From Parcubacteria group bacterium ADurb.Bin159 (GTDB lineage Bacteria; Patescibacteriota; Patescibacteriia; UBA2591; MWDC01), in contig MWDC01000001.1 of the NCBI GenBank assembly GCA_002070355.1, forward strand, positions 1,996 to 65,995: a DNA stretch of 64,000 bases, read 5' to 3'. Position numbers and translations under genes: made by a program. Positions 1 to 64,000 of this stretch are shown piece after piece. Positions within the stretch are counted from its first letter, which is position 1. The number at the start of each line of letters is the position of its first letter. The notes beneath the pieces were generated by a model. The model did not search any database. It was not told the DNA's origin and worked only from the letters and a program-made list of their open reading frames with translations.

Positions 1-837
1 GGTTCAATTATTAAAGGCGCTTTAGCCGCAGGGGGTTTAGAAGAGGGGATTATTAAACCTGATACTCAAATTCTTTCTACAGGAGGAATAAATGTCGGTT
101 CTTGGTTTTTCCCTGATTGGAAAGCAGGTGGACATGGCAGGGTAAATGTCATAAAAGCTTTAGCTGAATCAGTAAACACCTTTTTTTATTATTTAGGAGG
201 AGGTTATGGAAATTTTAAAGGATTAGGAGTAGAAGGAATAAATCATTATTTAGAGCTTTTCGGTTTCGGCGACAAAACAGGCATTGATATTCCTAATGAA
301 TCTTCGGGATTGTTGCCCACTCCTTTATGGAAAGAAAAAGTTAAGGGAGAACCTTGGTATCCGGGAGATACTTATCACTTATCTATTGGCCAAGGAGATA
401 TTTTAGTTACTCCGCTTCAGGTGGTAAATTATACTGCAGCCATAGCTAATGGCGGCATACTTTTTCGGCCACATTTAGTAGATTATATTATTGACCAAGA
501 AACAGGAGAAAAAATATATAAAGAGTCGGAAATTATAAGAAAAGATTTTATTTCAAAAGAAAATATAGAAGTAGTTAGGCAAGGGTTTAGAGCAGTTGTT
601 GAGGAAGGAAGTGGACGCCAGTTAAAATATTTTGAGCCAAAAGTTGCTGGAAAAACAGGGACAGCTGAAATTTTGGGAAAACAGCCCCACGCTTGGTTTA
701 CTTGTTTTGCCCCTTATGAAGAGCCAGAAATAGTTTTAACCGTTTTAATTGAAAACGGAGGAGAGGGTTCTACTGTAGCCATACCTTTGGCTAAAGAAAT
801 TCTCACCTGGTGGTTTGAAAATTCAAAAACATTCTAA
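1..837 (+). CDS. penicillin-binding protein transpeptidase domain (FtsI/PBP2-like), 3' portion; 5' end lies upstream of the window
   Basis: Frame 1 is open from base 1. The translation contains the SxN motif (ESVNTFFY) and the KTG motif (GKTGTAE) of PBP transpeptidases. The ORF-track ORF 310..837 is the tail of this frame. Confidence 0.75.
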   Translation, partial: GSIIKGALAAGGLEEGIIKPDTQILSTGGINVGSWFFPDWKAGGHGRVNVIKALAESVNTFFYYLGGGYGNFKGLGVEGINHYLELFGFGDKTGIDIPNESSGLLPTPLWKEKVKGEPWYPGDTYHLSIGQGDILVTPLQVVNYTAAIANGGILFRPHLVDYIIDQETGEKIYKESEIIRKDFISKENIEVVRQGFRAVVEEGSGRQLKYFEPKVAGKTGTAEILGKQPHAWFTCFAPYEEPEIVLTVLIENGGEGSTVAIPLAKEILTWWFENSKTF

Positions 838-851
838 TTAAAAATGAAATA

Positions 852-1676
852 ATGACTTACTATATTAAAGATAAACATCAAAAAGCAAAAAGAACATATA
901 AAAAATATTCTCGAAAGTCGATCCTTAAAATTGTTTTTAGGGTTTTTTTAGTTATTTTGGCAATAGGGGGTTTAATTTATTTATTTTTTTTCAGTCCTAT
1001 TTTTGAAATTAAAAATTTTATTATTGATGGTAAAGATCCTATTTTAGAAAATGAATTAACAGAATATCTTAAACCATTAGTTTCAGGTAAAAACTATTTT
1101 TTTGTTTCTAAAAAGAAAATTTTAAGCGAATTAGAAAAAGATTACCGGATAAAAGATGTGGAGGCAACTAAAATTTTCCCTGATTCTTTAAAAATCACTT
1201 TTAAAAAATCTTTACCTTTTGCTCTAATATATATAAAAGGAGGGGAAGAAAGCTTTCTTTATTGGGTTCGTAATCAAATTTATGTTATTCCTCAAAATTC
1301 TTTAGGAGAACGCAGTTTAACGGTTTTGGCAGAACAAGATATACCTATTATTTATGACCAAACGAATATCTCTATAAAAACAAAAGAATGGCAAGAACTT
1401 TTTATGGGATTATCCCGTCTTTTGAGTTTTTATGGTTTAGGAAGCGGTAAGCAGAACAATTTTACTATTAATTTTATAGAAATTAAAAAAGAGGGCGGAA
1501 GAATCACCCTCGAAATGATCACCAATGAAGGTTGGAAAATTTTGGCCGACCCAGTTGATTTGATTAGTCAATTTGAGAGAATGGAAGCTATTTTAACTAA
1601 AGAAGTTAAATCAAGGGCCGATCTTTTATATGTAGATTTGCGTTTTGGAGAAACGGTTTTTTATAAGACAAAATAA
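852..1676 (+). CDS. ftsQ: FtsQ/DivIB-like cell division protein (N-terminal TM helix plus POTRA-like region)
   Basis: Single N-terminal TM (ILKIVFRVFLVILAIGGLIYLFFF) followed by a POTRA-like segment (IKNFIIDG...). Lies immediately downstream of the PBP gene, as in dcw clusters. Confidence 0.5.
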   Translation: MTYYIKDKHQKAKRTYKKYSRKSILKIVFRVFLVILAIGGLIYLFFFSPIFEIKNFIIDGKDPILENELTEYLKPLVSGKNYFFVSKKKILSELEKDYRIKDVEATKIFPDSLKITFKKSLPFALIYIKGGEESFLYWVRNQIYVIPQNSLGERSLTVLAEQDIPIIYDQTNISIKTKEWQELFMGLSRLLSFYGLGSGKQNNFTINFIEIKKEGGRITLEMITNEGWKILADPVDLISQFERMEAILTKEVKSRADLLYVDLRFGETVFYKTK

Positions 1677-1923
1677 TAGGATAAAATATAGGTAGTGTCG
1701 CAAAAGGGGAATTGTGCGTCGCTTAACATTACTACTTCCCCATATAACTACTATTATTTCTTTCATACGTTTCCACCCATATTTCTATATATTTTACCAC
1801 AAAACTCATTCCCATTAAGAAAACGCCAAAAATAATCACCATAATAATAATAATAGAAATAAATGGTTTTATGTCTTTTTGCCACCATCCTTTTTCGAGC
1901 ATAATAAAAAATATTAAATAAAT

Positions 1924-3261
1924 TTATAGTAAATAATCCAGTGGATTTACCGGCAAACCATTCATTCTAACCTCAAAATGAAGGTGCGGTCCAGTAGAAA
2001 AATTACCTGCTCCAGGAGTGCCAGGCATTCCTCCGCTTTTACCAATAACTTCTCCTCTTTTAATATATTCATTTTGGACAACGGAAATTTGAGATAAATG
2101 TCCATAAAGAGTGGAAAATGTCTCATTATGGACGATCATAATATAGCTGTAGCCCATTCCTCCGTATTTCGCTTGAGCCACATATCCTGAAGCAGCTGCC
2201 CTGACGGTCGTTCCTTGCGCGGCTCGAATATCAATACCCGAATGCTCGCCCAATAAATATCGATAAGGATAATCCGAGTCGTGGAACAAACAAGTAATCC
2301 TTTCTTTAGGTACCGGCCAAGAAAAAACAATTTCATTCCCTTCTTCCATGTCATTTGACTCTTTTTCTTTTTCCAAAGAAGCTAATTTTTCTTTAACTGT
2401 TCTTTCTAGCTCTTGAATTTCTTTTTCTCGAGCCCTTTCTTCTTCAATAGCATTAGCCAATAAACTTTGAAATTTCCACTCTGCTCCCCTACTCTGGTCC
2501 AAAAGATATGATTGAACCTGTTTATTAGAAGCCAATTTTGCCTTTTGGGTTTCAATTTCAATCTTAGCTGATTCGATCTGATTTACTTTTTCCCGTTTAG
2601 CTAATTTTTGTTCTTCTAGGGCTGATTTTATAATTTCGTATTGATTTAGAGAATGAAGTAAATTTTTTTCCAATGTCCGCAAATAATAAATCCTGTCTAC
2701 CAAAGACGAAAGGGAAGAATTTAGCGCAAAAAGGGAAAGATAATCTTTTTTATCCTCTTTATCAATCAATTGAATAATTCTTTTTATCTGTTCTTTTTGG
2801 CTTTCAATCTGTTTTTCTTTTTCCAAAATGCGAAATTGGATATTTTTGATAGAAAGTTCCAAATATTCTATTTCTTTTTCTTGCTTTTTAATCTCCAATT
2901 GAATTTTAGCTATTTGATTATCTAAAAAAGAAATTTCGTTCTTAAGCGTTTTTGCCTCTTTTCTTATTTGTTCTATTTTTTGTTCATAAATTTTTTGCTC
3001 TTCTCCTAATTTGGTAATTTCATTTTCTTTTATTTTAATTTGATTCTGGATATCTTCGATTTCATTAGAAATAGAATTTGCAGCTTTAGATATAAAAATA
3101 TTCGTCAAAAATAACCCTCCACTAATAATAATAAGAGAATAAATAATAAAAATTTTTTTAGTCATTGTTATTATTTTATCAAATTTTAATAACCTTGACA
3201 AGTCAAATAATAAGATTATACTAAAATAAATTAATAACATTGTCATAGCCGGCTTTGGCAT
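1924..3261 (-). CDS. M23 family metallopeptidase with long N-terminal coiled coil (EnvC-like murein hydrolase activator)
   Basis: C-terminal M23/LytM signature (YGHLSQI...GPHLHFEV). N-terminal TM plus a long K/E/Q-rich coiled coil. Confidence 0.75.
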   Translation of the reverse strand: MPKPAMTMLLIYFSIILLFDLSRLLKFDKIITMTKKIFIIYSLIIISGGLFLTNIFISKAANSISNEIEDIQNQIKIKENEITKLGEEQKIYEQKIEQIRKEAKTLKNEISFLDNQIAKIQLEIKKQEKEIEYLELSIKNIQFRILEKEKQIESQKEQIKRIIQLIDKEDKKDYLSLFALNSSLSSLVDRIYYLRTLEKNLLHSLNQYEIIKSALEEQKLAKREKVNQIESAKIEIETQKAKLASNKQVQSYLLDQSRGAEWKFQSLLANAIEEERAREKEIQELERTVKEKLASLEKEKESNDMEEGNEIVFSWPVPKERITCLFHDSDYPYRYLLGEHSGIDIRAAQGTTVRAAASGYVAQAKYGGMGYSYIMIVHNETFSTLYGHLSQISVVQNEYIKRGEVIGKSGGMPGTPGAGNFSTGPHLHFEVRMNGLPVNPLDYLL

Positions 3262-3286
3262 TTGATATTTAAATTTAACGTTTATT

Positions 3287-3502
3287 ATGGTGTTAGATAT
3301 TATTCAAATTATTGTTTCTGTTTTGCTCATTATTTTTGTCATACTTTCTTCGCGCCATGGCGGATTACTGGGTAGTTTGGGGGGCGAAAGTACGCCCTAT
3401 CAAACAAAAAGAGGGGTGGAAAAGCATGTTTTTATATTTACTATTATCTTGGCCATTTTATTTTTAGGGTTAGGTGTAGCCCAATTTATTTTAGCTGGAT
3501 AA
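3287..3502 (+). CDS. secG: preprotein translocase subunit SecG-like
   Basis: 71 aa with two TM helices flanking a Gly-rich loop (HGGLLGSLGG), the typical SecG architecture. Confidence 0.5.
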   Translation: MVLDIIQIIVSVLLIIFVILSSRHGGLLGSLGGESTPYQTKRGVEKHVFIFTIILAILFLGLGVAQFILAG

Positions 3503-3503
3503 A

Positions 3504-5066
3504 TTGTTTTTCCCTATGCTCAGTATTAAAAAACGGATAATTATATTTATCATTTTAGCTATAATTATTATTTTAGCTATTTTTTTTATCAACAAAAAAA
3601 AGGAATCTGTTTCTTTGCCTGCTTCAGGGGGTAAATATCGAGAAGGAATTATTTCTCAGCCAGAATTTAATAATCCCCTCCTCCAAGATTCCGGTTCAGA
3701 TTTAGCTATTTCTCAATTAGTTTTTTCCCGTTTAATAAAAAAAGGTTATAATTTAGAACCGAATTTAGATTTAGTCGCAAAATATAAAATCAATCCTGAC
3801 TCAACTTACACTTTTTACCTTTATCAAAATGCGCTTTGGCATGATGGAAAGCCGGTAACTGTTGATGATGTTATTTTTACCATTGATTTGGCAAAAAAAA
3901 TTAAAAATAATTCCTCTTTTAATTCTCTTGATGTATCAAAGATCGATAATTATACTTTTAAAATAAGTTATCCCGGCAATTCAGACAAATTATTTTCTCT
4001 TCTTGATATTCCCATTTTGCCAAAACATATTTGGGAGAATATCCCTGAAAATGATTTAAACAATTTAAATTTAAATATCAAGCCGATAGGAAGCGGCCCA
4101 TTTATTTTTGAAAATATAGAATTTGATAAAAATAAGGAAAAGGTTAAAAATTATACTTTAAGAAAAAATGATATTTTTTATAGAAAACCGCCCTATTTAG
4201 AAAAAATTATTTTTACTTTTTACCCCGACATAGAAAGCGCTATGAAAGGACTTAAACAACAAGAAATTCAAGGATTAGGATTTTTGTTCAAAGGAATAGA
4301 TATTCCACCAGAAATTTCTTATAATCACCAAATTTATAAATTAGAAACACCCCAATATGTTGCCGCTTTCTTTAATTTAAATAACGAGAAATTAACTAAA
4401 TCAATAAGGCAATCCCTTAATTCTCTTGTTGATAAAAAAAACCTCCCTCCTGTTTTAAAAGGTATGGGGTTTCCTATTAGTGGCCCGCTTTTGAATAATT
4501 ATTTAAACGAACCTTTAGATTCATTTTCAAATGAGCCACCCCCTTCTAATGGACTTTCCAAAACATCATTAGAATTAACCTTAACTATTGGCGAAGAACC
4601 TGTTTTCCAAGAAATTGCCACTTTTTTAAAACGATGTTGGGAGAACGAAGGCATAAAAGTTAATATTGAGATTGAGGGACCAGAAAAAATTGCTGCTATA
4701 ACCAGAAATGGCGATTTTGAAATTTTGCTTTATGGCGTTTTAGCGGGTTTGCCTTCTCAACAATACGCTTTTTGGCACTCGAACTTTAAGGAAGACAGAA
4801 TTAATTTAACTGGATTTTCCAATAGGAGAGTTGATGAACTTTTAGAATTAGCTTCTTTGGCTAACGAGCAAGACAAAAAATATGAATATCTTAAAGAAGC
4901 AGAATCTCTTATTGTCAAAGAATATCCGGCAATTTTTCTTTATTCTCCTTATTATATTTATATTTTAAGAGATAATATAAAAGGAGTTGAAATTAATAAA
5001 ACTCTTTTAACTCCTGAAGAACGTTTTGATAATATTGAAAATTGGTATATTAAAACCAAATTCTAA
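3504..5066 (+). CDS. ABC transporter substrate-binding protein, family 5 (peptide/nickel-type), N-terminal membrane anchor
   Basis: 520 aa with an N-terminal TM and overall similarity to OppA/DppA-type SBPs (e.g. LWHDGKPVT, FYLYQNALW, family-5 layout). Confidence 0.5.
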   Translation: MFFPMLSIKKRIIIFIILAIIIILAIFFINKKKESVSLPASGGKYREGIISQPEFNNPLLQDSGSDLAISQLVFSRLIKKGYNLEPNLDLVAKYKINPDSTYTFYLYQNALWHDGKPVTVDDVIFTIDLAKKIKNNSSFNSLDVSKIDNYTFKISYPGNSDKLFSLLDIPILPKHIWENIPENDLNNLNLNIKPIGSGPFIFENIEFDKNKEKVKNYTLRKNDIFYRKPPYLEKIIFTFYPDIESAMKGLKQQEIQGLGFLFKGIDIPPEISYNHQIYKLETPQYVAAFFNLNNEKLTKSIRQSLNSLVDKKNLPPVLKGMGFPISGPLLNNYLNEPLDSFSNEPPPSNGLSKTSLELTLTIGEEPVFQEIATFLKRCWENEGIKVNIEIEGPEKIAAITRNGDFEILLYGVLAGLPSQQYAFWHSNFKEDRINLTGFSNRRVDELLELASLANEQDKKYEYLKEAESLIVKEYPAIFLYSPYYIYILRDNIKGVEINKTLLTPEERFDNIENWYIKTKF

Positions 5067-5083
5067 ATTTCAAATTTCAGCTT

Positions 5084-5167
5084 GGGCGAGTGATGAAATG
5101 GGGAGACATATAGCGTTCAGAACGCTATGACCGCAAGGTCGTGTGGGTTCGAATCCCACCTCGCCCA
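5084..5167 (+). tRNA. tRNA-Leu(CAG), class II (long variable arm); CCA not encoded
   Basis: Acceptor stem GGGCGAG/CTCGCCC. Anticodon arm TAGCG-TTCAGAA-CGCTA (anticodon CAG). Variable-arm hairpin GACCGCAAGGTC. T-arm GTGGG-TTCGAAT-CCCAC. Discriminator A. Confidence 0.85.
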
Positions 5168-6558
5168 TTAACATCAAAAAATTTTATGAATTTAAGAAGT
5201 TCTTTCTTCTTAATAAGCATTAATTTTTTGGTTTTTGCCTCAATAGTTAAACGAAGAAGAGGTTCAGTATTAGAAAAACGTATGTTAAACCACCAATCTT
5301 TAAATCGTATAGTTAATCCGTCAAAATATTCTTTTTCTGCTTTATTATATTTTTTTTCCAATTGATTAATTATTTCTTTTTTATTTTTTATTTTAAGATT
5401 AATTTCTGGTGTTTTATAATATTTTCTAAATTCTTGAATTAAACAAGAAAGGCTTTTTTTGTTTTGAGAAATAATATTTAATACAGAAATAAGCGTTAAT
5501 CCTCCGCATTCAGCATAAAACATATCTTTCCAATAAAAATGTCCGGATGTTTCCCCGCCTAAAATTGCTTTATTTTTTTTCATACATTCTTTCATAAAAG
5601 TGTGGCCTGTTTGACAGGGGCAAGGGAAACCGCCGAAAGCTGTTATTTTTTTTTCAACGATTTTTGAGGAGCTCGCTTTATTATAAACAATTTTTTCTTT
5701 AGATTTTTTAGAAAGTAAATATTTAGCTAAAAGAAGAAGTATAAAATCTGACGGGACAAATTTCCCTTTATTGTCAATAAAAATTGTTCTATCTCCATCG
5801 CCGTCAAAAGCTAAACCAAAATCAGCCTTTTCTTTATTCACTGCTAAACGAAGGTCTTTTGTATTTTGTGGTTCTAAGGGATTGGGCAAATGATTAGGAA
5901 AATGACCATCGGGTTTAGCATAAAGAGTTTTTAAGCGAATGGGCAACTTATTTGCCAAAGGAATAATAACTTTACCAGCTGTTCCGTTGCCAAAATCAAT
6001 AATAACCTTTAATGGTTTTATTGTTTTAATATCGGTTTTTGAAAGTATGTATTTAAGATAAGTAGGGATAATATTTTGTTTGGTAATTTTTCCTGTTGTT
6101 TTTTTATTTACAAATTTATGGTTGATAACCATTTTTTTTATGGTTTTCATGCCAAAATTATTGTTAATAAATCTATTTCCTCTAATTAGCATTTTTAATC
6201 CGTTATAATGAGGCGGATTATGGCTGGCCGTTACCATAGCTGCGGCGTCAAGAGATAAAAAATTCAAAGAGAAATAAAGGGCGTCTACTGGAGTTAAACC
6301 AATATCAATAACATTGGCTCCTTCATCTCTTATACCATTTGAGAAAGAAAGAAAAATATAAGGCGAGGAAAGACGGCAATCACGATTAACCGCAATTTTT
6401 AATTTTCTTTGAGATTTGTTTAGTTTTTTTGCCGTGAAAATAACCAGGGCTCGACCAATTTTGTAAGCTATTTCTTCATTGAAATCTTCAGGATAAATGC
6501 CCCTGATATCATAAGGACCAAAAATTGACGGATTCACTTTATTGGACATATTTGGCAA
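5125..6558 (-). CDS. phosphoglucomutase/phosphomannomutase family protein (alpha-D-phosphohexomutase)
   Basis: Active-site motif TASHNPPHYNGLK. Metal-binding loop DGDGDR. Sugar-binding GGETSGH. The last ~14 codons overlap tRNA-Leu in antisense. Confidence 0.8.
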   Translation of the reverse strand: MPNMSNKVNPSIFGPYDIRGIYPEDFNEEIAYKIGRALVIFTAKKLNKSQRKLKIAVNRDCRLSSPYIFLSFSNGIRDEGANVIDIGLTPVDALYFSLNFLSLDAAAMVTASHNPPHYNGLKMLIRGNRFINNNFGMKTIKKMVINHKFVNKKTTGKITKQNIIPTYLKYILSKTDIKTIKPLKVIIDFGNGTAGKVIIPLANKLPIRLKTLYAKPDGHFPNHLPNPLEPQNTKDLRLAVNKEKADFGLAFDGDGDRTIFIDNKGKFVPSDFILLLLAKYLLSKKSKEKIVYNKASSSKIVEKKITAFGGFPCPCQTGHTFMKECMKKNKAILGGETSGHFYWKDMFYAECGGLTLISVLNIISQNKKSLSCLIQEFRKYYKTPEINLKIKNKKEIINQLEKKYNKAEKEYFDGLTIRFKDWWFNIRFSNTEPLLRLTIEAKTKKLMLIKKKELLKFIKFFDVNGRGGIRTHTTLRS

Positions 6559-6581
6559 TATTCATATATTGATATTCTAAT

Positions 6582-7286
6582 TTATTTTCGTTTTTTGGCA
6601 ATAATAACCAAATTATTTGCCTTAAAAATATTGGATTTGTTTTCTATAATTTCAAAATCTTTTTTTAATAATTTTTTAAGCTCATTTTTACTGAAAGCGT
6701 GATAATAACGCCAAATAACGTCATTTTTTGCTTTCCAAGGAATAAAGGTATCGCCGTAATCCAATCCCCTTTCCCGTTTTCCCAAAAGCATTAATAAATT
6801 GTGATATTTTAAGAGAAATTTGAATGAAAATAAATTCCAAACACTTATTACCAAAAATCCTTGAGGCTTAAGAACTCTGGCGCATTCTTTTATGGCTTTT
6901 TCCCTTAACGATAAAGAAGGAATATGGTGAAGAACAGCTAAACTAAAAACTATATCAAAAAAATTAGAAGAAAAGGGAATGTCCAAGATATTGCCATTGG
7001 TAAAAATGGGATTATTACTTTCATTGGGCCATTTATTTTTAGCCAAATTAATCATTTTAGAAGAAGTATCAATGCCGAAATATTGAATGTTTTCTTTTCG
7101 AAATATCGAATAAAGTCTGCCGTTTCCACAGCCAATATCCAAAATTTTATCATTTGATTTGATAAATTTGTTAAATTTTCTAAAATCAGGCCATAGTTGA
7201 GAACGTGAAACTGAAAATTCTTCAGCAATAGTGTCAAAGTTTTTTATATTTTCTTTAAGAATTTTAATGGCTATTTCTTGTCGCAT
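6582..7286 (-). CDS. class I SAM-dependent methyltransferase
   Basis: Motif I (LDIGCGNGR) plus a downstream acidic loop typical of the Methyltransf_11/25 family. Confidence 0.7.
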   Translation of the reverse strand: MRQEIAIKILKENIKNFDTIAEEFSVSRSQLWPDFRKFNKFIKSNDKILDIGCGNGRLYSIFRKENIQYFGIDTSSKMINLAKNKWPNESNNPIFTNGNILDIPFSSNFFDIVFSLAVLHHIPSLSLREKAIKECARVLKPQGFLVISVWNLFSFKFLLKYHNLLMLLGKRERGLDYGDTFIPWKAKNDVIWRYYHAFSKNELKKLLKKDFEIIENKSNIFKANNLVIIAKKRK

Positions 7287-7356
7287 AATTTTTTTCGAAG
7301 ATTTCGCTTTCGCGAAATTCTAAAATTTGTATTCTATATTATAAATTCTATTTATT

Positions 7357-8925
7357 ATGGACCCGAAAATATTAAAACGAGAATTAAAGAGAAAAAAAAT
7401 ACTTAACGAAAAAGATATAGTTGATTTACAAAGAAAAATTGCTAAAAAATATAAAATTTTTCTTCCTAATAAAATAGATATTCTAACTGCCGCTAAAGAA
7501 TTAAACATTAAAACTAATTTCAAGAAAAAACCAATTCGCTCTCTTTCTGGTGTGGCTATTGTCGCTGTTTTAACTAAGAATTTTCCCTGCCCGGGAAAAT
7601 GCATTTATTGTCCAAATGAAAAAAATTTGCCTAAAAGTTATCTTTCCGGAGAACCAGCCGTGGAAAGGGCAAAAAAATTAAATTTTGACCCTTATCTACA
7701 AATTCAAGAGAGAATTAAAGCTTTAGAGAAAGAAGGCCATTCTACTGATAAAATAGAATTGATTATTATCGGCGGTACTTGGTCGGCTCTCCCCTCCTCT
7801 TATCAAAAAGAATTTATAAAACAATGTTTCAAGGGAGCAAATGAATGCGATAAAAAATCAAAAGCAGAAAAAAAATCAAATAAATCTTTATTAGAAGTAC
7901 AAAAAATTAATGAAAAGGCGAGACACAGAATTATTGGTTTAACATTAGAGACAAGACCGGATTATATTACTCTCAAAGAAATAGAAAAAATGCGTATTTA
8001 TGGCTGTACTCGTGTAGAATTGGGCGTTCAATCAATTGAAGATAGAATACTTAAAATTAATCATCGTGGTCATAATGTGGAAACCACTATCAAAGCAACA
8101 AAACTCTTAAAGGATGCGGGGTTTAAGATTTGTTATCATATTATGCCAGGCCTTTTAGGTTCAAACCCAAAATTAGATTTAAAACAATTCAAAACTTTAT
8201 TTGAAGATGAAAGATTTAGGCCGGATATGCTTAAAATTTATCCTTGTGTTATTACTAAGGGCTCCAAACTGTACACTCTTTTTTTAAATGGCCAATATCG
8301 TTCCTATACAGATAAAACACTAATAAAACTATTAGTGGAAATGAAAAAAAGTATTCCTCCTTATGTGAGATTACTTCGTCTAATTAGAGACATTCCCTCT
8401 AACTCTATTATCAGTGGAATAAAAATTTCTAATCTTAGAGAGGTTGTTCAAAAAAAAATGAATGAAAAAGGTTATAAATGCCAATGTATCCGCTGTCGAG
8501 AAATCAAAACATTACCCTTAAATTTTAAAAACATTAAATTAGTCAGAAGAGATTATGATGCTTCTTTGGGTAAAGAAGTTTTTCTTTCTTTTGAAGACCT
8601 AAAGCAAGATAAATTATTAGCCTTTTTGCGTTTGCGTTTGCCCCAAAATCCAGAATATCCTTCTTCACTATCAAAATCCCTTAATGGAGCAGCTTTAATT
8701 CGAGAAATTCACACTTATGGGGAATTAACCCCTTTAGGGAAAAAAATTGGAGCTATTCAGCATTATAGTTTAGGGAAAAAATTGATTAAAAAGGCAGAAG
8801 AAATTGCTCAGCAAGCTAATTATAAAAAAATAGCCGTTATTTCCGGCATTGGGGTAAGAGATTATTGGCGAAAAAATGGCTATCACTTATCTGAAACATA
8901 TATGATAAAAAAACTAAAATATTAA
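7357..8925 (+). CDS. Elp3-like radical SAM / GNAT acetyltransferase (tRNA modification family)
   Basis: 522 aa. Radical-SAM cysteine triad (CPGKCIYC). Central radical-SAM core and a C-terminal GNAT-like region. Length and order match Elp3 homologues. Confidence 0.7.
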   Translation: MDPKILKRELKRKKILNEKDIVDLQRKIAKKYKIFLPNKIDILTAAKELNIKTNFKKKPIRSLSGVAIVAVLTKNFPCPGKCIYCPNEKNLPKSYLSGEPAVERAKKLNFDPYLQIQERIKALEKEGHSTDKIELIIIGGTWSALPSSYQKEFIKQCFKGANECDKKSKAEKKSNKSLLEVQKINEKARHRIIGLTLETRPDYITLKEIEKMRIYGCTRVELGVQSIEDRILKINHRGHNVETTIKATKLLKDAGFKICYHIMPGLLGSNPKLDLKQFKTLFEDERFRPDMLKIYPCVITKGSKLYTLFLNGQYRSYTDKTLIKLLVEMKKSIPPYVRLLRLIRDIPSNSIISGIKISNLREVVQKKMNEKGYKCQCIRCREIKTLPLNFKNIKLVRRDYDASLGKEVFLSFEDLKQDKLLAFLRLRLPQNPEYPSSLSKSLNGAALIREIHTYGELTPLGKKIGAIQHYSLGKKLIKKAEEIAQQANYKKIAVISGIGVRDYWRKNGYHLSETYMIKKLKY

Positions 8926-8971
8926 ATCCAAAATTCTATATTTTAAATTCAAAATTCTTTTTAACCAAAAT

Positions 8972-9120
8972 TAATCAAAATCATGCCAAATTTGAAAAAT
9001 TGCCCGAAAATCCGCATCAACTTCCCAAAAGGGGACAGTCCCCTTTTTCCGACCTCTGCAAACCCGCATCAATAAAGGCTTATCTCCTCAAAAAATCAAA
9101 TTTGACACTTTTTCTACCAA
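8972..9120. repeat. dispersed intergenic repeat element, copy A (composite, contains palindrome GGGGACAGTCCCC at 9031-9043)
   Basis: Shares the string aaaatcatgccaaatttgaaaaat..cccgcatcaataaaggctt and the tail tcaaatttgacactttttctaccaa with copies at 9185-9271, 45157-45240, 57321-57412 and 59424-59507. Confidence 0.6.
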
Positions 9121-9184
9121 TTTTAAAATAATAAAAATAAATAATAAAAATAAATTAAATTTTATATTCTAAATTCCAAATTTT

Positions 9185-9271
9185 GATCAAAATCGTGCCA
9201 TTTTTGAAAAATCGCCCGCAAACCCGCATCAATAAAGGCTTCTCAGCGGTCGGTTTTTGGGGTCTAACCCC
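9185..9271. repeat. dispersed intergenic repeat element, copy B (palindrome GGGGTCTAACCCC at 9259-9271)
   Basis: aaaatcgtgccatttttgaaaaatcgcccgcaaacccgcatcaataaaggcttctcagcggtcggtttttggggtctaacccc is near-identical to copy E at 59424-59507. Confidence 0.65.
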
Positions 9272-9280
9272 AAAAAATAT

Positions 9281-10294
9281 TTATTTTATTGTTGGTGTTA
9301 AAAGCACATCTTTAAGATTTTTGAAATCTTCCAGAATAATGCCAATTCCTCTAATAACCGAAGTAAGAGGGTCATCAGCAATATGAACAGGCATATTTAT
9401 TTCTTCTTGAATTAATTTATCAAACCCAGGGATTAAAGCCAATCCTCCATTTAAACTAATTCCTCTTTTATAAATATCGGCTACTAACTCGGCAGGAGTG
9501 GCATCAATAGTATCTTTTATTGCCTCAACTATAGTTTTTAGAACATCAATTGTTGCTTTTCTTACATCTTCATCAGTTAGGTCAATCTCTTTTGGTAAAC
9601 TCGTAGAAAGATCTTTGCCTTTAATTTTCATTCTTTGGGGTCTTAAAGGCCAAGCTGAAATAAGTTTAATTTTTGTTTCTTCTGCTGTTTGCCATCCTAA
9701 TTTTATACTGAATTTATCTCGAACATAATTTATAATACAGTCATTAAGTGTTTCTCCTCCTAATTTTAATGATTTAGAAGAAACAATTCCATTAAGCGAA
9801 ATAACAGCAATTTCTACTAATCCTCCACCCATTTCCCCAATTAAATTACCAATTGGTTCAGAAACAGGAAGTTTATTGCCGATAGCCGCTGCCATAGGAC
9901 GTTCTACTAAGAACGTCTTTTTACTTCCCACCTGCGCTGATATATCTTCTAATGATTTTCTTTCCACTTCTGTTACATCTAAAGGAATGGCGGCAATAAT
10001 TTTGGGCCGTCCTCCCCTGATATTTATTTTTTCAAAAATAAGGCGAAGCATTTGTTCAGCCACTTCAAAATCGGAAATAATTCCGTGTTCCACTGGCCTA
10101 ACAACCCTAATATGTTGGGGGGTTTTCCCTAACATTCGTAAGGATTGTTCGCCAAAACAAATTACCTCTTGAGTTCTCATATTAAAGGCAATAATTGATG
10201 GCTCATTAACCACTAATCCCATCCCTCTAACATAAACTCTGATATTCGTTGTTCCTAAATCAAGACCAATTTCTTTAGAAAATAAATTTCTCAT
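9281..10294 (-). CDS. mreB: rod shape-determining protein MreB (actin homologue)
   Basis: N-terminal phosphate-1 motif (IGLDLGTTN) and actin-fold motifs throughout; 337 aa. Confidence 0.85.
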   Translation of the reverse strand: MRNLFSKEIGLDLGTTNIRVYVRGMGLVVNEPSIIAFNMRTQEVICFGEQSLRMLGKTPQHIRVVRPVEHGIISDFEVAEQMLRLIFEKINIRGGRPKIIAAIPLDVTEVERKSLEDISAQVGSKKTFLVERPMAAAIGNKLPVSEPIGNLIGEMGGGLVEIAVISLNGIVSSKSLKLGGETLNDCIINYVRDKFSIKLGWQTAEETKIKLISAWPLRPQRMKIKGKDLSTSLPKEIDLTDEDVRKATIDVLKTIVEAIKDTIDATPAELVADIYKRGISLNGGLALIPGFDKLIQEEINMPVHIADDPLTSVIRGIGIILEDFKNLKDVLLTPTIK

Positions 10295-10309
10295 AATTTA
10301 ATTTTTAAA

Positions 10310-11800
10310 TTATTTAATAATAAATATTTTTAATTTTTTAATCACCTCCTTAACTAAATTGAGATAATTTGAATTAGGCGCATAAAGAGTGCATAATGTT
10401 TCTCCTTTTTTGACCTTTTCTCCTATTGTTTTATCTAAATAAACTCCGGCTTGCGTTCTAAAAGGTGCGCCTAAAATACGGCACAATTCTACTAAATCTT
10501 TATTATTAATATCAATAATTTTACCTGTTTTTGTAGAAAGAAAATTACATTTATAATTAGATAAATTTATTTTATCAGAAGTAATATTCGGATCTCCGCC
10601 TTGGGCTTTAATAATTTCTCGTATTTTTAAAAGAGCTTTGCCGTTTTTTAGAGAATTAAGGGCTAATGCTCTCCCCTCCCCTTTTCTTGCCCGGCCAATA
10701 AGCTCTAAAAGTTCTCCTGATAATTCTACTGCCTTTTTTTCTAAATCCTTAGGACGATTCTCTTTCTGCTCCAGCACTCTTAAAATATCTCTTGCTTCAA
10801 GTACAGGCCCTATTCCTCGGCCAATTGGACCTTTCGCTCGATGAATTACTACTTTGGTTTTAATTTTGAATCTCTGGGCTAAATTTTCAAAAAGTTCTTT
10901 AATTTCTTCCGCTTTTTTGTAGGTAGTAATTTTTGTTGTTTTCCCCACTGGAATATCTAAAACAAGATATTTCACGCCCATCGCTACTTTTTTGGCCATA
11001 ATACTTACTACCATTTTTGAATAGGGCTCAATCCCTAAACGATAACACACTTTAATAATTCTATCATCAGCAGGAGCGATTTTTTCTCCCCCCCAAACCA
11101 AACAGGCATTATATTTTTTAACCAAATTATAAATTTCTTTAGCTTTAAAAGTAACTGGCGCTAAAACCTCAAAAGTGTCAGCTGTCCCAGCGGCTGAGGT
11201 AATTGCCCGAGATGATGTTTTGGGAATACAAATATTAAAACTTCCGATAATTCCCACGATAATTGGGGTAATGCGATTTCCGGGTAATCCTCCAATAGAA
11301 TGTTTATCAGCAACTTTACGGCCAAAATTAAATGTCGGGCCAGTTAAAGCCATTGCTTTGGTTAAATAATATATTTCTTTCTGAGAAAAATTTTTATGAG
11401 CAAAAGCGCTGGCAATAAAAAAAGCGATTTCAACTTCGTCCAATCTATATTCAACTATATCAGAAACAATAGAATATATTTCTTTATAGGTAAGACGTTC
11501 TCCTAATAATTTTTTTCTAATCGCCTTCAAAGAAACAGGGTGTCTAGCTATTTCTAATTCTATAAGCTCACCATTTTTAATCTTATAATGAGAAAAAACA
11601 TCTTGGAAAAAACCTATCTCTCCGGGTTTAACCAAAGAAGAAGTTAAATCAATTATTATATCAGTTGATTTATTTTTCCAATTTAAAACAAGCTCGTCTC
11701 CTGCTTTAAGGTCAAAACGATGGCCATCTACTTCATTGATTACAGCAATCCAAGAATTGCCTGTTTTAATATCTAATTGTTTTGCTTTTAAAAAAAACAT
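10310..11800 (-). CDS. AMP phosphorylase (thymidine phosphorylase/DeoA family with extra N-terminal domain)
   Basis: 496 aa with pyrimidine-nucleoside phosphorylase family motifs (glycosyltransferase family 3 core, SIGGLPG-like phosphate loop). Sits in an operon with RuBisCO and e2b2 isomerase. Confidence 0.7.
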   Translation of the reverse strand: MFFLKAKQLDIKTGNSWIAVINEVDGHRFDLKAGDELVLNWKNKSTDIIIDLTSSLVKPGEIGFFQDVFSHYKIKNGELIELEIARHPVSLKAIRKKLLGERLTYKEIYSIVSDIVEYRLDEVEIAFFIASAFAHKNFSQKEIYYLTKAMALTGPTFNFGRKVADKHSIGGLPGNRITPIIVGIIGSFNICIPKTSSRAITSAAGTADTFEVLAPVTFKAKEIYNLVKKYNACLVWGGEKIAPADDRIIKVCYRLGIEPYSKMVVSIMAKKVAMGVKYLVLDIPVGKTTKITTYKKAEEIKELFENLAQRFKIKTKVVIHRAKGPIGRGIGPVLEARDILRVLEQKENRPKDLEKKAVELSGELLELIGRARKGEGRALALNSLKNGKALLKIREIIKAQGGDPNITSDKINLSNYKCNFLSTKTGKIIDINNKDLVELCRILGAPFRTQAGVYLDKTIGEKVKKGETLCTLYAPNSNYLNLVKEVIKKLKIFIIK

Positions 11801-11831
11801 AAAAAATATATCAGATCTAAGATTTAGAATT

Positions 11832-13043
11832 TTATTTTTTGAAGTGTTCTAATGCTATGAATAGCTCGTGATGATTTTTAGCATATTTTTTAAGAGGTAT
11901 ATTTTGACAGGTTGCTTCTACTGCTTGATATACAGCTTTGGCTCCGGCTAAAGTTCCTTCCGGGTGGCCGTGAACACCTCCTCCAAAATTCATTATTATA
12001 TCTCTGCCTAAAATTTTCATTAATTTTGGCACTAATTCCGGATGTAAACCGCCAGAAGCAATAGGTAAAACAGGCTTTAGCCCAGCCCAAGGAGAAGTTA
12101 AAAAATTATTTATTTTTAAAACATCTTCCTCTCCTCCTTCCATTTTACCAATAATTGTGCCGGTATGCAACTGGTCAACTCCGGCTAAACGCAACAATTT
12201 AGCCAAAACCAGCATAGAAATGCCGTGTTTTTTGTTTCTAGTCATTACTGAATGCATTGCCCGATGAGCATGAATGATTAATCCCAAATTTTGTTTGCGT
12301 AAAGTTTGTAAAGCGGCAAATCCCGCGGTTATTACATCAACCATTATTGCTCTACCCCCCATTTTTTTAACCAATTTAGCCCGTTTTATCATTTCTTCTG
12401 TCTCTGCAGTGATATTAAAAACGCATATTTTAATTCGGCCTGTTTCTTTTTCGGCTCTTCTCTGCGCTTTTAGACAATATTCTACCCTTTTTTCAAAACG
12501 ATTAAAATTTTGGTTAGTTAAATTTTCGTCATCTTTTACCAAATCTACTCCACCTATAAAACAAAGATAAGTTAAATTAGCCTGTTCTTTAGGATTAAGT
12601 CCTAATTTTGGTTTCATAATTAAACCAATAAGAGGACGATTTTGGGTTACCTTGAAAATTTTTTTAATATTATCTTTGCCTATTTGCGGTCCGGGAAAAC
12701 TTTGAATATAAGAAGAAGGAAAATCAACATCTATAAGCCGTAAATTTTTAACCAACTTCATGCTGAAAATATTCCCCGCTGAATTAGAAAGAAATTGAGG
12801 GATGCTCCCCTTTTCAAATAAAGCCAGAGGATAAGCAATTTTTATTATTTTTGTTTTAGGATTAATTTCAAAAACTATAGCTTTTAATTTTTTTTGGATA
12901 TTTTGGCTTAAAGTATTAAGTTCCGTCCAAGTGCCAATAGACGATTCTGCAGCTATGGATTCTGCCGCTTGTTTTAAAGATACTTTGTTTGGTTCTAAAA
13001 AAAGAGTGCTAATTAAATACTTTTTAAGATCGGGTTTAAACAT
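11832..13043 (-). CDS. rbcL: ribulose-1,5-bisphosphate carboxylase large subunit, form II/III type
   Basis: RuBisCO signatures: GGVDLVKDDENLTNQ (cf. GGxDFxKDDE) and MKPKLGL (catalytic Lys region). The 403-aa length fits form III/II-III. Confidence 0.85.
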   Translation of the reverse strand: MFKPDLKKYLISTLFLEPNKVSLKQAAESIAAESSIGTWTELNTLSQNIQKKLKAIVFEINPKTKIIKIAYPLALFEKGSIPQFLSNSAGNIFSMKLVKNLRLIDVDFPSSYIQSFPGPQIGKDNIKKIFKVTQNRPLIGLIMKPKLGLNPKEQANLTYLCFIGGVDLVKDDENLTNQNFNRFEKRVEYCLKAQRRAEKETGRIKICVFNITAETEEMIKRAKLVKKMGGRAIMVDVITAGFAALQTLRKQNLGLIIHAHRAMHSVMTRNKKHGISMLVLAKLLRLAGVDQLHTGTIIGKMEGGEEDVLKINNFLTSPWAGLKPVLPIASGGLHPELVPKLMKILGRDIIMNFGGGVHGHPEGTLAGAKAVYQAVEATCQNIPLKKYAKNHHELFIALEHFKK

Positions 13044-13084
13044 AAATATGTTAAATGTTTAATATCAAAACCTTAAATTTTATT

Positions 13085-14017
13085 TCATATAAATGGGTAT
13101 AATTTTTTAGCGTATTTTTGCGCTTGTTCTGGTTTAATAATCCCTATTTCGCAAATTATACCCTTAATATAGGAAGCAGGGATTTTATCAAAAGCAAAAT
13201 TAATAATTTTTAATTTTTTTGGCGCTTTAGCCCATATTTCTTTTGCTGAACGTTTTTCTATTTTAATCCAAGATTTAGGATAAAATTTCAAAAGCGGCGC
13301 GGCAATATATAAAGGAACATTTTCTTCTTTGGCTGATGAACCAATACCAAAACTGCCAATTTTATTGATAACTGAGCCATCAGACAAAATAGCATCAGCT
13401 CCTAATATAATTTTATTCATTGTTAAACTTTTCCCAGAATAAGACGATATTAAAAAAGCGGCCGAAGAATCAGTAACCATAGTTACAGGTATTTTTGCTT
13501 TTAATAATTTTTTAGCGGTGATATGTCCCTGGAACAATGGTCTTGTTTCCGTATTAAAAACTTTGAAATTTTTGCCTGCTTTTTTGGCTTGAATTAATAT
13601 CTGCTCTACTAAGTAAGAATGACAATGAGTTAAAATATTTTCATTATTTTTTATCTCTGTTTTCCCTAAAGCAATAATGTTTAAAGAAATGTCCTCTATT
13701 AATATTAAAAAATCATTAGCTGCCTTTTTGAGATAATTTTTAGCCTGAATTACATTTTGCGGTTTTTCTTTTTTTATAGTTTCTAAAACAAACTTTAAAC
13801 CATTTTGCGCCATTGGTTCAGTAGGACGAGCTGAGGAAAGATATTTACTGGCAGATTTAATTTCTTCTTTCCATTTTAATAAATTATTAATTTTAATATT
13901 TAGCCCGTAATTTTTAAGAGCTATTACCGAATTTTTAGCCACAGCAGTAGCTCCCTGAATCTCAAGATTTTTAATTTTTCGATAAGTTTGTTTTAATTTA
14001 TTTTTTGGATTGTCCAT
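13085..14017 (-). CDS. ribose-1,5-bisphosphate isomerase (eIF-2B alpha/beta/delta-like, e2b2 family)
   Basis: 310 aa; eIF-2B/MtnA-family fold motifs (THCHS, ETRP, GADA). Located directly upstream of RuBisCO on the same strand. Confidence 0.65.
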   Translation of the reverse strand: MDNPKNKLKQTYRKIKNLEIQGATAVAKNSVIALKNYGLNIKINNLLKWKEEIKSASKYLSSARPTEPMAQNGLKFVLETIKKEKPQNVIQAKNYLKKAANDFLILIEDISLNIIALGKTEIKNNENILTHCHSYLVEQILIQAKKAGKNFKVFNTETRPLFQGHITAKKLLKAKIPVTMVTDSSAAFLISSYSGKSLTMNKIILGADAILSDGSVINKIGSFGIGSSAKEENVPLYIAAPLLKFYPKSWIKIEKRSAKEIWAKAPKKLKIINFAFDKIPASYIKGIICEIGIIKPEQAQKYAKKLYPFI

Positions 14018-14492
14018 AAATAGATTTTGAGGAAGGTTTTATAGTTTTCCATTCAATATCTCTGTCCTTACCCTCAAATTCTAACCACTCTCCTTCTTCA
14101 GAAACAACATACCATTTTTTTTCTGCTGTTGACCAAACCATAGGGTTTCCCTGAAAATATGGTTTACGAACTATTTCTTTTGGTTTTAATCTGTCTAGCT
14201 CCAGCCATTTTTTAAAAACTGTTTCAATACTGTAATCAAGATTTCGTGATTTAGCCCAATAAGCCACCTTATCAATTGCTTTTTTTGCTTTTTTTACTGA
14301 ACCGGCTAATTCTAAAAGCTCTTTAGCTGGTCGAGTAAAACGGGAGTAAATAATTTTTTTCTTACGGGCATTTTCTTTAATTTCATCTAACGTTAAACCT
14401 TTAGTATAAAAATAATGATTAACAATTTTTTGAATATCCGTTTCTTGGTGGTTTTTTTTATTATTTTTTAATGATTTTTTCTCTTTGGGCAT
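13998..14492 (-). CDS. hypothetical basic protein (first gene of the AMP-salvage operon); no recognisable domain
   Basis: 164-aa ORF whose stop overlaps the e2b2 start by 20 nt, suggesting translational coupling. K/E-rich. Confidence 0.4.
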   Translation of the reverse strand: MPKEKKSLKNNKKNHQETDIQKIVNHYFYTKGLTLDEIKENARKKKIIYSRFTRPAKELLELAGSVKKAKKAIDKVAYWAKSRNLDYSIETVFKKWLELDRLKPKEIVRKPYFQGNPMVWSTAEKKWYVVSEEGEWLEFEGKDRDIEWKTIKPSSKSIYGQSKK

Positions 14493-14517
14493 AAATCTAA
14501 AATTTGAAACATGGATT

Positions 14518-14591
14518 TGGCTGCGGGGTCAGGATTCGAACCTGAATTAATGGCTCCAAGGGCCACTGTCCTACCATTAGACGACCCCGCA
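14518..14591 (-). tRNA. tRNA-Gln(UUG), CCA encoded
   Basis: Minus-strand reading TGCGGGG-T-C-GTCT..GGAC, anticodon arm GTGGC-CCUUGGA-GCCAT (anticodon UUG), T-arm TCAGG-TTCGAAT-CCTGA, acceptor CCCCGCA, discriminator G, then CCA. The U1:A72 pair and G73 are bacterial tRNA-Gln identity elements. Confidence 0.75.
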
Positions 14592-14690
14592 ATATATCTA
14601 AGAATACAGGAAATTTAGATTTTGTCCATAATAAAATTTAAAATTGATTTTTAATTAAATTTTGTTAAAATATTATAAATTAGTATATTT

Positions 14691-15374
14691 ATGATATTAA
14701 AAGCCAATCTACATTTACATACAGCTGACGGAAAGAAAGAACGTCGGGAACATATTCGCTATAATATTTACGAAGCTATTGATTGTGCTCAAGAATTAGG
14801 TTTTAAAGTTTTGGCTATAACTTGCCATCAAAAAGCAGTTTTTAAAAAAGAAATGGATTTATATGCCCAAAAGCAAGGAATACTGCTTATTCCCGGTATA
14901 GAAGCTAAAATAGAAAGACGACATACGGTTATTTTAAATTGTTTAGAAGATGTAGAAAAAATAAAAACATTTAATGAATTGCGTTATTATAAAAAAGAAC
15001 ACCCGGAAATATTTATATTAGCTCCCCACCCATTTTTTCCTTTGGGGCATTCTTTAAAAAATAAATTAGAAAAAAATATAGATATTTTTGATGCTATAGA
15101 ACATAGTTGGTATTGGACTAAAAAAATAAATTACAATAAAAGGGCTAAAGAAATAGCCCAAAAATACAATAAACCTTATATGGGTACTTCTGATACCCAT
15201 TTTTTAAATTATCTTAACACCACTTTTTGCTTAATTGAATCGGAAGATATAACCATAGAAAATATTTTAAAATCTCTTAAAAATAAAAATTTTGAAAATA
15301 AATCTCTCCCTTTAACCTTTTGGCAAATGTTTAAAGTCGGTTGCCAGTTATTTATAAACCATTTTAAATGGTGA
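14691..15374 (+). CDS. PHP-domain phosphoesterase (histidinol-phosphatase-like)
   Basis: N-terminal HxH motif (NLHLHTADG) and downstream His/Asp ligands typical of the PHP domain; 227 aa. Confidence 0.55.
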   Translation: MILKANLHLHTADGKKERREHIRYNIYEAIDCAQELGFKVLAITCHQKAVFKKEMDLYAQKQGILLIPGIEAKIERRHTVILNCLEDVEKIKTFNELRYYKKEHPEIFILAPHPFFPLGHSLKNKLEKNIDIFDAIEHSWYWTKKINYNKRAKEIAQKYNKPYMGTSDTHFLNYLNTTFCLIESEDITIENILKSLKNKNFENKSLPLTFWQMFKVGCQLFINHFKW

Positions 15375-15386
15375 AAATTTTAATTT

Positions 15387-16847
15387 ATGGAAAAAAATAA
15401 ACAAATAATAATTTTTATTATTATATTAATATTTATTGCCGCTATTGTCGTATCTCTGCCAAGAATATTTTTTTCTTATCTAGCCCCGGGCGAACATTTT
15501 TATACTTACCCTCTTCATACTGACGAATGGCAACATTATACTTTAGCTTTGTCTCTTAAAAAAAATTTTTTTAAACCGCACATTTTCTATTATGAAGAAG
15601 ATACGCCGTTTTTTGACGGCAGTTTACCTTTTCATTGGTTAATTTATTTATTTCAAAAGATGGGGTTGACTCCTAAAAATTTTTTAATTTTGCCTATTTT
15701 ACAAGCAATTTTTTTTGCTATTGTTTTCTTCTTTTTTACCACTACGCTTTTTAATCCCCTAGTTGGTTTTTTTGCTTCTTTGTTTGCTTTATTTATTAGG
15801 GGGGATGTAAGTATTTTGGGAATATTATTTTTTAAGCCGTATATTTTAGGTTTTGCCTTTTTAATTCTTTCTTTGTTTATTCTCCATAAAAAAAAAGATT
15901 TTTCTATTTCTTCTATAATTTTTTCTTTAGCCACGATTTTTTGTTATCCCCCGCTTTTTTTGCCCTTAATTATTTATATATTAATTTATATTTTAATTAA
16001 TCAAAAAATAAATAAAAAATTTTTGTGGAAAATAATTGCTTTAGCCCTTTTAACTTTATTTTTTGGAATTTATGCCACTAGAAAAAATTATTCTTTATTG
16101 ATAGATAAAATAATTTATCGGGACTCTATAATGGGATATGGCGGAGTTAATTTAATAAAATATTTAGGTGTTCCCTTAATTATTTTAGGATTATTAGGCA
16201 TTATTAAAACTATAAAAAATAAAAAATTATGGCCATTACACGCCTTGTTTGGTTTTTTTGTTTTAGATTTTTTATTATTAATGATTACTAAATCAAGTAT
16301 AGGTTTTCATTATATGAGAATTATCTATTTGGGAAGTTGGATTTTCACTATCTATGCTGCTTACGGATTGTGGTGTATTTTTAATTGGCTTAAGAAAAAA
16401 ATAAAATGGGGGGCGGTAATTATTGTAGCTTTAATTGCTTTAGCTACTATTTTCCCCACACTTAAGTTTTATGTTTCTTCCCGTTCTTACGCTAATCCAG
16501 CGATACACTCTGCTTGGTTGGAAGAAAATAATCTTAAAGCTTTAGAATTTTTAAATAATTTGCCAGATAAAAATAAAAAACTTCTTCACCCCATTACTTT
16601 GGGGACAGTAATTACTCCTATGACTGGTTTTAAGGTTACTGCCCTCCCCACTGCTCTAATCGGGGGAAAAAGAAATAGATACTATGACATAAGAGATGAT
16701 TTTACTTGTGATAATATAGAAAATATTACCAAAGAAGAGGGTTATGAGCTTTTGTGGTTAGAGGAATCTATTGATTGCTCCTTTTTAAAACTTATATTTA
16801 AAAATAATTCAGTTTTTATTTATGAATATATTCCTGCATCAGATTAA
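15387..16847 (+). CDS. polytopic integral membrane protein, possible GT-C fold glycosyltransferase (ArnT/PMT-like)
   Basis: 486 aa, at least 10 predicted TM helices, with a soluble C-terminal domain. Sits in a glycosyltransferase locus. The family assignment is inference. Confidence 0.45.
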   Translation: MEKNKQIIIFIIILIFIAAIVVSLPRIFFSYLAPGEHFYTYPLHTDEWQHYTLALSLKKNFFKPHIFYYEEDTPFFDGSLPFHWLIYLFQKMGLTPKNFLILPILQAIFFAIVFFFFTTTLFNPLVGFFASLFALFIRGDVSILGILFFKPYILGFAFLILSLFILHKKKDFSISSIIFSLATIFCYPPLFLPLIIYILIYILINQKINKKFLWKIIALALLTLFFGIYATRKNYSLLIDKIIYRDSIMGYGGVNLIKYLGVPLIILGLLGIIKTIKNKKLWPLHALFGFFVLDFLLLMITKSSIGFHYMRIIYLGSWIFTIYAAYGLWCIFNWLKKKIKWGAVIIVALIALATIFPTLKFYVSSRSYANPAIHSAWLEENNLKALEFLNNLPDKNKKLLHPITLGTVITPMTGFKVTALPTALIGGKRNRYYDIRDDFTCDNIENITKEEGYELLWLEESIDCSFLKLIFKNNSVFIYEYIPASD

Positions 16848-16871
16848 AATTTATATTTTTAAAAAATAAAA

Positions 16872-18674
16872 ATGATTAGGGAAACAATAGGACAAATTTT
16901 AGGAGTAATATTCCTTTTTAGCCAAGGAATTTTATTAAGTTACATAATTTTCGCTAAAACAGATATAATCAAAAGAATTATTTATTCGATTATTTTAACT
17001 ATTTCTTTGGCGATAATATTGGGAACCATACTTTTTCAATTAGAGAGATTAAATTTTTTAAATATATTTGTTTCTTTGATTTTAATAAATTTATTATTTT
17101 TATTTATTATTTTTTTATCAAAGCAACAATATAAAACAAATTTTAATAAAGATATTGGATATTTAACTTTATTTTCAATTATTGGAACAATCTGGAGGTT
17201 ATTATTTGTAAAATCTATAAAAAATTTTGGTGATGCTTATCAATATGCTGGTCAATATGCCGGGGAAACTCCTCCTAATTTGGGTTTTTATACTGGTTTA
17301 GCCATAGATCACAGCCATTTTGTTGGAGAAAAAGCTGTAAATGTCCTATTTAATATTTTAGGAATTAACAATCAAGTTTTAAATATTTTTCTAATCAGTT
17401 TGGTTTATTTAGGATTTATTTATTTAATTTTTTCTGAATTTAGAAATAAAAAATTCGCTTATTTGGGGGTTGCCTTAATGTCTCTCGGCCCAATAGAAAT
17501 TTTTCACTCTACTCTATCAATAATAAGCGCTGCTGCTCTTTCTTATATTTCTGTTTTTAGTTTCTTTTTGTTATTTAAGTCAAAAGATAATAAAATATTT
17601 TGGTTAACTTTACTTCTCTCTATCGCTTTAATGTTTTCTTATTATACTGCTTCAATGGTTATTATTTTAACATCCTTTGGGTTTATTATTTCTTTGTTTG
17701 TAAAAAATTCAATGGAAATCAGACCCTTTTCTAAAGCATTAAAAAAAACTTTTTTAGATGAAAAAATTCAATCTTTTTTGATAATTGCTTTGATAGTGAT
17801 TTTTTATACTTTTTTATGTTCGGGTATGGCAACATATACTCTAGATAAAAGTAAAGAATTTTCTTATACTCTAGATAAAAGTAAAGAATTTTCTTATACT
17901 CTTTGGGTAAGATATAAAGACCCGACATTTTTGGGGTTTTCCGCTATAGGTTGGCAAATATTATTTTTCTTAATATGCGGTTTGACTTTTATTATTACTC
18001 TTTTTGTAAAAAGAAATTTTTCTGACAATAGAGACCTTTTACTTTGCTTTATTCCCCTTTTAATTGTTTCTTATGGATTTTTTCATACGGGATTCATAAC
18101 GCGAGCTTTTGATTATTTTGCCTTTTTGGGCTTATTAGTTCTTCAACTTCCCTTAAAAAATGATATTGGATTTCCTCTTGTCAATAAATCAAAAACAAAT
18201 AAAATAAATATATCTTTTACAATATTTCTAATTTTTACCTTTATTTTTATGTTAATTAGCAGTTTTTTTGTAGCAAAAGACAAAAAAATATTTTTTGAAA
18301 CATCTGATAAAGAAATTGAAGCGGCTTTGTGGGTAAAAAATAATTTAACAGGAAGAGTATTTTCGGACATATCTTTTGTTAATACTCTTGTTTCAAAAAA
18401 ATATCATAATGTTACCGGAGCAAATGACAAAAATCTCCTTATTTATGATTTATTTTACCAAAAAGATGTTTCTGAGTTTTTGAAGGCAATAAATAAATTA
18501 AATATTCAATTAAATGTTGATTACATTGCTCTAACTAAAAAAATGAGAGAAAATTATATTTTAATGCTGGATGTACCTCAAAAACCTTTAATAAATATGG
18601 AACTTTACGAAAACAATTTAATTAAGGTTTATGATAACGAAGAAGTAAAAATTTTTAAAACTGAATTAAAATAA
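16872..18674 (+). CDS. polytopic integral membrane protein, possible GT-C fold glycosyltransferase; contains an in-frame 30-bp tandem duplication
   Basis: 600 aa with many TM helices and a soluble C-terminal domain. Paralogous in architecture to the preceding gene. Confidence 0.45.
   Translation: MIRETIGQILGVIFLFSQGILLSYIIFAKTDIIKRIIYSIILTISLAIILGTILFQLERLNFLNIFVSLILINLLFLFIIFLSKQQYKTNFNKDIGYLTLFSIIGTIWRLLFVKSIKNFGDAYQYAGQYAGETPPNLGFYTGLAIDHSHFVGEKAVNVLFNILGINNQVLNIFLISLVYLGFIYLIFSEFRNKKFAYLGVALMSLGPIEIFHSTLSIISAAALSYISVFSFFLLFKSKDNKIFWLTLLLSIALMFSYYTASMVIILTSFGFIISLFVKNSMEIRPFSKALKKTFLDEKIQSFLIIALIVIFYTFLCSGMATYTLDKSKEFSYTLDKSKEFSYTLWVRYKDPTFLGFSAIGWQILFFLICGLTFIITLFVKRNFSDNRDLLLCFIPLLIVSYGFFHTGFITRAFDYFAFLGLLVLQLPLKNDIGFPLVNKSKTNKINISFTIFLIFTFIFMLISSFFVAKDKKIFFETSDKEIEAALWVKNNLTGRVFSDISFVNTLVSKKYHNVTGANDKNLLIYDLFYQKDVSEFLKAINKLNIQLNVDYIALTKKMRENYILMLDVPQKPLINMELYENNLIKVYDNEEVKIFKTELK
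17835..17894. repeat. perfect 30-bp direct tandem repeat x2 (tatactctagataaaagtaaagaattttct) inside the membrane-protein gene
   Basis: Identical 30-mers at 17835-17864 and 17865-17894, with a partial third copy. Encodes YTLDKSKEFS twice. Confidence 0.85.
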
Positions 18675-18678
18675 AAAA

Positions 18679-19776
18679 ATGAAATCATTTAATAAAAAAA
18701 TCGCTATTTTCCATAATTTTATGGATAATATCGGAGGCGCGGAAAGGGTGGGTTTAATTTTAGCCAGAGAGTTAAAGGCGGATTTCTATACTACTAATAT
18801 AGATGAAGAAAAAATTAAAAAAATGGGTTTTTCTAATATAAAATTAAAATCTATCGGTAAGGTTCCTATAAATGCGCCATTTAGGCAACAAATAGCTTTA
18901 TGGAGGTTTAGATTGCTTAATTTAAAAAATAAATACGATTATTATATCATAGATGGCGACTGGGCAATGTCAGGAGCGGTAAAGAATAAGCCAAATTTAT
19001 GGTATGTCCACTCGCCGATAAGAGAAATTTGGGATTTGTATGAGTACACAAAAGAATTTATTGTTTCTTCGCCTTTTAAAAAACCACTTTTCGAGATTTG
19101 GGTAAAATATAATAGATATTTAAATAAAAAATATTCTTCCTCAGTGGGAAAATTCATTTGTAATTCAAAAAATACGCAAAAAAGAGTAAAAAAATATTTG
19201 AATAAAGATTCTGTAGTTATTAATCCCCCCATTGAAACTTCTGAATTTTATTATCATAAAAATGGCGATTATTGGCTTTCAGTAAATCGATTAATTTCGC
19301 ATAAAAGAGTAGATTTGCAAATAAAAGCATTTTCTGAATTACCCGAAGAAAAACTTATTATTGTGGGCAGTTATGAGAAATCAGAGCATTTTCAATCTTA
19401 TGCAAATTATATTAAAAAAATAAAACCAAAAAACGTTAAAATATTAAGCTGGGTAGATCAGAAACAATTGATTGATCTTTACGCAAACTGTAAGGGATTT
19501 ATTACCACTAGCAAAGACGAAGATTTTGGTATGGCCCCTTTAGAAGCAATGGCTTCAGGTAAACCTGTAATAGCCCCAAATGAAGGAGGATATAAAGAAA
19601 CAATAATAGATGGTATTACCGGAAAATTAATTGATGATATTAGTGTGGATAAGCTTAAAAGAGCAATAAAAGAAATAGGAGAAAGACCAGAAAGATATAA
19701 AGAGGCTTGTCTTATTCAAGCAAAAAAATTTGACACGAAAATATTTATAGAAAAAATCAAAGAACAAATAAAATAA
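18679..19776 (+). CDS. glycosyltransferase family 4 (GT-B, retaining)
   Basis: C-terminal EX7E-type motif (EDFGMAPLEAMASGKPVIA) characteristic of GT4. Confidence 0.75.
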   Translation: MKSFNKKIAIFHNFMDNIGGAERVGLILARELKADFYTTNIDEEKIKKMGFSNIKLKSIGKVPINAPFRQQIALWRFRLLNLKNKYDYYIIDGDWAMSGAVKNKPNLWYVHSPIREIWDLYEYTKEFIVSSPFKKPLFEIWVKYNRYLNKKYSSSVGKFICNSKNTQKRVKKYLNKDSVVINPPIETSEFYYHKNGDYWLSVNRLISHKRVDLQIKAFSELPEEKLIIVGSYEKSEHFQSYANYIKKIKPKNVKILSWVDQKQLIDLYANCKGFITTSKDEDFGMAPLEAMASGKPVIAPNEGGYKETIIDGITGKLIDDISVDKLKRAIKEIGERPERYKEACLIQAKKFDTKIFIEKIKEQIK

Positions 19777-19789
19777 GCTTTAAAAAAAT

Positions 19790-20623
19790 ATGAAATTTGT
19801 AATGACCGGCCATAAAGGCCTTATCGGAACATTTTTATTAAAAAAACTCGAAGAAGAAAAACACAGACCCCTTCTTTTAATTGATAAAAGAGCGGGAAAA
19901 AATTTGTCTGAATTTAAAAAAATAAAACTAAACGAAAAAGCTGATGTTTTCATACATTTAGCAAGTTTTTGTAAAATATCTGAAACGATTAAAAATCCTC
20001 AACTTGCTTTTAAAAACAATGTTTTGGGTATATTTACTGTTTTAGAATTCTGCCGAAAAAATAAAATTCCTAAAATAATATTTACCTCTTCTTCAAGAAT
20101 TTTAAGTAAAGAAAAAAATCCCTATACTGCTAGTAAAATTTATAGTGAAGAATTAATAAAATCTTATCATCAATGTTATAAAATTAATTATTTAATAATA
20201 AGACCCTCTACGGTTTACGGCCCTTTTGACGATAAAACAAGAAGAATTATTGATATTTTTATATTAAATGCACTTAAGGGCAAAGAATTAAAAATTTTCG
20301 GCAACAAAGAAAAAACTCTTGATTTTACTTATATAGATGACTTTATAAATGGTTTAATGATAGTGATTAATAAAAATAATACTGATTTTAATATTGGAAG
20401 CGGCAAAGAAACAAAAGTAAGCTACGTGGCAGATTTTATAATAAAATTAGCTGGGAAGGGAAAAAAGAAATTTTACCCCCCTCAAATTACCCAACCGCAA
20501 AAGGTAAAAATAGATATTTCCACAATAAAAAACCTTGGTTTTAGACCCAAGGTAAGTATTGAAGAGGGGTTAACCCAAACTTTTAATTGGTATAAAAAAA
20601 ATTTAAAAAAGATTAAAAGATAA
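19790..20623 (+). CDS. NAD-dependent epimerase/dehydratase (short-chain dehydrogenase/reductase fold)
   Basis: N-terminal Rossmann Gly motif (MTGHKGLIGTFL) and catalytic YxxxK (YTASKIYSEE). Confidence 0.7.
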   Translation: MKFVMTGHKGLIGTFLLKKLEEEKHRPLLLIDKRAGKNLSEFKKIKLNEKADVFIHLASFCKISETIKNPQLAFKNNVLGIFTVLEFCRKNKIPKIIFTSSSRILSKEKNPYTASKIYSEELIKSYHQCYKINYLIIRPSTVYGPFDDKTRRIIDIFILNALKGKELKIFGNKEKTLDFTYIDDFINGLMIVINKNNTDFNIGSGKETKVSYVADFIIKLAGKGKKKFYPPQITQPQKVKIDISTIKNLGFRPKVSIEEGLTQTFNWYKKNLKKIKR

Positions 20624-20633
20624 AATAAGTTGA

Positions 20634-21512
20634 TTAATTGTTTATATCATCTAATGTTATATAACCACAAAGAAGTCCAATTCTCCACGCAAAACCGCTA
20701 ATAAAATTATATTTAAAATTTTTATTTCCGGTTACTAATTCATGTCCAATGCCTATAAAATAAGGTAAATGGTTTATTACGTTCTGAATAAATAAAATTT
20801 CTTTTTTGGCTTTATACTTTTTTAGAATTTTCGCATTCCAAAAACCTCTTAAAAAAAATTTTTTAAACACATCTAAAGAATTATCCACATATTGGTGCTC
20901 CACTTCAAATGGTTTAAAATATATACTATATCCTTTAATTTTTAATCTTACGTCTAACTCAGTATCATTCACCATATAAAAAGCAGGATTAGTATAACCA
21001 ATTTTCTTTAAAATATCTCTTTTAATGGCAAAATTGGCTGTATCAAGCATTCCTACTTTATTATCTTTTAATCTTTCCATAAAGTACCTTCTTCCTTCCT
21101 CAGCTAAATGCTCAGTCCAATAATTTATTTTAGTTTTAGCTGGTTTCTTTAACCCCTGAACAGCCACGGCTTTATTTTTTATAATAGGTTCTATCATTTC
21201 CTCAACCCAATTGTAAGGGACAATACAATCTGAATCAGTCATTAAAATTATTTCTCCCTTGGCATTTATTTCCCCTTTATATCTTGCCGCCGCCGCTCCT
21301 TTTTTGACTTCAAATAAATATTTTACTCTTTTGTCTTTTTTTTGAAATTCTTGTATTATTTCCTTGGTTTTATCAGTAGAGTTATTATCTACAAGAATAA
21401 CTTCATAATCTTGATAGGTTTGGTTTAAAACAGAATTAAGACATTCTTTTAATGTTTTTTCTCTATTATAAACCGGAATTATTATAGAAATTTTTGGATT
21501 TTTATTTTCCAT
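20634..21512 (-). CDS. glycosyltransferase family 2 (copy 1 of tandem duplicate)
   Basis: N-terminal GT-A motifs (ISIIIPVYN, DxD at VILVDNNSTD, MTDSDC); 292 aa. Confidence 0.75.
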   Translation of the reverse strand: MENKNPKISIIIPVYNREKTLKECLNSVLNQTYQDYEVILVDNNSTDKTKEIIQEFQKKDKRVKYLFEVKKGAAAARYKGEINAKGEIILMTDSDCIVPYNWVEEMIEPIIKNKAVAVQGLKKPAKTKINYWTEHLAEEGRRYFMERLKDNKVGMLDTANFAIKRDILKKIGYTNPAFYMVNDTELDVRLKIKGYSIYFKPFEVEHQYVDNSLDVFKKFFLRGFWNAKILKKYKAKKEILFIQNVINHLPYFIGIGHELVTGNKNFKYNFISGFAWRIGLLCGYITLDDINN

Positions 21513-21588
21513 TTTTTACTTTTTTAAATTTAAAATATAATTTTGACCAATGTTCTTTTAAAAAAAATTAAAAGGTAAAATAATCTGA

Positions 21589-22467
21589 TTAATTATTTAT
21601 ATCATCCAATGTTATATAACCGCAAAGAGATCCAATTCTCCACAGAAAACCGCTGATAAAATTATATTTAAAATTTTTGTTTCCGGTTACTAATTCACAT
21701 CCAATGCCTATAAAATAGTGTAAATGGTCTATTGCATTCGGAATAAATAAAATTTCTTTTTTGGCTTTATACTTTTTTAGAATTTTCGCATTCCAAAAAC
21801 CTCTTAAAAAAATTTTTTTAAACATATCTAAAGAATTATCTACATATTGATGCTTCACTTCAAATGGTTTAAAATATATACTATATCCTTTAATTTTTAA
21901 TCTTACGTCTAACTCAGTATCATTCACCATATAAAAAGCAGGATTAGTATAACCAATTTTCTTTAAAATATCTCTTTTAATGGCAAAATTGGCTGTATCA
22001 AGCATTCCTACTTTATTATCTTTTAATCTTTCCATAAAGTACCTTCTTCCTTCCTCAGCTAAATGCTCAGTCCAATAATTTATTTTAGTTTTAGCTGGTT
22101 TCTTTAACCCCTGAACAGCCACGGCTTTATTTTTTATAATAGGTTCTATCATTTCCTCAACCCAATTGTAAGGGACAATACAATCTGAATCAGTCATTAA
22201 AATTATTTCTCCCTTGGCATTTATTTCCCCTTTATATCTTGCCGCCGCCGCTCCTTTTTTGACTTCAAATAAATATTTTACTCTTTTGTCTTTTTTTTGA
22301 AATTCTTGTATTATTTCCTTGGTTTTATCAGTAGAGTTATTATCTACAAGAATAACTTCATAATCTTGATAGGTTTGGTTTAAAACAGAATTAAGACATT
22401 CTTTTAATGTTTTTTCTCTATTATAAACCGGAATTATTATAGAAATTTTTGGATTTTTATTTTCCAT
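21589..22467 (-). CDS. glycosyltransferase family 2 (copy 2 of tandem duplicate)
   Basis: First ~200 aa identical to copy 1; about 10 substitutions in the C-terminal 90 aa. Confidence 0.75.
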   Translation of the reverse strand: MENKNPKISIIIPVYNREKTLKECLNSVLNQTYQDYEVILVDNNSTDKTKEIIQEFQKKDKRVKYLFEVKKGAAAARYKGEINAKGEIILMTDSDCIVPYNWVEEMIEPIIKNKAVAVQGLKKPAKTKINYWTEHLAEEGRRYFMERLKDNKVGMLDTANFAIKRDILKKIGYTNPAFYMVNDTELDVRLKIKGYSIYFKPFEVKHQYVDNSLDMFKKIFLRGFWNAKILKKYKAKKEILFIPNAIDHLHYFIGIGCELVTGNKNFKYNFISGFLWRIGSLCGYITLDDINN

Positions 22468-22519
22468 TTTTTACTTTTTTAAATTTAAAATATAATTTTG
22501 ACCAATTGCTAATATCATT

Positions 22520-23272
22520 ATGTTAAAAAAGGGATTAAATTTAGCTGTTGTTTTAGCTAAAATGGAGTTTAAATTAAGAAACGAAGGAAGTTATCTGGGA
22601 ATATTTTGGTATTTGCTTAACCCTATTTTAACTTTTTTTGTTCTTTTGATTGTTTTTGGCAATAAATTGGGGCAAAATATTCCAAACTACTCTCTTTACT
22701 TATTATTAGGCATAATTATGTTTAATTTTTTCCGCCAAGTGACAATAGAGTCTACAAAAATTATTCAGGATAATAGATGGCTTATTAAATCAATAAATTT
22801 TCCTCGAGAGATATTGATAAATTCTATTATTTTGAAAACTTTATTCTCTCATATCTTTGAAATAATTCTTTTTACAGCGCTTCTTTTCATTTTTAAAGCT
22901 CCTTTTTGGGGAATTATTTTTTATCCTCTAATTTTACTTTTCTTTTGTTTTTTTATTTATGGGTTTTCTCTTATTTTATCTTCATTAGCCATTTACTTTA
23001 TTGATTTAAATAATATCTGGCTATTTGCTATTTCTTTAATTTGGTTAGGAACGCCAATTTTTTACACTATTGAAAACCAAGGATGGTTATTTAAACTAAA
23101 TTTGTTAAATCCTTGCTATTATTTTATTACCATAGCCAGAGATTTGATTATATATACAAAATCGCCTGAAATTTGGATGGTTTTAGGGGCAATATTTTAT
23201 AGTCTGCTTTTTTTAATTATTGGAAAATATATTTTTAGTAAATTGAAATATAAATTTGCTGAATTAATATAA
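22520..23272 (+). CDS. ABC-2 type polysaccharide/teichoic-acid exporter permease (Wzm/TagG-like)
   Basis: 250 aa, six TM helices, ABC-2 family layout. Stop/start overlaps the following ATPase gene. Confidence 0.65.
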   Translation: MLKKGLNLAVVLAKMEFKLRNEGSYLGIFWYLLNPILTFFVLLIVFGNKLGQNIPNYSLYLLLGIIMFNFFRQVTIESTKIIQDNRWLIKSINFPREILINSIILKTLFSHIFEIILFTALLFIFKAPFWGIIFYPLILLFFCFFIYGFSLILSSLAIYFIDLNNIWLFAISLIWLGTPIFYTIENQGWLFKLNLLNPCYYFITIARDLIIYTKSPEIWMVLGAIFYSLLFLIIGKYIFSKLKYKFAELI

Positions 23273-24006
23273 TGAAAAAAATAATTGTCAAAAATGTATC
23301 AAAAAATTTTAAAATAGGTTTTGAAAAAAATCAAGGAGTATTAGCCAGATTTATTTCCTTTTTTTCCGGGAAAACTCCTCAAAGAAATATCAAAACTTTA
23401 GACAATATTTCTTTTTACGCTAATAAGGGAGAAATTTTAGGAATTATCGGAAAAAATGGTTCTGGGAAGAGTACTCTTCTTAGAATTATTGCTGGAATAT
23501 ATAAAAAAGATAAAGGGGAAATATTAACTTACGGGAAAATAATTCCTCTTATAAACTTAAATTATGGATTAAAAGAAAGATTAACATTAAAAGATAATAT
23601 CTATTTATATTGCTCCTTTTTTGGTCTTTCTAAAAACCAAATTAAACAAAAATTTGATTTAATAGTAGAATTTGCCGAACTTAAAAATTTTATTAATACA
23701 AAAATTTATCAATTTTCAGAAGGGATGAAACAAAGATTGGCTTTTTCTATCGCTATACATTGTCAGCCAGAAATACTTTTGCTCGACGAAGTATTTGAAG
23801 TGGGAGATAAAAATTTTAAGCAAAAAAGCTCAAATAAAATAGAAGAATTAGCAAAAAACGGCACCACAGTTTTATTAGTAAGCCATGATATAAATCTAAT
23901 TAACAAACATTGTCAAAGAACAATTTGGTTAGAAAAAGGGAAAATTATGAAAGATGATAAAACTAGTATTGTTATTGCCGAATACCTAAATTCAAATGAA
24001 TTTTAA
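23272..24006 (+). CDS. ABC transporter ATP-binding protein (Wzt/TagH-like, no C-terminal carbohydrate-binding extension)
   Basis: Walker A (GKNGSGKST), ABC signature (FSEGMKQRL), Walker B (LLLDE), H-loop (VSHD). Confidence 0.8.
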   Translation: MKKIIVKNVSKNFKIGFEKNQGVLARFISFFSGKTPQRNIKTLDNISFYANKGEILGIIGKNGSGKSTLLRIIAGIYKKDKGEILTYGKIIPLINLNYGLKERLTLKDNIYLYCSFFGLSKNQIKQKFDLIVEFAELKNFINTKIYQFSEGMKQRLAFSIAIHCQPEILLLDEVFEVGDKNFKQKSSNKIEELAKNGTTVLLVSHDINLINKHCQRTIWLEKGKIMKDDKTSIVIAEYLNSNEF

Positions 24007-24018
24007 AATAGAGTTTAA

Positions 24019-25104
24019 TCATTCAACAGAAAGTTCAGAAAGATATAAAGAATTAAATATAATTTGAATTCCTACTAAAGCTGAAACTATTAATGGATCA
24101 AAAAATTTATCCGCTTGCCCAAAAAGTTTAAAAAGTATAGGAATGATAATTAAAAAAACGCCTAGAAAAAGAGCATATTTCAATTTAAATATTTGATAAA
24201 ATTTTTTTAAAAATTTATTTTCTTGTTTAAATTTAACATAAAGATAGGTTTTTGAAAAAAGAGCAAGGTAAATAATCTGAAAGCCCAAAAGAGGAAAAAA
24301 TATTTTTACTGTTGCGGTATCAAAAAATCTACCCAATTTCTTGTTAAAGATAAGGCCGATTAAACCAACTAAACCAATTATGCCGCCGGTAATAATATAA
24401 AATAAAACTGGTACTTCAAGAATAATATATTTTATATCGGCTAAACCGTCTTTATATGGCTTCAATTTAGAAATACCTAAACGGGGGCGATATTCAATGG
24501 GTACTTCTTTTATTTTTATTCCTTGTTTTTTCGCTTTTATAATCATTTCTACGGTAAATTCCATATTATTAGTAACTAAATTAAGTTTTCTGTATACATC
24601 TTTATTTAAAAGGCGAAATCCAGATTGGCTATCATAAATTTTTACGCCAAAAAAAAGACGAATTAGAAAATTTAAGAAGGGCGTTCCTAAAAATCTATGA
24701 GAAAAAGGCATTGCCTCTTTTTTTATTTTCCCTTTTAATCTATTTCCCATGACAATGTTATCTCCGGTAAAATTTTTTAAAAGTTTAGGAAATTCGTGAA
24801 AATTGTAAGTATAATCCGCATCGCCATAAATAATTATATCATAAGAAGCGTTTTCTATTCCTTTTTTTATAGCAAAACCATAACCTGGTATATCGTGTTT
24901 TATTAATTTTACTTTCTCTTTTTTAGCAATTAAATCAGAACCATCAATAGAAGAATCAGAAACGATAATTTCGTAAATTACATTTTGTTTTTGGCATTCT
25001 TCCTTAATTTCCTGAATAACTTTTCCTAATGCCTCTTTTTCGTTCCTGCAAGGAAGAATAAAAGATATTTTTAACGGCATATTACATTTTTTCAATGGTT
25101 TCAA
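24019..25104 (-). CDS. GT2 polyprenol-phosphate glycosyltransferase (DPM1/GtrB/ArnC-like) with C-terminal TM helices
   Basis: N-terminal GT-A (ISFILPCRNE, DSSIDGS, YGDADYT) followed by at least three C-terminal TM helices, the GtrB/ArnC architecture. Confidence 0.7.
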   Translation of the reverse strand: MKPLKKCNMPLKISFILPCRNEKEALGKVIQEIKEECQKQNVIYEIIVSDSSIDGSDLIAKKEKVKLIKHDIPGYGFAIKKGIENASYDIIIYGDADYTYNFHEFPKLLKNFTGDNIVMGNRLKGKIKKEAMPFSHRFLGTPFLNFLIRLFFGVKIYDSQSGFRLLNKDVYRKLNLVTNNMEFTVEMIIKAKKQGIKIKEVPIEYRPRLGISKLKPYKDGLADIKYIILEVPVLFYIITGGIIGLVGLIGLIFNKKLGRFFDTATVKIFFPLLGFQIIYLALFSKTYLYVKFKQENKFLKKFYQIFKLKYALFLGVFLIIIPILFKLFGQADKFFDPLIVSALVGIQIIFNSLYLSELSVE

Positions 25105-26806
25105 TACCCAATAAATTCAAACCCTTTTTTAAGATTTGACAAACAGCATTTACCATTAAAAGTCGGGCTTTTTCTAATTTCTCTTCACTGCCAATAACTT
25201 TATGAAAATGATAAAATTCATTAAAATTTTGAGCTAATTTTATCAGTGCTTGAGATAAATAGGCAGGATTGTAATTTTTCGCTGATTGTTTTATCGCTTC
25301 AGGCCAAAAGAAGAGCGATTCCATAATTTTAAGCTCTTCTTTTGTTTTAAGAAGAGATAGGTCTATCTCATTAATATCATTAAAATCAATTTCTTTGCCC
25401 CATTTTTCTAAAATACTTCTTGCCCGCGCATAAGTATAAAGAAGATAAGGGCCAGTTGCCCCCTCAAAAGATATTGATTCTTTTGGCTTATAAATAATTG
25501 GCCGTGATGGTTTAAAATACAAAAGATAAAATTTAACTGCTGCCAAAGCGATTTTTAACGCTCTCTCGGATAATTCATCAGAAGATATATTCGGCCAACG
25601 AGTTGATATTTCTTTTTTAGCCAAATTTTCCATTTCTAAAATAAAATCATCTATTTCTACCACTTTACCTTCACGAGATTTCATTCGTCCTTCGGGAAGA
25701 AAAACGATACCATAAGAAAGATGGTAATAATTTTTTGCGCCGGGGAAATCTAAAAGCTCTAAAATTTTAAAAAGAGATTGAAAGTAATGGTCTTGCTCAC
25801 TGGCTACTACATAAATCATTTTATCGGGTTGATACTCTTGCCATCTAAGATAAGCCAAACCAATATCTTGTGTAATATAAACACTTGTTTTATCAGCTCG
25901 CAAAAGTACTCTTTTGCCCAAATCCCCTAAATCAATTTCTATGGCTCCATCTTCTCTCTTATAGGCTGCACCCTTTTTTAGCGCTTTTTTAATAATGGAT
26001 TTGCCTAATTCGTAAATTTCACTTTCATAATAAATTTTATCAAATTTAACGCCGGTTTTTTTATAAGTTTCAAAAATACCCTCTATAGCCCAATTATTGA
26101 TAATCTGCCAAAGTTTAATTGTTTTTGGGTCGCCTTCTTCCCATTTTTTAAGAAGACAATGCGCTTCATCAACAAGAGAAGGAATTTCTTCTTTTTTCTT
26201 TTCAAAAAGAACATAAAAATCTCCTACAAAATGATCTGGCTTTTTGCCTTCTGATTGAGGGGTTTTCCTCTCCCCCCATTTTTGCCAAGCAAGCATTGCT
26301 TTAATAATATGCATACCCCGGTCATTAATTAAATTAGTTTTAATGACATTAGCTCCTAATTCAGACAAAATATTGGAGATTGCCATGCCCAAAGAATTAT
26401 TGCGCAAATGCCCTAAATGTTGTGGTTTATTGGTATTTGGAGAAGAGAATTCTATTAAAATTGTTTTATCTTTGATATCTTTCTCTTTATATTGACCAGG
26501 TTTGGCTAAAAGAATATCTTCTAAAATTGCTTTAAACCAAACATCTTTTTTAAGAAAAAAATTAAGATAAGGACCAAAATTTTTAACTTTTTCTATAACC
26601 GAAGATGGCTTAATTTTTTGACTCAAGATTTCAGCAATCTCCTCGGGCTTTTTAGAAGAATTTAAAGACAAATCAAAACATCCAATGCCTAAATCCCCCA
26701 TCTCCAAATTGGGAGGGATAATAAAATTTAATTCGCCCTTAAAATCAGGCAAAACCAATTTTAGCGAATGAAAAATTTCTTTTTTTATTTGTTCAATATT
26801 CATCAT
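25082..26806 (-). CDS. argS: arginine--tRNA ligase
   Basis: Class I HIGH region (SPNTNKPQHLGHLRN), anticodon-binding C-terminal domain, 574 aa. Confidence 0.8.
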   Translation of the reverse strand: MMNIEQIKKEIFHSLKLVLPDFKGELNFIIPPNLEMGDLGIGCFDLSLNSSKKPEEIAEILSQKIKPSSVIEKVKNFGPYLNFFLKKDVWFKAILEDILLAKPGQYKEKDIKDKTILIEFSSPNTNKPQHLGHLRNNSLGMAISNILSELGANVIKTNLINDRGMHIIKAMLAWQKWGERKTPQSEGKKPDHFVGDFYVLFEKKKEEIPSLVDEAHCLLKKWEEGDPKTIKLWQIINNWAIEGIFETYKKTGVKFDKIYYESEIYELGKSIIKKALKKGAAYKREDGAIEIDLGDLGKRVLLRADKTSVYITQDIGLAYLRWQEYQPDKMIYVVASEQDHYFQSLFKILELLDFPGAKNYYHLSYGIVFLPEGRMKSREGKVVEIDDFILEMENLAKKEISTRWPNISSDELSERALKIALAAVKFYLLYFKPSRPIIYKPKESISFEGATGPYLLYTYARARSILEKWGKEIDFNDINEIDLSLLKTKEELKIMESLFFWPEAIKQSAKNYNPAYLSQALIKLAQNFNEFYHFHKVIGSEEKLEKARLLMVNAVCQILKKGLNLLGIETIEKM

Positions 26807-27608
26807 ATAAAATTCCTACTATATCTAAATCTTTTTCTTCAAAAAATGGCCGGATGGTCGCTTCTTTGAAAAAATCACCTGCAAGATTTTTTATCTCAGA
26901 GATTTCGCCAATAATCAGTCCTTTTTCTAAATCATTTCCCGCTCCTGATGTTATAACTAAATCTCCTTTCGAAAAAAACGCTTCTTTGGGTATATATTTC
27001 ATTTTTAATTCTAACCCATATTGTCCTTCTACTATTCCATAAATCTCGTCAGTAGAAGCATTATTTGTTTGAAGAATAATACCCGCCGTTTTAAAATGGC
27101 TGTCGTAAACAGGCCAAAAATAAGAAATCTTATCTTCTGTTTTGGCTATTTCGCCAATAAGTATTCCCTCTTCATTAATTACCGGCATTCCTTTTAAAAC
27201 TCCGTCTTTTTCGCCTTTATCAATCAAAAACCAAACAGAGCCGTTCTCTTCTCTTTTCCCTATAACTCGAGTTAATTTTAAATTTTTATATCTCTCTTCT
27301 TTAAAATCAAGATATTGCCGTAAAGTTTTATTTTCTTCTTCCAATACATAAAGACGACCAAGAGAAGAAAGCGCTTTATTAAGCTCTTTTCTTAATTCCT
27401 CATTTTCTTTTTGATATGTTTCTTTATCAGCTAAGGGAGAAAATATTGACGAGGTTTTAATAGCTAAAGAATGAAATATGTTTCCTATCGGTTTAAAAAT
27501 CGAAATAAAAATGTTTCTCCCCTTAAGGGAGAAAAAAATAAAAACAAGAACAACTAATAAAATTATTATGAATTTTTTAGAGGAAATCAACGCCCAAAAA
27601 CGAGACAT
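26793..27608 (-). CDS. mreC: rod shape-determining protein MreC
   Basis: N-terminal TM, coiled coil, then beta-rich domains with a G-rich motif (ITSGAGNDLEKGLIIGEI) resembling MreC. Its start overlaps the argS stop. Confidence 0.6.
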   Translation of the reverse strand: MSRFWALISSKKFIIILLVVLVFIFFSLKGRNIFISIFKPIGNIFHSLAIKTSSIFSPLADKETYQKENEELRKELNKALSSLGRLYVLEEENKTLRQYLDFKEERYKNLKLTRVIGKREENGSVWFLIDKGEKDGVLKGMPVINEEGILIGEIAKTEDKISYFWPVYDSHFKTAGIILQTNNASTDEIYGIVEGQYGLELKMKYIPKEAFFSKGDLVITSGAGNDLEKGLIIGEISEIKNLAGDFFKEATIRPFFEEKDLDIVGILYDEY

Positions 27609-27630
27609 AATACAATACTAATATGATTTT

Positions 27631-29055
27631 TTACAAAATTTCAGAGGAAGGAGTTTCTGGAGAAAGTTCCTCTGCTGGTTTTTCAGTGATAAATTGAAAA
27701 CTATTAATCATCATTTCAAAAGCAGTTCTAAAATTTGCTTCTTCTAATGTCCCCAAACTATAAGAAAAAATAATAATTTTGTTTTCGTTTGATAAATATA
27801 AAGTCAATCTATCCGGACTAAAAACGGCTTCTTTGCCATTAATAATGGTTTTAAGCAATTCATTTTCAAACACTCCCGGCGCAGCAGAAAGATACCATTG
27901 TAAAGGAGAGAGCATAGAAAGATTGTCTTCTACTGTTAAACTAAAACGTTCTACTGTACCTGCATCGGGAATAATTAGAATTTCTCTTTCTTCGGTTTCG
28001 GGAATAGTTTTTAAGCTCCACGAACTAGGATAAAAAATAGCCCAATGATGAGTTAAATTAGAATAAACTTTTATTAAGGAAGAAGTAGCTAATTTCGCTT
28101 CATCTCCTTTAGTAGGGTCAGTTAAATTGATTATTTCTTGACCATCGGATATGCCATCTTTATCCGTATCCGGATCATTAATTCCAGTATTAAAGAGAAT
28201 CTCTTCCATATCCGTTAAACCATCGTTATCAGAATCAAGACTTTTTTTAATTATTGGTTTTGTGTTAACTTCTTCGGTAGCAATATTAGATTTATGGCAA
28301 ACAATAGCATAAATTTCTCCCGGCAAAATATCTGTTTCTACTATTAATAAATTATTTTCTTTGTCCAATGTGGCGGGAAGAACAGACCAAAAGTTATCTT
28401 TGAAATAAGCCAAAGCTAATTTTTCTTCTAATTGAGAAGAAATGATGTTTTCTTTATAATAAGCAGTAATTTTTATGGGTTTATTAAAAGGAATATCTGC
28501 CGGGCTAATTTTATAAGGGCCAACAATCACTTGATAATCTCCTTTATTATAAATTTCAGTAAAAGGCAATTCTTCTAAATTAAAAGATGGTTCAAGGGTT
28601 GGTTCGTAGGCTCCTTCAGGTATAGACAACTCCAAAGAAGAAATTATTTCTTGATTTTGATCTTTAATGGTAGCTTTTAAATCAAGCGGTGAAGAAACAA
28701 CAACTTCTGTAGTTTCTTCCGGCGATTCAATTGGCTCTTCTATTAGATTTTCTTGAACTAAAGGAGAAGGCGAAGGGATAACTTTTGGGGTTAAATAATT
28801 AGTTTCAACCCACCAATAAAGTCCTCCCCCTATAACAAGTAAAACAAAAACAGCAATTAAAAGAATCGCCCAAGGAGAAAGACCTTTTTTTATAGATGGA
28901 CCACCCTTTTTAGCCATTGCCTTTCTAAAGGTTTCCGGCATAACATAAATTTCTTCTTCTATCTTTTCTTCTTTCACTTCTTTTAACAAATCTTTTTGGG
29001 AAACATCCGGGGTTTGGTCAAACTGCTCTTGTTTTTTGGGTTTTGATTCAAACAT
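27631..29055 (-). CDS. hypothetical single-pass membrane protein with thrombospondin type-3-like Ca-binding repeats (DxDxDG)
   Basis: Cytoplasmic K/E-rich N-terminus, TM (WAILLIAVFVLLVIGGGLYWW), extracellular region with DSDNDGLTD...DPDTDKDGISDGQE. Confidence 0.45.
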   Translation of the reverse strand: MFESKPKKQEQFDQTPDVSQKDLLKEVKEEKIEEEIYVMPETFRKAMAKKGGPSIKKGLSPWAILLIAVFVLLVIGGGLYWWVETNYLTPKVIPSPSPLVQENLIEEPIESPEETTEVVVSSPLDLKATIKDQNQEIISSLELSIPEGAYEPTLEPSFNLEELPFTEIYNKGDYQVIVGPYKISPADIPFNKPIKITAYYKENIISSQLEEKLALAYFKDNFWSVLPATLDKENNLLIVETDILPGEIYAIVCHKSNIATEEVNTKPIIKKSLDSDNDGLTDMEEILFNTGINDPDTDKDGISDGQEIINLTDPTKGDEAKLATSSLIKVYSNLTHHWAIFYPSSWSLKTIPETEEREILIIPDAGTVERFSLTVEDNLSMLSPLQWYLSAAPGVFENELLKTIINGKEAVFSPDRLTLYLSNENKIIIFSYSLGTLEEANFRTAFEMMINSFQFITEKPAEELSPETPSSEIL

Positions 29056-29107
29056 AAAAAATTATTAAGAAACTACAAAATTTATTAAACATATAATAAT
29101 ATAATCT

Positions 29108-32100
29108 CTATTCTGAAACACATACTGTTGGACGCTCTATGCAATCAGATCCCGGATAACATTTTTTACAACAACAATCATCACCTAATTTTGGTCCACA
29201 TGTAGCAATTCCTCCACAGGTATTCCAACCGCTTGGACAATTTCCAAGTGGTAATTCACTTTTAGGTATACAGCTACCCTGATAACAAACTCTAGAACCA
29301 GAACCGTCGCCACATACGGTACAATTGTTAGCATTATTACAACTGCTAGATCCGGGTCCAAGCCCATCGCAAATTTTGCAAACACCGCAAGAATCGCCCT
29401 TTTGTTTAAATGCATCTGCCGGACACGAAGCAGAGCTACCACTACAATATTCTTCTTTGTCGCAAGCACCAGCTGCCGGTCGACAAGGAGCATCAACCTC
29501 ACTCCCACCTGAGCAAACTTTATTGGCTGCTACATTAGCGACATCATCACCTTTATCATTAGTTGGACCAGTCGGACAACTACTAGAAGTGCCACTACAT
29601 TTGTAAACATCTCTTTTTTTCTGGCATTGCCCATTACACCCATTCCAACTAGAATAACCACAAATAGTACCCTCTGATTTAAAACGACATCCATCACAAC
29701 AAGCACTTTCTTCTGAACATTGGCAAGCAAACCACACTCCGCCTCTGCAATATTCTTTATCTCCGTCGTCATCTACATCAACAACTGTATTTGTAGGTTG
29801 GCAACCGTTATGAGCACAATATGTTGGAGAGGAGCAACAAGCTCGGTCAGTAGAATCAGAAGAACAAGCGCCACTATTGCAAGTTCTAGTTTTATAATAT
29901 TCTCCTGAATCATCGCCACAACACATATTATACCAACAAGCACTATCTACATTTCCATATGTATATCCCCAACCATAATTGCTACTCTGACAAGAATCTT
30001 TATTGAAATCACAATCATTATTATAAGGATCTCCGGAACAACCGTTCTTATTATCGCCGCAACCCCTGCATTGACCATATGAATCACAAAAATATCCTGT
30101 AGTATTACCTATGTTACATTTAGTAAACTTTGGTTTAAATACATCTGTCGGGCACGAAGCAGAGCTACCACTACAATATTCTTCTTGGTCACAATCGCCA
30201 GCTGCCGGTCGACAAAGGGTAGTGTCTGATCTAAAACGGCAACCATCACAACAATCATTTTCTACTGAACATTGGCAAGCATACCATTTTCCACCGCTAC
30301 AAAATTCTTTATCTCCATCGCCATCTACATCATCAACTTTACCTGTAGGTTGGCAACCGTTATGAGCACAATATGTTGGAGAGGAGCAACAAGCTCGGTC
30401 AGTAGAATCAGAAGAACAAGCACTACCATAAGGACTGCTATCGCATACTCTGGTTTTATAAAATTCTCCTGAATCATCGCCGCAACACATATTATACCAA
30501 CAAGCGCTATCTACATTTCCATATGTACATCCCCAACCATAATTATTACTATACCTACAAGAATCTTCATTGAAATCGCAATCATTATTATAAGGATTTC
30601 CGGGACAACCGTTCCCATTATTACCGCAACCCTTGCATTGACCATATGAATCACAGAAATATCCTAAAAGGCAATTATGTTGTCCTGAGGTATAATAATC
30701 GCAAATGCCGGTATTATTTTGGCAATAACCTGTTAAACAACCACTAGTGCCACATTGATCATTAGGATCCATATCGGAATTATATGAACTTGATACTTTC
30801 TTACATTCTCCATTATAACAATATTCACAAACGCCATTGCCACAGGGCTCAAAATCATCTTTTATAATATGACATCCATCACAACAATCATTTTTTACTG
30901 AACATTGGCAAGCATACCATTTTCCGTTACTACAATATTCTTTATCTCCGTCGCCATCTACATCGATAATTGTACCTGTAGATTGACAACCGTTATAAGC
31001 ACAATATGCTGTAGAGGAGCAACAAGCCCTATCACCAGGATTAGAAACACAAGCGCCACTATTGCAAATTCTAGTTTTGGGGAATTCTCCTGAATCATCA
31101 CCGCAACATTTACCTGACCAACAATCGCCAGTTGCATTTCCGAAAGTATTTCCCCACTGATAACCCCTTGTCCCATAAAGAGAAGAACAAGTAGGGGGAT
31201 CAAAATCGCAATCGTAACTGAAATTTGGGGAGCAACCATTATCACTGTTATTACTGCCGCAACCCTTACATTCACCATTTTGACAAAATTCATTACTATG
31301 GCATGCTTTTTCACAATACTTACAATGGTTTTTATCAGTATTTAAATTAATTTCACATCCATTAGAAGCATTTTGATCGCAATTCCCATATCCCGGATTA
31401 CAATATATTCCCGAACAATCGTAATGACAAGTGCCATTAGCTACCTGTATTTTTGTGTCGCAAACCTCACCACAATTTAAATTTATTTTTCCATTCCCAC
31501 AAGCCAAAGTCCAATTCGATTCTTGACAAACATAATTTTTATTTTCCCAATTAACACAAGAATCTTCATTAAGACAACAAGTATCTTTATCACTGCATTT
31601 TTGCCTTTCCGGATTAAGACATTGAGAAGCCAAGCAACCAAAAAATTCTGCTTCTGAATGTTTGTATTCTACATTAAAAGCAGTAGTAGGGCACATACAG
31701 TTAAAATTTTCTTCACAGAAACAAATTGGTTCAGGTGTTATTTCAAACGGCCGTGGTTCGCAAACTCCATTCCATTGGCATAAAAAATGTTTTTTACATT
31801 CAAATTCTGTTTCATAATTATAGCAATTTGATTTCCAATTTTCAGGCTGGGCATATTCAAAATGAGCGTATAATTTATATCCTCCCCCTACTTCTTTAGT
31901 TAAGGGGTTGATTGTCGCTCGATAAAGATAAATAAAAGAATCATCAGGTACACTATATGTTTTGTTTTTTAGATTGAAACAAGTTCCATCACATTGGGGA
32001 TTATCTTCCGGACAACTAGCGCATTGTTTTGCTCCAAAAACGTTTAAAGGATCAACAGGCAAAGATTTTCCCAAAGCCACGCCTAATGTTTCTTGCCAAG

Positions 32101-32398
32101 AAGGCCATTTAGAACTGCTCATTCCGGCAATATAAGTGCCGCTTTCTAATTTAGGATAATAGCCAAACTTATTCTTATAATCTTCTAAAAATTGGGCTAT
32201 AACTTGGATATCTCTTAATCTTTGCCAATCTCTCTGTATTTTTGCTTTGTCGTCTTGAGTAATTGAATAACCCCCTTCTGCTTGAACCGAAAGAATTTGT
32301 TTTACCACAAAAACGCCAATAACAAAAATAATTATACTTAATATAATCCCGATATACTTTTTTTGTTTTGAAAAATATTTAAACATAATGATTTTCAC
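29108..32398 (-). CDS. secreted/anchored cysteine-rich repeat protein (1096 aa) with possible pilin-like N-terminal region and three ~200-aa Cys-rich tandem repeats
   Basis: N-terminal hydrophobic anchor. The segment DIQVIAQFLEDYKNKFGYYP resembles the post-helix region of type IV pilins/pseudopilins (inference). Three repeats share CGxNxNGC..NNDCDFN..DSACWYNMCCGDDSGE..DRACCSSPTYCAHNGCQPT..VDVDGDGDKEYC..ACQCS..CCDGCRF. Confidence 0.5.
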   Translation of the reverse strand: MKIIMFKYFSKQKKYIGIILSIIIFVIGVFVVKQILSVQAEGGYSITQDDKAKIQRDWQRLRDIQVIAQFLEDYKNKFGYYPKLESGTYIAGMSSSKWPSWQETLGVALGKSLPVDPLNVFGAKQCASCPEDNPQCDGTCFNLKNKTYSVPDDSFIYLYRATINPLTKEVGGGYKLYAHFEYAQPENWKSNCYNYETEFECKKHFLCQWNGVCEPRPFEITPEPICFCEENFNCMCPTTAFNVEYKHSEAEFFGCLASQCLNPERQKCSDKDTCCLNEDSCVNWENKNYVCQESNWTLACGNGKINLNCGEVCDTKIQVANGTCHYDCSGIYCNPGYGNCDQNASNGCEINLNTDKNHCKYCEKACHSNEFCQNGECKGCGSNNSDNGCSPNFSYDCDFDPPTCSSLYGTRGYQWGNTFGNATGDCWSGKCCGDDSGEFPKTRICNSGACVSNPGDRACCSSTAYCAYNGCQSTGTIIDVDGDGDKEYCSNGKWYACQCSVKNDCCDGCHIIKDDFEPCGNGVCEYCYNGECKKVSSSYNSDMDPNDQCGTSGCLTGYCQNNTGICDYYTSGQHNCLLGYFCDSYGQCKGCGNNGNGCPGNPYNNDCDFNEDSCRYSNNYGWGCTYGNVDSACWYNMCCGDDSGEFYKTRVCDSSPYGSACSSDSTDRACCSSPTYCAHNGCQPTGKVDDVDGDGDKEFCSGGKWYACQCSVENDCCDGCRFRSDTTLCRPAAGDCDQEEYCSGSSASCPTDVFKPKFTKCNIGNTTGYFCDSYGQCRGCGDNKNGCSGDPYNNDCDFNKDSCQSSNYGWGYTYGNVDSACWYNMCCGDDSGEYYKTRTCNSGACSSDSTDRACCSSPTYCAHNGCQPTNTVVDVDDDGDKEYCRGGVWFACQCSEESACCDGCRFKSEGTICGYSSWNGCNGQCQKKRDVYKCSGTSSSCPTGPTNDKGDDVANVAANKVCSGGSEVDAPCRPAAGACDKEEYCSGSSASCPADAFKQKGDSCGVCKICDGLGPGSSSCNNANNCTVCGDGSGSRVCYQGSCIPKSELPLGNCPSGWNTCGGIATCGPKLGDDCCCKKCYPGSDCIERPTVCVSE

Positions 32399-32451
32399 AT
32401 TAGTTTTGACAGCTTACTTTGGTTTTGATATTTGACATCTAACATTTAACA

Positions 32452-35400
32452 TTATTCTTTATTGGTGTTAAACCTCCAATTTTTTATCAATTGCTCGTAA
32501 ATATCCAAAGTTTCTGGTTTGGCATTATCGCTATAAGAGAGTAAATAAATTAAACTTTCTATTTGTTGATTTTCTTTTCCCGGATTAATTACATTAAGGG
32601 CGCCAACATAAACTGTCCGTCCGCTTCTAATAGCCGGATAACCGTCGATTTTTAAAGATGTGTAACCTTCTGTTTCTTGAATAGGAATATTTTTCACAGT
32701 AGTTTTATACCACTCTTCCGGAGTTAAATAATCCGGATTTTCATATACTCGCAAACCAATAATGTCCTCATTTTCTAAATTAGAAAAAATCCATTCTTTT
32801 CTTAAATTCGAATCCTGGCTCGGGTTTGGAGAAAATCTTCTAAGTCCAGGTAAAACTGATTCCTTATATTCATCTAATCGAAACATTGTTTCATCAATAT
32901 AAAAATCGCTACCATTTTCTCCTGTATTGTTATAACCAATGCTTAACCCAATTTCATTTCTCAAATTACCTTGACTATCTAAAGTTTGAGTCATTCCCTC
33001 GGTATATTTAAATTTATAAGTAAACAAAGCCCAATCTTGATAATTTCCTTTTGGAATTATACCTAAGGATATGACTGGATAAGAAGATGTTTGATAAGGC
33101 CATTGCACAAATCTACATTTACAGCAAGAATCAGTACTATGACTTATCCGAGTTTCTAAATCTTTATTCAGATATTGACATTCTTGGCTGCATCGTCCTG
33201 CTTTTTGACAATAGTCTAAAGAAGAACTTTGTCCACACCAGCCGAGATTATAACATAATGTTAGACTGATATCTCCCGCCAAATGTCCTTTCCCATAAAA
33301 ACTAAAAATATAATCTTGTCCAGGAATTAAATTAAAAGGAGTAGTGTCATAAACAGCTCGCGCCCACATTGTTCGATTAGTATAGGGCCAAACTAAATCT
33401 TTAGATTCAGATACTTGACAGCTACCACAATTTGGATCATCGGCAAAATCACAAATTTTTTCAGTCCCTTTCCAGACACATTTATTAGCGTAAGGAAAAC
33501 TTAAAGGCCAAGAACCATTTTTTATTCCACTACAAATATCATTACGGCATTGACCAGGATAAGGCTCATTCGCATCTTGATGAATAAGTAAACTATTTTG
33601 TCCCGTATAAGACTCGATTGGATTTATACTTACATTAGAATGGCTTTGAAAACTCCTCTGCCATTGATTACTATTAAAGAGAAGAACTTTACCTATGTTT
33701 CCGCGACAATATTTGAGTTCAAAATTTGTTTCCGTATCTTCAAAGGACCAGGGCATTTCACAAAGATAATTTTCCACACTAGCATAATCAGAAACTGTCA
33801 CTTCTTTATTATTATTTACTTCAGCTTTAGCTATTACTTCGGTAAAGCCATTTTGATTTTGAGACATTATTTTTTGCGTAGAACCATCTTCATCTTTGTC
33901 ATCAGGAAGAGAAATAACTCCCGCATTAGTAAAACTCCATGTATAAGACCAGTTATAATTTTCTGTTCCTTCAATCTCTTGATCATCTTCTGAATAAGCA
34001 GTGGCTTGTAAACTTAAAGAAAGATTGGGTTTTTGAAAAAGAATATTTTTAGATGATTCTACTTTAATATAATCTGCATCAGATAATGAACCATCTATTA
34101 CTGAAATATTAATTTTAGATAATGCGCAAGGATCCTCAGCGGTTTTAAATTGCCAAACTTTGCCCGGAGACATTGCTAATTCGTATTTGCTTTTAACTCC
34201 TGTTGGCCCTCCTAAAATAATTACTTTATAAAAAGTGTTTAAAGATAGTCCCCATTGAGATTCGTTTGGTTTAATATAAATTGTAGTCTTATTATTTTTA
34301 GTTACCGATGAAAGCTTTGGCGATATTTCCTGCCAAATTATTTCATCCCATTGAATAATTGGCACAGTCGCTATTTTATAATCTTGTTTAGTAAAAGGAA
34401 AAGATTCTCTTTCTGATAATGTTCCTCCCCCATTTGAAGCCATTGTTCCCTTATAAAGTTTTATTGTTTCTTTATTCAAACTATTTGTCTCCATTGCTTG
34501 GTCAAAAGTGGCAGAAATAATAGTATTAGGGCAAACATTTTGCGAGTAATCAGCCGGACTAAATGTTTCCACTACCGGATGAGTGGCCACAATTAAAGGA
34601 GCACGGTCGGATTGACCCCCCTCTGTCTTTTCTACTTTAACATAAACTTCACCCAAACCTTTGCTGACAACTTTGGCTGTAGAAAGGGATTCTCCGGGTG
34701 TTCTTTCTTTAAAAGCAGCGATATTTTCCGGTGTTAACCAAGAATCTTTTTTTTCTAAACTCCATACCCAATCACTATAATCATCTGCTGATAAATAATT
34801 ACAATTAGATGAATAGACCTCTGTTTTATATGAAATTTCCTTTGGTTCGTCGGGGTAATATATCATACCTTTTCGAGGCGTTAAACAAACTTTATTCAAA
34901 GAACACTGTTTATCACCTGTTTTAAAGATCCAAACATAATCATCATCAGGAGAACCATCTTTTTTATTGTTTTTGTTTCCATCTAATGGCCAACCAAAAA
35001 TAGCGTCTCTTATCCCATTAGGACCACTTCTAAGAATAACTTGATAAATTGTGGAAGGATCAAGATTAATTTTGATTAAAAGTAGGGTCTCTTCATCATC
35101 TGTTTCTATATAACGATTGTTTATATCCCAAGAAACATTTTCCCATTTATTTTTACAATCATCTAATTTAGATTGATTACATTTTTCAATGATAACATTA
35201 GAGGAGTCAAGAGTAGTTTCCTCCATTTTATGATTAAATCTTACCCCGATTCGGCTATTAAGACAATTATCTGAAGAATCCGGCCAAGGTGAAGGAGATT
35301 GGCCCTTTAAATCACAAACATCACAATTTTTATTTTCTATAACCTGAGGAAGACCAGTGGGGCTTACCTTTAAATAAGCGCAAGTACGGTCTTTTTCCGG

Positions 35401-38400
35401 GCTGGCAATGCAACTTTTTTCTGAAGTTGAAGCCTTAATGAAGGTCTCCCCATAATATTTAGAAGTAGCTGTAGTAGAAAGTCCGTAAGGGGGTGATGAA
35501 ACACTGGCTACAGTATTATCTGTCGCCTCCCACGTAAAATCATCTACGCAAACCGGTTTGCCATCTGAATCTAAGGCTAAAGCAGCAAAAGAAAGAGTTT
35601 TATTAAGTCCTTTTATAATTACCGGACCGCGAGGGTAAACATTAATTTGAGCCACTTTACATGTTTTTGTTTTATCTGTGCTAACTTGAAAATTAACACT
35701 ATAACATTTTAAATCGTTATTCCAAGTACAAGGAATGGCATTGCTATTCTCAAAAGAAACGCCCTTATCGGATATAATTCCTTTTCCATTAGCACTGCTA
35801 ATAATTTCTACTTCGTATATTTGACCATCTATTAAAAGACAATTGCTCGGATAAAAAACAACTTTTGTTTTATCTCCTTCATTCCCCAAACTAATCCTGC
35901 CATTAAGATAACATCTTTTCTCCTTATCTTTATAAATTCCTTCCCCTTCTCCACAAGCATCAGCTTGTCTTGACACTTTAATATTATCTGTGGTTAAAGA
36001 ACCATAATTCATTAACTGATCAAAATTAATTTCAATGGAAGTATTCATCCCCACTTTTCCATCCTCTGTTGAGCAAGTTTTAATAGATTCAATTTGCGGT
36101 TTAGCCCAACAACATTTATTCTCATCTAAAAATCCACAACCCAGAGTTGCTCCGCACTGGCTATCTTTAGTGCAATCGCAACATAAACCTCGAGAAGGGC
36201 TATCGCAAGGAGCAATATTTTTTATGCAGTGTAATTTTCCGCATTGGTTATCATTATTACAACAACAACGACAATCTTCTTGGCTATTATTAGATAAACA
36301 AACGAAAGAACCTTGGCAAGTGTCCGCGCCCGCAGCGCAAACAGAAGAATTCTCTAATTTACAATTTTGCCCCGGTTTGCCAATGTCAATATTAATTTTA
36401 AAAGGAAGTTTATTACTCGGATTATTCCCCAGAGGAGAAACCCAAACCTTGCCTTGGCCAGCAGAAAGACCAAAAGGGACAACAGATTCTATCTTTTTAT
36501 CTCCCCAAGAACTCCCTTCACTCTCCTGAATCACTGATTTTATATCTTCAAAATTAATTTTCCCCGCGCTGCTGCCAAATGATTGGCCAAATAAATTAAC
36601 CGAATCATTAATTTTGCCTTGATTTGGTTCAACTTTAGAAAGGCAAGCTCCCATAGCCGTTCCTTCTATTGTCTTAAAACTTGTTAAAACATATTCTTTT
36701 TCTGGAATTTGGCAATGCCCTTCCTTTAAACAATTACCTTCACAATAATCCCAACCGCTTACACATTTATTACTATCAATTCGGCAACAAGGTGTTTTTT
36801 CTGGACAGTCATCATTAGTTTGACAGGCACCTAATCCTTTAATTACTCCACTTGTCTCTTGGCTAAAACCAGAATAAACTGTTTCTGTCCCTCTTTTAGC
36901 TCTTACTTTATAAGTATATGAATCTCCTTTTATAAATGTTCCGTTATTTTCAAAAATATAATCTCCTCCTTGTTTTATAAAAATAAAATTATTTGAAGGA
37001 TTAGGAGAACAAGTATTATCAATTAAAGAACAAGTGGTTAAAAGATTAAAATTTAATTGCTTTGATGTTCTTTCGTAAATTTCAAAAGCTGTGGCTAAAT
37101 TAGAAGGATCGTTATAATTCCATTTTAATTTTATTTGAGTCAAAGTTGAGGCTGGTATTGCCAAACCAGTCGGTTTAGGAAAAACCACACATTTATTCTC
37201 AAAACAAGTTTTCCCAATCATATTTTCCGGTGAAGTGTTTTCAGGAAAACAATCTTTATCTTCATTACAATCTCCACCAATAAACGGATCGTTTTCTTCG
37301 GTCAAGCAATCACTAAAATTAAAAGTACAATCAGAATTACACAATAAATTACCTCCAACATAATTATCATCAAAATCAACACAATTTTTTCCTCCTAAAT
37401 CATCGCCATCGCACTCTTCATTCTCATCTTTTGTCCCATCATAATTACAAGGAGATAAACCCTGACAAATACAAGTAGTTTCATCACAAACATTAGAAGC
37501 GCAAATATTATTATCAGCTTGACAGCCCTCTGTATTTTCATCCATATCACAATAAGCCCCCTGACAAAGTCCACAATCCGCTCCTCCACAATCAACTCCT
37601 CCTTCATCTTCATCAATAACTCCGTTAAAGCAATGTCCGGCTCTAATAAACGCTATTTTTTCTTTTTCGTCTAAATTATCAGCAAAATCATAAGCTTCTA
37701 TTTTAATTTTGTGCTGACTGCTAATTTCTAAAAGAGAAGTATCCCAATTATATTCATAATTATATTCTCCTGCTGCGGGTGTTCCGTTTTGAATATCTTC
37801 TATATCCCAAGTATTATCGCTGTTTAAATCAATTTTAAAAATAACTAAATTAATCCCTGCATCGTCGTAAATAGTTGTTTTAATTTTAATATTTCCGGAA
37901 GGTACATATTTACCTTGCGAAGGTTCAAAAACAACGCTCTTAATTTCCGGATTTTGAGTATCTACCATATTATTTGTTTTGAATGTCCACGAACAATTTC
38001 CATTATTACAATTAAGATTTTGTCCATTTTCACTAGTTACATTAGATGAAATAACTACTTTATATGAAGAATCGCCGTCAAAACAATGAAGAGTGGCATT
38101 ATCCGGACAAAATGCTTCGGGTGTAAATTTAACTTTTTTCCCTTCTGCTAATTGCTCTAAAGAACCGCTTACTATTGTCTCGTTTTCGTCTATTACTTTA
38201 CTAATAATAAAATTTGTGTTGTTTACGCTCTCTGTGTTTACGGTTTTATTAAAAATAGCGCTGACTATGGAATTTTTCGGCACAGTAACTCCTTTTAAAG
38301 GAGCAATATTTTTAATATAAAAAGGGCTTGGACCCGGCGGTGGCACGTCTTCACAATTAAGGCAACTATTGTCAAATTGCCAAATACCGTTAAGACAACG

Positions 38401-38844
38401 CAAGCAGCCTGAGCAAGTTCCCGAGATATCGCATTCTTTTCCTATAATTTCTTCGTTAGTTAAAATATCTTTTTCAATGGCTCTAATAATAAACCAAGAA
38501 ATAGAATAAGCCAAAACCACAATGATTAAACCAATCAAACCATTAATCATTAACTTTTTGGCTTTATCAATTTTTTCCTGATTGCCGCCGGAACTCATCC
38601 ATTGAAAGCCGCCGATGATGATAATAATTGTGGCTATTAAACCTAAAAACCCTAAAACCCATTTTATAATATTACCAATAACAGTTACTAAAGGCGTAGT
38701 GGGTAATTGTGAAGTGGTTAAAACTTCTTCCATTCCTTCGGTTAATTCTGCAGCAAAAACCGGACTAGTTATTCCTAAAACTGTTCCGATTATTATAAGG
38801 ATTAAAAAAATATTAAGGGTTTTGTTTTTGTTAAAAAACAACAT
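32452..38844 (-). CDS. giant surface protein (2130 aa): pilin-like (VirB2/TrbC-type) N-terminal module plus Cys-rich, bacterial Ig-like and beta-sandwich domains
   Basis: N-terminus has signal peptide, ELTEGMEEVLTTSQ, two TM helices (LVTVIGNIIKWVLGFLGLIATIIIIIGGF / LMINGLIGLIIVVLAYSISWFI), identical over ~125 aa to the 38930-41701 protein. Downstream are multiple Ig-like repeats and Cys-rich modules. Confidence 0.5.
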   Translation of the reverse strand: MLFFNKNKTLNIFLILIIIGTVLGITSPVFAAELTEGMEEVLTTSQLPTTPLVTVIGNIIKWVLGFLGLIATIIIIIGGFQWMSSGGNQEKIDKAKKLMINGLIGLIIVVLAYSISWFIIRAIEKDILTNEEIIGKECDISGTCSGCLRCLNGIWQFDNSCLNCEDVPPPGPSPFYIKNIAPLKGVTVPKNSIVSAIFNKTVNTESVNNTNFIISKVIDENETIVSGSLEQLAEGKKVKFTPEAFCPDNATLHCFDGDSSYKVVISSNVTSENGQNLNCNNGNCSWTFKTNNMVDTQNPEIKSVVFEPSQGKYVPSGNIKIKTTIYDDAGINLVIFKIDLNSDNTWDIEDIQNGTPAAGEYNYEYNWDTSLLEISSQHKIKIEAYDFADNLDEKEKIAFIRAGHCFNGVIDEDEGGVDCGGADCGLCQGAYCDMDENTEGCQADNNICASNVCDETTCICQGLSPCNYDGTKDENEECDGDDLGGKNCVDFDDNYVGGNLLCNSDCTFNFSDCLTEENDPFIGGDCNEDKDCFPENTSPENMIGKTCFENKCVVFPKPTGLAIPASTLTQIKLKWNYNDPSNLATAFEIYERTSKQLNFNLLTTCSLIDNTCSPNPSNNFIFIKQGGDYIFENNGTFIKGDSYTYKVRAKRGTETVYSGFSQETSGVIKGLGACQTNDDCPEKTPCCRIDSNKCVSGWDYCEGNCLKEGHCQIPEKEYVLTSFKTIEGTAMGACLSKVEPNQGKINDSVNLFGQSFGSSAGKINFEDIKSVIQESEGSSWGDKKIESVVPFGLSAGQGKVWVSPLGNNPSNKLPFKINIDIGKPGQNCKLENSSVCAAGADTCQGSFVCLSNNSQEDCRCCCNNDNQCGKLHCIKNIAPCDSPSRGLCCDCTKDSQCGATLGCGFLDENKCCWAKPQIESIKTCSTEDGKVGMNTSIEINFDQLMNYGSLTTDNIKVSRQADACGEGEGIYKDKEKRCYLNGRISLGNEGDKTKVVFYPSNCLLIDGQIYEVEIISSANGKGIISDKGVSFENSNAIPCTWNNDLKCYSVNFQVSTDKTKTCKVAQINVYPRGPVIIKGLNKTLSFAALALDSDGKPVCVDDFTWEATDNTVASVSSPPYGLSTTATSKYYGETFIKASTSEKSCIASPEKDRTCAYLKVSPTGLPQVIENKNCDVCDLKGQSPSPWPDSSDNCLNSRIGVRFNHKMEETTLDSSNVIIEKCNQSKLDDCKNKWENVSWDINNRYIETDDEETLLLIKINLDPSTIYQVILRSGPNGIRDAIFGWPLDGNKNNKKDGSPDDDYVWIFKTGDKQCSLNKVCLTPRKGMIYYPDEPKEISYKTEVYSSNCNYLSADDYSDWVWSLEKKDSWLTPENIAAFKERTPGESLSTAKVVSKGLGEVYVKVEKTEGGQSDRAPLIVATHPVVETFSPADYSQNVCPNTIISATFDQAMETNSLNKETIKLYKGTMASNGGGTLSERESFPFTKQDYKIATVPIIQWDEIIWQEISPKLSSVTKNNKTTIYIKPNESQWGLSLNTFYKVIILGGPTGVKSKYELAMSPGKVWQFKTAEDPCALSKINISVIDGSLSDADYIKVESSKNILFQKPNLSLSLQATAYSEDDQEIEGTENYNWSYTWSFTNAGVISLPDDKDEDGSTQKIMSQNQNGFTEVIAKAEVNNNKEVTVSDYASVENYLCEMPWSFEDTETNFELKYCRGNIGKVLLFNSNQWQRSFQSHSNVSINPIESYTGQNSLLIHQDANEPYPGQCRNDICSGIKNGSWPLSFPYANKCVWKGTEKICDFADDPNCGSCQVSESKDLVWPYTNRTMWARAVYDTTPFNLIPGQDYIFSFYGKGHLAGDISLTLCYNLGWCGQSSSLDYCQKAGRCSQECQYLNKDLETRISHSTDSCCKCRFVQWPYQTSSYPVISLGIIPKGNYQDWALFTYKFKYTEGMTQTLDSQGNLRNEIGLSIGYNNTGENGSDFYIDETMFRLDEYKESVLPGLRRFSPNPSQDSNLRKEWIFSNLENEDIIGLRVYENPDYLTPEEWYKTTVKNIPIQETEGYTSLKIDGYPAIRSGRTVYVGALNVINPGKENQQIESLIYLLSYSDNAKPETLDIYEQLIKNWRFNTNKE

Positions 38845-38929
38845 ATAAAAATGTAAAAACAGAAAATTAAAATGTAAAACAATAGATTAAAATTTTAAAT
38901 TCTACATTTCAATTCTCATTATTCCGCTA

Positions 38930-41701
38930 TTATAAGTAATTCTTGTAATCCTGCAAAATTTGTTCCGCCGTGCGAGCGTAATCATAAATTTTAACTTCAT
39001 CGATGAGACCCTTGAACTCTTCTCTTCCGCTTGCCGCACGTCTACCGATTGCAATTGTATGATTAGCATCTGAAAACACTGGGATGCTTGAAGCATATGA
39101 GCCAGAACCAACTCGAGTTCCATTTACGTATATAGTATAACTAGTAGGCGTGACTACATATACAATATAATACCAAGTATTAAGTTGATAACGAAAAGGG
39201 GCATCTGCCCTAATAGTAATCCAATCTGTTCCATATTTAATCTCACCATTTCCATATCCAATATCACCATGTATAGCAGTTCCATACTGAAACTTTATAT
39301 CAAAACCATAGTAATTGGGACTTCTTGTGCCAATAATACAGCGAATATTAGTATCTTTAACCATTGCCCACGCTCCCACTGTAAAACTACCTATTATAGT
39401 AGGATTTCCGCAATTTACATAATCGTCTACTCCGTCAAAACTTAAACATTTTCCTGATTTGCACATATCTTCGGATTGCCAAGTAGCACCATAAATCTTG
39501 CCATCGTTATTATTGACGCTGTCGTCATAAGCAGTACTTCCATGTCCCTCATCAAACCGCCAATAAGCCACTGGCGGCAGCGACAGTCCGGCAGTTATTT
39601 GACCCTGAACTGCCGGCGTTATTTTTATATTATCTTTTAACCCCTTTACATCCGACGGGATTCGTATAACTATATTATTTTCCGGAGAATAATTTTTAGG
39701 GCATTCTTCTTCAGACAAACAAACAGAAGGGTCATCTTTTGAAGGACAACAGCGATTTATTTCTTGCCAAGAAAGAATATTATTGCTTAATATTCCCTGC
39801 CAAACATCAGTGCCGTTAGTATTAGTTAAAAATTCTATTTTCCCTTTTTCTGCAGCTAATTTACATCCTCCATTTATATAATCCCAAAAAAAATTTTGGG
39901 ATTGCTTGTCGCTTTCACATTTCCCGTCAGGGCAACATCCTAAATTATAGCCATGAATAGTAACACATTGGCCAATTGCACCCGAAGGTGGGTCGATCCA
40001 ATCAATATAAGGATTTCCTTTATTAATTTGCCCGCTTGTCTTAAATGACCAGCGATAATAAGACGCTTCCATACTATTGCCATAAATATCTCTTACTCCA
40101 AAAGCAAAATCAGGATCCAAATTACAAGTTTCTCCTTTTTTTTCTCCACCATAAATTGTAGCTTGATAATTAGTTTCTGCGTCTAAAATAGCATAAGGTT
40201 TATAAATAGCTCCCTTTTCTGAAATTGTTATTTCTCGAGCTAACATTGAAGAAAGAATAAAAACATCCTCATTAATAGAGGTTGGGTCAATGGCTTCATT
40301 AAAATTAGCCATCACATCACTCATCCGGTCAATATCTTTTTCTTGATTCGCTGGTGAAGTAGAAATAATTTCCGGACCAGTTAGATCAAACTCTTCATTC
40401 GTTTGAAACGTCCAAGAGCATTTTCCATTTCCGCAATCTAAATCCATACAATTTGTTCCTTTAAGTCCGGTTATTTCTACTTTAATGGTACTATTAGCCG
40501 GAAAACAATGACAAGCAGCCGCCTCTCCGGGACAAAGGTCAGTCGGCCTAAACATAAAACTTTTATCTGTTAACCGTTCAAAATATCCTGGCACTCCATC
40601 TTCACCTATTTTTACTTTTATAGTAGCATCATTTAAGCTGTTTGTTGACCAAGATTGGCATTCCTGCCCTTCTGCGCAATTTGGATTATAAACAATCAAA
40701 GTATTAATATCTATAGGTTTAGTAAAAGTAACGGCAATGCCAGCGTTTCTCGCCACAGTATTACCTTCTAAAGGCAAAGCGCTTTCTATTTGGGGCGCTA
40801 CATTATCTATAAAATTTCCCACAGTAAAAGTCCACACAATATCTTGACCTAAAGTGTTTCCCCCAGATCGGGTGCCTAAAATTCCTTCTTTTCCGCTTTT
40901 TAACATTATACGATAGCTCCCGGGATTAAAACAACCGCAACAGCTGTTATTCTTAAAAATAAAATTACAATCTTTATTTCCATCTTCTTTAATTTCACAT
41001 TGAGAAAGAAGATTCTCACAAGTTCCTTTAGGAATAAAAATAAAACTATTCCCTTTAACTATAATAGACCCTTCTATATTAGTGCTATTGCCTCCTTCTA
41101 TTTTTTGAACATAAACTGTCGGATTAGAGCAATTTTCTTTGTCTAATCTAAAACTATCAGCATTAAGTTTTTGATTAAAACTAACTATTACTTTAGTATT
41201 TTGTGCCACCGTTTCTCCGGCTTTTGGCGACCGAGAAGTTATGACTAAATAATTGGCTCCTCTGAGCTGATAATGGTTCCCCGGTCCCTCTTCGCCCCAT
41301 CCCCCTCCTTCTTCTCCTGGACCGATATTTTCTTCAATGGCTCTAATGATAAACCAAGAAATAGAATAAGCCAAAACCACAATGATTAAACCAATCAAAC
41401 CATTAATCATTAACTTTTTGGCTTTATCAATTTTTTCCTGATTGCCGCCGGAACTCATCCATTGAAAGCCGCCAATGATGATAATAATTGTGGCTATCAA
41501 ACCTAAAAACCCTAAAACCCATTTTATGACATTGCCAATAACAGTTACTAAAGGCGTAGTGGGTAATTGTGAAGTGGTCAAAACTTCTTCCATTCCTTCG
41601 GTTAATTCTACAGCAAAAATGGGGCTAGCCATTCCTAAAATTGCCCCGATTATCATCACGATTAAAAAAATATTAAGAATTTTGTTTTTATTAAAAAACA
41701 T
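38930..41701 (-). CDS. large surface protein (923 aa): same pilin-like N-terminal module, Ig-like (Big_5-type) repeats and a C-terminal LamG/concanavalin-A-like domain
   Basis: The N-terminal 125 aa are a near copy of the 32452-38844 N-terminus (about 95% identical at DNA level, 41318-41701 vs 38460-38844). The C-terminus (VAYWRFDEGHG...GLIDEVKIYDYARTAEQILQDY) matches the LamG repeats of the 48-52 kb genes. Confidence 0.5.
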   Translation of the reverse strand: MFFNKNKILNIFLIVMIIGAILGMASPIFAVELTEGMEEVLTTSQLPTTPLVTVIGNVIKWVLGFLGLIATIIIIIGGFQWMSSGGNQEKIDKAKKLMINGLIGLIIVVLAYSISWFIIRAIEENIGPGEEGGGWGEEGPGNHYQLRGANYLVITSRSPKAGETVAQNTKVIVSFNQKLNADSFRLDKENCSNPTVYVQKIEGGNSTNIEGSIIVKGNSFIFIPKGTCENLLSQCEIKEDGNKDCNFIFKNNSCCGCFNPGSYRIMLKSGKEGILGTRSGGNTLGQDIVWTFTVGNFIDNVAPQIESALPLEGNTVARNAGIAVTFTKPIDINTLIVYNPNCAEGQECQSWSTNSLNDATIKVKIGEDGVPGYFERLTDKSFMFRPTDLCPGEAAACHCFPANSTIKVEITGLKGTNCMDLDCGNGKCSWTFQTNEEFDLTGPEIISTSPANQEKDIDRMSDVMANFNEAIDPTSINEDVFILSSMLAREITISEKGAIYKPYAILDAETNYQATIYGGEKKGETCNLDPDFAFGVRDIYGNSMEASYYRWSFKTSGQINKGNPYIDWIDPPSGAIGQCVTIHGYNLGCCPDGKCESDKQSQNFFWDYINGGCKLAAEKGKIEFLTNTNGTDVWQGILSNNILSWQEINRCCPSKDDPSVCLSEEECPKNYSPENNIVIRIPSDVKGLKDNIKITPAVQGQITAGLSLPPVAYWRFDEGHGSTAYDDSVNNNDGKIYGATWQSEDMCKSGKCLSFDGVDDYVNCGNPTIIGSFTVGAWAMVKDTNIRCIIGTRSPNYYGFDIKFQYGTAIHGDIGYGNGEIKYGTDWITIRADAPFRYQLNTWYYIVYVVTPTSYTIYVNGTRVGSGSYASSIPVFSDANHTIAIGRRAASGREEFKGLIDEVKIYDYARTAEQILQDYKNYL

Positions 41702-41743
41702 AAAAATTGTATAACCTACGACTTAAGGTGCGTACTCTATACC

Positions 41744-42208
41744 CTATTCATTTGTCTTCTTTAATATATTTTTGATTTTTTCCGCTACTTTAGTTCCCTC
41801 TGCTTTGCCTTTTATTTCCTTCATTACCTCACCCATTATTTTACCAAATCCCGATAAATCTTCAACCTTTAATATAGCCATTTTATCAAGAATAATTTTA
41901 TCAATTTCTTCGTCGGTTAATTCTTGAGGTAAATAAGATTGAAGAATAACTATCGCTTTTTCTTCTTTTTCCGCCAAATCTTCTCTGTTTCCTTTTTTAA
42001 ACAAAAAAATAGCCTCTTTTCTTTTTTTAACTTCAGCGCGAATAATTAGAAGGACATCCTCGTCCTCTAATTTTTTATCCTTAGCACGAAGTTCAATTTC
42101 TTTATTATGAATAGAGGCTAATAGCAAACGAAACGCGTCTTTTTTCTCTTGATTATTTTCTTTTTGGCTCAAATGATAATCCTCTTCTATTTTTTCTTTG
42201 AGCATCAC
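41744..42208 (-). CDS. GatB/YqeY domain protein
   Basis: 154 aa helical protein in the rpsU-yqeY arrangement conserved in many bacteria. Confidence 0.6.
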   Translation of the reverse strand: MMLKEKIEEDYHLSQKENNQEKKDAFRLLLASIHNKEIELRAKDKKLEDEDVLLIIRAEVKKRKEAIFLFKKGNREDLAEKEEKAIVILQSYLPQELTDEEIDKIILDKMAILKVEDLSGFGKIMGEVMKEIKGKAEGTKVAEKIKNILKKTNE

Positions 42209-42268
42209 AATATATTAAATATTAAAATAAAAAGTCAAAAGTTAAAATTAAAATTTTAAATTCTAAAT

Positions 42269-42487
42269 TTACTTTATCATTCCCATTTTTTTCATATATT
42301 CTCGCTGTTCTTTTCTTCGAAGCCGTACCAAAGCGGATTGCCGGCGAAGGTCGCGGCTTTTTGGTTTAGTATAAAACATCCGTTCTTTGTATTGATTAAT
42401 AAGACCGCTTTGTCGGCTTATTTGAGAAAAACGACGTAACATTTCTCCCACAGATTCTCTAGGTTTTTTTTCTACTTTTATAGGCAT
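42269..42487 (-). CDS. rpsU: 30S ribosomal protein S21
   Basis: 72 aa, very basic, with S21 motifs (VGEMLRRF...QSALVRLRRKEQRE). Confidence 0.8.
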   Translation of the reverse strand: MPIKVEKKPRESVGEMLRRFSQISRQSGLINQYKERMFYTKPKSRDLRRQSALVRLRRKEQREYMKKMGMIK

Positions 42488-42632
42488 AATAAAAAATGCA
42501 AAATGTAAATCTCAAAACGCAAAAATTTAATTTTCTCTTTTCTAAATTATAATAGATTTAATTAAAAATGTAAAGATTACAATTAGGCGAAATAAACAAA
42601 ATAGGTAGAATTGGCAAAAATTTTTAATTTAT

Positions 42633-43030
42633 TTTCGGGGTTGGCTTATAAGCCGAATTCTGTTCTTCCCTTAAAAGAGAAGGGGCAATCATCTATCTAG
42701 GCCATTGATTGCTCAATGGCTCGAGCGAGCACTTGCTCTTGCACTAGATGGGGTTTACCACCTTCTTTAATCGCTTAAAGAAGGACCTCTTTTACAGAGG
42801 ACTTTTCACCTTTTGCCAGCTCTTTCTTGTTTAGAAAGAGCTAACTAGTATTGTCTCTGTGGCACTTTCCGTATCCAAAAGATTACTCTTTTGAATCCTT
42901 GCCGTTAGCAAGGCATCACGACACTCGACTTTACAGCCGAGAGAGTGTTCGGACTTTCCTCCCCTTTCTCAATCTTATTCTATAAAGAATATTAATTGGA
43001 AAAGGGCGATTGCCAAGCCAACCCCGGAAA
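42633..43030 (-). ncRNA. rnpB: RNase P RNA, bacterial type A
   Basis: Read on the minus strand: P1 pairing CCGGGGUUGGCUU...AAGCCAACCCCG; P4 5' strand GGGGAGGAAAGUCCGAAC; AGUGCCACAGAGACAAUAC; GGUAAACCCCAUCUAGUGCAAGAGCAAG; P4 3' strand ACAGAAUUCGGCUUA. No ORF, and GC is higher than the flanks. Confidence 0.85.
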
Positions 43031-43059
43031 ATATTATACTTGTAGTTTAATCGTCAATT

Positions 43060-43449
43060 TTATTTTTTCGTCATTTTATCCGCGTCTTTATTATATTCTC
43101 GTCCAATATGAACAAATTTTATTTTTTTAAAATCTTGGCTCAAATTCCATGTTCTTACAAAAAGAGGCGCCAATTTTTCGTCTTTTACTTTATATTCTCT
43201 ATTTAATTGCTTAACCACTAATTGGCTGTCTAAATAACAAATTAATTCTTGCGGTTTCAATTTTTTTACTCGCTCCAATCCTAAAATTAAGGCTTTGTAT
43301 TCCGCTTCATTATTAGTAGCCTGACCAATTGATTGAGAAATTTTTAATATAGTTTTATCTCCTTTTTTTACAACCACCCCCACCATTGCTGGTCCAGGAT
43401 TTCCCTTTGACGAACCATCAGTATAAAGAGAAAGCATATTATACACCAT
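43060..43449 (-). CDS. rnhA: ribonuclease HI
   Basis: DGSSKGNPGPA near the N-terminus plus catalytic D/E/D pattern; 129 aa. Confidence 0.75.
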   Translation of the reverse strand: MVYNMLSLYTDGSSKGNPGPAMVGVVVKKGDKTILKISQSIGQATNNEAEYKALILGLERVKKLKPQELICYLDSQLVVKQLNREYKVKDEKLAPLFVRTWNLSQDFKKIKFVHIGREYNKDADKMTKK

Positions 43450-43469
43450 AAAAATTTAAAATAAAAAAA

Positions 43470-45149
43470 TCAAACCCTTTTTATATCTATCACCTTCATT
43501 TCCAATTCCTGCTCTCCGTTCCATTGATTAACACTTAAAGTAAAAACCACATTATAATAATCTCCTACTTTTAAATCTTTACTTGCATCAGCAGAAAAAT
43601 AAATCATTTTTTTTCCTCCTTCAAAAATCATTCGCCGATGCTCTCCTTTTTGCCCCACAGTTTCTAAATTGGTTAATTTTATATTTTTAACTAAAAACTT
43701 CGGCATTTCATTAGCTTGACCAAAAGGAGCAAATCGCTTAACTTCTTCGTAAATGTCCCAATTTATATCTTCTAATTTAACCACAGAATCGATTTGAATT
43801 TTCTGTCCAAACTTTTGTTCTTTTAATTTGGCTATTTCTTTTAATAATCCCTCTTCTAACAAAGGCAAAAATTTTTCATCTTTCAATTCAAACCCTACTG
43901 CTTGTTTATGCCCGCCAAAACTTTTCAAATAATCTTTAAATTTATTTAAAATTTCAAATAAATCAAGAGGCGGATGACTTCTTCCTGAACCTTTTATTTC
44001 TTTTTTTGTTTGAGAAACAATAATAGCAGGTTTACCATATTCATCAAGTAATTTATTAGCCACTAAACCCAATATGCCGTTAGTCCAAGATTTTCCGGTA
44101 ATAAAAATAAGTTTATTCTCTAGTTTTTTTGAAAAATTATTTTTAATATCCAATATAATATCATCAACCATTTTTTGCCTCTTCCTGTTCATTGTCTCAA
44201 TTTTGTCAGCCAAAAAATTTATTTTTTCTTTATCTTTTGACAAAAGTAAAAATAAAGCGTCATTGGCATGATCTATTCTGCCGGCAACATTAAGGCGAGG
44301 CCCAAGACGATAAGAAATATCTTCACTATTAATATTATCCAAAGTTAAACCTGCTTTTTTTATTAAAGCGCGCAAACCCAAATTAGATGTTTTGTTTAAA
44401 ACAACCAATCCGTATTTTACTAAAGTCCTGTTTTCCCCCAATAAAGGCATTCTGTCGGTTATTGTGCCTACAGCCACTAAATCCAAAAGCCATTTTAGAA
44501 ATGCCTCACTTTCAGAAGTATGGTGATTGCTTAAAAGAGCTTGGGCTAATTTAAAAGCCACACCCACGCCCGCCAAATCTCCAAAAGGATATTTTTCTTT
44601 TTTCACTTTCGGATCTATAACAGCTAAAGCATTAGGGATTTTTTCTTCTTCTAAATGATGATCAGTAATTATTACTTCCATTCCTAATTTATTAGCTAAA
44701 TCAACTTCCCAAACATTAGTTACTCCGCAATCGCAAGTGACAATTAAATTAACTCCCTTCTTATGAAATTCTTTTACTGCTTTTTCGTTCAAGCCATATC
44801 CTTCCACATCCCTATCCGGCAAATATAAATTAATTCTTTTCAAACCAAACTTTTGAAATGCTTTAAAGAGCAAAGTCGCTGAAGTCACTCCATCGGCATC
44901 AAAATCCCCATAAATTACTACCTTCTCCTTTTTATCTCGTGCTTGTTTAAGCCGTTCTATAGCCCGAGCCATATCATTAAAAAGAAATGGGTTATGAACA
45001 TCTTGCGAATAATCCGGTAAAAGAAATTCATCAACTTTTTCTTGTGTATCCAAACCCCGAGAGTAAAGAATAGAAAGAATAATCGGATGAATTTCCGGAA
45101 ATCTTTCTTTAATTTCTTGAGGAACTTTTTTCGGTAATTGCCAAATCAT
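43470..45149 (-). CDS. recJ: single-stranded-DNA-specific exonuclease RecJ
   Basis: DHH motifs (YGDFDADGVTS, VIITDHH) and DHHA1 (GGHKQAVG); 559 aa. Confidence 0.8.
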   Translation of the reverse strand: MIWQLPKKVPQEIKERFPEIHPIILSILYSRGLDTQEKVDEFLLPDYSQDVHNPFLFNDMARAIERLKQARDKKEKVVIYGDFDADGVTSATLLFKAFQKFGLKRINLYLPDRDVEGYGLNEKAVKEFHKKGVNLIVTCDCGVTNVWEVDLANKLGMEVIITDHHLEEEKIPNALAVIDPKVKKEKYPFGDLAGVGVAFKLAQALLSNHHTSESEAFLKWLLDLVAVGTITDRMPLLGENRTLVKYGLVVLNKTSNLGLRALIKKAGLTLDNINSEDISYRLGPRLNVAGRIDHANDALFLLLSKDKEKINFLADKIETMNRKRQKMVDDIILDIKNNFSKKLENKLIFITGKSWTNGILGLVANKLLDEYGKPAIIVSQTKKEIKGSGRSHPPLDLFEILNKFKDYLKSFGGHKQAVGFELKDEKFLPLLEEGLLKEIAKLKEQKFGQKIQIDSVVKLEDINWDIYEEVKRFAPFGQANEMPKFLVKNIKLTNLETVGQKGEHRRMIFEGGKKMIYFSADASKDLKVGDYYNVVFTLSVNQWNGEQELEMKVIDIKRV

Positions 45150-45156
45150 AAATACG

Positions 45157-45240
45157 AGGGTCAGACCCCAAAAATTGATGGCTCAAAAGCCTTTATTGAT
45201 GCGGGTTTTCAGGCGATTTTTTAAATTTGGCACGATTTTG
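45157..45240. repeat. dispersed intergenic repeat element, copy C (inverted orientation; palindrome GGGTCAGACCCC at 45158-45169)
   Basis: The reverse complement reads caaaatcgtgccaaatttaaaaaatcgcctgaaaacccgcatcaataaaggctt...ggggtctgaccc. Located 8 nt upstream of the recJ start codon. Confidence 0.6.
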
Positions 45241-45248
45241 CTTAATTT

Positions 45249-46508
45249 TTAAAAATATTTCTTTAATACTTTAGGTATGCCAAACCCTCCATCTTTTTTT
45301 TGATAATTTTCTAGAATAGCAATAATAATTCTGCCCAAAGCAAAAGCTGTGCCATTAACTGTATGAACAAATCTTAAATCTCCATTTTTATCCCGAAAAC
45401 GAATATTTAATCTCTCTGCTTGAAAATCCGTGCAATTAGAAGTAGAATGCGTCTCTCGATATTTTTTTTCCGACGGTATCCAGGTTTCTATATCAAATTT
45501 CGCTGCTGCTGGGTCGCCTAAATCCGCTGTACACGTCTCTATTACTTGATAAGGCAAACTCAATTTTTGCACCATCTCTTCTTCTAACGCCAAAAATAAT
45601 TGGTGTTCTTTATTTGAGTTTTGCGGTTGACAAAAACTAAACATTTCCAATTTGTCAAATTGATGAACCCGCAAAATTCCCTTTGTATCTTTACCATAAG
45701 AGCCCGCTTCCCGACGAAAACAGGAAGAATAACCTACATAACGAAAAGGCATTTTTTTTTCTTCTAAAATTTCATCTTTATGCATCGGACCAATGGATTG
45801 CTCAGCCGTACCCACTAAACACATTTTATCTTTTTCTATCCAATAAATTTCTTCTCTCCCCCGCTCTACATATCCCATACCTTTCATAATCTTTTCCTGT
45901 AAAAGAACTGGGGGCAAAATTGGTATAAATGGGGTAGATAATAAATTTAATTTTTTATTTTTAATAATTTTTTCTAAATTTTTTTTATCTGACAAAAAAT
46001 CTAAAACAAAGCGAATAAGAGCGAATTGTAAACGCACTAAATCGCCTTTCAAAAAAGCAAATCTTGTGCCGGAAATTTTTGCCGCCCGTTCTGTATCAAT
46101 ATTCTCTTCTCCTATTTCTAAATAATTTTTTGGTGTAAAAGAAAAATTTTTTATCTTCCCCACTTTTCTTAAAATACGATTATCTTTTTCTGATTTACCT
46201 CGAGGCACGCTTTCTAAAGGCAAATTGGGTACTAAAGATAATATCTCTTCTATTTCTTTTTCTATTTTTTTTAATTTATTTTCCCAATCAATCCTTTCTT
46301 TTTTTAATTCCTGCAATTGATAAATCTCTTTTTCTTTTGGTTTGCCACTAATTTTATTTTGCTTCGCCCTTATCTCTTCTATTTTGGGTAAAATCTCTTT
46401 TCTCTGTTTATCTAACTCAATCAATTTATCAATATCCACTTTTACCCCTTTGGCTTCCAGCCCATTTTTTACTTTATCTATATTTTGTAAAATAAATTTT
46501 AGGTTCAT
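45249..46508 (-). CDS. serS: serine--tRNA ligase
   Basis: N-terminal coiled-coil arm plus class II core motifs ([20 protein letters not shown]); 419 aa. Confidence 0.85.
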
Positions 46509-47968
46509 AATTTTGGTCTCATTAACGGAAATAAAATTACTTCTCTGATGCTATGCTGATTGGTTAAAATCTGACACAATCTATCAATGCCGATACCCTC
46601 ACCAGCCGTAGGCGGAAGTCCGTATTCGAGAGCTGATATAAAATCCTCATCCATAGGATGTGCTTCTTCGTCTCCCTCTTTTCTGGCTATTACTTGCGCC
46701 TTAAACCTTTCTTCTTGGTCTATAGGGTCGTTTAATTCCGAGAAAGCATTACAAATTTCCATTCCAGAAATTAATAATTGAAATCGCTCCACATAATTCG
46801 GATTATCCGCTTTTTTCTTTGCTAAAGGAGAAAGCTCCAAAGGATGATCAATAATAAAACAGGGCTGAATTATCTGGGGACGAGCTAATTCTTTCCATAT
46901 TTCATCTAAAATTTTTCCTTTAGACCAATTTTTCTCCACGGCTAATTCTTTTTTCTTGGCAACAATAAATAATTCTTCTTTTGTTTTAATTTTTTCCATA
47001 TCAATATCAGCGAATTTAATTAAAGCGTCTCTAAAAGTTAATCTCTGGTAAGGTTTTTTAAAATTGATTTTATTTTTTTCATATTCTAATTCCAAAGAAC
47101 CGCAAACTTTTAAAACAATTTTTTCCATTAGATCTTCAGTTAAATCCATTAAATCATTATAATCGCTGTATGCCTCATAAAATTCCACTTGGGTAAATTC
47201 TGGATTATGGGCAAAATCAATACCCTCATTGCGAAAACAGCGGGCTATTTCATAAACTTTAGGGAAACCGCCCACTACTAATCGCTTCAAATACAACTCC
47301 GGGGCAATACGCAAATAAAGGTCAATGTCCAAAGCATTAAGATGAGTAATAAACGGCCGAGCTGCTGCGCCTCCTGCCACTCCCTGCAATATTGGCGTCT
47401 CTACTTCTAAAAATCCACGCTTATCTAAAAAATCCCGCAATTCTTGAATAATCAACGCCCGTGTTTCAAAAATTTTTCTTGCTTCTGCATTAGCCATTAA
47501 ATCCAAATAGCGCTGTCGATACCTTGTTTCTTTATCTTTCAACCCATGCCATTTTTCCGGCAAAGGCAAAAGAGCTTTGGTTAAAATCCGCCATTCTTTT
47601 ATCCGTAAAGTTTTTTCTTGCTTATGGGTTTTAAAAAGCTCTCCTTTTATTTCTATAAAATCGCCAATATCAATGTACTCCTTAAAAAAATTATATTTTT
47701 CCTTGCCCACACTATCTTCAGATAAATAACCCTGAATTACAGCCGTGCCATCAGTTAAATCTAAAAAACAGGCCTTTCCGTGAAGACGTATGGCTAAAAT
47801 ACGACCGGCTAAAATAATTTCTTTACTCAATAATTCATCAAATTTCTCTTGTGCTTTTTTACAATTATGGGTTATTTTTGTTTTTGCTGGATACGGGTCA
47901 ATACCCATTTCTCTAAGCTTTTTTAATTTTTCTCGTCTAAATTTTTCCTCTCCTGTTTTAATTTCCAT
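46505..47968 (-). CDS. lysS: lysine--tRNA ligase, class II
   Basis: OB-fold N-terminal domain and class II motifs ([24 protein letters not shown]); 487 aa; start overlaps serS stop. Confidence 0.85.
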
Positions 47969-48201
47969 AAATACTAAAAATTTAATTCCTTTTTAATTCC
48001 TTTTATTTTACTCCTTTTTTACAAAAAAACAAGGGCTATACAGCCCCAACAAAAAATCCAAATTCTCCCTACCTTGTCTGCTCTACTTACCGGCAAGCAG
48101 GCAACAGACAAGAAATAAGCATGAATTTATTCAAAATTAAAAATTTATTCGAAATTTTCTTCGAAGCTCTTACTAAGAATGGAATTCTAAATTTTTATAT
48201 T

Positions 48202-51200
48202 TTAAATTCCAATTCTTATTGCTCCGCTATTGTAATCCTCTAAAATTTGTTCCGGCGTACGAGCGTAGTTATAGATACGGACATCATCGATAAGACCATT
48301 AAAGTACGAATAATTTCCCCCTATTTTTTCTCCTATATGTAGAGGACCGGTACCGTTTTGATCATTAGCAAAACCACTACTTCCTGTTACTGAGTTATCA
48401 AATTTGCCATCAATAAAAAGTTTAATACCTACATCTCTGTCAAAAATCCCAGTAATATGATGCCAGGTATTATCTAAAACTTCCGGCTTACTACTCTCAA
48501 CTATTGTTTGTAACCCACTAGCTGGAGAAAACGAGATTTGTAATTTTCTAGTCGTGGATGCTTGACGAATCCACCAATAATTCCCATTATCAGATCCATA
48601 ACCATATTGTTTCCAAATAATACCCGCATAACCATCTCCAGAAATAGGAAGAGAAGCTTTAATCCAAAGAGCAACAGTTAAATCATGTGTTCTTGCATTC
48701 AAACTATCATTATGTGGCATCCTTACATAATCATCAACTCCATCAAATTGCAGGGCGGAGTTAAGTTTGCCGACGGTCCAAATAGGACCGTCAGTGCCAT
48801 AACCTGTACCGTCATTATTATTATCTGAATCATCATACAAAGTTTGGCCTGAGGCATTGCCCGAAGTATATTCATCAAATCGCCACTGAGCTACCGGTTT
48901 GCCGTGATTATAATCCCAAGCAATCTGCGCCGGCGTCCGCGCGTAATCAAAAATCTGCACGTGGTCAATAAGACCATTAAAAAATTGAGAACCGGAAGTT
49001 CTTTTATCTCCCCCAATTCTATGAACAGTAGTAAAATTTATGTCGCTACCGCTAGTAGTCGCCATAGTATATTGAATACCATCAACATATCCATAAATTT
49101 TTCCTGCTGATTTATCTCTAACAAAAGCTAAATGGTGCCATTTATTGTCATTTAATTGAATGTTAATATAAGCATCAATTTGACCGTTATTCCAATAAAA
49201 ACGCGGTTTTGCAGGACCCGCTAATTCCCAATTTGAATTAGGAGAATCATTATAATTACCCAATATAACACCAACCCTATCTGTAACATCAGACGGAACC
49301 TTAATCCATGCCTCAACAGTGTTACTAACCAAACCAATATTAAGAATATTTGAAAATTCTACATAATCATTACTCCCATCAAATTCTAGGGCACTGCCAA
49401 TTTTGCCCGGGGAATACCAAGTAGGTTTATAATCAAGAGTGCCCCCACCCAAAGTCCCTCTATTATTATTGCCCGATTTATCATTAGCATAATCCCCTAC
49501 TTGCTCATTAAAATCCCAAAGAGCTATAGGTGGATTGCCGCCAAAACCGCCATCATCCCAAGTAGAAGCCGCGTTTTTCGTTGTGCCCATTACTACTGCC
49601 CTGCCTTGATTATACTCCATTTTTATCTCCTCCTCGCTTAAAGCGTAGTTATAAATTTTAACTTCATCAATGAGACCCTTAAAAACTCTGTTCATAACGC
49701 CCTTGCCAATATTAAATGCCGTATCATAATCTGAATTAGTGGCAGTACTTTGAGATTTTAAAACTCCATCTAAATAAGCTTTAGATATACCCGAATCAAC
49801 AACCCCAACCAAATAATGCCACTTATTGTCTTCTATCGATCCGAAATATGCTCTATCACTCCAATGCCCTGAATGGAAAAAATAATTATCGGCAGATCCA
49901 TCTTTACTGAAAGAATAAGAGGGCTCATAATATGGCTCTGGATTATTAACCTTCCCTTTCCAGAGTATTCCAGCCCAATCTGGAGATCCTCCCGAAGTTT
50001 TGATCCAAGCTGATATGGTAAAATTTCCACTTCCAAATTTAAAGTTATTAATACCCCCGCAATTTACATAATCATCTGCTCCGTCAAAACTCAATGCTTT
50101 GCCGAATTTACCGTTATTGGTCCAAGCAGCACCGGTGATAGTGCCATTATTGCCAAAACCACTGGAGTCGTAGACCGTGGTGCCATAGCCCTCATCAAAT
50201 TTCCAATAGCCAACCGGAGATTTTTGAGCCGGCCGGCTGGCATTCATATCCTCCAAAATTTGCTTCTGCGTGCGAGCGTAATTATATATGCGAATATCAT
50301 CAATAAGACCAGAAAAAAATTCGCCTGCCGCAAATCCTCCTCCCACACTATCTTGGTCAACTCCTATCACTAAAGAACCATTTGCCGTTATAGAACCACC
50401 CGAAGCAAGTGTTCCTGAATAAGATAATTTACCATCTTTATATAATTTTGTTGCCCCGTCTGTCCCATTCCACGTTACAGCAATAAAATGCCATTTATTA
50501 TCATTTATAGATACACCAGTAGTCACATTAGATGTTACGGTATAAATCTGTATATTAGCGCTATTAAAAATTAACCAATTATTATCAGAAGCTGTTGAAG
50601 CGTAAGAAATAATACCATCGTTAGAATCAGATGTTTTTATCCAAAATGTTGTTGTTATGGCCGATTTTGGAAAATTAGAAATTGGATTTTTAATCACATA
50701 ATCATCTACTCCGTCAAAGGAGCAAGCAGTTCCATATTTGCCGGGTTTGGTGCAATCCATACCCATAGCATTGGCTCCATAATGGGTAGTACCATTATTG
50801 CCATTGCCGGAAATATCATAAATTGTTTTATTGTCTCCAGCGACTCTTTCGTCCATTTTCCAGTAGCCGACTGGTGGAGGCCCCCATTCGTAAAGAGCGC
50901 GGATTTCGCGATTATTAAGCGCGCGATTATATATGCGGACATCATCAATAAGACCATTAAAAGAATAACTTCCACCATGAAAATCGCCTATTCTAAAAAC
51001 TCCATTAGTAGTTGTTGAATTTCTATAACCAGCTGTTCCTTTTTCTACTCCATCAATAAACAATTTTGCATAATTATTCGCATAATCATTAACAACAACA
51101 AAATGATGCCAATTAGCATCAGGATAACCATTATAAAAAGGATTATTTTCTGAATCTCCTGTATTCCAATTAATTTTTCCGCCAGTAAAATATATATTGG

Positions 51201-51462
51201 GACCTGAGCTGTAGTTGTCTCCATCTAATGAAAGAGGAATTTTACCATTATAAGCCGAACTTTTTAACCAAGCCGATAATGTAATAGTATTGCCTATATT
51301 AAAATTGCTAATATTTACATAATCTCCACTACCATCGAAAGTACCGCCGTTGCCAAATTTGCCGGCAACAGGGAGGGCATTACCCGCGGCTGTGCCGTGA
51401 TTATTGTTACCCGAGGAATCTTTAACTTCACCGGAAGTACCATTCCAAGAGGCTTCGTCCAT
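48202..51462 (-). CDS. secreted protein with five tandem LamG/concanavalin-A-like lectin domains (annotated start probably not the true N-terminus)
   Basis: Five repeats each begin P(V/I)(G/A)YW(K/R)(F/M)DE and end GLIDDVRIYNYARTPEQILEDYN or a variant. There is no signal peptide at the annotated Met. The frame continues upstream through a single TAA into ORF 51484-52278. Confidence 0.6.
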   Translation of the reverse strand: MDEASWNGTSGEVKDSSGNNNHGTAAGNALPVAGKFGNGGTFDGSGDYVNISNFNIGNTITLSAWLKSSAYNGKIPLSLDGDNYSSGPNIYFTGGKINWNTGDSENNPFYNGYPDANWHHFVVVNDYANNYAKLFIDGVEKGTAGYRNSTTTNGVFRIGDFHGGSYSFNGLIDDVRIYNRALNNREIRALYEWGPPPVGYWKMDERVAGDNKTIYDISGNGNNGTTHYGANAMGMDCTKPGKYGTACSFDGVDDYVIKNPISNFPKSAITTTFWIKTSDSNDGIISYASTASDNNWLIFNSANIQIYTVTSNVTTGVSINDNKWHFIAVTWNGTDGATKLYKDGKLSYSGTLASGGSITANGSLVIGVDQDSVGGGFAAGEFFSGLIDDIRIYNYARTQKQILEDMNASRPAQKSPVGYWKFDEGYGTTVYDSSGFGNNGTITGAAWTNNGKFGKALSFDGADDYVNCGGINNFKFGSGNFTISAWIKTSGGSPDWAGILWKGKVNNPEPYYEPSYSFSKDGSADNYFFHSGHWSDRAYFGSIEDNKWHYLVGVVDSGISKAYLDGVLKSQSTATNSDYDTAFNIGKGVMNRVFKGLIDEVKIYNYALSEEEIKMEYNQGRAVVMGTTKNAASTWDDGGFGGNPPIALWDFNEQVGDYANDKSGNNNRGTLGGGTLDYKPTWYSPGKIGSALEFDGSNDYVEFSNILNIGLVSNTVEAWIKVPSDVTDRVGVILGNYNDSPNSNWELAGPAKPRFYWNNGQIDAYINIQLNDNKWHHLAFVRDKSAGKIYGYVDGIQYTMATTSGSDINFTTVHRIGGDKRTSGSQFFNGLIDHVQIFDYARTPAQIAWDYNHGKPVAQWRFDEYTSGNASGQTLYDDSDNNNDGTGYGTDGPIWTVGKLNSALQFDGVDDYVRMPHNDSLNARTHDLTVALWIKASLPISGDGYAGIIWKQYGYGSDNGNYWWIRQASTTRKLQISFSPASGLQTIVESSKPEVLDNTWHHITGIFDRDVGIKLFIDGKFDNSVTGSSGFANDQNGTGPLHIGEKIGGNYSYFNGLIDDVRIYNYARTPEQILEDYNSGAIRIGI

Positions 51463-51483
51463 TTTCCAATAGCCGACTAATCC

Positions 51484-52278
51484 TTAGTTCAAATTATAAA
51501 CTTCAGATGGCGAAGAAACTTTTATGGCTGAACCTTTGGGCCCACCGCCCAAGTAATCCGCCTTGATTTGTTCCGGCGTACGAACGTAGTTATATATGCG
51601 GATATCATCTAAATAACCCAAAAAAGGATAAGAACTACTATAATAACCTAGATCAGCACCGGTCATAGCAGTAGATTGAAACCCAGTATAAGAAGCGCTA
51701 CCTTTTTCTAAACCATTAACATATAATTTTTGGCTACTGGCAGTTAAAACAGCAGTAATATAATACCATTGATTCTCGTCAGAAAAACCATAAGCGTTAA
51801 CATGTCTTTGTGTGCCTCCACTATCACTCCAGGAAAGACGGAACCTGTCGTCACTATGATGATAAGCTAAATACAAATATTGTCCTTTGGAAGTAAAAAA
51901 TATGGGGTAATTTGAGGCAGGAGCTAGCCCGGGTTTAACCCACATAGAGATGGTAAATGCTTGCAAGTTGGGTATTATTGTGCTTGATACAGAAACTTTA
52001 TCTCCCCCCCCATTAAACCGCAAGCATTTTCCTGATTTGCACATATCTTCAGATTGCCAAGTAGCGCCATAAATCGTGCCGTCGTTATTATTGGTACTGT
52101 CGTCATAAGCAGTTCCTCCATATCCCTCATCAAATCGCCAATAAGCCACTGGCGGTTCGCCGGCAGCAGGCGTGGCAAAAACACCGGCAAAATAAAGGAT
52201 TAAAAAAACACCGCCAATTACAGCCAATAAAACGGCGGTGAAAATTAAATAAGGAGATTTGGGATTAAATTTAGACAT
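51484..52278 (-). CDS. membrane-anchored LamG-domain protein (N-terminal TM plus one LamG domain); possibly the N-terminal part of a single larger gene with 48202-51462
   Basis: TM (YLIFTAVLLAVIGGVFLILYFAGVF), then VAYWRFDEGYGGTAYDDSTNNNDGTIYGATWQSEDMCKSGKCL...GYLDDIRIYNYVRTPEQIKADY. Confidence 0.55.
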   Translation of the reverse strand: MSKFNPKSPYLIFTAVLLAVIGGVFLILYFAGVFATPAAGEPPVAYWRFDEGYGGTAYDDSTNNNDGTIYGATWQSEDMCKSGKCLRFNGGGDKVSVSSTIIPNLQAFTISMWVKPGLAPASNYPIFFTSKGQYLYLAYHHSDDRFRLSWSDSGGTQRHVNAYGFSDENQWYYITAVLTASSQKLYVNGLEKGSASYTGFQSTAMTGADLGYYSSSYPFLGYLDDIRIYNYVRTPEQIKADYLGGGPKGSAIKVSSPSEVYNLN

Positions 52279-52395
52279 AAAAAAATGTTAAATATTAAAT
52301 GCCAAAATCGGAAATTTTCTTCAAAACTCTTGCTAAGAGTAGAATTCTAAATTTTATATTTTATATTCTATTATAATTATACTCTTTCAATTTTG

Positions 52396-52851
52396 TCAGT
52401 CAACGGAAATGATGTGGATTTTTGTTTCGCCTTTGGGAGTATTAAAAGTGAAACTATCGCCTTTTTTATGATCCATTAAGGCTTGACCTAAAGGAGATTT
52501 ATAAGAGATAGCGCCGCTAAAAGCGTCAACTTCTTCTTGGCTGACAATAGAAAAATTTTGTTCTAAATTATTTATAGTGATTTTAACTTTTGAGCCAATA
52601 TTAATTCTCCCGTTATTTTTATCGGTTTCAATAATAATGGAGCTTTTTAAAATATTTTCCAAACGAATAATTTCCGCTTCGGTTTGTTCGCGTTCTTCTT
52701 TAGCGGAATGATATTCAGCATTTTCGCTTAAATCGCCTAACTCTTTAGCTCGTTGAATGGCTTCGGCGATTTCCGGCCGACGAACTTCTTTTAGATATTT
52801 AAGCCGCTCTTGTATCTTGTTTTTCCCTTCTGGGGTTAAAAGAGAATCCAT
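52396..52851 (-). CDS. greA: transcription elongation factor GreA
   Basis: N-terminal coiled coil (LTPEGKNKIQERLKYLK...GDLSENAEYHSAKEE) and C-terminal FKBP-like domain; 151 aa. Confidence 0.85.
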   Translation of the reverse strand: MDSLLTPEGKNKIQERLKYLKEVRRPEIAEAIQRAKELGDLSENAEYHSAKEEREQTEAEIIRLENILKSSIIIETDKNNGRINIGSKVKITINNLEQNFSIVSQEEVDAFSGAISYKSPLGQALMDHKKGDSFTFNTPKGETKIHIISVD

Positions 52852-52988
52852 AATAAAAAGTTTAAAAATAAAAATATATAATAAAATAAGGAGCCGCCTA
52901 ATGGCGGAAAATATTTACTCAATTTAGGTTAAATATATTATATAATTAAAATAAAATAAAGCAAGGGGATAAAAAAACAACAAAAAAA

Positions 52989-55436
52989 TTAGATTACCAA
53001 ATTAATTAATTTATCGGGCACAAAAATTATTTTTTTTATTTCTTTATCCTTTATCCATTTTTGCGTTTTTTCTCGGCTAAAAACAATTTCTTCTACTTTT
53101 TCCCGAGATATTCCTTTTTCTATTTCTACTTTATCTCGTATTTTACCATTAATTTGAATAATGAATATAAATTTCTCTTCTTTCACTAATTCCTTGTCGT
53201 ATTTAGGCCAATTCTCAAAAAATATACTTGCTTTATGGCCTAATCTTTGCCAAATTTCTTCAGATAAATGAGGAGCAAAAGGAGCTACTAATTTTATCAA
53301 TAACTCATAATCTGAGACAGCTAATTGCTCCGCCTTTTCCATCTCATTAGTTAAAACCATAAGTGAAGAAATAGCCGTATTAAATTTAAAACTTTCTATG
53401 TCTTCGGTCACTTGCTTAATAGTTTTATGAAGCAATTTTTTTATAGGAAGAGATGTCTCTATTGTTTTCATCTTTTTACTTTGAGTTTCGAATCTATCTA
53501 AAAGTTGCCACACTTTTTGTAAAAATCGATAAGAACCGATTATTCCCTTATCCTGCCATTGGCAGGCCTGATCAGCCGGGCCAATGAAAAGTTCATAAAC
53601 TCGAAGAGTGTCTGCTCCATATTTTTTAAAAATCTCGTCCGGGCTTACCACATTGCCTCGGGACTTAGACATTTTAGCTCCCTCATGATAAATCGTGCCC
53701 TGATTGAATAATTTGGAAAATGCCTCGTCAAAATCAATATAGCCTAAATCTTTTAACGCTTTAACAAAAAATCGAGCGTATAAAAGATGTAAACAAGCAT
53801 GCTCCGCTCCACCCACATATAAATCAACGGGCAGCCAAAATTTAATTAAATTTTTATGCTCTTTTAAAATGCTCCCTTTTTGATTTTTTTGCTTATGCCA
53901 AAAAGCGTAAGCAAGATAATACCAAGAAGAGCAAACGAAAGTGTCCATCGTGTCTGTTTCTCTTTTCGCTAAACCTCCGCATTTGGGGCATTTAGTTTGT
54001 AAAAATTTTTTTGATTTAATTAAAGGACTTTCCCCTTCGCCTCCTGGCTTGAAATCTTTAATTTTAGGAAGCAAAACAGGCAAATCGTTTTCTGCTACCG
54101 CCTGCCAGCCACATTTAGGACAAAAAATCATTGGTATGGGCGCTCCCCAATATCTTTGACGAGAAATAAGCCAATCGCGTAATTTATAATAAACTGCTTT
54201 TTTGCCTAATTTTTTTTCTGATAAATATTGAGTAATTTTCTCTCTTGCTTCAAGCGAAGACAAACCGGTAAAAACGCCGGAGTTAATCAAAACCCCATCA
54301 TCTTCAAATGCTTTTTCAGGAAATTTTGTTTGACTATTTACCGGCTGAATAACTTCTTTAACGGATAAATTATATTTTTTAGCAAAAAGAAAATCACGTT
54401 CATCGTGAGCCGGCACAGCCATTATGGCTCCTGTACCGTATTCGGTTAAGACATAATCAGCGACAAAAATAGGCACTTCTTCGTTATTAATAGGATTTAT
54501 CGCTTTTATTCCTTTTATTTCCACTCCTGTTTTTTCTTTGTCTTCCGCTAATCTTTCTGTTTCTGATTTTGTCTTTGCTTTTTCTGTATAATCTAAAACT
54601 TCTTTATAATTAGAAATTTTGGGTTTTAATTGTTTGATAATAGAAGATTCTGGCGCAATAACAATATAAGTACAGCCAAATAAAGTATCCACGCGCGTGG
54701 TGAAAACAGGAATTTGAAATTCGGAATTTGGAATTTGGAAAATAATTTCTGTACCTTCGGATTTTCCTATCCAATTTCTTTGCATTATTTTTATCTTGTC
54801 AGGCCAATCAATTTTATCTAAATCATCTATTAATCTTTCGGCATAATCAGTAATTTTAAAGAACCATTGCTCTAACTGCTTTTTAGAAACTATGTTCTGG
54901 CATCTTTCACATTTGCCATCAATAACCTGTTCATTAGCTAAAACTGTTTTGCAAGAAGGACAAAAATTTACTTCTGCTTTTTTCCGATAAGCCAAACCCG
55001 CCTTATAAAGTTCTAAAAACATCCATTGTGTCCATTGATAATAATCCTTAGAACAAGAACAAATTTCTCTTGACCAATCATATCCCAAGCCGGAAGAGAT
55101 AAGCTGCTTTTTGATATTTTTAATGGCTTTTTGTGTGGTAATTGCCGGATGAACTCCGGTTTTAAGGGCAAAATTTTCCGCTGGCAAACCAAAAGCGTCC
55201 CAGCCCATAGGATGTAAAACATTATATCCCTCCATTAGTCTTTTTTTGGCTATAATATCAGAAATAGTATAACCTCTTAAATGCCCTACATGCAATCCAT
55301 AACTTGAAGGGTAAGGAAACATATCCAAACAATAAAATTTCGGCTTTGATGATTCATCTTCTGCCTTAAAAATATTTTTTTTCTGCCAATATTTTTGCCA
55401 TTTTTTTTCAATGTTTTGGTGATTATACACAGGCAT
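52989..55436 (-). CDS. leuS: leucine--tRNA ligase
   Basis: HIGH (PYPSSYGLHVGHLRGYT), KMSKS (KMSKSRGN), CP1 editing-domain and Zn-binding cysteines; 815 aa. Confidence 0.9.
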   Translation of the reverse strand: MPVYNHQNIEKKWQKYWQKKNIFKAEDESSKPKFYCLDMFPYPSSYGLHVGHLRGYTISDIIAKKRLMEGYNVLHPMGWDAFGLPAENFALKTGVHPAITTQKAIKNIKKQLISSGLGYDWSREICSCSKDYYQWTQWMFLELYKAGLAYRKKAEVNFCPSCKTVLANEQVIDGKCERCQNIVSKKQLEQWFFKITDYAERLIDDLDKIDWPDKIKIMQRNWIGKSEGTEIIFQIPNSEFQIPVFTTRVDTLFGCTYIVIAPESSIIKQLKPKISNYKEVLDYTEKAKTKSETERLAEDKEKTGVEIKGIKAINPINNEEVPIFVADYVLTEYGTGAIMAVPAHDERDFLFAKKYNLSVKEVIQPVNSQTKFPEKAFEDDGVLINSGVFTGLSSLEAREKITQYLSEKKLGKKAVYYKLRDWLISRQRYWGAPIPMIFCPKCGWQAVAENDLPVLLPKIKDFKPGGEGESPLIKSKKFLQTKCPKCGGLAKRETDTMDTFVCSSWYYLAYAFWHKQKNQKGSILKEHKNLIKFWLPVDLYVGGAEHACLHLLYARFFVKALKDLGYIDFDEAFSKLFNQGTIYHEGAKMSKSRGNVVSPDEIFKKYGADTLRVYELFIGPADQACQWQDKGIIGSYRFLQKVWQLLDRFETQSKKMKTIETSLPIKKLLHKTIKQVTEDIESFKFNTAISSLMVLTNEMEKAEQLAVSDYELLIKLVAPFAPHLSEEIWQRLGHKASIFFENWPKYDKELVKEEKFIFIIQINGKIRDKVEIEKGISREKVEEIVFSREKTQKWIKDKEIKKIIFVPDKLINLVI

Positions 55437-55442
55437 AATAAT

Positions 55443-56408
55443 TTAGGGTTGGAGGATATCTTCTGTCCTCCCATTAATAGAAATAATAACTTCATTAATA
55501 GAAGAAAACTGCTTTAAAGTATCAGTAATTTGAGCTCTAATGGCTGCTACTTTACAAGAACCGCCAACTTGATATTCCAGCTGTTCATTAAAATCCACTT
55601 TAGCCACACCATTTTCAATAGTTAAACTTTGAACTCTTACCCCGGGGTTAATGCTGGAAAAAAATCCTTGATTGATTTCTCCTTTAGTCGCCCCTCTTAA
55701 AAGGGCTTCTATTGCTGCTCTCCCAACTCCTACTGTTTTGGGCACTCGTCTTTCTACGGCGATAGTTTTAGCGCAATCAAAATATGGCTCATTAACAAAA
55801 CGAGAATCACTTAAAAATATTTTTATAGTCATAAAATCTTGGGGTATTTCTGTTATCTCCTTAAAATAAATAGGTACGATTAATTCATCGGCATTTTCTT
55901 CTAATCCGGAAGGATTGTCTTTTTCTAAAATTAATTTGCCCGTGGAAGTAGAAGGAACAGCAAAGGGAAGAGTAGCGGTAAATTCAACAAAATCTTCAGT
56001 CATCCAATTCTCTAAAGCCGTAGCCACACCTTGTCCCAAAAGAAATTCTTGTTCATCAAAAATCTTTATCGGAAAGCTGGCTTCAAAATACCAATTGCCT
56101 CTTGCTTTTCCTTTAATAAATAACGGACTCTCTATGGCTTGATTAGGACGAGGATTTTCTATTATTATTAAATCACTTTTCTCTAATTCATTGCCAATAT
56201 TTTCAACAAAACTTTTTCCCTCCGGCGTTTTACATTGCCGGGGATAACTTTCCAAAACAGGATAACCACTATTAACACATTCTTCAAAATTATTTATGGC
56301 TATAGGAGTTGACGCGGGCGTTAATTCTTTTTTTGAAGTTAAAACAAAAAAATAAATTCCCAAAACAACAAAAATAATAATGAGTGAAATAATAATAGAT
56401 TTTTTCAT
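55443..56408 (-). CDS. membrane-anchored protein with Ig-like (Gmad2) and GerMN domains
   Basis: N-terminal TM; C-terminal region resembles GerMN (spore-germination/GerM-like) domains. Domain call is moderate. Confidence 0.45.
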   Translation of the reverse strand: MKKSIIISLIIIFVVLGIYFFVLTSKKELTPASTPIAINNFEECVNSGYPVLESYPRQCKTPEGKSFVENIGNELEKSDLIIIENPRPNQAIESPLFIKGKARGNWYFEASFPIKIFDEQEFLLGQGVATALENWMTEDFVEFTATLPFAVPSTSTGKLILEKDNPSGLEENADELIVPIYFKEITEIPQDFMTIKIFLSDSRFVNEPYFDCAKTIAVERRVPKTVGVGRAAIEALLRGATKGEINQGFFSSINPGVRVQSLTIENGVAKVDFNEQLEYQVGGSCKVAAIRAQITDTLKQFSSINEVIISINGRTEDILQP

Positions 56409-56471
56409 AAAAAAATATAAATTTATAAATTATTTAAATAGTTTACCAGAAAAAATTTTTTTAGCAAGAGC

Positions 56472-56506
56472 ATTAAAATAAATCCCGCCCCTTGAAAAGG
56501 GCGGGA
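56472..56506 (-). terminator. putative rho-independent terminator downstream of the SIMPL-domain gene
   Basis: On the minus strand: CCCGCCC-UUUUCAA-GGGGCGGG hairpin followed by AUUUAUUUUAAU. Confidence 0.45.
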
Positions 56507-56536
56507 TATAATACAGTACAAATTGTAATCTGTTCT

Positions 56537-64000: not shown

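Follow-up and report, generated by a model that had tools for sequence, protein, structure and literature searches.

A 64,000-nt stretch of Parcubacteria DNA (the window) contains six copies of a modular intergenic repeat whose most conserved part, a short core, recurs in the replication origins of mobile elements. Our favored, though tentative, reading is that the copies are BIME/MITE-like, lineage-specific intergenic repeats that work at the DNA level and are built on an origin-core module, with palindromes that are terminator-like and a core that is a probable protein-binding site. A sequence-only reading of the same DNA had listed five copies; all are present where it placed them, and the total in the window now stands at six (A1, A2, B, C, D, and E). 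The modular structure of the repeat, the in-place inversion of its core, and the link to origins were not part of that reading and are added here.

The family is a mosaic in which a 13-bp palindrome (GGGGWC-N-GWCCCC) abutting a gene end is combined with a CCGACC linker, the core, and one of several tails. The core is an invariant 22 to 24 bp, with the exact 22-mer AAACCCGCATCAATAAAGGCTT and the center ATNAATNAA; AAACCCGCATCAATAAAGGCTT has four exact matches in the window versus none in 100 shuffles. The type-1 head, cgTGCCAtttttgaaaaa, is matched three times in the window at up to three mismatches versus zero expected. The palindromes GGGGACAGTCCCC and GGGGTCTGACCCC measure 13 bp, or up to 23 bp counting their A/T arms, and GGGGN5CCCC occurs 4 times in the window versus 0.36 expected, always inside an element. 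The layout in the window is as follows.

8975-9043, plus strand: copy A1, a truncated type-1 unit with its head at 8977-9003 and a degenerate core at about 9006-9020.
9031-9120, plus strand: copy A2, a type-2a unit with palindrome GGGGACAGTCCCC at 9031-9043, core at 9060-9081, and a tail to 9120.
9102-9129, plus strand: sigma-70-like promoter TTGACA-16-TAAAAT (11/12 matches), directed from the A2 tail into the leader and copy B.
9121-9186, plus strand: AT-rich leader/spacer (66 nt, 6% GC) separating the two direct cores of the A2/B composite.
9187-9271, plus strand: copy B, a type-1 unit with its head at 9189-9215, core at 9220-9241, and palindrome GGGGTCTAACCCC at 9259-9271.
45157-45241, minus strand: copy C, a type-1 unit with its head at 45213-45239, core at 45187-45208, and palindrome at 45157-45169.
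57321-57413, plus strand: copy D, a type-2a unit with its palindrome at 57324-57336, a degenerate core at 57353-57374, and TTGACAC at 57395-57401.
57414-57475, plus strand: "module X," which comes after tail 2a in several family copies.
59355-59507, plus strand: copy E, an AT-rich leader (59355-59423) and a type-1 unit with its head at 59425-59451, core at 59456-59477, and palindrome at 59495-59507.

Copy A1, which can be aligned with the other type-1 copies, ends in the palindrome (9031-9043) with which A2 begins. A2 has T5 and the CCGACC linker 5' of its core and TTGACAC at 9102-9108 in its tail, and copy B has GGTCGG and T5 as its linker, with 9 nt between it and the stop of the convergent mreB. 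Copy C, whose palindrome has one mismatch, occupies the serS-recJ spacer with the recJ ATG 7 nt beyond, and copy D runs antisense to the genes on either side of it. ORF 59486-60712 has its last 22 nt within copy E, which, as had been suggested, supplies its seven last codons and stop. The variant tail ascribed earlier to two copies was borne out (9028-9120 versus 57321-57413, 86% identity across 93 nt), as was the higher GC content of the elements (36 to 48%, compared to 6 to 15% in adjoining intergenic DNA and 32% in the window). The proposed unit of ~90 bp proved too short: B and E have 154 nt in common, AT-rich leader included (9119-9272 versus 59355-59508, 81%), and A2, the leader, and B make up a single composite of ~250 bp that recurs elsewhere as a block. 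Such pairing of type-2a and type-1 units is frequent and places two direct cores on either side of a spacer (66 nt, 6% GC; over 90% AT), together with a near-consensus promoter. The two composite ends match imperfectly in inverted orientation (GGGGACAGTCCCCTTTTTCCGACCTCTGC versus the reverse complement of GGGGTCAGACCCCAAAAACCGACCGCTGAG, about 20/28 positions), while single units have one palindromic end only. A short ORF was rejected: the AFIDAGL and PQTRINKG frames have no start codons and stops directly upstream, and the variable positions are nonsynonymous.

About 45 distinct family copies were found across 24 metagenome contigs of low GC and a single contig of a Patescibacteria MAG. On metagenome contigs of related Parcubacteria, the copies number in the dozens and sit beside housekeeping genes. 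The composite is kept at 80 to 90% in unrelated contexts, and contigs of several assemblies terminate within the core. In one strain (L160), mreB and copy B are identical to the window and the DNA past the leader differs. The units recombine at the core. One case is a deletion between two direct cores, with a collapsed palindrome-core-palindrome form in L086 versus the full composite in L078. In another (L071 and L075), the core is inverted between inverted repeats of 11 to 13 bp in otherwise identical flanks.

The nearest relative, L181 (SerS 72% identical), has the same greA-lysS-serS-recJ-rnhA synteny and no family member in its 15 kb. Because serS and recJ overlap by 10 nt in L181 where the window has copy C, this copy (85 nt, bringing a new recJ start) looks like an insertion relative to L181. 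The glycosylase homologues offered a second route to an empty site, but they were too conserved for a relative to be chosen and showed no synteny. The units are small (<~500 bp), noncoding, multicopy, in unrelated contexts, and present or absent at orthologous sites (serS/recJ, L181 versus the window), as expected of MITEs. No target-site duplication was seen flanking eight distinct composite insertions or at serS/recJ compared to the empty site, although the AT-rich flanks limit the power of this check. Copies C and D showed no presence/absence polymorphism when near-identical strains of many samples were compared, which leaves recent mobility undemonstrated. No transposase was evident among the 45 ORFs of the window or the Pfam-scanned neighbors of copies, no RAYT gene in the window ORF list or among neighbors, and no initiator or primase-helicase gene in the window or among neighbors of the CPR copies. 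A blastn search with copy B against plasmids and phages returned nothing relevant, and the Patescibacteria-specific modules gave only GC-rich chance matches in viral contigs. The earlier suggestion of MITE- or REP-like dispersed repeats is supported in the broad sense (many copies in unrelated contexts, contigs breaking in the core, an empty serS/recJ site), but no target-site duplication, no transposase or RAYT, and no GTAG/CGTC signature of REPs was seen.

The core itself is not lineage specific. It is found in viral contigs, plasmids, and islands inside iteron clusters beside replication-initiator or primase-helicase genes, and the core pattern identified 55 loci on viral contigs. All non-CPR examples were recovered by the motif search itself, which biases the consensus and frequency of the motif. 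Within ±130 nt, an 8-mer occurs three or more times in 51% of core-centered windows versus 4.8% of random windows, and four or more times in 37% versus 0.5%. The mobile-element loci have 3 to 6 copies of an 8-mer, and AT content rises by 10% at ±20 to 100 nt. Their commonest neighbor families are HTH_56, DUF5906, RepA_N, DUF927, Prim-Pol, Pox_D5, VapE, Rep3, and Phage_rep_org_N. The core is present in IncFIA ori2, where the order is repE (leftward), operator, four iterons, core, AT-rich stretch, and two DnaA boxes, and also in a Bacteroides plasmid, in Advenella pWTk445, in a Leptotrichia plasmid, at the Rep gene of Roseburia phage Shimadzu, and at a P4-like primase-helicase of Nitrosospira. 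The IncFIA-like ori2 is that of pEcWSU1_A (NC_016515), and the Bacteroides plasmid (CP103111) is 8.6 kb long. The phyla concerned are Pseudomonadota, Bacillota, Bacteroidota, Fusobacteriota, Lentisphaerota, Verrucomicrobiota, and Patescibacteria. Some phage origins (L102 and L119) have two direct cores 85 to 115 nt apart, and the type-1 head resembles the iteron flank of a viral contig (L124; tgTGCCAtttttcaaaaaa...GTGGCAC) beside a D5-like helicase gene. The layout of ori2 has been described (PMC13028717), as have origins directly 3' of SaPI/Cch2 helicase genes (PMC7581432), and the core motif is absent from both descriptions. Exact-string literature searches with the motif returned unrelated primers only, and keyword searches turned up neither CPR repeats nor the motif, which is apparently undescribed. 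About 35 matches to the 19-mer in Bryobacterales and about 12 scattered ones lie within coding sequence (AFIDAG motif) and are unrelated.

The iteron-like content of the CPR units is AAAATCG twice, an inverted AAAAACCGACC, and one TGCCA half-site, or one to three weak repeats per unit. An AT-rich region adjoins the repeats (the composite spacer, 9121-9186). No DnaA box (TTATCCACA, up to one mismatch) lies within or beside any copy, and no GC-skew switch occurs at any copy, the composite included. An IHF site of the E. coli type, WATCAANNNNTTR, was considered and rejected, as the core reads cATCAAtaaaGGC and fails the TTR part of this consensus, which is that of E. coli; the C of ATCAA is one of two variable positions among mobile-element copies of the core. 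The core is not consistently held in the loop of a hairpin formed by its immediate flanks (mean complementary run of 1.95 versus 1.82 for mismatched flank pairs, not significant). Wider 70-nt core windows fold more stably than shuffles (z of −1.6/−1.8 versus −0.7 for controls) because of inverted iterons.

Family copies neighbor housekeeping genes, including those for PBP1, RecG, DnaK, TopA, LepA, NrdD, and GroEL. In about 14 of 21 scorable cases, the type-2/3 palindrome begins −1 to +4 nt from the stop of a codirectional gene. The type-2 palindrome scores as terminator-like (5-bp stem, 3-nt loop, T5-6) and shows the GC-rich hairpin, T-run, and codirectional gene end of an intrinsic terminator. 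Type-1/3 palindromes do not qualify, having an A-run on their 3' side, and the type-1 palindrome is not a canonical terminator because T5 lies upstream and A5 downstream on both strands. The module X hairpin (57448-57470) is a terminator-like site on the minus strand, directly after the glycosylase gene. On the promoter side, the −35 hexamer of type 2a is found some 20 nt downstream of the core, and a hairpin with a T-rich tail (9254-9285) follows 3' of the promoter-like site at 9102-9129. Type-1 palindromes lie 7 to 31 nt upstream of a codirectional start codon in six cases (among them recJ and an FtsB-like gene in L048), and roughly half of the type-1 copies are directed toward a convergent gene at its 3' end. 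Terminator or promoter roles cannot hold for every copy, because A/B and D are antisense to or between convergent genes.

The palindromes had also been proposed as sites for a restriction or defense enzyme. This finds no support: they were found only inside elements, and most lie 1 to 4 nt after stop codons, resembling terminator hairpins. The more general idea of protein-binding sites is plausible, but the palindromes are not the best place to look for them; the 22-bp core is the better candidate, since it recurs among origin iterons in many phyla, and it is probably a protein-binding site. As read from the sequence, several other known signals did not fit the element: a sigma-54 promoter in the head (TGGCACG-N4-TTGC; spacing off by one and copy C only), a sigma-32 −10 box, complementarity to 16S rRNA or tmRNA, dif/Xer cores, a T3/T7-type promoter, and the Tn3 inverted repeat, with which it shares only GGGGTCTGAC.

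Tests at the RNA level were largely negative. Rfam searches of the window and eight other loci, at the gathering threshold and at E of ≤10, identified RNase P, tRNAs, and a purine riboswitch but nothing at the motif. RNAalifold on 16 type-1 and 15 type-2a copies, on either strand, kept nothing beyond the terminal 5-bp hairpin and counted one double change at most. The small RNA genes suggested earlier thus find no support, there being no Rfam match and no conserved structure except this hairpin, which lacks covariation. The stems of module X, where it follows tail 2a, do covary.

These observations bear on several other explanations. That the units are classical MITEs, deletion derivatives of an IS mobilized in trans by a transposase through their palindrome-containing ends, with the resemblance of the core to origins incidental, we regard as unlikely. 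The inverted match of the composite ends (about 20/28), the small noncoding copies in many contexts, and the insertion of copy C relative to L181 all speak for it. It sits poorly with the failure to find a target-site duplication, with no transposase being seen in the window or beside any copy, with the one palindromic end of single units, with the free recombination of modules and a core in both orientations against the same flank, and with the Patescibacteria-specific modules being missing from viral contigs. It is quite improbable that the units are small RNA genes or mobile 5'-leader cassettes, in which a type-2a promoter would drive the leader and type-1 unit to the hairpin as an RNA or 5' untranslated region of ~150 nt. 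The promoter-like site at 9102-9129 with its downstream hairpin, the six type-1 palindromes upstream of codirectional starts, and the covarying stems of module X would suit such an RNA, but no Rfam family appears even at E of ≤10, only the 5-bp terminal hairpin survives in RNAalifold on either strand, about half of type-1 copies point at the 3' end of a convergent gene, the core flips its orientation within the same flanks, and the genes downstream are functionally unrelated.

Less probable again is that the copies are operators of one global regulator, the core being the transcription factor site of a housekeeping or stress regulon and the flank similarity its promoter and terminator context. 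The position of the type-2a core, some 20 nt before the −35 hexamer, and copies adjoining dnaK, groEL, lepA, topA, and nrdD, would be expected of such a regulon. Flank similarity over 90 to 260 nt at 80 to 100% far exceeds what an operator needs, however, and copies between convergent genes or overlapping 3' ends, contigs that break at the repeat, a serS/recJ site that is empty in L181, and an identical core in the replication origins of unrelated phyla are all at odds with it. We give very little credence to the composites, with their core, AT-rich spacer, second core, and iteron-like arms, being functional origins that fire for the initiator of a resident or infecting element, or decoys that titrate it (loci of the incA/incC type, or defense). 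The composite does mirror phage origins with two direct cores 85 to 115 nt apart, its spacer is 6% GC, and its head resembles the L124 iterons; against this, no initiator gene was found nearby, DnaA boxes are absent, each unit has only one to three weak iteron-like repeats, a GC-skew switch is absent at all copies, and no matching phage or plasmid was found.

Returning to lineage-specific DNA repeats built on an origin-core module, we propose that the type-2 palindrome with its T5-6 would serve as an intrinsic terminator for the gene ending 1 to 4 nt upstream, that the 2a tail could supply a promoter, and that the core would act as DNA rather than as RNA. The core would be homologous to the motif in iteron clusters near the initiator genes that plasmids, phages, satellites, and integrative elements carry in at least seven phyla, a homology that rests on 20 to 22 identical bases and weak flank similarity. 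Given such homology, the units are most likely amplified, origin-derived modules, and the core is a candidate landing site for an architectural or replisome-associated factor that is conserved and probably encoded by the host. The units may have spread by trans-mobilization or by recombination and gene conversion. A bolder version, which we consider doubtful, joins two claims: that the core is a new origin element and that origin-core modules escaped from mobile elements and were amplified on chromosomes in at least two lineages. In this version, AAACCCGCAT-N-AAT-N-AAGGCTT may be a previously unrecognized, initiator-independent element of iteron-type origins that may be used with unrelated initiators (Rep_3, RepA_N, RPA type, DnaD-like organizers, and DUF927, D5, and VapE helicase-primases), and the breadth of phyla would imply recognition by a universally conserved host component. 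The two lineages may be the Parcubacteria bacterium of the window and Ca. Spyradenecus, in whose chromosomes the amplified modules may be dispersed loading or architectural sites or decoys against incoming replicons.

Genomes of the CPR/Patescibacteria are about 1 Mb in size and are thought to be very poor in repetitive or selfish DNA. This picture changes with a dense and modular family of repeats abutting housekeeping genes. The repeats remodel gene ends, as in the new recJ start and the new C terminus of ORF 59486-60712, and supply terminator-like and promoter-like signals, and the family accounts for the fragmentation of such genomes at specific sites in metagenome assemblies. Following the family also brought up a 22-bp motif that, in seven phyla, separates the iterons from the unwinding region in origins with unrelated initiators. 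A functional motif would point to a host-level step that these origins have in common when they fire, so far undescribed, and would provide a practical signature to find origins in uncharacterized plasmids, phages, and satellites.

Among known systems, the pneumococcal BOX elements (boxA-boxB-boxC) are modular intergenic repeats with a few conserved boxes in variable combinations. The CPR repeats are likewise modular and intergenic, with boxes in variable combinations, but there is no sequence relationship, and BOX has no origin-type core and its modules do not invert. Correia elements (CREE/NEMIS) of Neisseria and other bacterial MITEs are noncoding, dispersed intergenic elements of 100 to 260 bp with inverted-repeat ends and an internal protein-binding site that can provide promoters and terminators. 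The CPR repeats are similar in size, noncoding nature, dispersal, the partial inverted match of the composite ends, potential supply of promoter and terminator signals, and an internal site of the protein-binding type. They differ in having no detected TA or other target duplication, no parent IS found, one palindromic end in single units, shuffled modules, and a core in both orientations. With iteron origins (F/IncFIA ori2 [oriS], Rep_3 and RepA_N plasmids, and the SaPI/SCCmec type 3' of SF3 helicase genes), they share a 20- to 22-bp core, short direct and inverted repeats on its flanks, an adjoining AT-rich stretch, and, as in some phages, two direct cores. Unlike those origins, the CPR copies lack DnaA boxes and a neighboring initiator gene, have only vestigial iterons, and are multicopy beside housekeeping genes. 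A REP is a 20- to 40-nt imperfect palindrome bearing GTAG or CGTC at one of its ends, the tag by which the REP superfamilies are defined (PMC3733652); the CPR palindrome measures 13 bp and has no such tag. Compared to the BIME/REP mosaics of Enterobacteria, including the RIP/RIB form with its central IHF site, the CPR units have a central motif that departs from the E. coli IHF consensus and is common to the replication origins of other phyla, carry promoter-like tails, and come with no RAYT seen in the window ORF list. In their extragenic, multicopy nature, their small GC-rich palindromes and conserved linkers, their nonpalindromic motif of the protein-binding type between palindromes, their mosaic arrangement as confirmed by module maps, and their concentration at gene 3' ends, where the hairpins behave like terminators or stabilizers, the CPR repeats and the BIMEs are alike.

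The family is a real, modular and dispersed set of non-coding repeats. All copies listed in the sequence-only reading were confirmed when four regions were read and the motifs were located, as follows.

8975 to 9043 (+), copy A1, a truncated type-1 unit
9031 to 9120 (+), copy A2, a type-2a unit
9187 to 9271 (+), copy B, a type-1 unit
45157 to 45241 (-), copy C
57321 to 57413 (+), copy D
59355 to 59507 (+), copy E

The 22-bp core, AAACCCGCATCAATAAAGGCTT, is exact at 9060, 9220, 45187 (minus strand) and 59456, with none expected by chance, and degenerate versions lie at ~9006 to 9020 and 57353 to 57374. The head, AAAATCGTGCCATTTTTGAAAAATCGCC, occurs three times at ≤3 mismatches versus zero expected, with a fourth, weaker copy at 8977. 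The GGGGN5CCCC palindrome assigned to the repeats was found four times versus 0.36 expected, always within elements; that of copy C (45157 to 45169) is a one-mismatch version. A repeat search independently recovered pairs D8 (154 nt, 81%) and D16 (93 nt, 86%) and, as I1/I2, the inverted copy. The elements are indeed GC-richer (36 to 48%) than adjoining intergenic DNA (6 to 15%).

The proposal of a single ~90-bp element did not survive comparison of the window with other contigs having the core (24 low-GC ones from metagenomes and one from a Patescibacteria MAG), which resolved the family into a mosaic of modules.

Type 1: AT-rich leader; head; core; linker (ctcagcGGTCGG plus T5); palindrome GGGGTCTGACCCC
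Type 2: palindrome GGGGACAGTCCCC; T5 plus CCGACC linker; core; one of three tails
Tail 2a: has TTGACAC
Tail 2b: has the inverted repeat GCCGTAAATAACGGC
Tail 2c: has TTAGGGCTGTGGGCCCTAA
Type 3 (contigs L071, L074 and L075): outer flanks as in type 1, core segment inverted

Relative to the common "palindrome-N5-CCGACC" flank, the core has opposite orientations in types 1 and 2, and the type-3 inversion is bounded by 11- to 13-bp inverted repeats (AAAAATCGCC / GGCGATTTTT). The core is a site of recombination and inversion. GGGGTCTGACCCC and GGGGACAGTCCCC differ at two symmetric positions (A..T to T..A), so that dyad symmetry is kept. Types 2a and 1 are often fused into a composite of about 240 to 260 bp (9031 to 9271 in the window), which is 80 to 90% identical across unrelated contexts. 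Where contig L078 has a full composite, L086 has a collapsed palindrome-core-palindrome form that looks like a deletion between two direct cores. A further module, X, often lies 3' of tail 2a (window 57414 to 57475; L066 2800 to 2860; L068, L075, L083). Its consensus, aagagaRatttNctaaaaaRg…cagtt…, is followed by a hairpin and a T-rich tail, the stem co-varies among copies (TGCCTG/CAGGCA, TGCCTGT/ACAGGCA, CTTGCCT/AGGCAAG), and the module could represent a small RNA of the leader or attenuator kind. An AT-rich motif (…TTCTAAATT…TATATTTTAAATTC…) that overlaps the type-1 leader in part recurs in intergenic DNA at 8913 to 8961, 38884 to 38920, 42209 to 42301, 48172 to 48220, 57721 to 57757 and 59382 to 59422, and perhaps reflects a general promoter or terminator setting in the ADurb.Bin159 genome.

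Contigs of several independent assemblies end within the core or palindrome (L158/159, L162 to L164), as expected for a high-copy repeat. In strain L160, mreB and copy B are identical to the window and the DNA past the leader differs. The nearest relative at hand, L181, has the same greA-lysS-serS-recJ-rnhA order and a 10-nt serS/recJ overlap; its 15 kb lacks members of the family. At the window's serS/recJ junction, copy C is present, the SerS C terminus comes three residues earlier than in L181, and RecJ has a new ATG start 7 nt past the copy. The filled junction versus the empty one argues that copy C was inserted at an orthologous site, as judged from a single empty site in a relative at 72% SerS identity. 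No target-site duplication is visible at the copy C junction compared with this empty site, and copies C and D did not vary among near-identical strains from many samples. The 45 window ORFs include no evident transposase, integrase or initiator, and no mobilizing enzyme was identified. On an unrelated contig, a glycosylase homologue has as its neighbor an RVT_1 reverse-transcriptase gene (240 aa; L182 2896 to 3618; L183 465 to 1187) preceded by a small ORF; this locus may be retron-like.

The window's SerS matches that of Parcubacteria group bacterium ADurb.Bin159 at 100% identity. Family members lie beside housekeeping genes (PBP1, RecG, DnaK, TopA, LepA, NrdD, GroEL, MreB, SerS, RecJ). The window also holds the following features.

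5083 to 5168 (+), tRNA-Leu(CAG)
10310 to 14017 (-), nucleotide-salvage cluster with the CPR-typical AMP phosphorylase / RuBisCO / isomerase set: AMP/thymidine-phosphorylase-like, form III-like RuBisCO and IF-2B-family isomerase genes (Pfam, identical contig L162)
14518 to 14591 (-), tRNA-Gln(TTG)
20634 to 21512 and 21589 to 22467, 292-aa glycosyltransferase gene in tandem duplicate
38465 to 38764 and 41325 to 41624, N-terminal 300 nt, 96% identical, of two giant neighboring ORFs (2130 and 923 aa)
42633 to 43025 (-), RNase P RNA, bacterial class A (191 bits)
48230 to 51624 and 29399 to 31157, internal repeats in a 1086-aa ORF (~630 to 700 nt) and a 1092-aa ORF (~550 to 730 nt)
62068 to 62242 and 63492 to 63596, minus-strand ORFs with 12-nt and 18-nt period arrays, which probably encode low-complexity repeat proteins

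The analysis covered 64 kb of the genome and short metagenome contigs, and positions were censused for 45 distinct copies. Of 21 scorable type-2/3 palindromes, ~14 begin -1 to +4 nt relative to a co-directional gene's stop codon. Type-1 palindromes lie 7 to 31 nt upstream of a co-directional start codon in six cases and within ~50 nt of a convergent gene's stop codon in five, one overlapping. The type-2 palindrome scores as terminator-like (5-bp stem, 3-nt loop, T5-6) and is a predicted terminator, and tail 2a is a predicted promoter; the window composite has a TTGACA-16-TAAAAT site (11/12 matches) directed into the leader and copy B. The type-1 palindrome is not a canonical terminator because T5 precedes and A5 follows it on both strands. 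The suggestion that the repeats are small RNA genes found no support: Rfam gave no match at the elements at the gathering threshold or at E ≤ 10, and RNAalifold (16 type-1 and 15 type-2a copies, both strands) kept only the 5-bp terminal hairpin. By these comparisons, the family is not an RNA family.

With one genome searched per species, exact 19-mer matches came from the Patescibacteria contig, from non-coding copies in Lentisphaerota ("Ca. Spyradenecus") and from copies in Clostridia, Nitrosospira, Limnobaculum and Verrucomicrobiae, and identity in several of these runs 2 to 8 nt past the query. The ~35 Bryobacterales copies (L001, L002, L004, L009 and ~30 other loci) are a coding coincidence unrelated to the non-coding motif, the 19-mer being in frame in an insertion-sequence ORF (…AFIDAGW…). 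A relaxed pattern, AACCCGCATNAATNAAGGC, allowing two variable positions, found 55 viral-contig loci of 28 to 66% GC. All non-CPR examples were obtained by motif search, so that consensus, frequency and specificity are biased. Two "Ca. Spyradenecus" MAGs carry a ~220-nt intergenic repeat (L003, L005, L008, L010, L011, L023 [5380 to 5600], L025, L044, L046, L050) in which the core (CCGCAAACCCGCATCAATAAAGGCTT) lies between ATTGTTACAAAA / TTTTGTAACAAT flanks, and many of its copies are at contig ends; here a core-containing unit has been amplified on a chromosome a second time, independently. In Bianqueaceae (Clostridia; L028 5400 to 5501, minus strand), a chromosomal, non-MGE setting, the core has an aldose-epimerase gene on one side and, on the other, a purine riboswitch (75 bits) preceding xpt. 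Exact strings and keywords had no match in the searchable literature, which excludes sequences given only in figures, and as far as can be told the motif was not previously described.

Most viral-contig cores have element-specific short repeats on both sides, often inverted (for example, GGAGTAAC, CTAGGAAC, GGTTAGAC, GTTGCCG and GTGGCAC). At least three copies of an 8-mer occur within ±130 nt of 51% of core loci versus 4.8% of windows placed at random in these loci, and at least four copies at 37% versus 0.5%. AT content is ~10% higher within ±100 nt of the core, and 70-nt core windows fold more stably as single-stranded DNA than controls. Among 93 nearest-neighbor ORFs, Pfam families of replication initiators and primase-helicases (HTH_56/DUF927 [Cch-like], DUF5906/Pox_D5, RepA_N, Prim-Pol, VapE, Rep3, Phage_rep_org_N) are the commonest. 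The core is often 46 to 92 nt 3' of the helicase gene's stop codon, the position of SaPI and SCCmec origins (PMC7581432). Annotated records are consistent with this picture, with individual arrangements as follows.

IncFIA-type plasmid: repE <- operator, four iterons, core, AT-rich stretch, two DnaA boxes; the layout is that of ori2/oriS (PMC13028717), the core lying between iterons and unwinding region
Bacteroides plasmid: rep <- three iterons, core
Advenella pWTk445: AT-rich stretch, core (opposite orientation), iterons -> repA
Leptotrichia plasmid: core with iterons on either side
Roseburia phage Shimadzu: core (one mismatch to the search pattern) within the Rep coding sequence, excluded from non-coding statistics
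E. coli integrative element, first: core just upstream of the replisome-organizer gene
E. coli integrative element, second: core in an island whose annotation includes recombinase and transposase genes and no replication gene

The core did not fit a DnaA box, IHF consensus, Xer/dif site or sigma-70/32/54 promoter by search or sequence reading, nor a hairpin with its immediate flanks. It is a candidate DNA-level site where a conserved factor would bind or assemble. Since the same motif is found in origins with unrelated initiators, this factor is more likely host encoded than element encoded. The finding is real, its interest is greater than in the first description, and the core possibly points to a widely conserved, perhaps undescribed component of iteron-type origins.

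The CPR and MGE cores are identical at 20 to 22 positions, and viral contig L124 has, next to a D5-like helicase gene, an iteron flank (tgTGCCAtttttcaaaaaa...GTGGCAC) similar to the type-1 head (cgTGCCAtttttgaaaaa). At the sequence level, the CPR core is identical with a motif strongly associated elsewhere with iterons and initiator genes. As repeats, the family is a new form of BIME/MITE-like mosaic, here in a CPR genome. Phage origins L102 and L119 have two direct cores 85 to 115 nt apart, and the CPR composite likewise has two direct cores.

Follow-up and report, generated by a model that had tools for sequence, protein, structure and literature searches.

A function in attachment has been proposed for the large, cysteine-rich proteins that CPR bacteria of the Peribacteria export (Anantharaman et al. 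2016, PMC4736985), which bear signal peptides, are strain-variable and weakly similar to Myxococcus-type cysteine-rich repeats, average ~7% cysteine and have no reported CCGDD or disintegrin modules. VirB2-like pilins together with T4SS are important for epibiotic Patescibacteria (PMC12857230), and type IV pili serve CPR bacteria in host contact (PMC9894109, PMC11623550). The protein considered here bears on how uncultivated CPR bacteria and DPANN archaea, whose large surface proteins are mostly unannotated, attach to their hosts. It refines the recognized class of cysteine-rich CPR surface proteins and overturns no current idea.

The gene lies on the minus strand at 29108..32398 of a 64,000-nucleotide stretch (the window) of contig MWDC01000001.1 from Parcubacteria group bacterium ADurb.Bin159, with ORF ends that match these coordinates exactly. 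Its start codon is GTG and there is an in-frame ATG at codon 5 (nt 32386), which is where the GenBank entry starts to give 1,092 aa. The protein is thus already known from that record, under the name ‘MAG: Disintegrin [Parcubacteria group bacterium ADurb.Bin159]’. As predicted from its sequence, the product, 1,096 residues long when counted from the GTG, is a genuine surface protein of this Parcubacteria (CPR) bacterium, exported and rich in disulfides. With 135 cysteines (12.3%) it exceeds the Peribacteria average, and the two are set side by side here by description only, as large, very cysteine-rich CPR proteins with signal peptides. The module order is a Y domain, a cysteine-rich linker, three composite repeats and a cysteine-rich C-terminal tail, with each composite repeat made of an N-terminal cysteine segment, a ~70-aa CCGDD unit and a disintegrin-type tail.

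That there are three tandem repeats, as the preliminary description had it, is borne out by pairwise protein identities of 53-71% and by alignment scores 35-53 sd above composition-preserving shuffles. The repeats have periods of 211 and 189 aa; the conserved unit, at first put at ~200 aa, measures ~150-175 aa. R1 (aa 377-527, 30818..31270, minus strand as for all features below) has the full core, i.e. N-half and CCGDD unit, and a degenerate disintegrin-like tail. R2 (aa 588-761, 30116..30637) has the full core and an intact tail with the motif CRPAAGDCDQEEYCSGSSASCP (aa 729-750, nt 30149-30214). In R3 (aa 777-995, 29414..30070) the full core is followed by a CCDGCRF start, a cysteine-rich insert and a second disintegrin-like motif, CRPAAGACDKEEYCSGSSASCP (aa 972-993, nt 29420-29485). 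The figure of about 20 cysteines per repeat also holds, there being 20 conserved cysteine columns and 24-31 cysteines per period, and each of the three repeats carries DVDGDGD or DVDDDGD (aa 479, 690 and 874). At the DNA level the repetition is real, with family D1 (three copies of 300 nt) at 71-79% identity and families D2 and D4 at 87-91%, coinciding with the duplicated antisense ORFs seen earlier; dN/dS among the repeat copies is 0.45-0.60.

Disintegrins are all-disulfide folds, and those of snake venoms and the ADAM proteins work on receptors via loops. The ~45-aa tail of the repeat, CCDGCRF...CRPAAGxCDxxEYCSGSSASCPxD, corresponds to the C-terminal half of Pfam Disintegrin (PF00200), with the cysteine framework of that half, CC..C........CR.....CD..E.C.G.....CP.D, present. 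Against the whole protein PF00200 gives two stretches at E = 2e-6 and 28.9 bits, which falls below the gathering threshold of 35.1 bits, and single repeats give 27.6 and 25.4 bits. The alignments cover model positions 22-75 and 46-75, positions 1-21 (of the N-terminal half) being uncovered in every repeat here; a relative, P0013, covers positions 6-75. The tail also aligns with the solved disintegrins 1rmr, 1l3x and 9lt3 (E = 3e-3 to 4e-3). In multi-copy relatives the same tail motif is a strong Disintegrin match, well over the cut-off, as in P0028 with 28 stretches (E = 3e-137), and the motif is widespread among prokaryotic multi-repeat proteins, one of which JGI names ‘cysteine-rich repeat protein’. 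The protein here resembles this prokaryotic multi-repeat form in its tail spacing, CC-x2-C-x8-C-R-x5-C-D-x2-E-x-C-x-G-x5-C-P-x-D, and in the extracellular cysteine-rich context. It differs from PF00200 proteins in having no metalloprotease domain and in that its CCGDD core stands in for the N-terminal half of the domain. It has just two intact copies of the motif and two degenerate ones; the loop reads A-A-G-D/A-C-D and so is of the ADAM ‘xCD’ type (DCD, ACD), not RGD. To our knowledge, no function has been assigned to the prokaryotic Disintegrin proteins.

The repeat had been thought a novel cysteine-rich type. For the tail, being of a known family, this does not stand, while the ~120-aa core is unmatched in Pfam, NCBIfam and PDB and occurs in full in six proteins only of the set fetched, including a paralog in the same MAG. 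Its cysteine spacing, C-x6-C-x8-C-x6-C-x17-21-C-x4-CC, also sets it apart from CysRRep (Daugavet et al. 2026, preprint, 10.64898/2026.06.07.730663), for whose spacing, Cx6-9Cx5-7Cx8-11Cx7-8CC, a regex search along the entire protein gave no match. The novelty of the core is itself partial, as the C-terminal ~70 aa, the CCGDD unit (CCGDD..E...ACC..C..C..DxDxDG..C..G.W), belong to a widespread and uncurated repeat, defined in this analysis and absent from all three databases. An HMM of the unit finds three matches in the protein (iE 8e-31 to 2e-30), each over the full 69 model positions; the pattern CC-G-D-D-x2-E ... CC-x5-C-x4-C ... C-x2-G-x-W is present, and the invariant columns are common to 40 diverse units. 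Tandem CCGDD repeats are encoded in at least 59 species genomes, mostly of DPANN archaea, besides Methanosarcinales MAGs, a few CPR bacteria and a few other lineages, in large secreted proteins with signal peptides. Shared with these archaeal units are the ~70-aa length, a loop with 0 or 2 cysteines, ACC-x5-C-x4-C, often DxDxDG, and C-x2-G-x-W. Unlike them, the units here are in a bacterial (CPR) protein, number only three, and each have a ~50-aa segment, C-x6-C-x8-C-x6-C...W..YG..CW, in front of them and a disintegrin tail behind.

The loop cysteines of the CCGDD units are informative as to what the cysteines do. Among 156 units, 66 have none, 87 have two, one has three and just two have a single one, where ~76 with a single one would be expected; all three units of the protein here have two. 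Such pairwise gain and loss is the signature of a disulfide and, with the Sec-type N-terminus, supports the earlier proposal of a disulfide-knotted extracellular module. A different proposition, in line with what has been suggested for MopE-type motifs, is that Cu, Zn or Fe is bound by the cysteines jointly with the Asp-rich DxDxDG motifs, the protein then serving to capture metal or to carry out redox chemistry outside the cell. Homologs of the aa 305-400 region do carry the Cu-binding_MopE motif PF11617, one archaeal CCGDD protein weakly matches PF11617 outside its CCGDD units, and the source habitat, an anaerobic digester, disfavors disulfides. The protein itself, however, has no PF11617 match, its sequence showed neither a haem motif nor a metal site rich in His or Met, and both the paired loop cysteines and the homology of the tail to an all-disulfide family speak for disulfides, so that metal binding is quite improbable. 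None of the window ORFs scanned looks like an enzyme that forms disulfides.

The first 40 residues (32279..32398) read as a Sec-type signal peptide or signal anchor, with a K-rich n-region, KYFSKQKK, a hydrophobic core at aa 15-32 and, by eye, a possible cleavage site between VQA and EGG. What follows, the uncharacterized Y domain (aa 45-216, 31751..32266), contains a local GspG-like helix-turn motif, LRDIQVIAQFLEDYKNKFGYYPKLESG, and the preliminary description saw in this region a type IV pilin-like N-terminus. Were that so, the protein might truly belong with the type IV pilins or pseudopilins, for instance as a tip adhesin or a large minor pilin, matured by prepilin peptidase and incorporated in a type IV pilus or in the pseudopilus of a T2SS, in keeping with the use that CPR bacteria make of type IV pili. 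T2SSG/GspG (PF08334) is indeed the sole family recurrently matched by Y, by 3/5 and 10/30 members of the Y family with a best E of 0.0044, and hhalign aligns a hydrophobic heptad helix ending ..Y...G.YP with the alpha1C helix and ‘YP’ turn of E. coli GspG (P ~1e-3). Every such match is below threshold, however: the protein scores 13.0-13.4 bits against PF08334 (cut-off 21 bits) and 12.4 bits against TIGR01710 (cut-off 88.85 bits), and the hhalign probability is 19-23% over 27-29 columns. A PDB profile search was not significant, and a Foldseek search of the PDB with the AF2 model (pLDDT 50; a helix at 48-78, then short strands) gave no match below E = 4. A regex for the class III prepilin leader, G-F/M-T-L-x-E with Glu at +5 and cleavage after the G, found none in the six frames of the window, the target protein included, and a scan of 38 of the remaining window ORFs, which left aside nine of at least 150 aa, turned up no pilB/pilC/pilD (PilB/GspE, PilC/GspF, PilD/GspO). 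Y differs from GspG in its conserved cysteines and in a C-terminal part that is far longer, and it is usually internal, behind a second domain, X (see below), in proteins with Sec-type signal peptides. What survives of the resemblance is thus local, to one helix-turn motif, and a true pilin is scarcely credible. Type IV pilin identity was rejected on the absent leader, the sub-threshold T2SSG scores and the internal position of Y in relatives.

X and Y are found as a pair in ~50 metagenomic proteins. In 40 of 48 relatives they are in a single ORF with Y directly after X at a gap of 0-82 aa, and where Y is internal it can be up to ~2,000 aa from the protein start. Here the pair is divided over two genes. 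Y is in the cysteine-rich protein (iE 7.6e-82), and X is at the C-terminus of the adjacent upstream protein (iE 5.7e-67), as the last ~147 aa (1984-2130, 32455..32895, ending NWRFNTNKE and stop) of a 2,130-aa surface protein (32452..38844) that has a T4SS_pilin/TrbC (VirB2-like) N-terminus and Big_5 Ig-like domains. The window has one copy of each, placed where the two neighboring genes face one another. That X and Y are split here and fused in most relatives argues for attachment of the cysteine-rich protein to the giant, which on this sequence comparison is probably its partner, and predicts a specific protein-protein contact. Free secretion, as an effector or toxin with disintegrin-like loops that block or bind a host-cell receptor outside any surface fiber, would accord with the signal peptide and with the way in which family members from venoms work; the arrangement of X and Y speaks against it, as do the very large size and repeats, typical of stalk-like surface proteins, and it is highly improbable.

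The giant neighbors had been described as pilin-like. The N-termini of both upstream giants, of 923 and 2,130 aa, are T4SS_pilin/TrbC domains (PF18895, 40 bits, over its cut-off) and not those of type IV pilins. The likeness is to the VirB2/TrbC-like pilins of Patescibacteria T4SS loci (PMC12857230), in which, however, the domain constitutes a small pilin instead of heading a giant; the cysteine-rich protein itself is without it. T4SS genes are absent from the window ORFs scanned.

Another CPR contig (L003) repeats the order giant, cysteine-rich protein, 474-aa protein, mreC. The gene had been placed between the giants and mreC (26793..27608, the end of the conserved syntenic block), to which is to be added that the 474-aa gene (27631..29055) intervenes. 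The product of the latter is membrane-borne, contains a TSP3 repeat of the bacterial, Ca-binding type and is 48% identical to its L003 counterpart; the giants are 43% identical. Shared ancestry alone may explain synteny between two fairly related CPR genomes. Co-transcription of the cysteine-rich gene with its neighbors, earlier deemed probable, is better rated plausible: the genes are on the same strand with gaps of 53 and 52 nt in which no terminator or promoter is predicted, and in the second contig, where the synteny is kept, the giant's stop codon and the start codon of the cysteine-rich ortholog overlap (TAATG). Between orthologs the head (Y and the first cysteine region) is kept, and the distal cysteine-rich part behind it is exchanged wholesale for different modules, as expected of an interaction surface. 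Such a swap would be unusual for a housekeeping component and therefore tells against a membrane-anchored envelope scaffold of the cell-elongation machinery (with mreC, an mreD-like gene and PBP2 as neighbors), a rigid wall-spanning or organizing element with no role in adhesion. The scaffold idea draws on the recurrence of the block in both contigs, continued in L003 by a 164-aa gene and PBP2, and on the N-terminal hydrophobic segment, which could stay as an anchor. Adjacency alone may be inherited synteny, though, and X-Y proteins from elsewhere have no mre genes close by, leaving this explanation unlikely.

We favor, with a probability of about 60%, a Sec-exported, disulfide-stabilized, modular cell-surface protein that would be the distal or adhesive partner of the VirB2-like-anchored giant. 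After export the signal would probably be cleaved at the VQA/EGG site, and Y would dock non-covalently on X, which would cap the membrane-anchored giant at its distal end, so restoring the single polypeptide known from other CPR. If the N-terminal anchor were uncleaved, Y would be placed at the membrane, and docking on the distal giant would need another geometry. The rigid cysteine-rich region, possibly Ca-binding via DVDGDGD, would make up the exterior, and the most variable portion, of a long surface fiber in which the ADAM-type ‘xCD’ loops and CCGDD units may be contact surfaces for other cells or particles, a role that fits the episymbiotic lifestyle of CPR bacteria. Both AlphaFold models obtained are of low confidence (pLDDT 50 and 45), so the picture proposed has no fold behind it. 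The anaerobic digester habitat, taken with the lack of a disulfide-forming enzyme among the window ORFs scanned, and the sub-cut-off Disintegrin score count against the modular surface protein. A more speculative and rather unlikely elaboration would have a two-component fiber, marked by the split of X from Y, in which the giant is a shaft, anchored through its VirB2-like domain, that non-covalently captures an exchangeable cysteine-rich tip. The tip modules, CCGDD units combined with disintegrin-type loops, would then be part of a toolkit for attachment to hosts that CPR bacteria and DPANN archaea, both ultrasmall episymbionts, share or have exchanged.

Outside the repeats, the C-terminal cysteine-rich tail (aa 996-1096, 29111..29413) has no family match. 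The whole protein matches no NCBIfam family at E <= 10, those for the Myxococcus-type cysteine-rich repeat included, and the Pfam profile search gave no match to DUF4215. The cysteine-rich linker (aa 217-376, 31271..31750) has a CGNG...GEVCD motif, spotted by eye at aa 300-313, and one GYGNCDxxxxNGCEINLNTDKNHC unit, a repeat type that is common in Myxococcota-like proteins and of which the ortholog P0004 has ~10 copies.

The gene for the cysteine-rich protein occupies 29108-32398, as the preliminary description had it, with the strand now set as minus; it begins with GTG and its product has 1,096 aa. The GenBank form starts at an in-frame ATG at codon 5 and has 1,092 aa; an identical protein is on deposit from a 132.8-kb contig under the title 'MAG: Disintegrin [Parcubacteria group bacterium ADurb.Bin159]'. 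Cysteine makes up 12.3% of the protein (135 residues). Mapping homologues onto the query reveals a mosaic. In residues 1-40 a lysine-rich n-region precedes a hydrophobic core (aa 15-32), and cleavage may occur between VQA and EGG; this N-terminus is of the Sec type. Domain Y (aa 45-216) is followed by a cysteine-rich linker (aa 217-376) that has a CGNG...GEVCD motif and one 'GYGNCD....NGCEINLNTDKNHC' unit, of a type present in many copies in Myxococcota-like proteins and in about ten in P0004, the orthologue on a second CPR contig. After aa 376 come three repeats, R1-R3, and then a cysteine-rich tail. The reading favored here, with a probability of roughly 0.6, is that of a Sec-exported protein that would dock via Y on the giant protein encoded upstream and form the outer, adhesive part of the assembly. 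It rests on the Sec-type N-terminus, the modular cysteine-rich build, the pairing of cysteines, the division of a two-domain unit between adjacent genes, synteny and the variability of the distal part.

The three tandem repeats lie at about aa 377-527 (R1), 588-761 (R2) and 777-995 (R3), and in segment alignments they are 53-71% identical, with scores 35-53 standard deviations above composition-preserving shuffles; a self-BLASTP comparison of the protein had returned the identity match alone. The duplicated DNA that had been noticed by inspection is real, a 300-nt segment occurring three times (71-79% identity, spacings of 552 and 633 nt) in addition to shorter pairs at 87-91%; Tandem Repeats Finder reported no repeats, the period exceeding its 500-nt limit and the copies having diverged. 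dN/dS among the repeats is 0.45-0.60. The estimate of about 20 cysteines per repeat also held, as 20 cysteine columns are kept in the alignment that includes relatives. A DVDGDGD or DVDDDGD motif is present in 3/3 repeats, and DVDGDGD is a candidate for Ca binding; the CysRRep spacing pattern has no match in the protein.

The cysteine-rich repeat had been described as of an unrecognized type, and that now applies to one part of it. Its tail matches a characterized family: Disintegrin (PF00200) is the sole Pfam match on the protein (E = 2e-6; 28.9 bits against a cut-off of 35.1), spanning model positions 22-75 or 46-75, and a profile of the repeats aligns with solved disintegrins (1rmr, 1l3x, 9lt3 and others) at E = 3e-3 to 4e-3 over the stretch CCxxCxF...CR.....CD..E.C.G.S..CP.D. 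The tail loop is of the ADAM 'xCD' type (DCD, ACD) and has no RGD. Exhaustive HMMER searching of 1.84 billion representatives gave 1,935 matches at E <= 1e-3, nearly all confined to a disintegrin motif of about 36 aa in 10-30 copies per protein; as the query alignment contained the tail, such multi-copy proteins dominate this set and proteins with CCGDD units only are under-reported. All four of the multi-copy proteins that were scanned are strong members of Pfam Disintegrin (E = 3e-73 to 3e-137), with subtilase, DUF11 or cohesin/dockerin as partner domains, and so on sequence grounds the tail is assigned to a known and widespread family. A literature search combining 'disintegrin' with Parcubacteria found nothing relevant.

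It is the repeat core of about 120 aa preceding the tail that stands as unrecognized, having no Pfam or NCBIfam match even at E <= 10 and none among PDB sequences. Its C-terminal part, the CCGDD unit (CCGDD..E, a variable loop, ACC-x5-C-x4-C, often DxDxDG, then C-x2-G-x-W), likewise found nothing in a profile search of PDB sequences; a 498-aa stretch built of these units alone has no Pfam match at E <= 1, and CCGDD as a protein motif is absent from the searchable literature. An AlphaFold2 model of R2 from 10 sequences, made before the deeper alignments, is not usable (pLDDT 45), and a Foldseek search of the PDB with it gave nothing significant. The complete core is found in few proteins: the query with its three copies, P0013 from a MAG labeled Nanoarchaeota, P0066, P0096, P0166, and a cluster, P0116, that includes OQB44407.1 from another contig of the same ADurb.Bin159 MAG. 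A word-indexed search with the core alone added one protein, an incomplete TARA sequence (size fraction 0.1-0.22 um). OQB44407.1 (P0178), a paralogue of 609 aa encoded on a 74-kb contig, combines a signal peptide with a single complete core and a disintegrin-like tail; its C-terminal domain also occurs in P0013 and P0166. As judged from this paralogue, the core/tail module serves in at least two predicted surface proteins of the organism.

The CCGDD unit itself is far more widely distributed. When GTDB species were scanned for its pattern with one genome each, at least 59 carried it, counts from such scans being lower bounds; the taxon labels of MAG contigs are those of record titles. The hosts are mostly DPANN (Woese-, Undin-, Aenigmat-, Pace-, Nano-, Alti-, Micr- and Iainarchaeota), with Methanosarcinales MAGs as well and a few bacteria, including Saccharibacteria, another Patescibacteria genome, KSB1 and Aminicenantes. 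In these loci (L006-L064) copies of the unit follow one another in tandem, with as many as 15 CCGDD motifs in one ORF, and the carriers inspected have signal peptides and Ig/fn3-like domains; two example loci, L029 and L040, lie on a 1.1-Mb Aenigmarchaeota contig. The N-terminal 50 or so residues of the core (C-x6-C-x8-C-x6-C...W..YG..CW) gave an HMM match in 0 of the 59 loci, though a few tblastn matches from the scan do reach into them. Gene transfer may account for the presence of the unit in two groups of ultrasmall symbionts that belong to different domains. The protein itself was already on deposit, and both large cysteine-rich CPR surface proteins and prokaryotic disintegrin-type repeats are known; what is new is that the uncurated CCGDD repeat has been delineated and found to occur mainly in DPANN, that a rare extended core is joined to a disintegrin tail, and that the X-Y junction considered below is divided between two genes.

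The deep alignment holds 164 distinct CCGDD units, and in 156 distinct units both flanking motifs could be located, so delimiting the loop from CCGDD to the next CC. Cysteines in this loop number none in 66 units and two in 87, with one in just 2 units and three in 1, when independent variation of two positions would have given about 76 single-cysteine loops. (A column-wise Fisher test of co-occurrence was uninformative on account of the variable loop lengths, and loop counting was used instead.) Such gain and loss in pairs is as predicted for a disulfide. The alternative of a metal-binding protein is unlikely, and independent metal ligands are argued against at least for the loop pair, because its cysteines come and go together. 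The earlier suggestion of a disulfide-rich extracellular module is thus supported by the paired cysteines, the disintegrin homology and the signal sequence.

A pilin-like N-terminal region had also been proposed. The best matches of aa 1-217 are T2SSG (PF08334) and TIGR01710 (GspG), at E ~0.1 and 12-13 bits against far higher cut-offs (21 and 88.85 bits respectively). T2SSG is the only family to recur among Y relatives, in 3/5 and then 10/30, none of these matches being above threshold (best E = 0.0044). With hhalign, the Y family aligns with E. coli GspG over 27-29 columns at the alpha1C helix and 'YP' turn (P-value ~1e-3, probability 19-23%), and a GspH control gave nothing. Against PDB sequences a 3-sequence Y profile found nothing and a 30-sequence profile nothing significant (best E = 0.26); a five-sequence AlphaFold2 model of the N-terminal region, predating the deeper alignments, is not usable (pLDDT 50), and Foldseek found nothing significant in the PDB with it. 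The target has no G-F-T-L-x-E leader, the prepilin cleavage motif being absent from it and from all six frames of the window. Genes for PilB, PilC, PilD, T4SS or Dsb components were not among the 38 other window ORFs scanned, nine ORFs of at least 150 aa lying outside the scan. The likeness of Y to pilins is reproducible yet limited to a single helix-turn motif, and a true pilin is unlikely: with the leader missing, profile scores below threshold and PDB and fold searches non-significant, type IV pilin hallmarks are not seen.

The gene and its neighbors share a strand, with gaps of 53 and 52 nt in which neither terminator nor promoter was predicted. Upstream are genes for giants of 923 and 2,130 aa, each with a T4SS_pilin/TrbC (VirB2-like) N-terminus and then Big_5 Ig-like domains. 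Their first 125 or so codons (38470-38844 for the 2,130-aa and 41327-41701 for the 923-aa gene, both minus) are nearly identical and encode a signal peptide and the two-helix VirB2-like domain; beyond, the two diverge, a pattern which suggests that they were duplicated recently or that different giants have exchanged the anchor module. Downstream, also on the minus strand, come the gene for a 474-aa membrane protein that has a TSP3 repeat and then mreC; the placement between pilin-like giants and MreC stands on the upstream side, but the 474-aa gene separates the target from mreC.

The 2,130-aa giant ends with ...IYEQLIKNWRFNTNKE and its stop. Its last 147 or so residues (X, aa 1984-2130) are 41% identical to P0011 and 35% to P0026, and in each of these relatives the X-like segment directly precedes Y within one polypeptide. 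Among 48 metagenomic Y relatives (L065-L112), 40 have X and Y in one ORF, with a gap of 0-82 aa, and 5 of the 8 exceptions are cut by contig ends; two loci, L081 and L085, resemble the query in being split and in having a hydrophobic N-terminus of their own. The carriers are either short Sec-secreted signal-X-Y proteins (about 280-500 aa) or giants with Y some 1,800-2,000 aa in. Across L065-L112, P0026 and P0011, X-Y is a conserved two-domain unit lacking family annotation. The window has one X and one Y, in adjacent genes and at the ends that face each other. A free effector is unlikely. That the target might be an artefact, or the upstream ORF continued after a frameshift, was rejected: the frames differ, with a 53-nt gap, the protein has a signal sequence of its own, and the split recurs in L003, L081 and L085.

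L003, the second CPR contig, has the same gene order: giant, P0004, the 474-aa orthologue (48% identity), mreC, a 164-aa gene and PBP2. Its giant is 43% identical over 1,704 aa and ends ...NWQFNINVE, and at 5655-5660 the giant's stop overlaps the P0004 start (TAATG), which suggests translational coupling there; the counterpart in the window is the 53-nt gap. The main alternative, a membrane-proximal envelope scaffold tied to the mre genes, would sit well with this shared order, and we regard it as a rather improbable second choice. The head of the target is common to P0004 (35%, aa 9-349) and L069 (42%, aa 87-337), and beyond it these have other cysteine-rich modules without the CCGDD core; conservation of the C-terminal tail with L069, suspected by eye, had no BLAST support. 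Among relatives, the stretch after Y may be absent or as long as about 2,000 aa, and its cysteine content is 0.7-14.8% where it is at least 500 aa.

Under the docking reading the target would first be exported, and Y would then bind X, at the distal end of the giant with the VirB2-like anchor, rebuilding the composite that other CPR encode as a single chain. The cysteine-rich region, in which the CCGDD units and xCD loops lie, would then be the outermost and fastest-changing part, and for that reason a contact or adhesion surface is suggested. This fits the attachment role earlier proposed for large cysteine-rich CPR proteins (PMC4736985) and agrees with VirB2-like pilins and T4SS being important to epibiotic Patescibacteria (PMC12857230).

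For the rest, the window (about 32% G+C) has the housekeeping genes that are usual in CPR bacteria, such as those for aminoacyl-tRNA synthetases, GreA, RecJ, MreB, MreC and glycosyltransferases. At 10310-14017 (minus), a RuBisCO large-subunit homologue is encoded alongside thymidine/AMP-phosphorylase-like and IF-2B-family proteins; such a trio is known from the archaeal/CPR nucleotide-salvage (AMP) pathway, to which these genes may belong. Two adjacent 292-aa family-2 glycosyltransferase genes (20634-21512 and 21589-22467, minus) have essentially identical Pfam scores, which suggests tandem duplication, and they cluster with genes for a GT4 glycosyltransferase, an epimerase and an ABC-2 exporter. 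At 48202-52278 (minus), two genes in succession encode a 264-aa protein that combines a transmembrane segment with a single LamG domain and one of 1,086 aa that has five LamG/pentraxin-like domains and no obvious signal sequence, and the pair may be another surface protein split into anchor and distal parts.

Follow-up and report, generated by a model that had tools for sequence, protein, structure and literature searches.

A near-identical VirB2-like pilin module at the N-termini of two large, putatively surface-displayed proteins of a Patescibacteria genome

Two adjacent long open reading frames lie on the minus strand of the window (the whole 64-kb stretch of DNA that was analysed) and encode proteins of 2130 and 923 aa, as stated in the initial annotation; we refer to them as the giant and the mid-size fusion. 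The genes of the locus are as follows.

29108 to 32398, minus strand: Cys-rich protein of 1096 aa, the split-off C-terminal portion of the giant gene
32452 to 38844, minus strand: giant pilin fusion, an ORF of 2130 aa with T4SS_pilin and Big_5 matches (Pfam)
38930 to 41701, minus strand: mid-size pilin fusion, an ORF of 923 aa with T4SS_pilin, Big_5 and Laminin_G_3 matches (Pfam)
41744 to 42487, minus strand: yqeY (41744-42208; Pfam YqeY) and rpsU, for S21 (42269-42487), the upstream synteny anchors

Patescibacteria, a very large group of which most members are uncultivated, are ultrasmall bacteria found attached to the cells of a host; in this genome of 684 kb the pilin-fusion locus takes up about 1.8% of the DNA. 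Its neighbours are housekeeping genes (RNase P RNA, rpsU, yqeY, mreC and argS), and the gene order rpsU, yqeY, mid-size fusion, giant fusion was also found in at least seven other Patescibacteria contigs (L002, L003, L011, L012, L013, L014 and L015). The DNA here is AT-rich, and a scan of the locus for promoters and terminators was uninformative, with 89 promoter-like sites where 63 were expected and 12 terminator-like sites where 10.6 were expected.

The two proteins had been described as almost identical over their first ~125 aa and the encoding DNA as ~95% identical. We found 90% protein identity over the first ~126 aa, and a direct repeat (38465-38764 and 41325-41624) that is 96% identical over 300 nt. 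The signal peptide is the more diverged part of this shared N-terminus; in the mature module (92 codons) the DNA of the two genes is 97.5% identical, with a single amino acid difference. Similarity ends abruptly after ...FIIRAIE, and over the next 92 codons the two sequences are 30% identical, which is the random level and agrees with the divergence claimed past the module. No third copy of the module was detected by tblastn in the window. The parts of the two N-termini are listed here.

38470 to 38751, minus strand: mature pilin module of the giant, aa 32-125 (Pfam; direct repeat)
38752 to 38844, minus strand: predicted signal peptide of the giant, aa 1-31, with a hydrophobic segment at 7-35 and cleavage between VFA and AE predicted from the -3/-1 rule
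41330 to 41611, minus strand: mature pilin module of the mid-size fusion, aa 31-124, with TM1, K-rich loop and TM2 (PF18895 match at aa 49-115)
41612 to 41701, minus strand: predicted Sec signal peptide of the mid-size fusion, aa 1-30, with a hydrophobic segment at 5-34 and cleavage between IFA and VE predicted from the -3/-1 rule

Hydropathy analysis bore out the annotated layout of a signal peptide, two TM helices and a K-rich connector, placing the leader at residues 7-35, TM1 at 51-85, the loop as SSGGNQEKIDKAKK and TM2 at 94-124; no hydrophobic segment other than these three was seen in the fusion proteins. In the AF2 model the giant's module is a helical hairpin (H52-83 and H89-127) with pLDDT above 90. 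The leaders are of type I, and the G-FTLxE motif of a class III signal peptide is absent from both N-termini.

A repeat of this length and identity, with copies 2.9 kb apart, is of the kind that can mislead short-read assemblers, and the duplicated N-terminus or the long ORFs might have arisen by misassembly or by the merging of gene calls. The chance of this is negligible, and we rejected it. Both proteins, of 2130 and of 923 aa, are found unchanged in two NCBI assemblies (OQB44510.1 and OQB44511.1 in ADurb.Bin159; the public record of the 923-aa ORF places the start downstream, giving 908 aa), and a third assembly, from JGI and of a close strain, keeps both copies of the module with distinct flanks and in the same tandem arrangement. 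The copies themselves differ at 7 of 276 nt positions and carry different signal peptides, and unrelated samples have yielded more than 80 homologous fusions.

Membership of the module in the CPR T4SS_pilin family, at first a guess, was confirmed by profile HMM: PF18895 (cutoff 26.6 bits) matched above its gathering threshold in the mid-size fusion (39.7 bits), in the giant (40.0 bits) and in the isolated module (44.8 bits). For the suggested VirB2/TrbC-type resemblance the scores were mixed: TrbC (PF04956, cutoff 27.9 bits) reached 31.7 bits when the module was scanned alone, but 24.7 and 23.9 bits, under that cutoff, with the full-length proteins; there was also a sub-threshold match to a Mycoplasma ICE pilin-like protein. 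Foldseek against the PDB returned generic helical hairpins only, all with E above 1, a result that can neither support nor refute pilin homology, and phmmer found no PDB sequence relative of the module or match to the 2130-aa protein. The closest relatives of the module are stand-alone pilins of 119-132 aa, 57-65% identical to it, and because these end 5-12 residues past the fusion point, the module corresponds to a whole pilin. Its loop and flanks, GGFxWM[ST]SGGNxEKIxKAKK, are conserved as much as in the stand-alone pilins, and all seven invariant columns of a 34-sequence alignment are invariant across fused and stand-alone sequences alike. The domain belongs to the PF18895 family and the proteins are of fused architecture, their size setting them apart from the small stand-alone members, with the pilin confined to the N-terminal 125 aa.

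At the giant's junction the tail motif of the stand-alone pilins (TEIL...) is kept as KDILT. Together with the flexible Gly-rich linker that follows the module in mid-size proteins, and with the C-terminal processing known for VirB2-family propilins (27 aa in TrbC, 5 aa in TrhA; PMC12037004), this would suit a pro-protein that is cleaved after the module into a free pilin and a secreted or wall-associated giant, the fusion serving co-translation, stoichiometry or export and not anchorage. We consider such processing improbable: no conserved cleavage motif was evident at the junction in six genomes, no TraF-like peptidase was found in the 64 kb, and the family offers no precedent for trimming on the scale of 800 to 2000 aa.

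Past the complete VirB2-like pilin, the giant continues into a Cys-rich and Ig-like stalk and ends in a conserved PsbP/Mog1-like domain; the mid-size fusion has a Gly-rich linker, a Cys-containing Ig-like stalk (two Big_5 and a TIG-like domain) and a C-terminal LamG domain. Three of these parts could be delimited.

32455 to 32817, minus strand: conserved ~120-aa C-terminal domain of the giant, of no Pfam family, with a PsbP/Mog1/LpqN-like fold, internal in unsplit homologs
37465 to 38469, minus strand: conserved stalk base of the giant, aa 126-460, with a Cys-rich linker, Big_5 and a Big_7-like domain (Pfam on the segment)
38957 to 39436, minus strand: distal LamG (Laminin_G_3) of the mid-size fusion, Pfam aa 756-915, inside a strain-variable cassette

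The LamG domain noted at the C-terminus of the 923-aa protein scored 80.6 bits (cutoff 27.6), and a 134-nt patch of its region is 91% identical to a LamG gene at about 52022-52155. Many Big_5 repeats had also been reported; Pfam gave two significant Big_5 stretches in each protein (giant, 79.3 bits; mid-size, 75.1 bits; cutoff 23.6), so that the domain type stood, but "many" was overstated, the rest being weak Big_7, Big_2 and TIG matches. The Cys-rich modules were borne out by 95 Cys in the giant and 29 in the mid-size fusion, the Cys content of the fusion proteins being 3-4.5%. Coverage of the giant's stalk base ranged from 48 to 67 of 70 homologs. About 1700 aa of the giant have no recognisable domain, and the label "adhesin" therefore rests on a minority of its sequence. 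Neither an LPxTG-like motif nor a C-terminal hydrophobic segment was found in the fusion proteins.

The remark that T4SS_pilin domains are sometimes fused to large proteins proved well founded. We counted about 24 mid-size and about 60 giant fusions of PF18895 with Big_5; fusions made up 16 of the best 150 family representatives, with the module N-terminal in every one. Homologous fusions run to dozens, the largest of 3722 aa. The giant has 71 homologs, about 60 of them with PF18895, and orthologs of the mid-size protein in other genomes are 36-54% identical to it. The family also includes proteins with several modules in tandem and an array pilin of 175 aa that carries a C-terminal tail, which shows that extensions outside the cell are tolerated at either end. 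The arrangement at this locus thus recurs in related genomes, and we found no description of it in the literature.

Comparison with unsplit relatives also bears on the 1096-aa gene next to the giant. Its residues ~47-210 match a stretch that in unsplit giants comes immediately after the ~120-aa domain, as in P0111, where that domain spans 1614-1729 and residues 1730-1895 align to the 1096-aa protein. These alignments identify the gene as the C-terminal part of the giant, split off and furnished with a new signal peptide of its own (aa 1-40, predicted cleavage between SVQA and EGG, nt 32279-32398). The 1096-aa protein contains three internal repeats of ~200 aa and gave a weak Disintegrin match (Pfam).

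A second kind of rearrangement was seen between strains.

38788 to 39610, minus strand: strain-variable cassette, comprising the mid-size distal domain, the intergenic spacer and the giant's signal-peptide codons

The cassette has no match in the strain variant L015, and its left and right flanks are 97.1% and 99.6% identical to that variant; the right breakpoint is at about codon 20 of the giant, shortly before the start of the mature pilin module. In the corresponding protein of L015 (P0035) LamG is replaced by propeller-type Pfam matches, the remainder being 93-99% identical. That a strain-level swap covers the distal domain, with its breakpoint beside the repeated module, and that module DNA is conserved while the C-termini vary, are features also expected of a polymorphic effector-type system, in which the module would be a trafficking or recombination handle and the swappable C-termini would be delivered effectors or toxins. 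This we regard as very improbable: the variable domains are binding-type folds (LamG and propeller-type matches) and not toxins or enzymes, no small immunity-like ORF follows the distal domains, and Ig-rich stalks are typical of adhesins.

The two modules follow a history different from that of the ectodomains. When module pairs from six genomes were compared, identity was 59-95% for the two modules of one genome and ~44% for modules of different genomes; the ectodomains, in contrast, followed orthology. The comparison is confined to those six genomes, a search of genome contigs with an ectodomain profile having given only five loci. Between the two modules of the window pS is 0.10, and for the pair in L012 pN is 0.023 against a pS of 0.44, or a pN/pS of about 0.05. 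This is concerted evolution, which we attribute to recurrent gene conversion in several genomes, with the pair at 38470-38751 and 41330-41611 as its tract in the window. Conversion between direct repeats that lie so close together might be neutral for the most part.

If the pilin module had been exapted as a two-helix N-terminal anchor and export signal, with no link to a T4SS or pilus, its sequence should matter little, as generic membrane anchors usually conserve hydrophobicity and not sequence. In contrast, the loop and flanks and all seven invariant columns are kept as in stand-alone pilins, pN/pS in L012 is low, and the two modules stay alike in six genomes. Favouring a plain anchor are the position of the locus among housekeeping genes, the lack of any T4SS Pfam family in the ORFs scanned across the window, ectodomains too large for regular lattice packing, and the divergence of the fused modules from pilins of the same genome, to which they are at most 53% identical. 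We give the plain anchor a little under an even chance. Note that it is a sub-case of display by a pilin module, and competes only with the further step of incorporation into a pilus.

Such pilins do exist in the organism: a four-gene array of stand-alone pilins, 27-55% identical among themselves, lies on another contig of the ADurb.Bin159 (class ABY1) assembly, with no T4SS gene within 10 kb on either side. ADurb.Bin159 is listed as VirB4-positive in Table S1 of a systematic survey, which detected no T4SS-associated adhesins in its CPR dataset (PMC12102498). In Southlakia, the one species tested, a pilin array and T4SS are essential (PMC10633639), and in digester Patescibacteria genes with a T4SS pilin domain rank with the most highly expressed genes of unknown function (PMC10936435); reviews describe the function of the CPR T4SS and VirB2-like pilins as completely unknown (PMC11665869, PMC12857230). 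Structures of conjugative pili show the positively charged helix-loop-helix turned towards the lumen (PMC12037004), and the pilin termini would therefore lie at the opposite end.

Since the modules retain all pilin-specific motifs, a T4SS might pull the fusions out of the membrane and place them in a pilus of stand-alone pilins, as minor subunits that carry an adhesin. We put this forward tentatively, with the odds somewhat against it. A load of 2000 aa on every subunit is sterically incompatible with a tightly packed VirB2-type lattice, so that fused pilins would be at best rare or terminal subunits, and at 53% identity or less to the stand-alone pilins co-polymerisation is not obviously favoured. 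Incorporation would be the VirB2-system analogue of the "modular" type IV pilins. The fuller version, a VirB2-type lattice in which "modular conjugative pilins" display host-specific giant adhesins on the filament or at its tip, is a little less likely still. On this view the essential CPR T4SS would be in part an adhesin-presenting organelle, the modules would be homogenised because both adhesins must fit a single lattice or extraction machine, and the repeated DNA of the module would have a second use as a recombination handle in swaps of distal cassettes.

Whichever way the pilus question falls, we propose, with a probability of roughly 0.65, that the two proteins are surface adhesins anchored by a pilin module. 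The Sec pathway would insert each protein and signal peptidase I would cut after VFA or IFA. The pilin hairpin would span the cytoplasmic membrane, its two ends on the outer side and its K-rich loop on the inner side, and TM2 would serve to export the ectodomain, which measures 800 to 2000 aa. From a Gly-rich or Cys-rich linker, disulfide-stabilised Ig-like domains would project away from the cell, ending in the 923-aa protein with a lectin-type LamG domain and in the giant with the PsbP-like domain, which probably docks the split-off 1096-aa Cys-rich partner. The distal ends may bind a host or substrate surface and are exchanged between strains as cassettes, and episodic gene conversion together with purifying selection would keep the two modules alike within each genome. 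Surface display and adhesion are thus predicted from sequence; a role in host attachment fits the topology, the Ig and LamG content and the strain-variable distal domain.

The nearest known systems are the VirB2-like arrays of Patescibacteria (PF18895; essential in Southlakia epibionticum), which belong to the same family and have the same layout of leader, TM, K-rich loop and TM. Array members are about 100-175 aa and often lie near virB4, whereas in the fusions of 923 and 2130 aa the pilin accounts for the N-terminal 6-13%. Described array paralogs are divergent in sequence, with a mean identity of 25% and a maximum of 54% (PMC12102498); in contrast to these diversified arrays, the fused copies are homogenised and stand beside rpsU and yqeY, not T4SS genes. 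The conjugative pilins TraA (F), VirB2 (T-pilus), TrbC (RP4) and TrhA (H-pilus) share with the module a long signal peptide, a two-helix hairpin and a positive loop. Their mature forms have 60-80 aa and are in some cases cyclised or trimmed at the C-terminus; they work in diderm hosts, have no fused domains and polymerise with phospholipid into an extracellular pilus. For the CPR module the fold search did not confirm structural equivalence to them, and polymerisation is putative.

Other systems resemble the fusions in design or proposed role. Modular type IV pilins such as PilB and PilC of Streptococcus sanguinis (PMC8179133, PMC9934059) follow the same principle, a pilin joined to an adhesive module (vWA or lectin) in a monoderm, by which the pilus itself becomes adhesive. 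They are non-homologous and an analogy only: their signal peptide is of class III and is processed by a prepilin peptidase, they have one helix at the N-terminus, and PilB/PilC-type machinery assembles them; the fusions have a type I signal peptide, a VirB2-type hairpin and added modules 10-20 times larger. VirB5 (at the pilus tip), PrgB (in Gram-positive conjugation) and TraN have the same proposed role of target-cell contact for a T4SS. They are separate subunits, whereas here the adhesin would be covalently part of the pilin; searches of Pfam and NCBIfam gave no sequence relation of the fusions to any of the three, and no PrgB-type Pfam match.

By joining a pilin covalently to adhesin-type ectodomains, the locus offers a testable candidate link between a pilus system and host recognition, and its homogenised anchors and swappable tips point to where host specificity may lie. 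If the module is only an anchor, it would still represent a way of anchoring giant surface proteins that has not been described before in monoderm-type CPR cells. Giant Ig-rich bacterial adhesins likewise have tandem Ig-like domains, Cys-rich spacers, a lectin-type distal domain and strain-variable tips; their anchoring device is a lipobox, a sortase signal, an autotransporter barrel or a T1SS signal, whereas here that place is taken by an N-terminal VirB2-type pilin hairpin.

The two ORFs of 2130 and 923 aa reported in the initial annotation were both recovered, followed by a third gene.

Genes of the fusion locus (coordinates in the window, strand, description)
38930-41701 (-): mid-size fusion gene, 923-aa ORF
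32452-38844 (-): giant fusion gene, 2130-aa ORF
29108-32398 (-): 1096-aa gene, next ORF after the giant, with homology to a segment of unsplit giants

Their N-termini, described there as near-identical (~95% at the DNA level), are encoded by a direct repeat (38465-38764 and 41325-41624) that was 96% identical over 300 nt. Within it, the mature module, 92 codons long, showed 97.5% nucleotide identity and one amino-acid difference; whereas the next 92 codons were 30% identical, which is the random level. In the protein alignment the likeness stopped abruptly past ...SWFIIRAIE, and the leader peptides were clearly more diverged than the mature module. No third copy was found within the window by tblastn. 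Hydropathy agreed with the annotated signal peptide and two closely spaced TM helices with a connector, giving only three hydrophobic segments per protein: a leader (residues 7-35) ending in VFA/AE or IFA/VE, TM1 (51-85) and TM2 (94-124), with SSGGNQEKIDKAKK between the two helices and no further hydrophobic segment in the 800 to 2000 residues that make up the rest of either protein.

The proposed VirB2/TrbC-type, CPR T4SS_pilin-like assignment was borne out by HMM search, which placed the module in T4SS_pilin (PF18895) at 40-45 bits against the Pfam cutoff of 26.6 bits. TrbC/VirB2 (PF04956, cutoff 27.9 bits) matched the module alone at 31.7 bits, with the full-length proteins under cutoff, and a pilin-like conjugal-transfer protein of Mycoplasma ICEs gave a sub-threshold NCBIfam match. 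The 33 proteins returned by a word-indexed search with the module were all stand-alone pilins of 97-155 aa (<=65% identity), and in the alignment they terminated 5-12 residues beyond the divergence point of the two window proteins. Since the stand-alone pilins end there and the giant keeps the pilin tail motif (KDILT, cf. TEIL), the module is a whole pilin to which a C-terminal extension was added. An AF2 model (34 sequences), the structure prediction suggested earlier, folded confidently into a helical hairpin (H52-83 and H89-127; pLDDT >90 over most of it). As Foldseek against the PDB yielded generic hairpins only, all at E >1, and the PDB holds no sequence relative, membership in the pilin family rests on profile HMMs.

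We propose, with a probability of roughly two in three, that these proteins are pilin-anchored surface adhesins. From established knowledge, the fusions would be exported by Sec and cleaved by signal peptidase I, and would adopt an N-out/C-out hairpin whose basic loop lies in the cytoplasm, a topology in keeping with the positive-inside rule and with conjugative pilins, whose basic loop faces the lumen of the pilus (PMC12037004). TM2 would then drive export of the ectodomain, and disulfide-rich Ig-like stalks with lectin-type tips would act as adhesins. Cleavage after the pilin module we regard as improbable.

Pilin fusions form a family rather than a single case, and the earlier remark that T4SS-pilin-like proteins are sometimes fused to large proteins proved well founded. 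The full 923-aa query found ~24 proteins of 530-1600 aa with PF18895 and Big_5, and ~60 of the 71 proteins found with the 2130-aa query (1419-3722 aa) carry PF18895 together with Big_5, TIG, DUF4215, VWA or LamG. The module was also run through an exhaustive phmmer search of 1.84 billion representatives, with 33,400 matches at E <=1e-3; the best 150 of these, classified by HMM, comprised 45 stand-alone pilins, 16 fusions with a single module and 87 proteins in which 2-13 modules stand in tandem, and in every fusion among them the module lay at the extreme N-terminus. The tandem-module ORFs, all from outside the window (database proteins P0061, 1147 aa with 11 modules, P0063, 1775 aa with 13 by HMM, P0064, P0085 and others, with 2-13 T4SS_pilin modules each), are joined by short Cys-containing linkers and are candidate 'polypilins' with up to ~26 predicted TM helices; they are either real polyproteins or artefacts of stop codons or gene calling (alternative genetic codes).

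Genes for rpsU, yqeY, the mid-size fusion and the giant fusion followed one another in this order on contigs of other Patescibacteria (L002, L003, L011, L012, L014) and in the close strain L015, the arrangement being kept wherever flanking sequence exists; L013 has the rpsU, yqeY, mid-size portion. Mid-size orthologs were 36-54% identical to the 923-aa protein across the ectodomain. Just upstream of rpsU-yqeY, 2-3 kb from the fusion genes, L002 and L003 have hisS and a signal peptidase I gene (Peptidase_S26); the equivalent place in the window has no S26 gene.

The window sequence also lies within NCBI contig JAKJDU010000003.1 of GCA_022705795.1, and OQB44510.1 and OQB44511.1 ('Parcubacteria group bacterium ADurb.Bin159') are identical to the 2130-aa and 923-aa proteins. 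The ADurb.Bin159 assembly is listed as class ABY1, 683,849 bp, 603 CDS, 'Presence of VirB4: Yes' (Table S1, PMC12102498). The yqeY, 923-aa, 2130-aa and 1096-aa genes and the next ORF run in the same direction with gaps of 42-85 nt, and a consensus promoter/terminator scan of the locus gave no informative signal. The rest of the window holds housekeeping or envelope biogenesis genes (aminoacyl-tRNA synthetases, MreB, MreC, GreA, RecJ, RNase P RNA, glycosyltransferases, RuBisCO-type AMP salvage genes), and no T4SS gene was found in the 64 kb. The lack of linked T4SS genes, together with the size of the cargo, argues against routine lattice incorporation. Within the adhesin reading, we consider it less likely than not that the fused proteins are built into a T4SS pilus.

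RNase P RNA (bacterial class A, 191 bits; 42633-43025, -) lies directly upstream of rpsU-yqeY and the fusion genes, and the locus thus occupies core, presumably well-expressed surroundings. Directly downstream of the 1096-aa gene and ahead of mreC, an ORF with bacterial TSP3 (thrombospondin type 3) repeats (27631-29055, -; 474 aa as a single ORF, called by NCBI as 163 + 312 aa) probably belongs to the surface-protein cluster as well. Elsewhere, consecutive genes for a RuBisCO large-subunit homolog, an AMP phosphorylase-type (Glycos_transf_3/PYNP_C) and an IF-2B-family (ribose-1,5-bisphosphate isomerase-type) protein (10310-14017, -) make up the nucleotide-salvage RuBisCO pathway, which has been described before in CPR and archaea. 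Two tandem 292-aa family-2 glycosyltransferase genes (20634-21512 and 21589-22467, -; repeat D4, ~91% DNA identity) are a second recent duplication or conversion in this small genome. A 245-nt intergenic unit adjoining mreB (9028-9272), which begins with the hairpin GGGGACAGTCCCC and has no Rfam family at gathering threshold, recurs at 81-86% identity as two halves (57321-57413 and 59355-59508) that flank a ~2-kb segment with a methylpurine glycosylase gene and a 382-aa unknown gene.

We compared modules and ectodomains in six genomes, each with both fusion genes.

Identity of modules and ectodomains (ectodomain, first 330 residues)
Mid-size vs giant, same genome: module 59-95% (mean 80%), ectodomain 22.5%
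Mid-size vs mid-size, between genomes: module 44.3%, ectodomain 38.5%
Giant vs giant, between genomes: module 43.6%, ectodomain 28.7%
Mid-size vs giant, between genomes: module 44.1%, ectodomain 21.5%

The orthology signal is present in the ectodomains and absent from the modules, so the gene pair is old and its modules have been homogenised again and again. Between the two modules pS was 0.10 in the window, pointing to recent conversion, and 0.22 to 0.81 in the other genomes; by synonymous divergence, the events differ in age from genome to genome. pN stayed low (in L012, for example, 0.023 vs a pS of 0.44), and the pattern fits episodic gene conversion followed by purifying selection. That the module serves as a plain, passive anchor is a reading to which, within the adhesin claim, we give somewhat less than even odds; the retained pilin-specific motifs, the low pN/pS and the likeness maintained between the two modules speak against it. 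Another contig of GCA_022705795.1 carries an array of four stand-alone T4SS_pilin genes (113, 127, 139 and 175 aa), and no virB4 lies in the 10 kb to either side of it. These pilins were 27-55% identical among themselves, matching the diversified arrays of the literature, and <=53% identical to the fused modules; unlike the latter, they are diversified and not homogenised alike. The fourth (11035-11562 of L006, contig JAKJDU010000005.1; 175 aa) has a ~30-aa hydrophilic C-terminal tail past the pilin core, a small-scale version of the extension in the giant fusions.

The close strain L015 (JGI sample 3300010346) was 97.1% identical to the window from the upstream genes through residue ~700 of the mid-size gene. 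From about codon 20 of the giant onward, just upstream of the mature pilin module, the identity was 99.6%. Between these points 0.82 kb of the window (38788-39610) is replaced by 1.57 kb, exchanging a LamG domain for propeller-type Pfam matches (SGL, Reg_prop, Vgb_lyase). The giant's signal peptide and the intergenic spacer are replaced with it, and one of the breakpoints adjoins the repeated module. The C-terminal LamG domain that had been assigned to the 923-aa protein lies inside the swapped segment. It has a 134-nt patch in common with a LamG gene at a distance of 12.6 kb (39444-39577 vs ~52022-52155, 91% identity), the two domains being only 42% identical overall, which suggests conversion between LamG cassettes. 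Swap and patch together show distal domains behaving as exchangeable cassettes. The repeat family D2 links this LamG to the LamG units of a 1086-aa protein (48202-51462, -; five LamG/pentraxin-type domains, no obvious signal peptide) and of the following 264-aa membrane-anchored protein (51484-52278, -; a single LamG).

Homolog coverage of the 2130-aa protein showed conserved blocks at residues 1-450, ~1150-1700 and ~2010-2130, the last a terminal domain of ~120 aa that was present in 47 of 70 homologs and internal in giants of at least 3000 aa. Residues ~47-210 of the 1096-aa protein match the segment directly after this domain in unsplit proteins (in P0111, 1614-1729 for the domain and 1730-1895 for the 1096-aa match; P0204, P0205 and P0206 likewise). 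At the junction, between ...NWRFNTN and a conserved ...K..L.RD..R motif, the window has an insertion: a stop codon, followed by 53 nt and by a 40-residue leader of signal type (MKIIMFKYFSKQKKYIGIILSIIIFVIGVFVVKQILSVQA/EGG) that is new. The gene has thus undergone fission and gained an export signal, which sets the case apart from a simple nonsense mutation. The 1096-aa gene also contains three internal DNA repeats of ~550-630 nt (D1, D7 and D10; 29399-31157, -; 71-91% identity), which encode Cys-rich units of ~200 aa with weak disintegrin-like matches, and its product has KGD motifs at positions 949 and 1000.

For the VirB2-like pilins of CPR, both arrays and essentiality have been described before (PMC10633639, PMC12102498, PMC12857230), as has their high expression in digester Patescibacteria (PMC10936435), and a CPR T4SS survey detected no adhesins in its CPR dataset (PMC12102498). 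The papers that could be searched do not describe the pilin-fused giant proteins, the rpsU-yqeY-fusion locus, its concerted evolution or the gene split; precomputed Pfam annotations do show the fused architecture, which is therefore not unknown to databases. Specialists in CPR and T4SS should find the locus of real interest, its function being proposed from sequence. A parallel in design is found in the 'modular pilins' established for type IV pili (PMC8179133), which follow the same principle but belong to a filament system unrelated to the module.

Follow-up and report, generated by a model that had tools for sequence, protein, structure and literature searches.

The question raised by this locus is whether two adjacent minus-strand ORFs, which encode LamG domains and share one reading frame (51484-52278, 264 aa; 48202-51462, 1086 aa), are two genes, one recoded gene or one gene that has been broken. 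Both ORFs lie in a 64,000-nucleotide stretch of DNA, referred to below as the window, from a Parcubacteria (Patescibacteria) bacterium of anaerobic digesters.

Architecture of the interrupted LamG gene

Translation of positions 48202-52338 (minus strand) in a single frame yields MSKF...VYNLN*GLVGYWKMDEASWNG...RIGI* with only one internal stop. This confirmed the first-pass annotation, which had named the TAA between the ORFs as their sole interruption, while the fused product proved to be 1358 aa long and not the approximately 1351 aa that had been estimated. Pfam analysis detected Laminin_G_3 (PF13385, gathering score 27.6) above threshold in both parts, with one domain in the 264-aa ORF (residues 89-239, E=1.3e-26, 94 bits) and five stretches in the 1086-aa ORF (E=1.6e-123, 408.6 bits). 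Six repeat units are likewise found in register at the DNA level, with a spacing of 633-702 nt and the sixth unit located inside the upstream ORF. The seven codons between the stop and the ATG at 51462 do read GLVGYWK and rebuild a repeat start, as had been proposed. The same proposal placed one motif, P-V-G-Y-W-K-x-D-E, at the start of every repeat, and in this respect it was too strict; the six starts (PPVAYWRFDE, GLVGYWKMDE, PPVGYWKMDE, SPVGYWKFDE, PPIALWDFNE and KPVAQWRFDE) are alike but not identical. Judged from the motif, the 1086-aa ORF begins with the Met that is conserved in GLVGYWKMDE and not with an evolved start codon, so that the annotated start falls inside a domain, in agreement with the earlier claim.

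Hydropathy analysis separates the two parts in a similar manner. The N-terminus of the 264-aa ORF is strongly hydrophobic (Kyte-Doolittle 19-residue mean of 2.71), and a hydrophobic N-terminus is missing from the 1086-aa ORF, where the Kyte-Doolittle maximum is 0.54 in the first 80 residues and 1.02 overall. The view that the longer product has no signal peptide of its own was therefore upheld, and the predicted array of six LamG domains behind an anchor is borne out by the Pfam matches and the hydrophobic segment. No promoter-like site comparable to the one listed in the table was found directly upstream of the 1086-aa ORF. Since a promoter-like site precedes the 264-aa ORF alone and a terminator-like hairpin follows the 1086-aa ORF alone, the two parts appear to form one transcription unit. 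Anchor and array are carried on one polypeptide in conspecific contigs and in homologues, and in the window the TAA parts the anchor from units 2-6. As far as sequence can tell, 48202-52278 (minus strand) is one gene for a putative N-terminally anchored surface protein of 1358 aa with six LamG/concanavalin-A-like domains.

The gene is not present in all strains. Two repeat copies of approximately 90 nt, with up to 89% identity over a 45-nt core, are present at its two ends, and the terminator-like hairpin is kept in contigs that are without the LamG gene. In two conspecific contigs (L123 and L135) lysS directly follows greA. Relatives at 64-65% LysS identity have no LamG gene between greA and lysS; the two genes are directly adjacent in L140, and one small ORF separates them in L141. 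Judged by gene order, the LamG gene has been inserted between greA and lysS and is accessory.

Table 1 Features of the LamG locus in the window, in the direction of transcription
Feature	Position	Strand	Basis or remark
Promoter-like site TTGACT-16-TATAAT (11/12), directly behind greA, ahead of the LamG gene	52376..52403	-	consensus match only
Segment of 4315 bp (promoter, leader, whole LamG gene, second repeat copy)	48076..52390	-	missing from L123 and L135
Leader, copy 1 of a ~90-nt direct repeat (families D7, D9)	52275..52368	-	repeat comparison
5' part, codons 1-264: N-terminal anchor, LamG unit 1, inter-domain linker	51487..52278	-	ORF, Pfam
Hydrophobic N-terminal segment, residues ~10-34, LIFTAVLLAVIGGVFLILYFAGVFA; signal-anchor or signal peptide	52177..52251	-	Kyte-Doolittle
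G8 homopolymer on the coding strand (C8 on +), codons GGG GGG GGA	52004..52011	-	contig comparison
Interrupting TAA, codon 265	51484..51486	-	CAA (Gln) in conspecific contigs
Seven codons GLVGYWK, from stop to annotated ATG; open the first, conserved strand of LamG unit 2	51463..51483	-	
3' part, LamG units 2-6, annotated 1086-aa ORF	48202..51462	-	ORF, Pfam
Leader-like direct repeat, copy 2; overlaps the gene's final two sense codons and its stop, extends downstream	48115..48209	-	
Terminator-like hairpin GGGGCTGTATAGCCCT with a trailing T run; between the gene and lysS	48032..48047	-	

Codon 265 in conspecific contigs and homologues

The LysS encoded in the window has 100% identity to the LysS of Parcubacteria group bacterium ADurb.Bin159. 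The interrupting codon was compared with a conspecific set of 19 contigs from other JGI, ENA and Logan metagenome assemblies, in most cases with more than 99% identity to the window. The site is covered by five contigs (L121, L131, L132, L133 and L136, from five different samples), and each of them has CAA at codon 265 and a frame that is open across the junction; the TAA allele is thus absent from every independent assembly in which the site is covered. The two codons differ by one C>T change at window position 51486 on the coding strand (G>A on the plus strand). A recent nonsense mutation, one of the explanations originally offered, is favored by this comparison. For the exact haplotype of the window the site is covered by no other contig, L137 ending 106 nt short of it. 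The closest covered haplotype, L136, shows 3 differences from the window in 3.9 kb, and a second lesion is absent from the 1086 codons downstream in the window; both observations suggest that the TAA allele is very recent. The single 1358-aa gene call comes from L121, the only contig to span the whole gene. As L121 also carries a scrambled stretch of 40 residues, the fully intact allele was pieced together from partial contigs.

Distant homologues of the same architecture, in which a TM helix is followed directly by PVAYWKFDE, are single polypeptides (P0091, P0098, P0044, P0053, P0089, P0112, P0031 and P0087), the first two of 1377 and 1378 aa, and an N-terminal hydrophobic arrangement like that of the window's protein is seen in P0091, P0098, P0044, P0053, P0089 and P0112. 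These homologues align D or E at the stop position, followed by GLVGYWKMDEASW. In the reference genomes, the codon before GLVGYWKMDE is a sense codon in 123 of 123 instances (120 loci), the residue encoded being N (38), D (34), E (13), Q (10) or others, with CAA used 7 times. The orthologue comparison proposed in the first-pass annotation accordingly returned a sense codon at the TAA position from conspecifics, homologues and motif instances alike. Because the motif is present in the window and is preceded there by TAA, at a position that is sense in the five conspecific contigs and in the 123 other instances, the window's copy is best regarded as a disrupted member of its family. The multi-LamG giant surface proteins of Patescibacteria/CPR (Candidate Phyla Radiation; PF13385, often with DUF2341) share with it the N-terminal TM anchor followed directly by PVAYWKFDE, tandem LamG units of approximately 200-230 aa, the motif [D/N/E/Q]-GLVGYWKMDE and a similar total length. 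They differ in that overall identity to the window's protein is only 30-40% and in that the homologues among the matches listed are uninterrupted, whereas the window's copy is cut by a stop. LamG unit 1 of the window's gene has no close relative, its best match reaching 31%.

Alternative readings of the stop codon

Taken together, these results indicate that the locus is probably a single six-domain LamG gene, knocked out here by a very recent C>T nonsense allele private to this strain or assembly. In the proposed course of events, a C>T transition would have changed Gln265 (CAA) to TAA in the linker, where the first strand of domain 2 begins three residues later. Translation would then stop at residue 264 and leave an anchored stub with one LamG domain, and the five downstream domains would either not be made or be re-initiated at a fortuitous in-frame ATG 21 nt further on. 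A product re-initiated in this way would have no export signal and would stay in the cytoplasm, so that by either route the six-domain surface array would be lost. Such an allele resembles the nonsense pseudogenes and segregating loss-of-function alleles of other bacterial surface-protein and adhesin genes, with which it shares the one-base change from sense to stop relative to conspecifics, the intact downstream frame and the presence or absence of an accessory gene among strains. It is unusual only in the number of distinct knockouts of one gene that occur among 19 contigs.

In the reading that most nearly competes, the TAA arose as an error of sequencing, assembly or consensus calling, or the assembler took up a rare minority allele, and the real gene is intact with CAA. 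The TAA is indeed a singleton against CAA in the 5/5 other contigs, a single base differs while the rest of the gene hardly departs from the other contigs, and metagenome bins are population consensus sequences. We nevertheless consider an error unlikely, as substitution errors seldom persist in an Illumina consensus and C>T is the natural mutation type expected at 32% GC. Moreover, genuine-looking knockouts of the same gene (W546*, the G9 frameshift and whole-gene absence, described below) occur in independent assemblies, either mid-contig or common to several samples, so that a real knockout in the window would be unsurprising. The CAA of the conspecifics, the D/E of the homologues and the absence of a stop from the 123 motif instances together identify the TAA as a private C>T nonsense allele, and with less likelihood as a consensus error.

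The two remaining alternatives would keep the stop codon and give it a use. A functional split would produce an anchored one-domain stub and, through coupling of termination and re-initiation, a five-domain protein from the ATG at 51462. This ATG is in frame 21 nt past the stop, a distance within the re-initiation range of bacterial ribosomes, and an AAGGA overlaps the stop codon. Yet this AAGGA lies 18 nt from the ATG, beyond normal Shine-Dalgarno spacing, and the ATG is no new feature, as it encodes the Met conserved in the domain motif. The product, a five-domain lectin-like array, would begin within the first β-strand of a domain and remain confined to the cytoplasm, having neither signal peptide nor TM segment. 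Split architecture was found in no homologue among the matches listed. A split of this kind is very improbable. Programmed readthrough or recoding, in which the TAA is decoded at useful frequency and the full 1358-aa protein is still made, accords with the shared frame and the perfectly intact downstream ORF. The window also encodes a tRNA-Gln(UUG), near-cognate to UAA, and basal misreading could in principle restore the wild-type Gln. Reassigned stop codons are known, UGA being read as Gly in Gracilibacteria and Absconditabacteria. What such systems would share with this locus is a CPR genome in which an in-frame stop divides a domain array into two halves. The difference is that the window's stop is the commonest one, is conserved in no relative and has no stimulatory context. 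Stop codon usage in the window (32 TAA, 9 TGA and 4 TAG) shows that TAA ends 32 of 45 long ORFs, including leuS, as had been remarked earlier; TAA is therefore not reassigned. In addition, the stop is missing from all conspecific contigs at the site, from all aligned homologues and from the 123 motif instances. The stop is followed by G, a combination that terminates translation efficiently in E. coli. Folding of the 111 nt that surround and follow the stop was no more stable than that of shuffled sequence (z = +0.73), and an Rfam search returned no element at the site. Programmed readthrough, among the explanations first suggested, was rejected on these grounds and is scarcely credible. The C-to-T change, which five other assemblies of the species lack, has the character of an ordinary young knockout and not of a recoding signal.

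Further knockouts of the gene and their significance

The TAA is one of several disruptions of this gene. Among the 19 conspecific contigs and the window, three nonsense SNVs were found, namely the TAA (window), W546* (L136) and Y788* (L122), and the remaining SNVs in the gene are only 2 synonymous and 1 missense. The other knockouts consist of a G8>G9 frameshift in three samples and of whole-gene absence in two (L123 and L135). The frameshift affects the sole G/C run of at least 8 in the window, which is G8 in the window, L131, L132, L133, L136 and L137 and G9 in L121, L138 and L139. Random SNVs in the coding sequence are expected to be nonsense in 3.7-4.7% of cases, and the probability of at least 3 of 6 is approximately 1-2e-3 in a test that is post hoc. 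Without the window's TAA, which is why the gene was examined, 2/5 are nonsense (P ~0.016), and when L122 is also left out, its variants lying near a contig end (at 32 and 171 nt) in a region where many assemblies break, 1/3 are nonsense (P ~0.12). SNPs at 52361, 52326 and 52234 are common to the G9 contigs, and because of this shared haplotype G9 may be one event and not repeated switching. In L121, G9 is accompanied by a compensating -1 deletion, which hints at selection to restore the frame.

It is possible, though we would not call it probable, that the TAA is in addition one of several independently selected knockouts and that, in the population, the gene is switched on and off like a contingency locus, the protein being costly or dangerous as, for example, a candidate phage receptor or an adhesin for an absent host. 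The excess of disruptive changes (three nonsense SNVs, the G9 frameshift and whole-gene absence against two synonymous and one missense change) and the compensating deletion would fit such selection, as would the accessory nature of an insertion that is missing between greA and lysS in relatives and the proposed role of CPR LamG/concanavalin proteins as cell attachment factors (PMC11310336, PMC12911398). Against this stand the small numbers and the post hoc test, the position of the L122 variants near a contig end and the single haplotype, possibly a single event, of the G9 contigs; knockouts would also arise in a dispensable accessory gene under relaxed selection.

Poly-G contingency (phase-variable) loci are known from surface genes of Campylobacter, Neisseria and Haemophilus, and the present gene shares with them a G tract within a surface-protein ORF and a G8/G9 polymorphism that turns the frame off. 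It differs in that its G9 contigs share one haplotype and in that the window's TAA is a point substitution and not slippage. Phase variation, which had also been offered as a source of the TAA, is thereby dismissed, the polymorphic tract being elsewhere in the gene. A joint reading, tentative and rather doubtful, would make the candidate adhesin gene a hot spot at which inactivation is repeatedly selected and in part undone, a contingency-type surface locus of which the window's TAA would be one 'off' state. Joined in it, equally tentatively, would be 2-3 nonsense mutations of independent origin, slippage of the poly-G tract together with a frameshift that compensates for it, and gain or loss of the whole cassette. 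Its setting, no less doubtful, would be a recently swept, low-diversity haplotype in an episymbiont-type population, and the on/off behavior of the locus would perhaps be driven by phage or host-partner dynamics.

For annotation, the two coding sequences are to be treated as one disrupted gene (a pseudogene or loss-of-function allele) and not as two hypothetical proteins, the start of the 1086-aa protein being false. For method, recoding should not be invoked for in-frame ORF pairs of CPR genomes until these have been compared with metagenome contigs of the same species; in the present case one base decided the matter. For the biology of the organism, a large LamG surface protein is present, absent or variously knocked out among near-identical strains from anaerobic digesters. 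This pattern suggests that the protein is dispensable or conditionally harmful, and from its sequence variants the gene looks like one for a dispensable or counter-selected accessory surface protein. Variation among its alleles provides a testable handle on the purpose of the abundant surface arrays of CPR bacteria.

The split gene and its homologues

The 264-aa and 1086-aa ORFs occupy a common minus-strand frame in the ORF listing. Straight translation of that strand across 48202-52338 gives a single internal stop (...SSPSEVYNLN*GLVGYWKMDEASWNGTSGEV...), with the junction DNA reading AAC TAA GGA TTA GTC GGC TAT TGG AAA ATG GAC GAA. This bears out the first-pass annotation, which had described one frame interrupted only by the TAA. 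Pfam assigns one Laminin_G_3 domain to the short ORF and five to the long ORF, and an 80-nt DNA repeat occurs in six in-register copies at a spacing of 633-702 nt, the sixth lying within the short ORF. The six LamG domains proposed for the fused product are thus confirmed, while its length is 1358 aa rather than the ~1351 aa originally estimated. Repeat units start at residues 42, 266, 468, 687, 916 and 1127 of this product, which carries a strongly hydrophobic N-terminal segment at residues ~10-34 (Kyte-Doolittle 2.71). The first 80 residues of the 1086-aa ORF hold no strongly hydrophobic segment (Kyte-Doolittle maximum 0.54), in agreement with the suggestion that it has no signal peptide of its own.

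The fused sequence had more than 2000 matches in a homology search, and those with a named source were all from Patescibacteria. The best 120 matches are all single polypeptides of 1350-2300 aa with 30-40% identity and ~97-99% query coverage. A subset shares the identical layout (short N-terminus, TM helix, PVAYWKFDE), with two distant homologues, P0091 (1377 aa) and P0098 (1378 aa), being of near-equal length. In a MAFFT alignment the window stop falls in a D/E column directly followed by the conserved GLVGYWKMDEASW. Therefore, the start Met of the 1086-aa ORF is that motif's conserved Met, and the annotated start lies inside a domain, as had been proposed. The 264-aa ORF alone recovered only weak homologues (identity of 31% or less), so it has no close orthologue outside the species; exact-sequence look-ups of the 264-aa ORF, the 1086-aa ORF and LeuS found no record.

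The back-translated motif was also scanned in one genome per species, giving at least 123 instances at 120 or more loci. The preceding codon is sense in every instance listed; the residues are N (38), D (34), E (13), Q (10) and others, with seven CAA codons and no stop. These listed instances (at least 123) give no hint that a stop recurs or is conserved before the motif in the LamG family. Many of the reference-genome records with Patescibacteria-style LamG motifs (LS[DN]GLVGYWKMDE...) are titled 'uncultured Gammaproteobacteria bacterium' or 'Pseudomonadales'; these labels may reflect mislabelled bins or a motif widespread across phyla.

The TAA allele and its alternatives

LysS of the window is 100% identical to a protein of Parcubacteria group bacterium ADurb.Bin159, an anaerobic-digester metagenome-assembled genome of the Patescibacteria (Candidate Phyla Radiation, CPR), and a literature search on ADurb.Bin159 returned nothing. 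Nineteen conspecific contigs, most of them over 99% identical to the window, were gathered from JGI, ENA and Logan assemblies by exact LysS/GreA protein look-up. Contigs L121-L139 derive from JGI 3300010346, 3300010347 and 3300009669, ENA ERZ27249271-81 and ERZ795025, and SRA SRR21285878, SRR21285879 and SRR12762322. The exact 26-mer downstream of the stop gave 0 matches in metagenome_contigs, though the protein route yielded JGI contigs containing it. All five contigs that cover codon 265 carry C at coding-strand position 51486, where the window has T, giving CAA (Gln) and a frame open across the junction; in L121 a single 1358-aa gene is called between greA and lysS. The window TAA thus reflects a C>T transition that is private and affects a single gene, as expected from the recent nonsense mutation that the first-pass annotation had listed among its options. 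Since the 1086 downstream codons hold no second lesion and the closest haplotype, L136, shows only three differences from the window in 3.9 kb, the change is very recent.

Coordinates of features in the window and conspecific contigs covering codon 265
Feature	Position	Strand	Remark
264-aa ORF	51484-52278	minus	TM anchor, one LamG
1086-aa ORF	48202-51462	minus	five LamG
Interrupting TAA	51484-51486	minus	codon 265
LamG cassette	48076-52390		absent at L123 position 5016 and L135 position 4779
Direct repeat, copy 1	52275-52368		LamG gene leader
Direct repeat, copy 2	48115-48209		overlaps gene's stop codon and extends downstream; ATG at equivalent position
Promoter-like site	52403-52376		TTGACT-16-TATAAT, near consensus, just past greA
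Hairpin then T run	48047-48032		3' of the long ORF
Homopolymer tract	52004-52011	minus	G8 in gene, C8 on plus strand; within LamG unit 1
Polymorphic lysS leader	47994-48004		L129 position 529
Suggested haplotype block	46505-52278
Assembly-break stretch	~49935-50192
Gaps between paired contigs	~49936-50191		58 and 86 nt
Giant protein, 2130 aa	32452-38844	minus
Giant protein, 923 aa	38930-41701	minus
Adjacent 1096-aa ORF	29108-32398
L121			covers codon 265; JGI 3300010346
L131			covers codon 265; ENA ERZ27249272
L132			covers codon 265; SRR21285879
L133			covers codon 265; SRR21285878
L136			covers codon 265; ENA ERZ27249281

These results indicate a single LamG gene interrupted by a nonsense substitution that is recent and private. 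An error in the consensus is a less likely source of the TAA, to which we give a rather low probability; no other exact-haplotype contig reaches the site, L137 ending 106 nt before it. Programmed readthrough or stop reassignment, under which the TAA would be read as sense, is effectively refuted. TAA ends 32 of the 45 long ORFs in the window (TGA 9, TAG 4; GC 32.4%), including leuS, as the first-pass annotation had noted, so TAA is a normal terminator here and genome-wide reassignment is ruled out. The orthologue comparison that it had proposed shows the stop to be unconserved, with D/E in the homologues, sense codons in the listed motif instances and CAA in the conspecific contigs. UAA followed by G terminates efficiently in E. 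coli. A 111-nt segment that takes in the stop and the sequence beyond it has a fold no better than shuffles (z = +0.73), giving no readthrough-stimulating RNA structure, and no Rfam elements were found in the stop region. A tRNA-Gln(UUG) is present in the window, and basal UAA misreading by it would restore the wild-type residue at trace level only.

A maintained split into two genes is unlikely, given that the 1086-aa ORF starts at a Met that already belonged to the motif, that the downstream product has no signal and that none of the listed homologues has the split architecture. Upstream of the 1086-aa ORF there are only weak 9/12 promoter matches, no better than background, and an internal promoter was rejected. 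With a promoter-like site before the short ORF, a hairpin after the long ORF and nothing similar between them, the two ORFs look like a single transcription unit, as far as such signals can be read from sequence. Under the nonsense substitution, ribosomes would stop after residue 264 and leave an anchored one-LamG stub. Re-initiation at the ATG 21 nt past the stop would be possible, with a product starting inside a β-strand and lacking an export signal; the surface array would be lost with or without it.

Further lesions and history of the locus

Other lesions occur in the LamG gene of conspecific contigs. L136 carries TGG>TAG (W546*, window 50642) in mid-contig, hitting unit 3 at its conserved Trp. 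In L138 and L139 the G8 tract is expanded to G9, truncating the protein at 93 aa; this tract, the only G/C homopolymer of at least 8 in the 64-kb, 32% GC window, may be prone to slippage or serve as a contingency tract. L121 combines G9 with a -1 deletion 118 nt upstream (L121 ~567 and 686, window 52130 and 52012) that restores the frame at 1358 aa and leaves unit 1 residues 50-89 scrambled, reflecting either selection for a restored frame or a chimeric assembly. A less reliable TAT>TAG (Y788*) lies 32 nt from the end of L122. The remaining SNVs are two synonymous and one missense. Random SNVs in the LamG CDS would be nonsense in 3.7-4.7% of cases, so that three of six gives P ~1-2e-3 in a post hoc test, the window TAA having prompted examination of the gene; excluding it leaves 2/5 (P ~0.016) or 1/3 (P ~0.12) from the same fraction. 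The nonsense excess is suggestive only.

Pairs of contigs from one sample (L133 with L124, L131 with L126) do not overlap when used to rebuild the intact allele. Six contigs break inside the LamG gene, L122, L124 and L126 starting and L131, L132 and L133 ending there, which suggests that the sequence there is repetitive or varies between strains. The L122 variants Y788* and Y835N adjoin it.

Contigs L123 and L135 lack the entire 4315-bp segment; in them the terminator and lysS come immediately after greA. Nor do relatives with 64-65% LysS identity have a LamG gene at this site, greA and lysS being directly adjacent in L140 and separated by one small ORF in L141, which marks the LamG gene as an accessory insertion here. 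At the right-hand cassette junction a short stretch is duplicated: the window has GGTAAGTAGAGCAGACAAGGTAGGGAGAATTTGG where the empty site has GGTAAGTAGATTTGG. A direct repeat of ~90 nt, with up to 89% identity over a 45-nt core, may be the remnant of a tandem gene array or of an insertion event. Recombination between its copies was considered as a route to the gene-less variant and rejected, since both copies fall within the absent stretch. Conspecific contigs diverge from the window by 0.087% in the LamG gene and 0% in lysS, against ~1% in greA/leuS and 0.46% downstream of serS. The pattern suggests recent spread of a haplotype block, although the choice of contigs by exact LysS/GreA identity biases the comparison. 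In the lysS leader, conspecifics are polymorphic for an indel of 11 nt (AAAAGGAATTA) that corresponds to one unit of a short tandem duplication.

Neighbourhood and significance

The LamG gene lies between leuS-greA upstream and lysS-serS downstream, and the window also encodes a bacterial RNase P RNA. Elsewhere in the window, two giant proteins carry a T4SS_pilin/TrbC-VirB2 domain at the N-terminus with Big_5 Ig-like domains after it, and resemble surface proteins fused to a pilin, the 923-aa one having a C-terminal LamG domain as well; the 1096-aa ORF beside them has only a weak disintegrin-like match. CPR bacteria have abundant surface proteins of the LamG/concanavalin type, for which a role in cell-cell attachment has been proposed (PMC11310336, PMC12911398). 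The anchor-plus-array architecture, judged from the predicted domains, would fit an exposed binding protein. As a recoding candidate the TAA is of low interest, being a commonplace change in a protein class already known. What is worth following is that a candidate CPR adhesin shows a cluster of independent knockouts, by nonsense mutation, poly-G frameshift and deletion of the whole gene.
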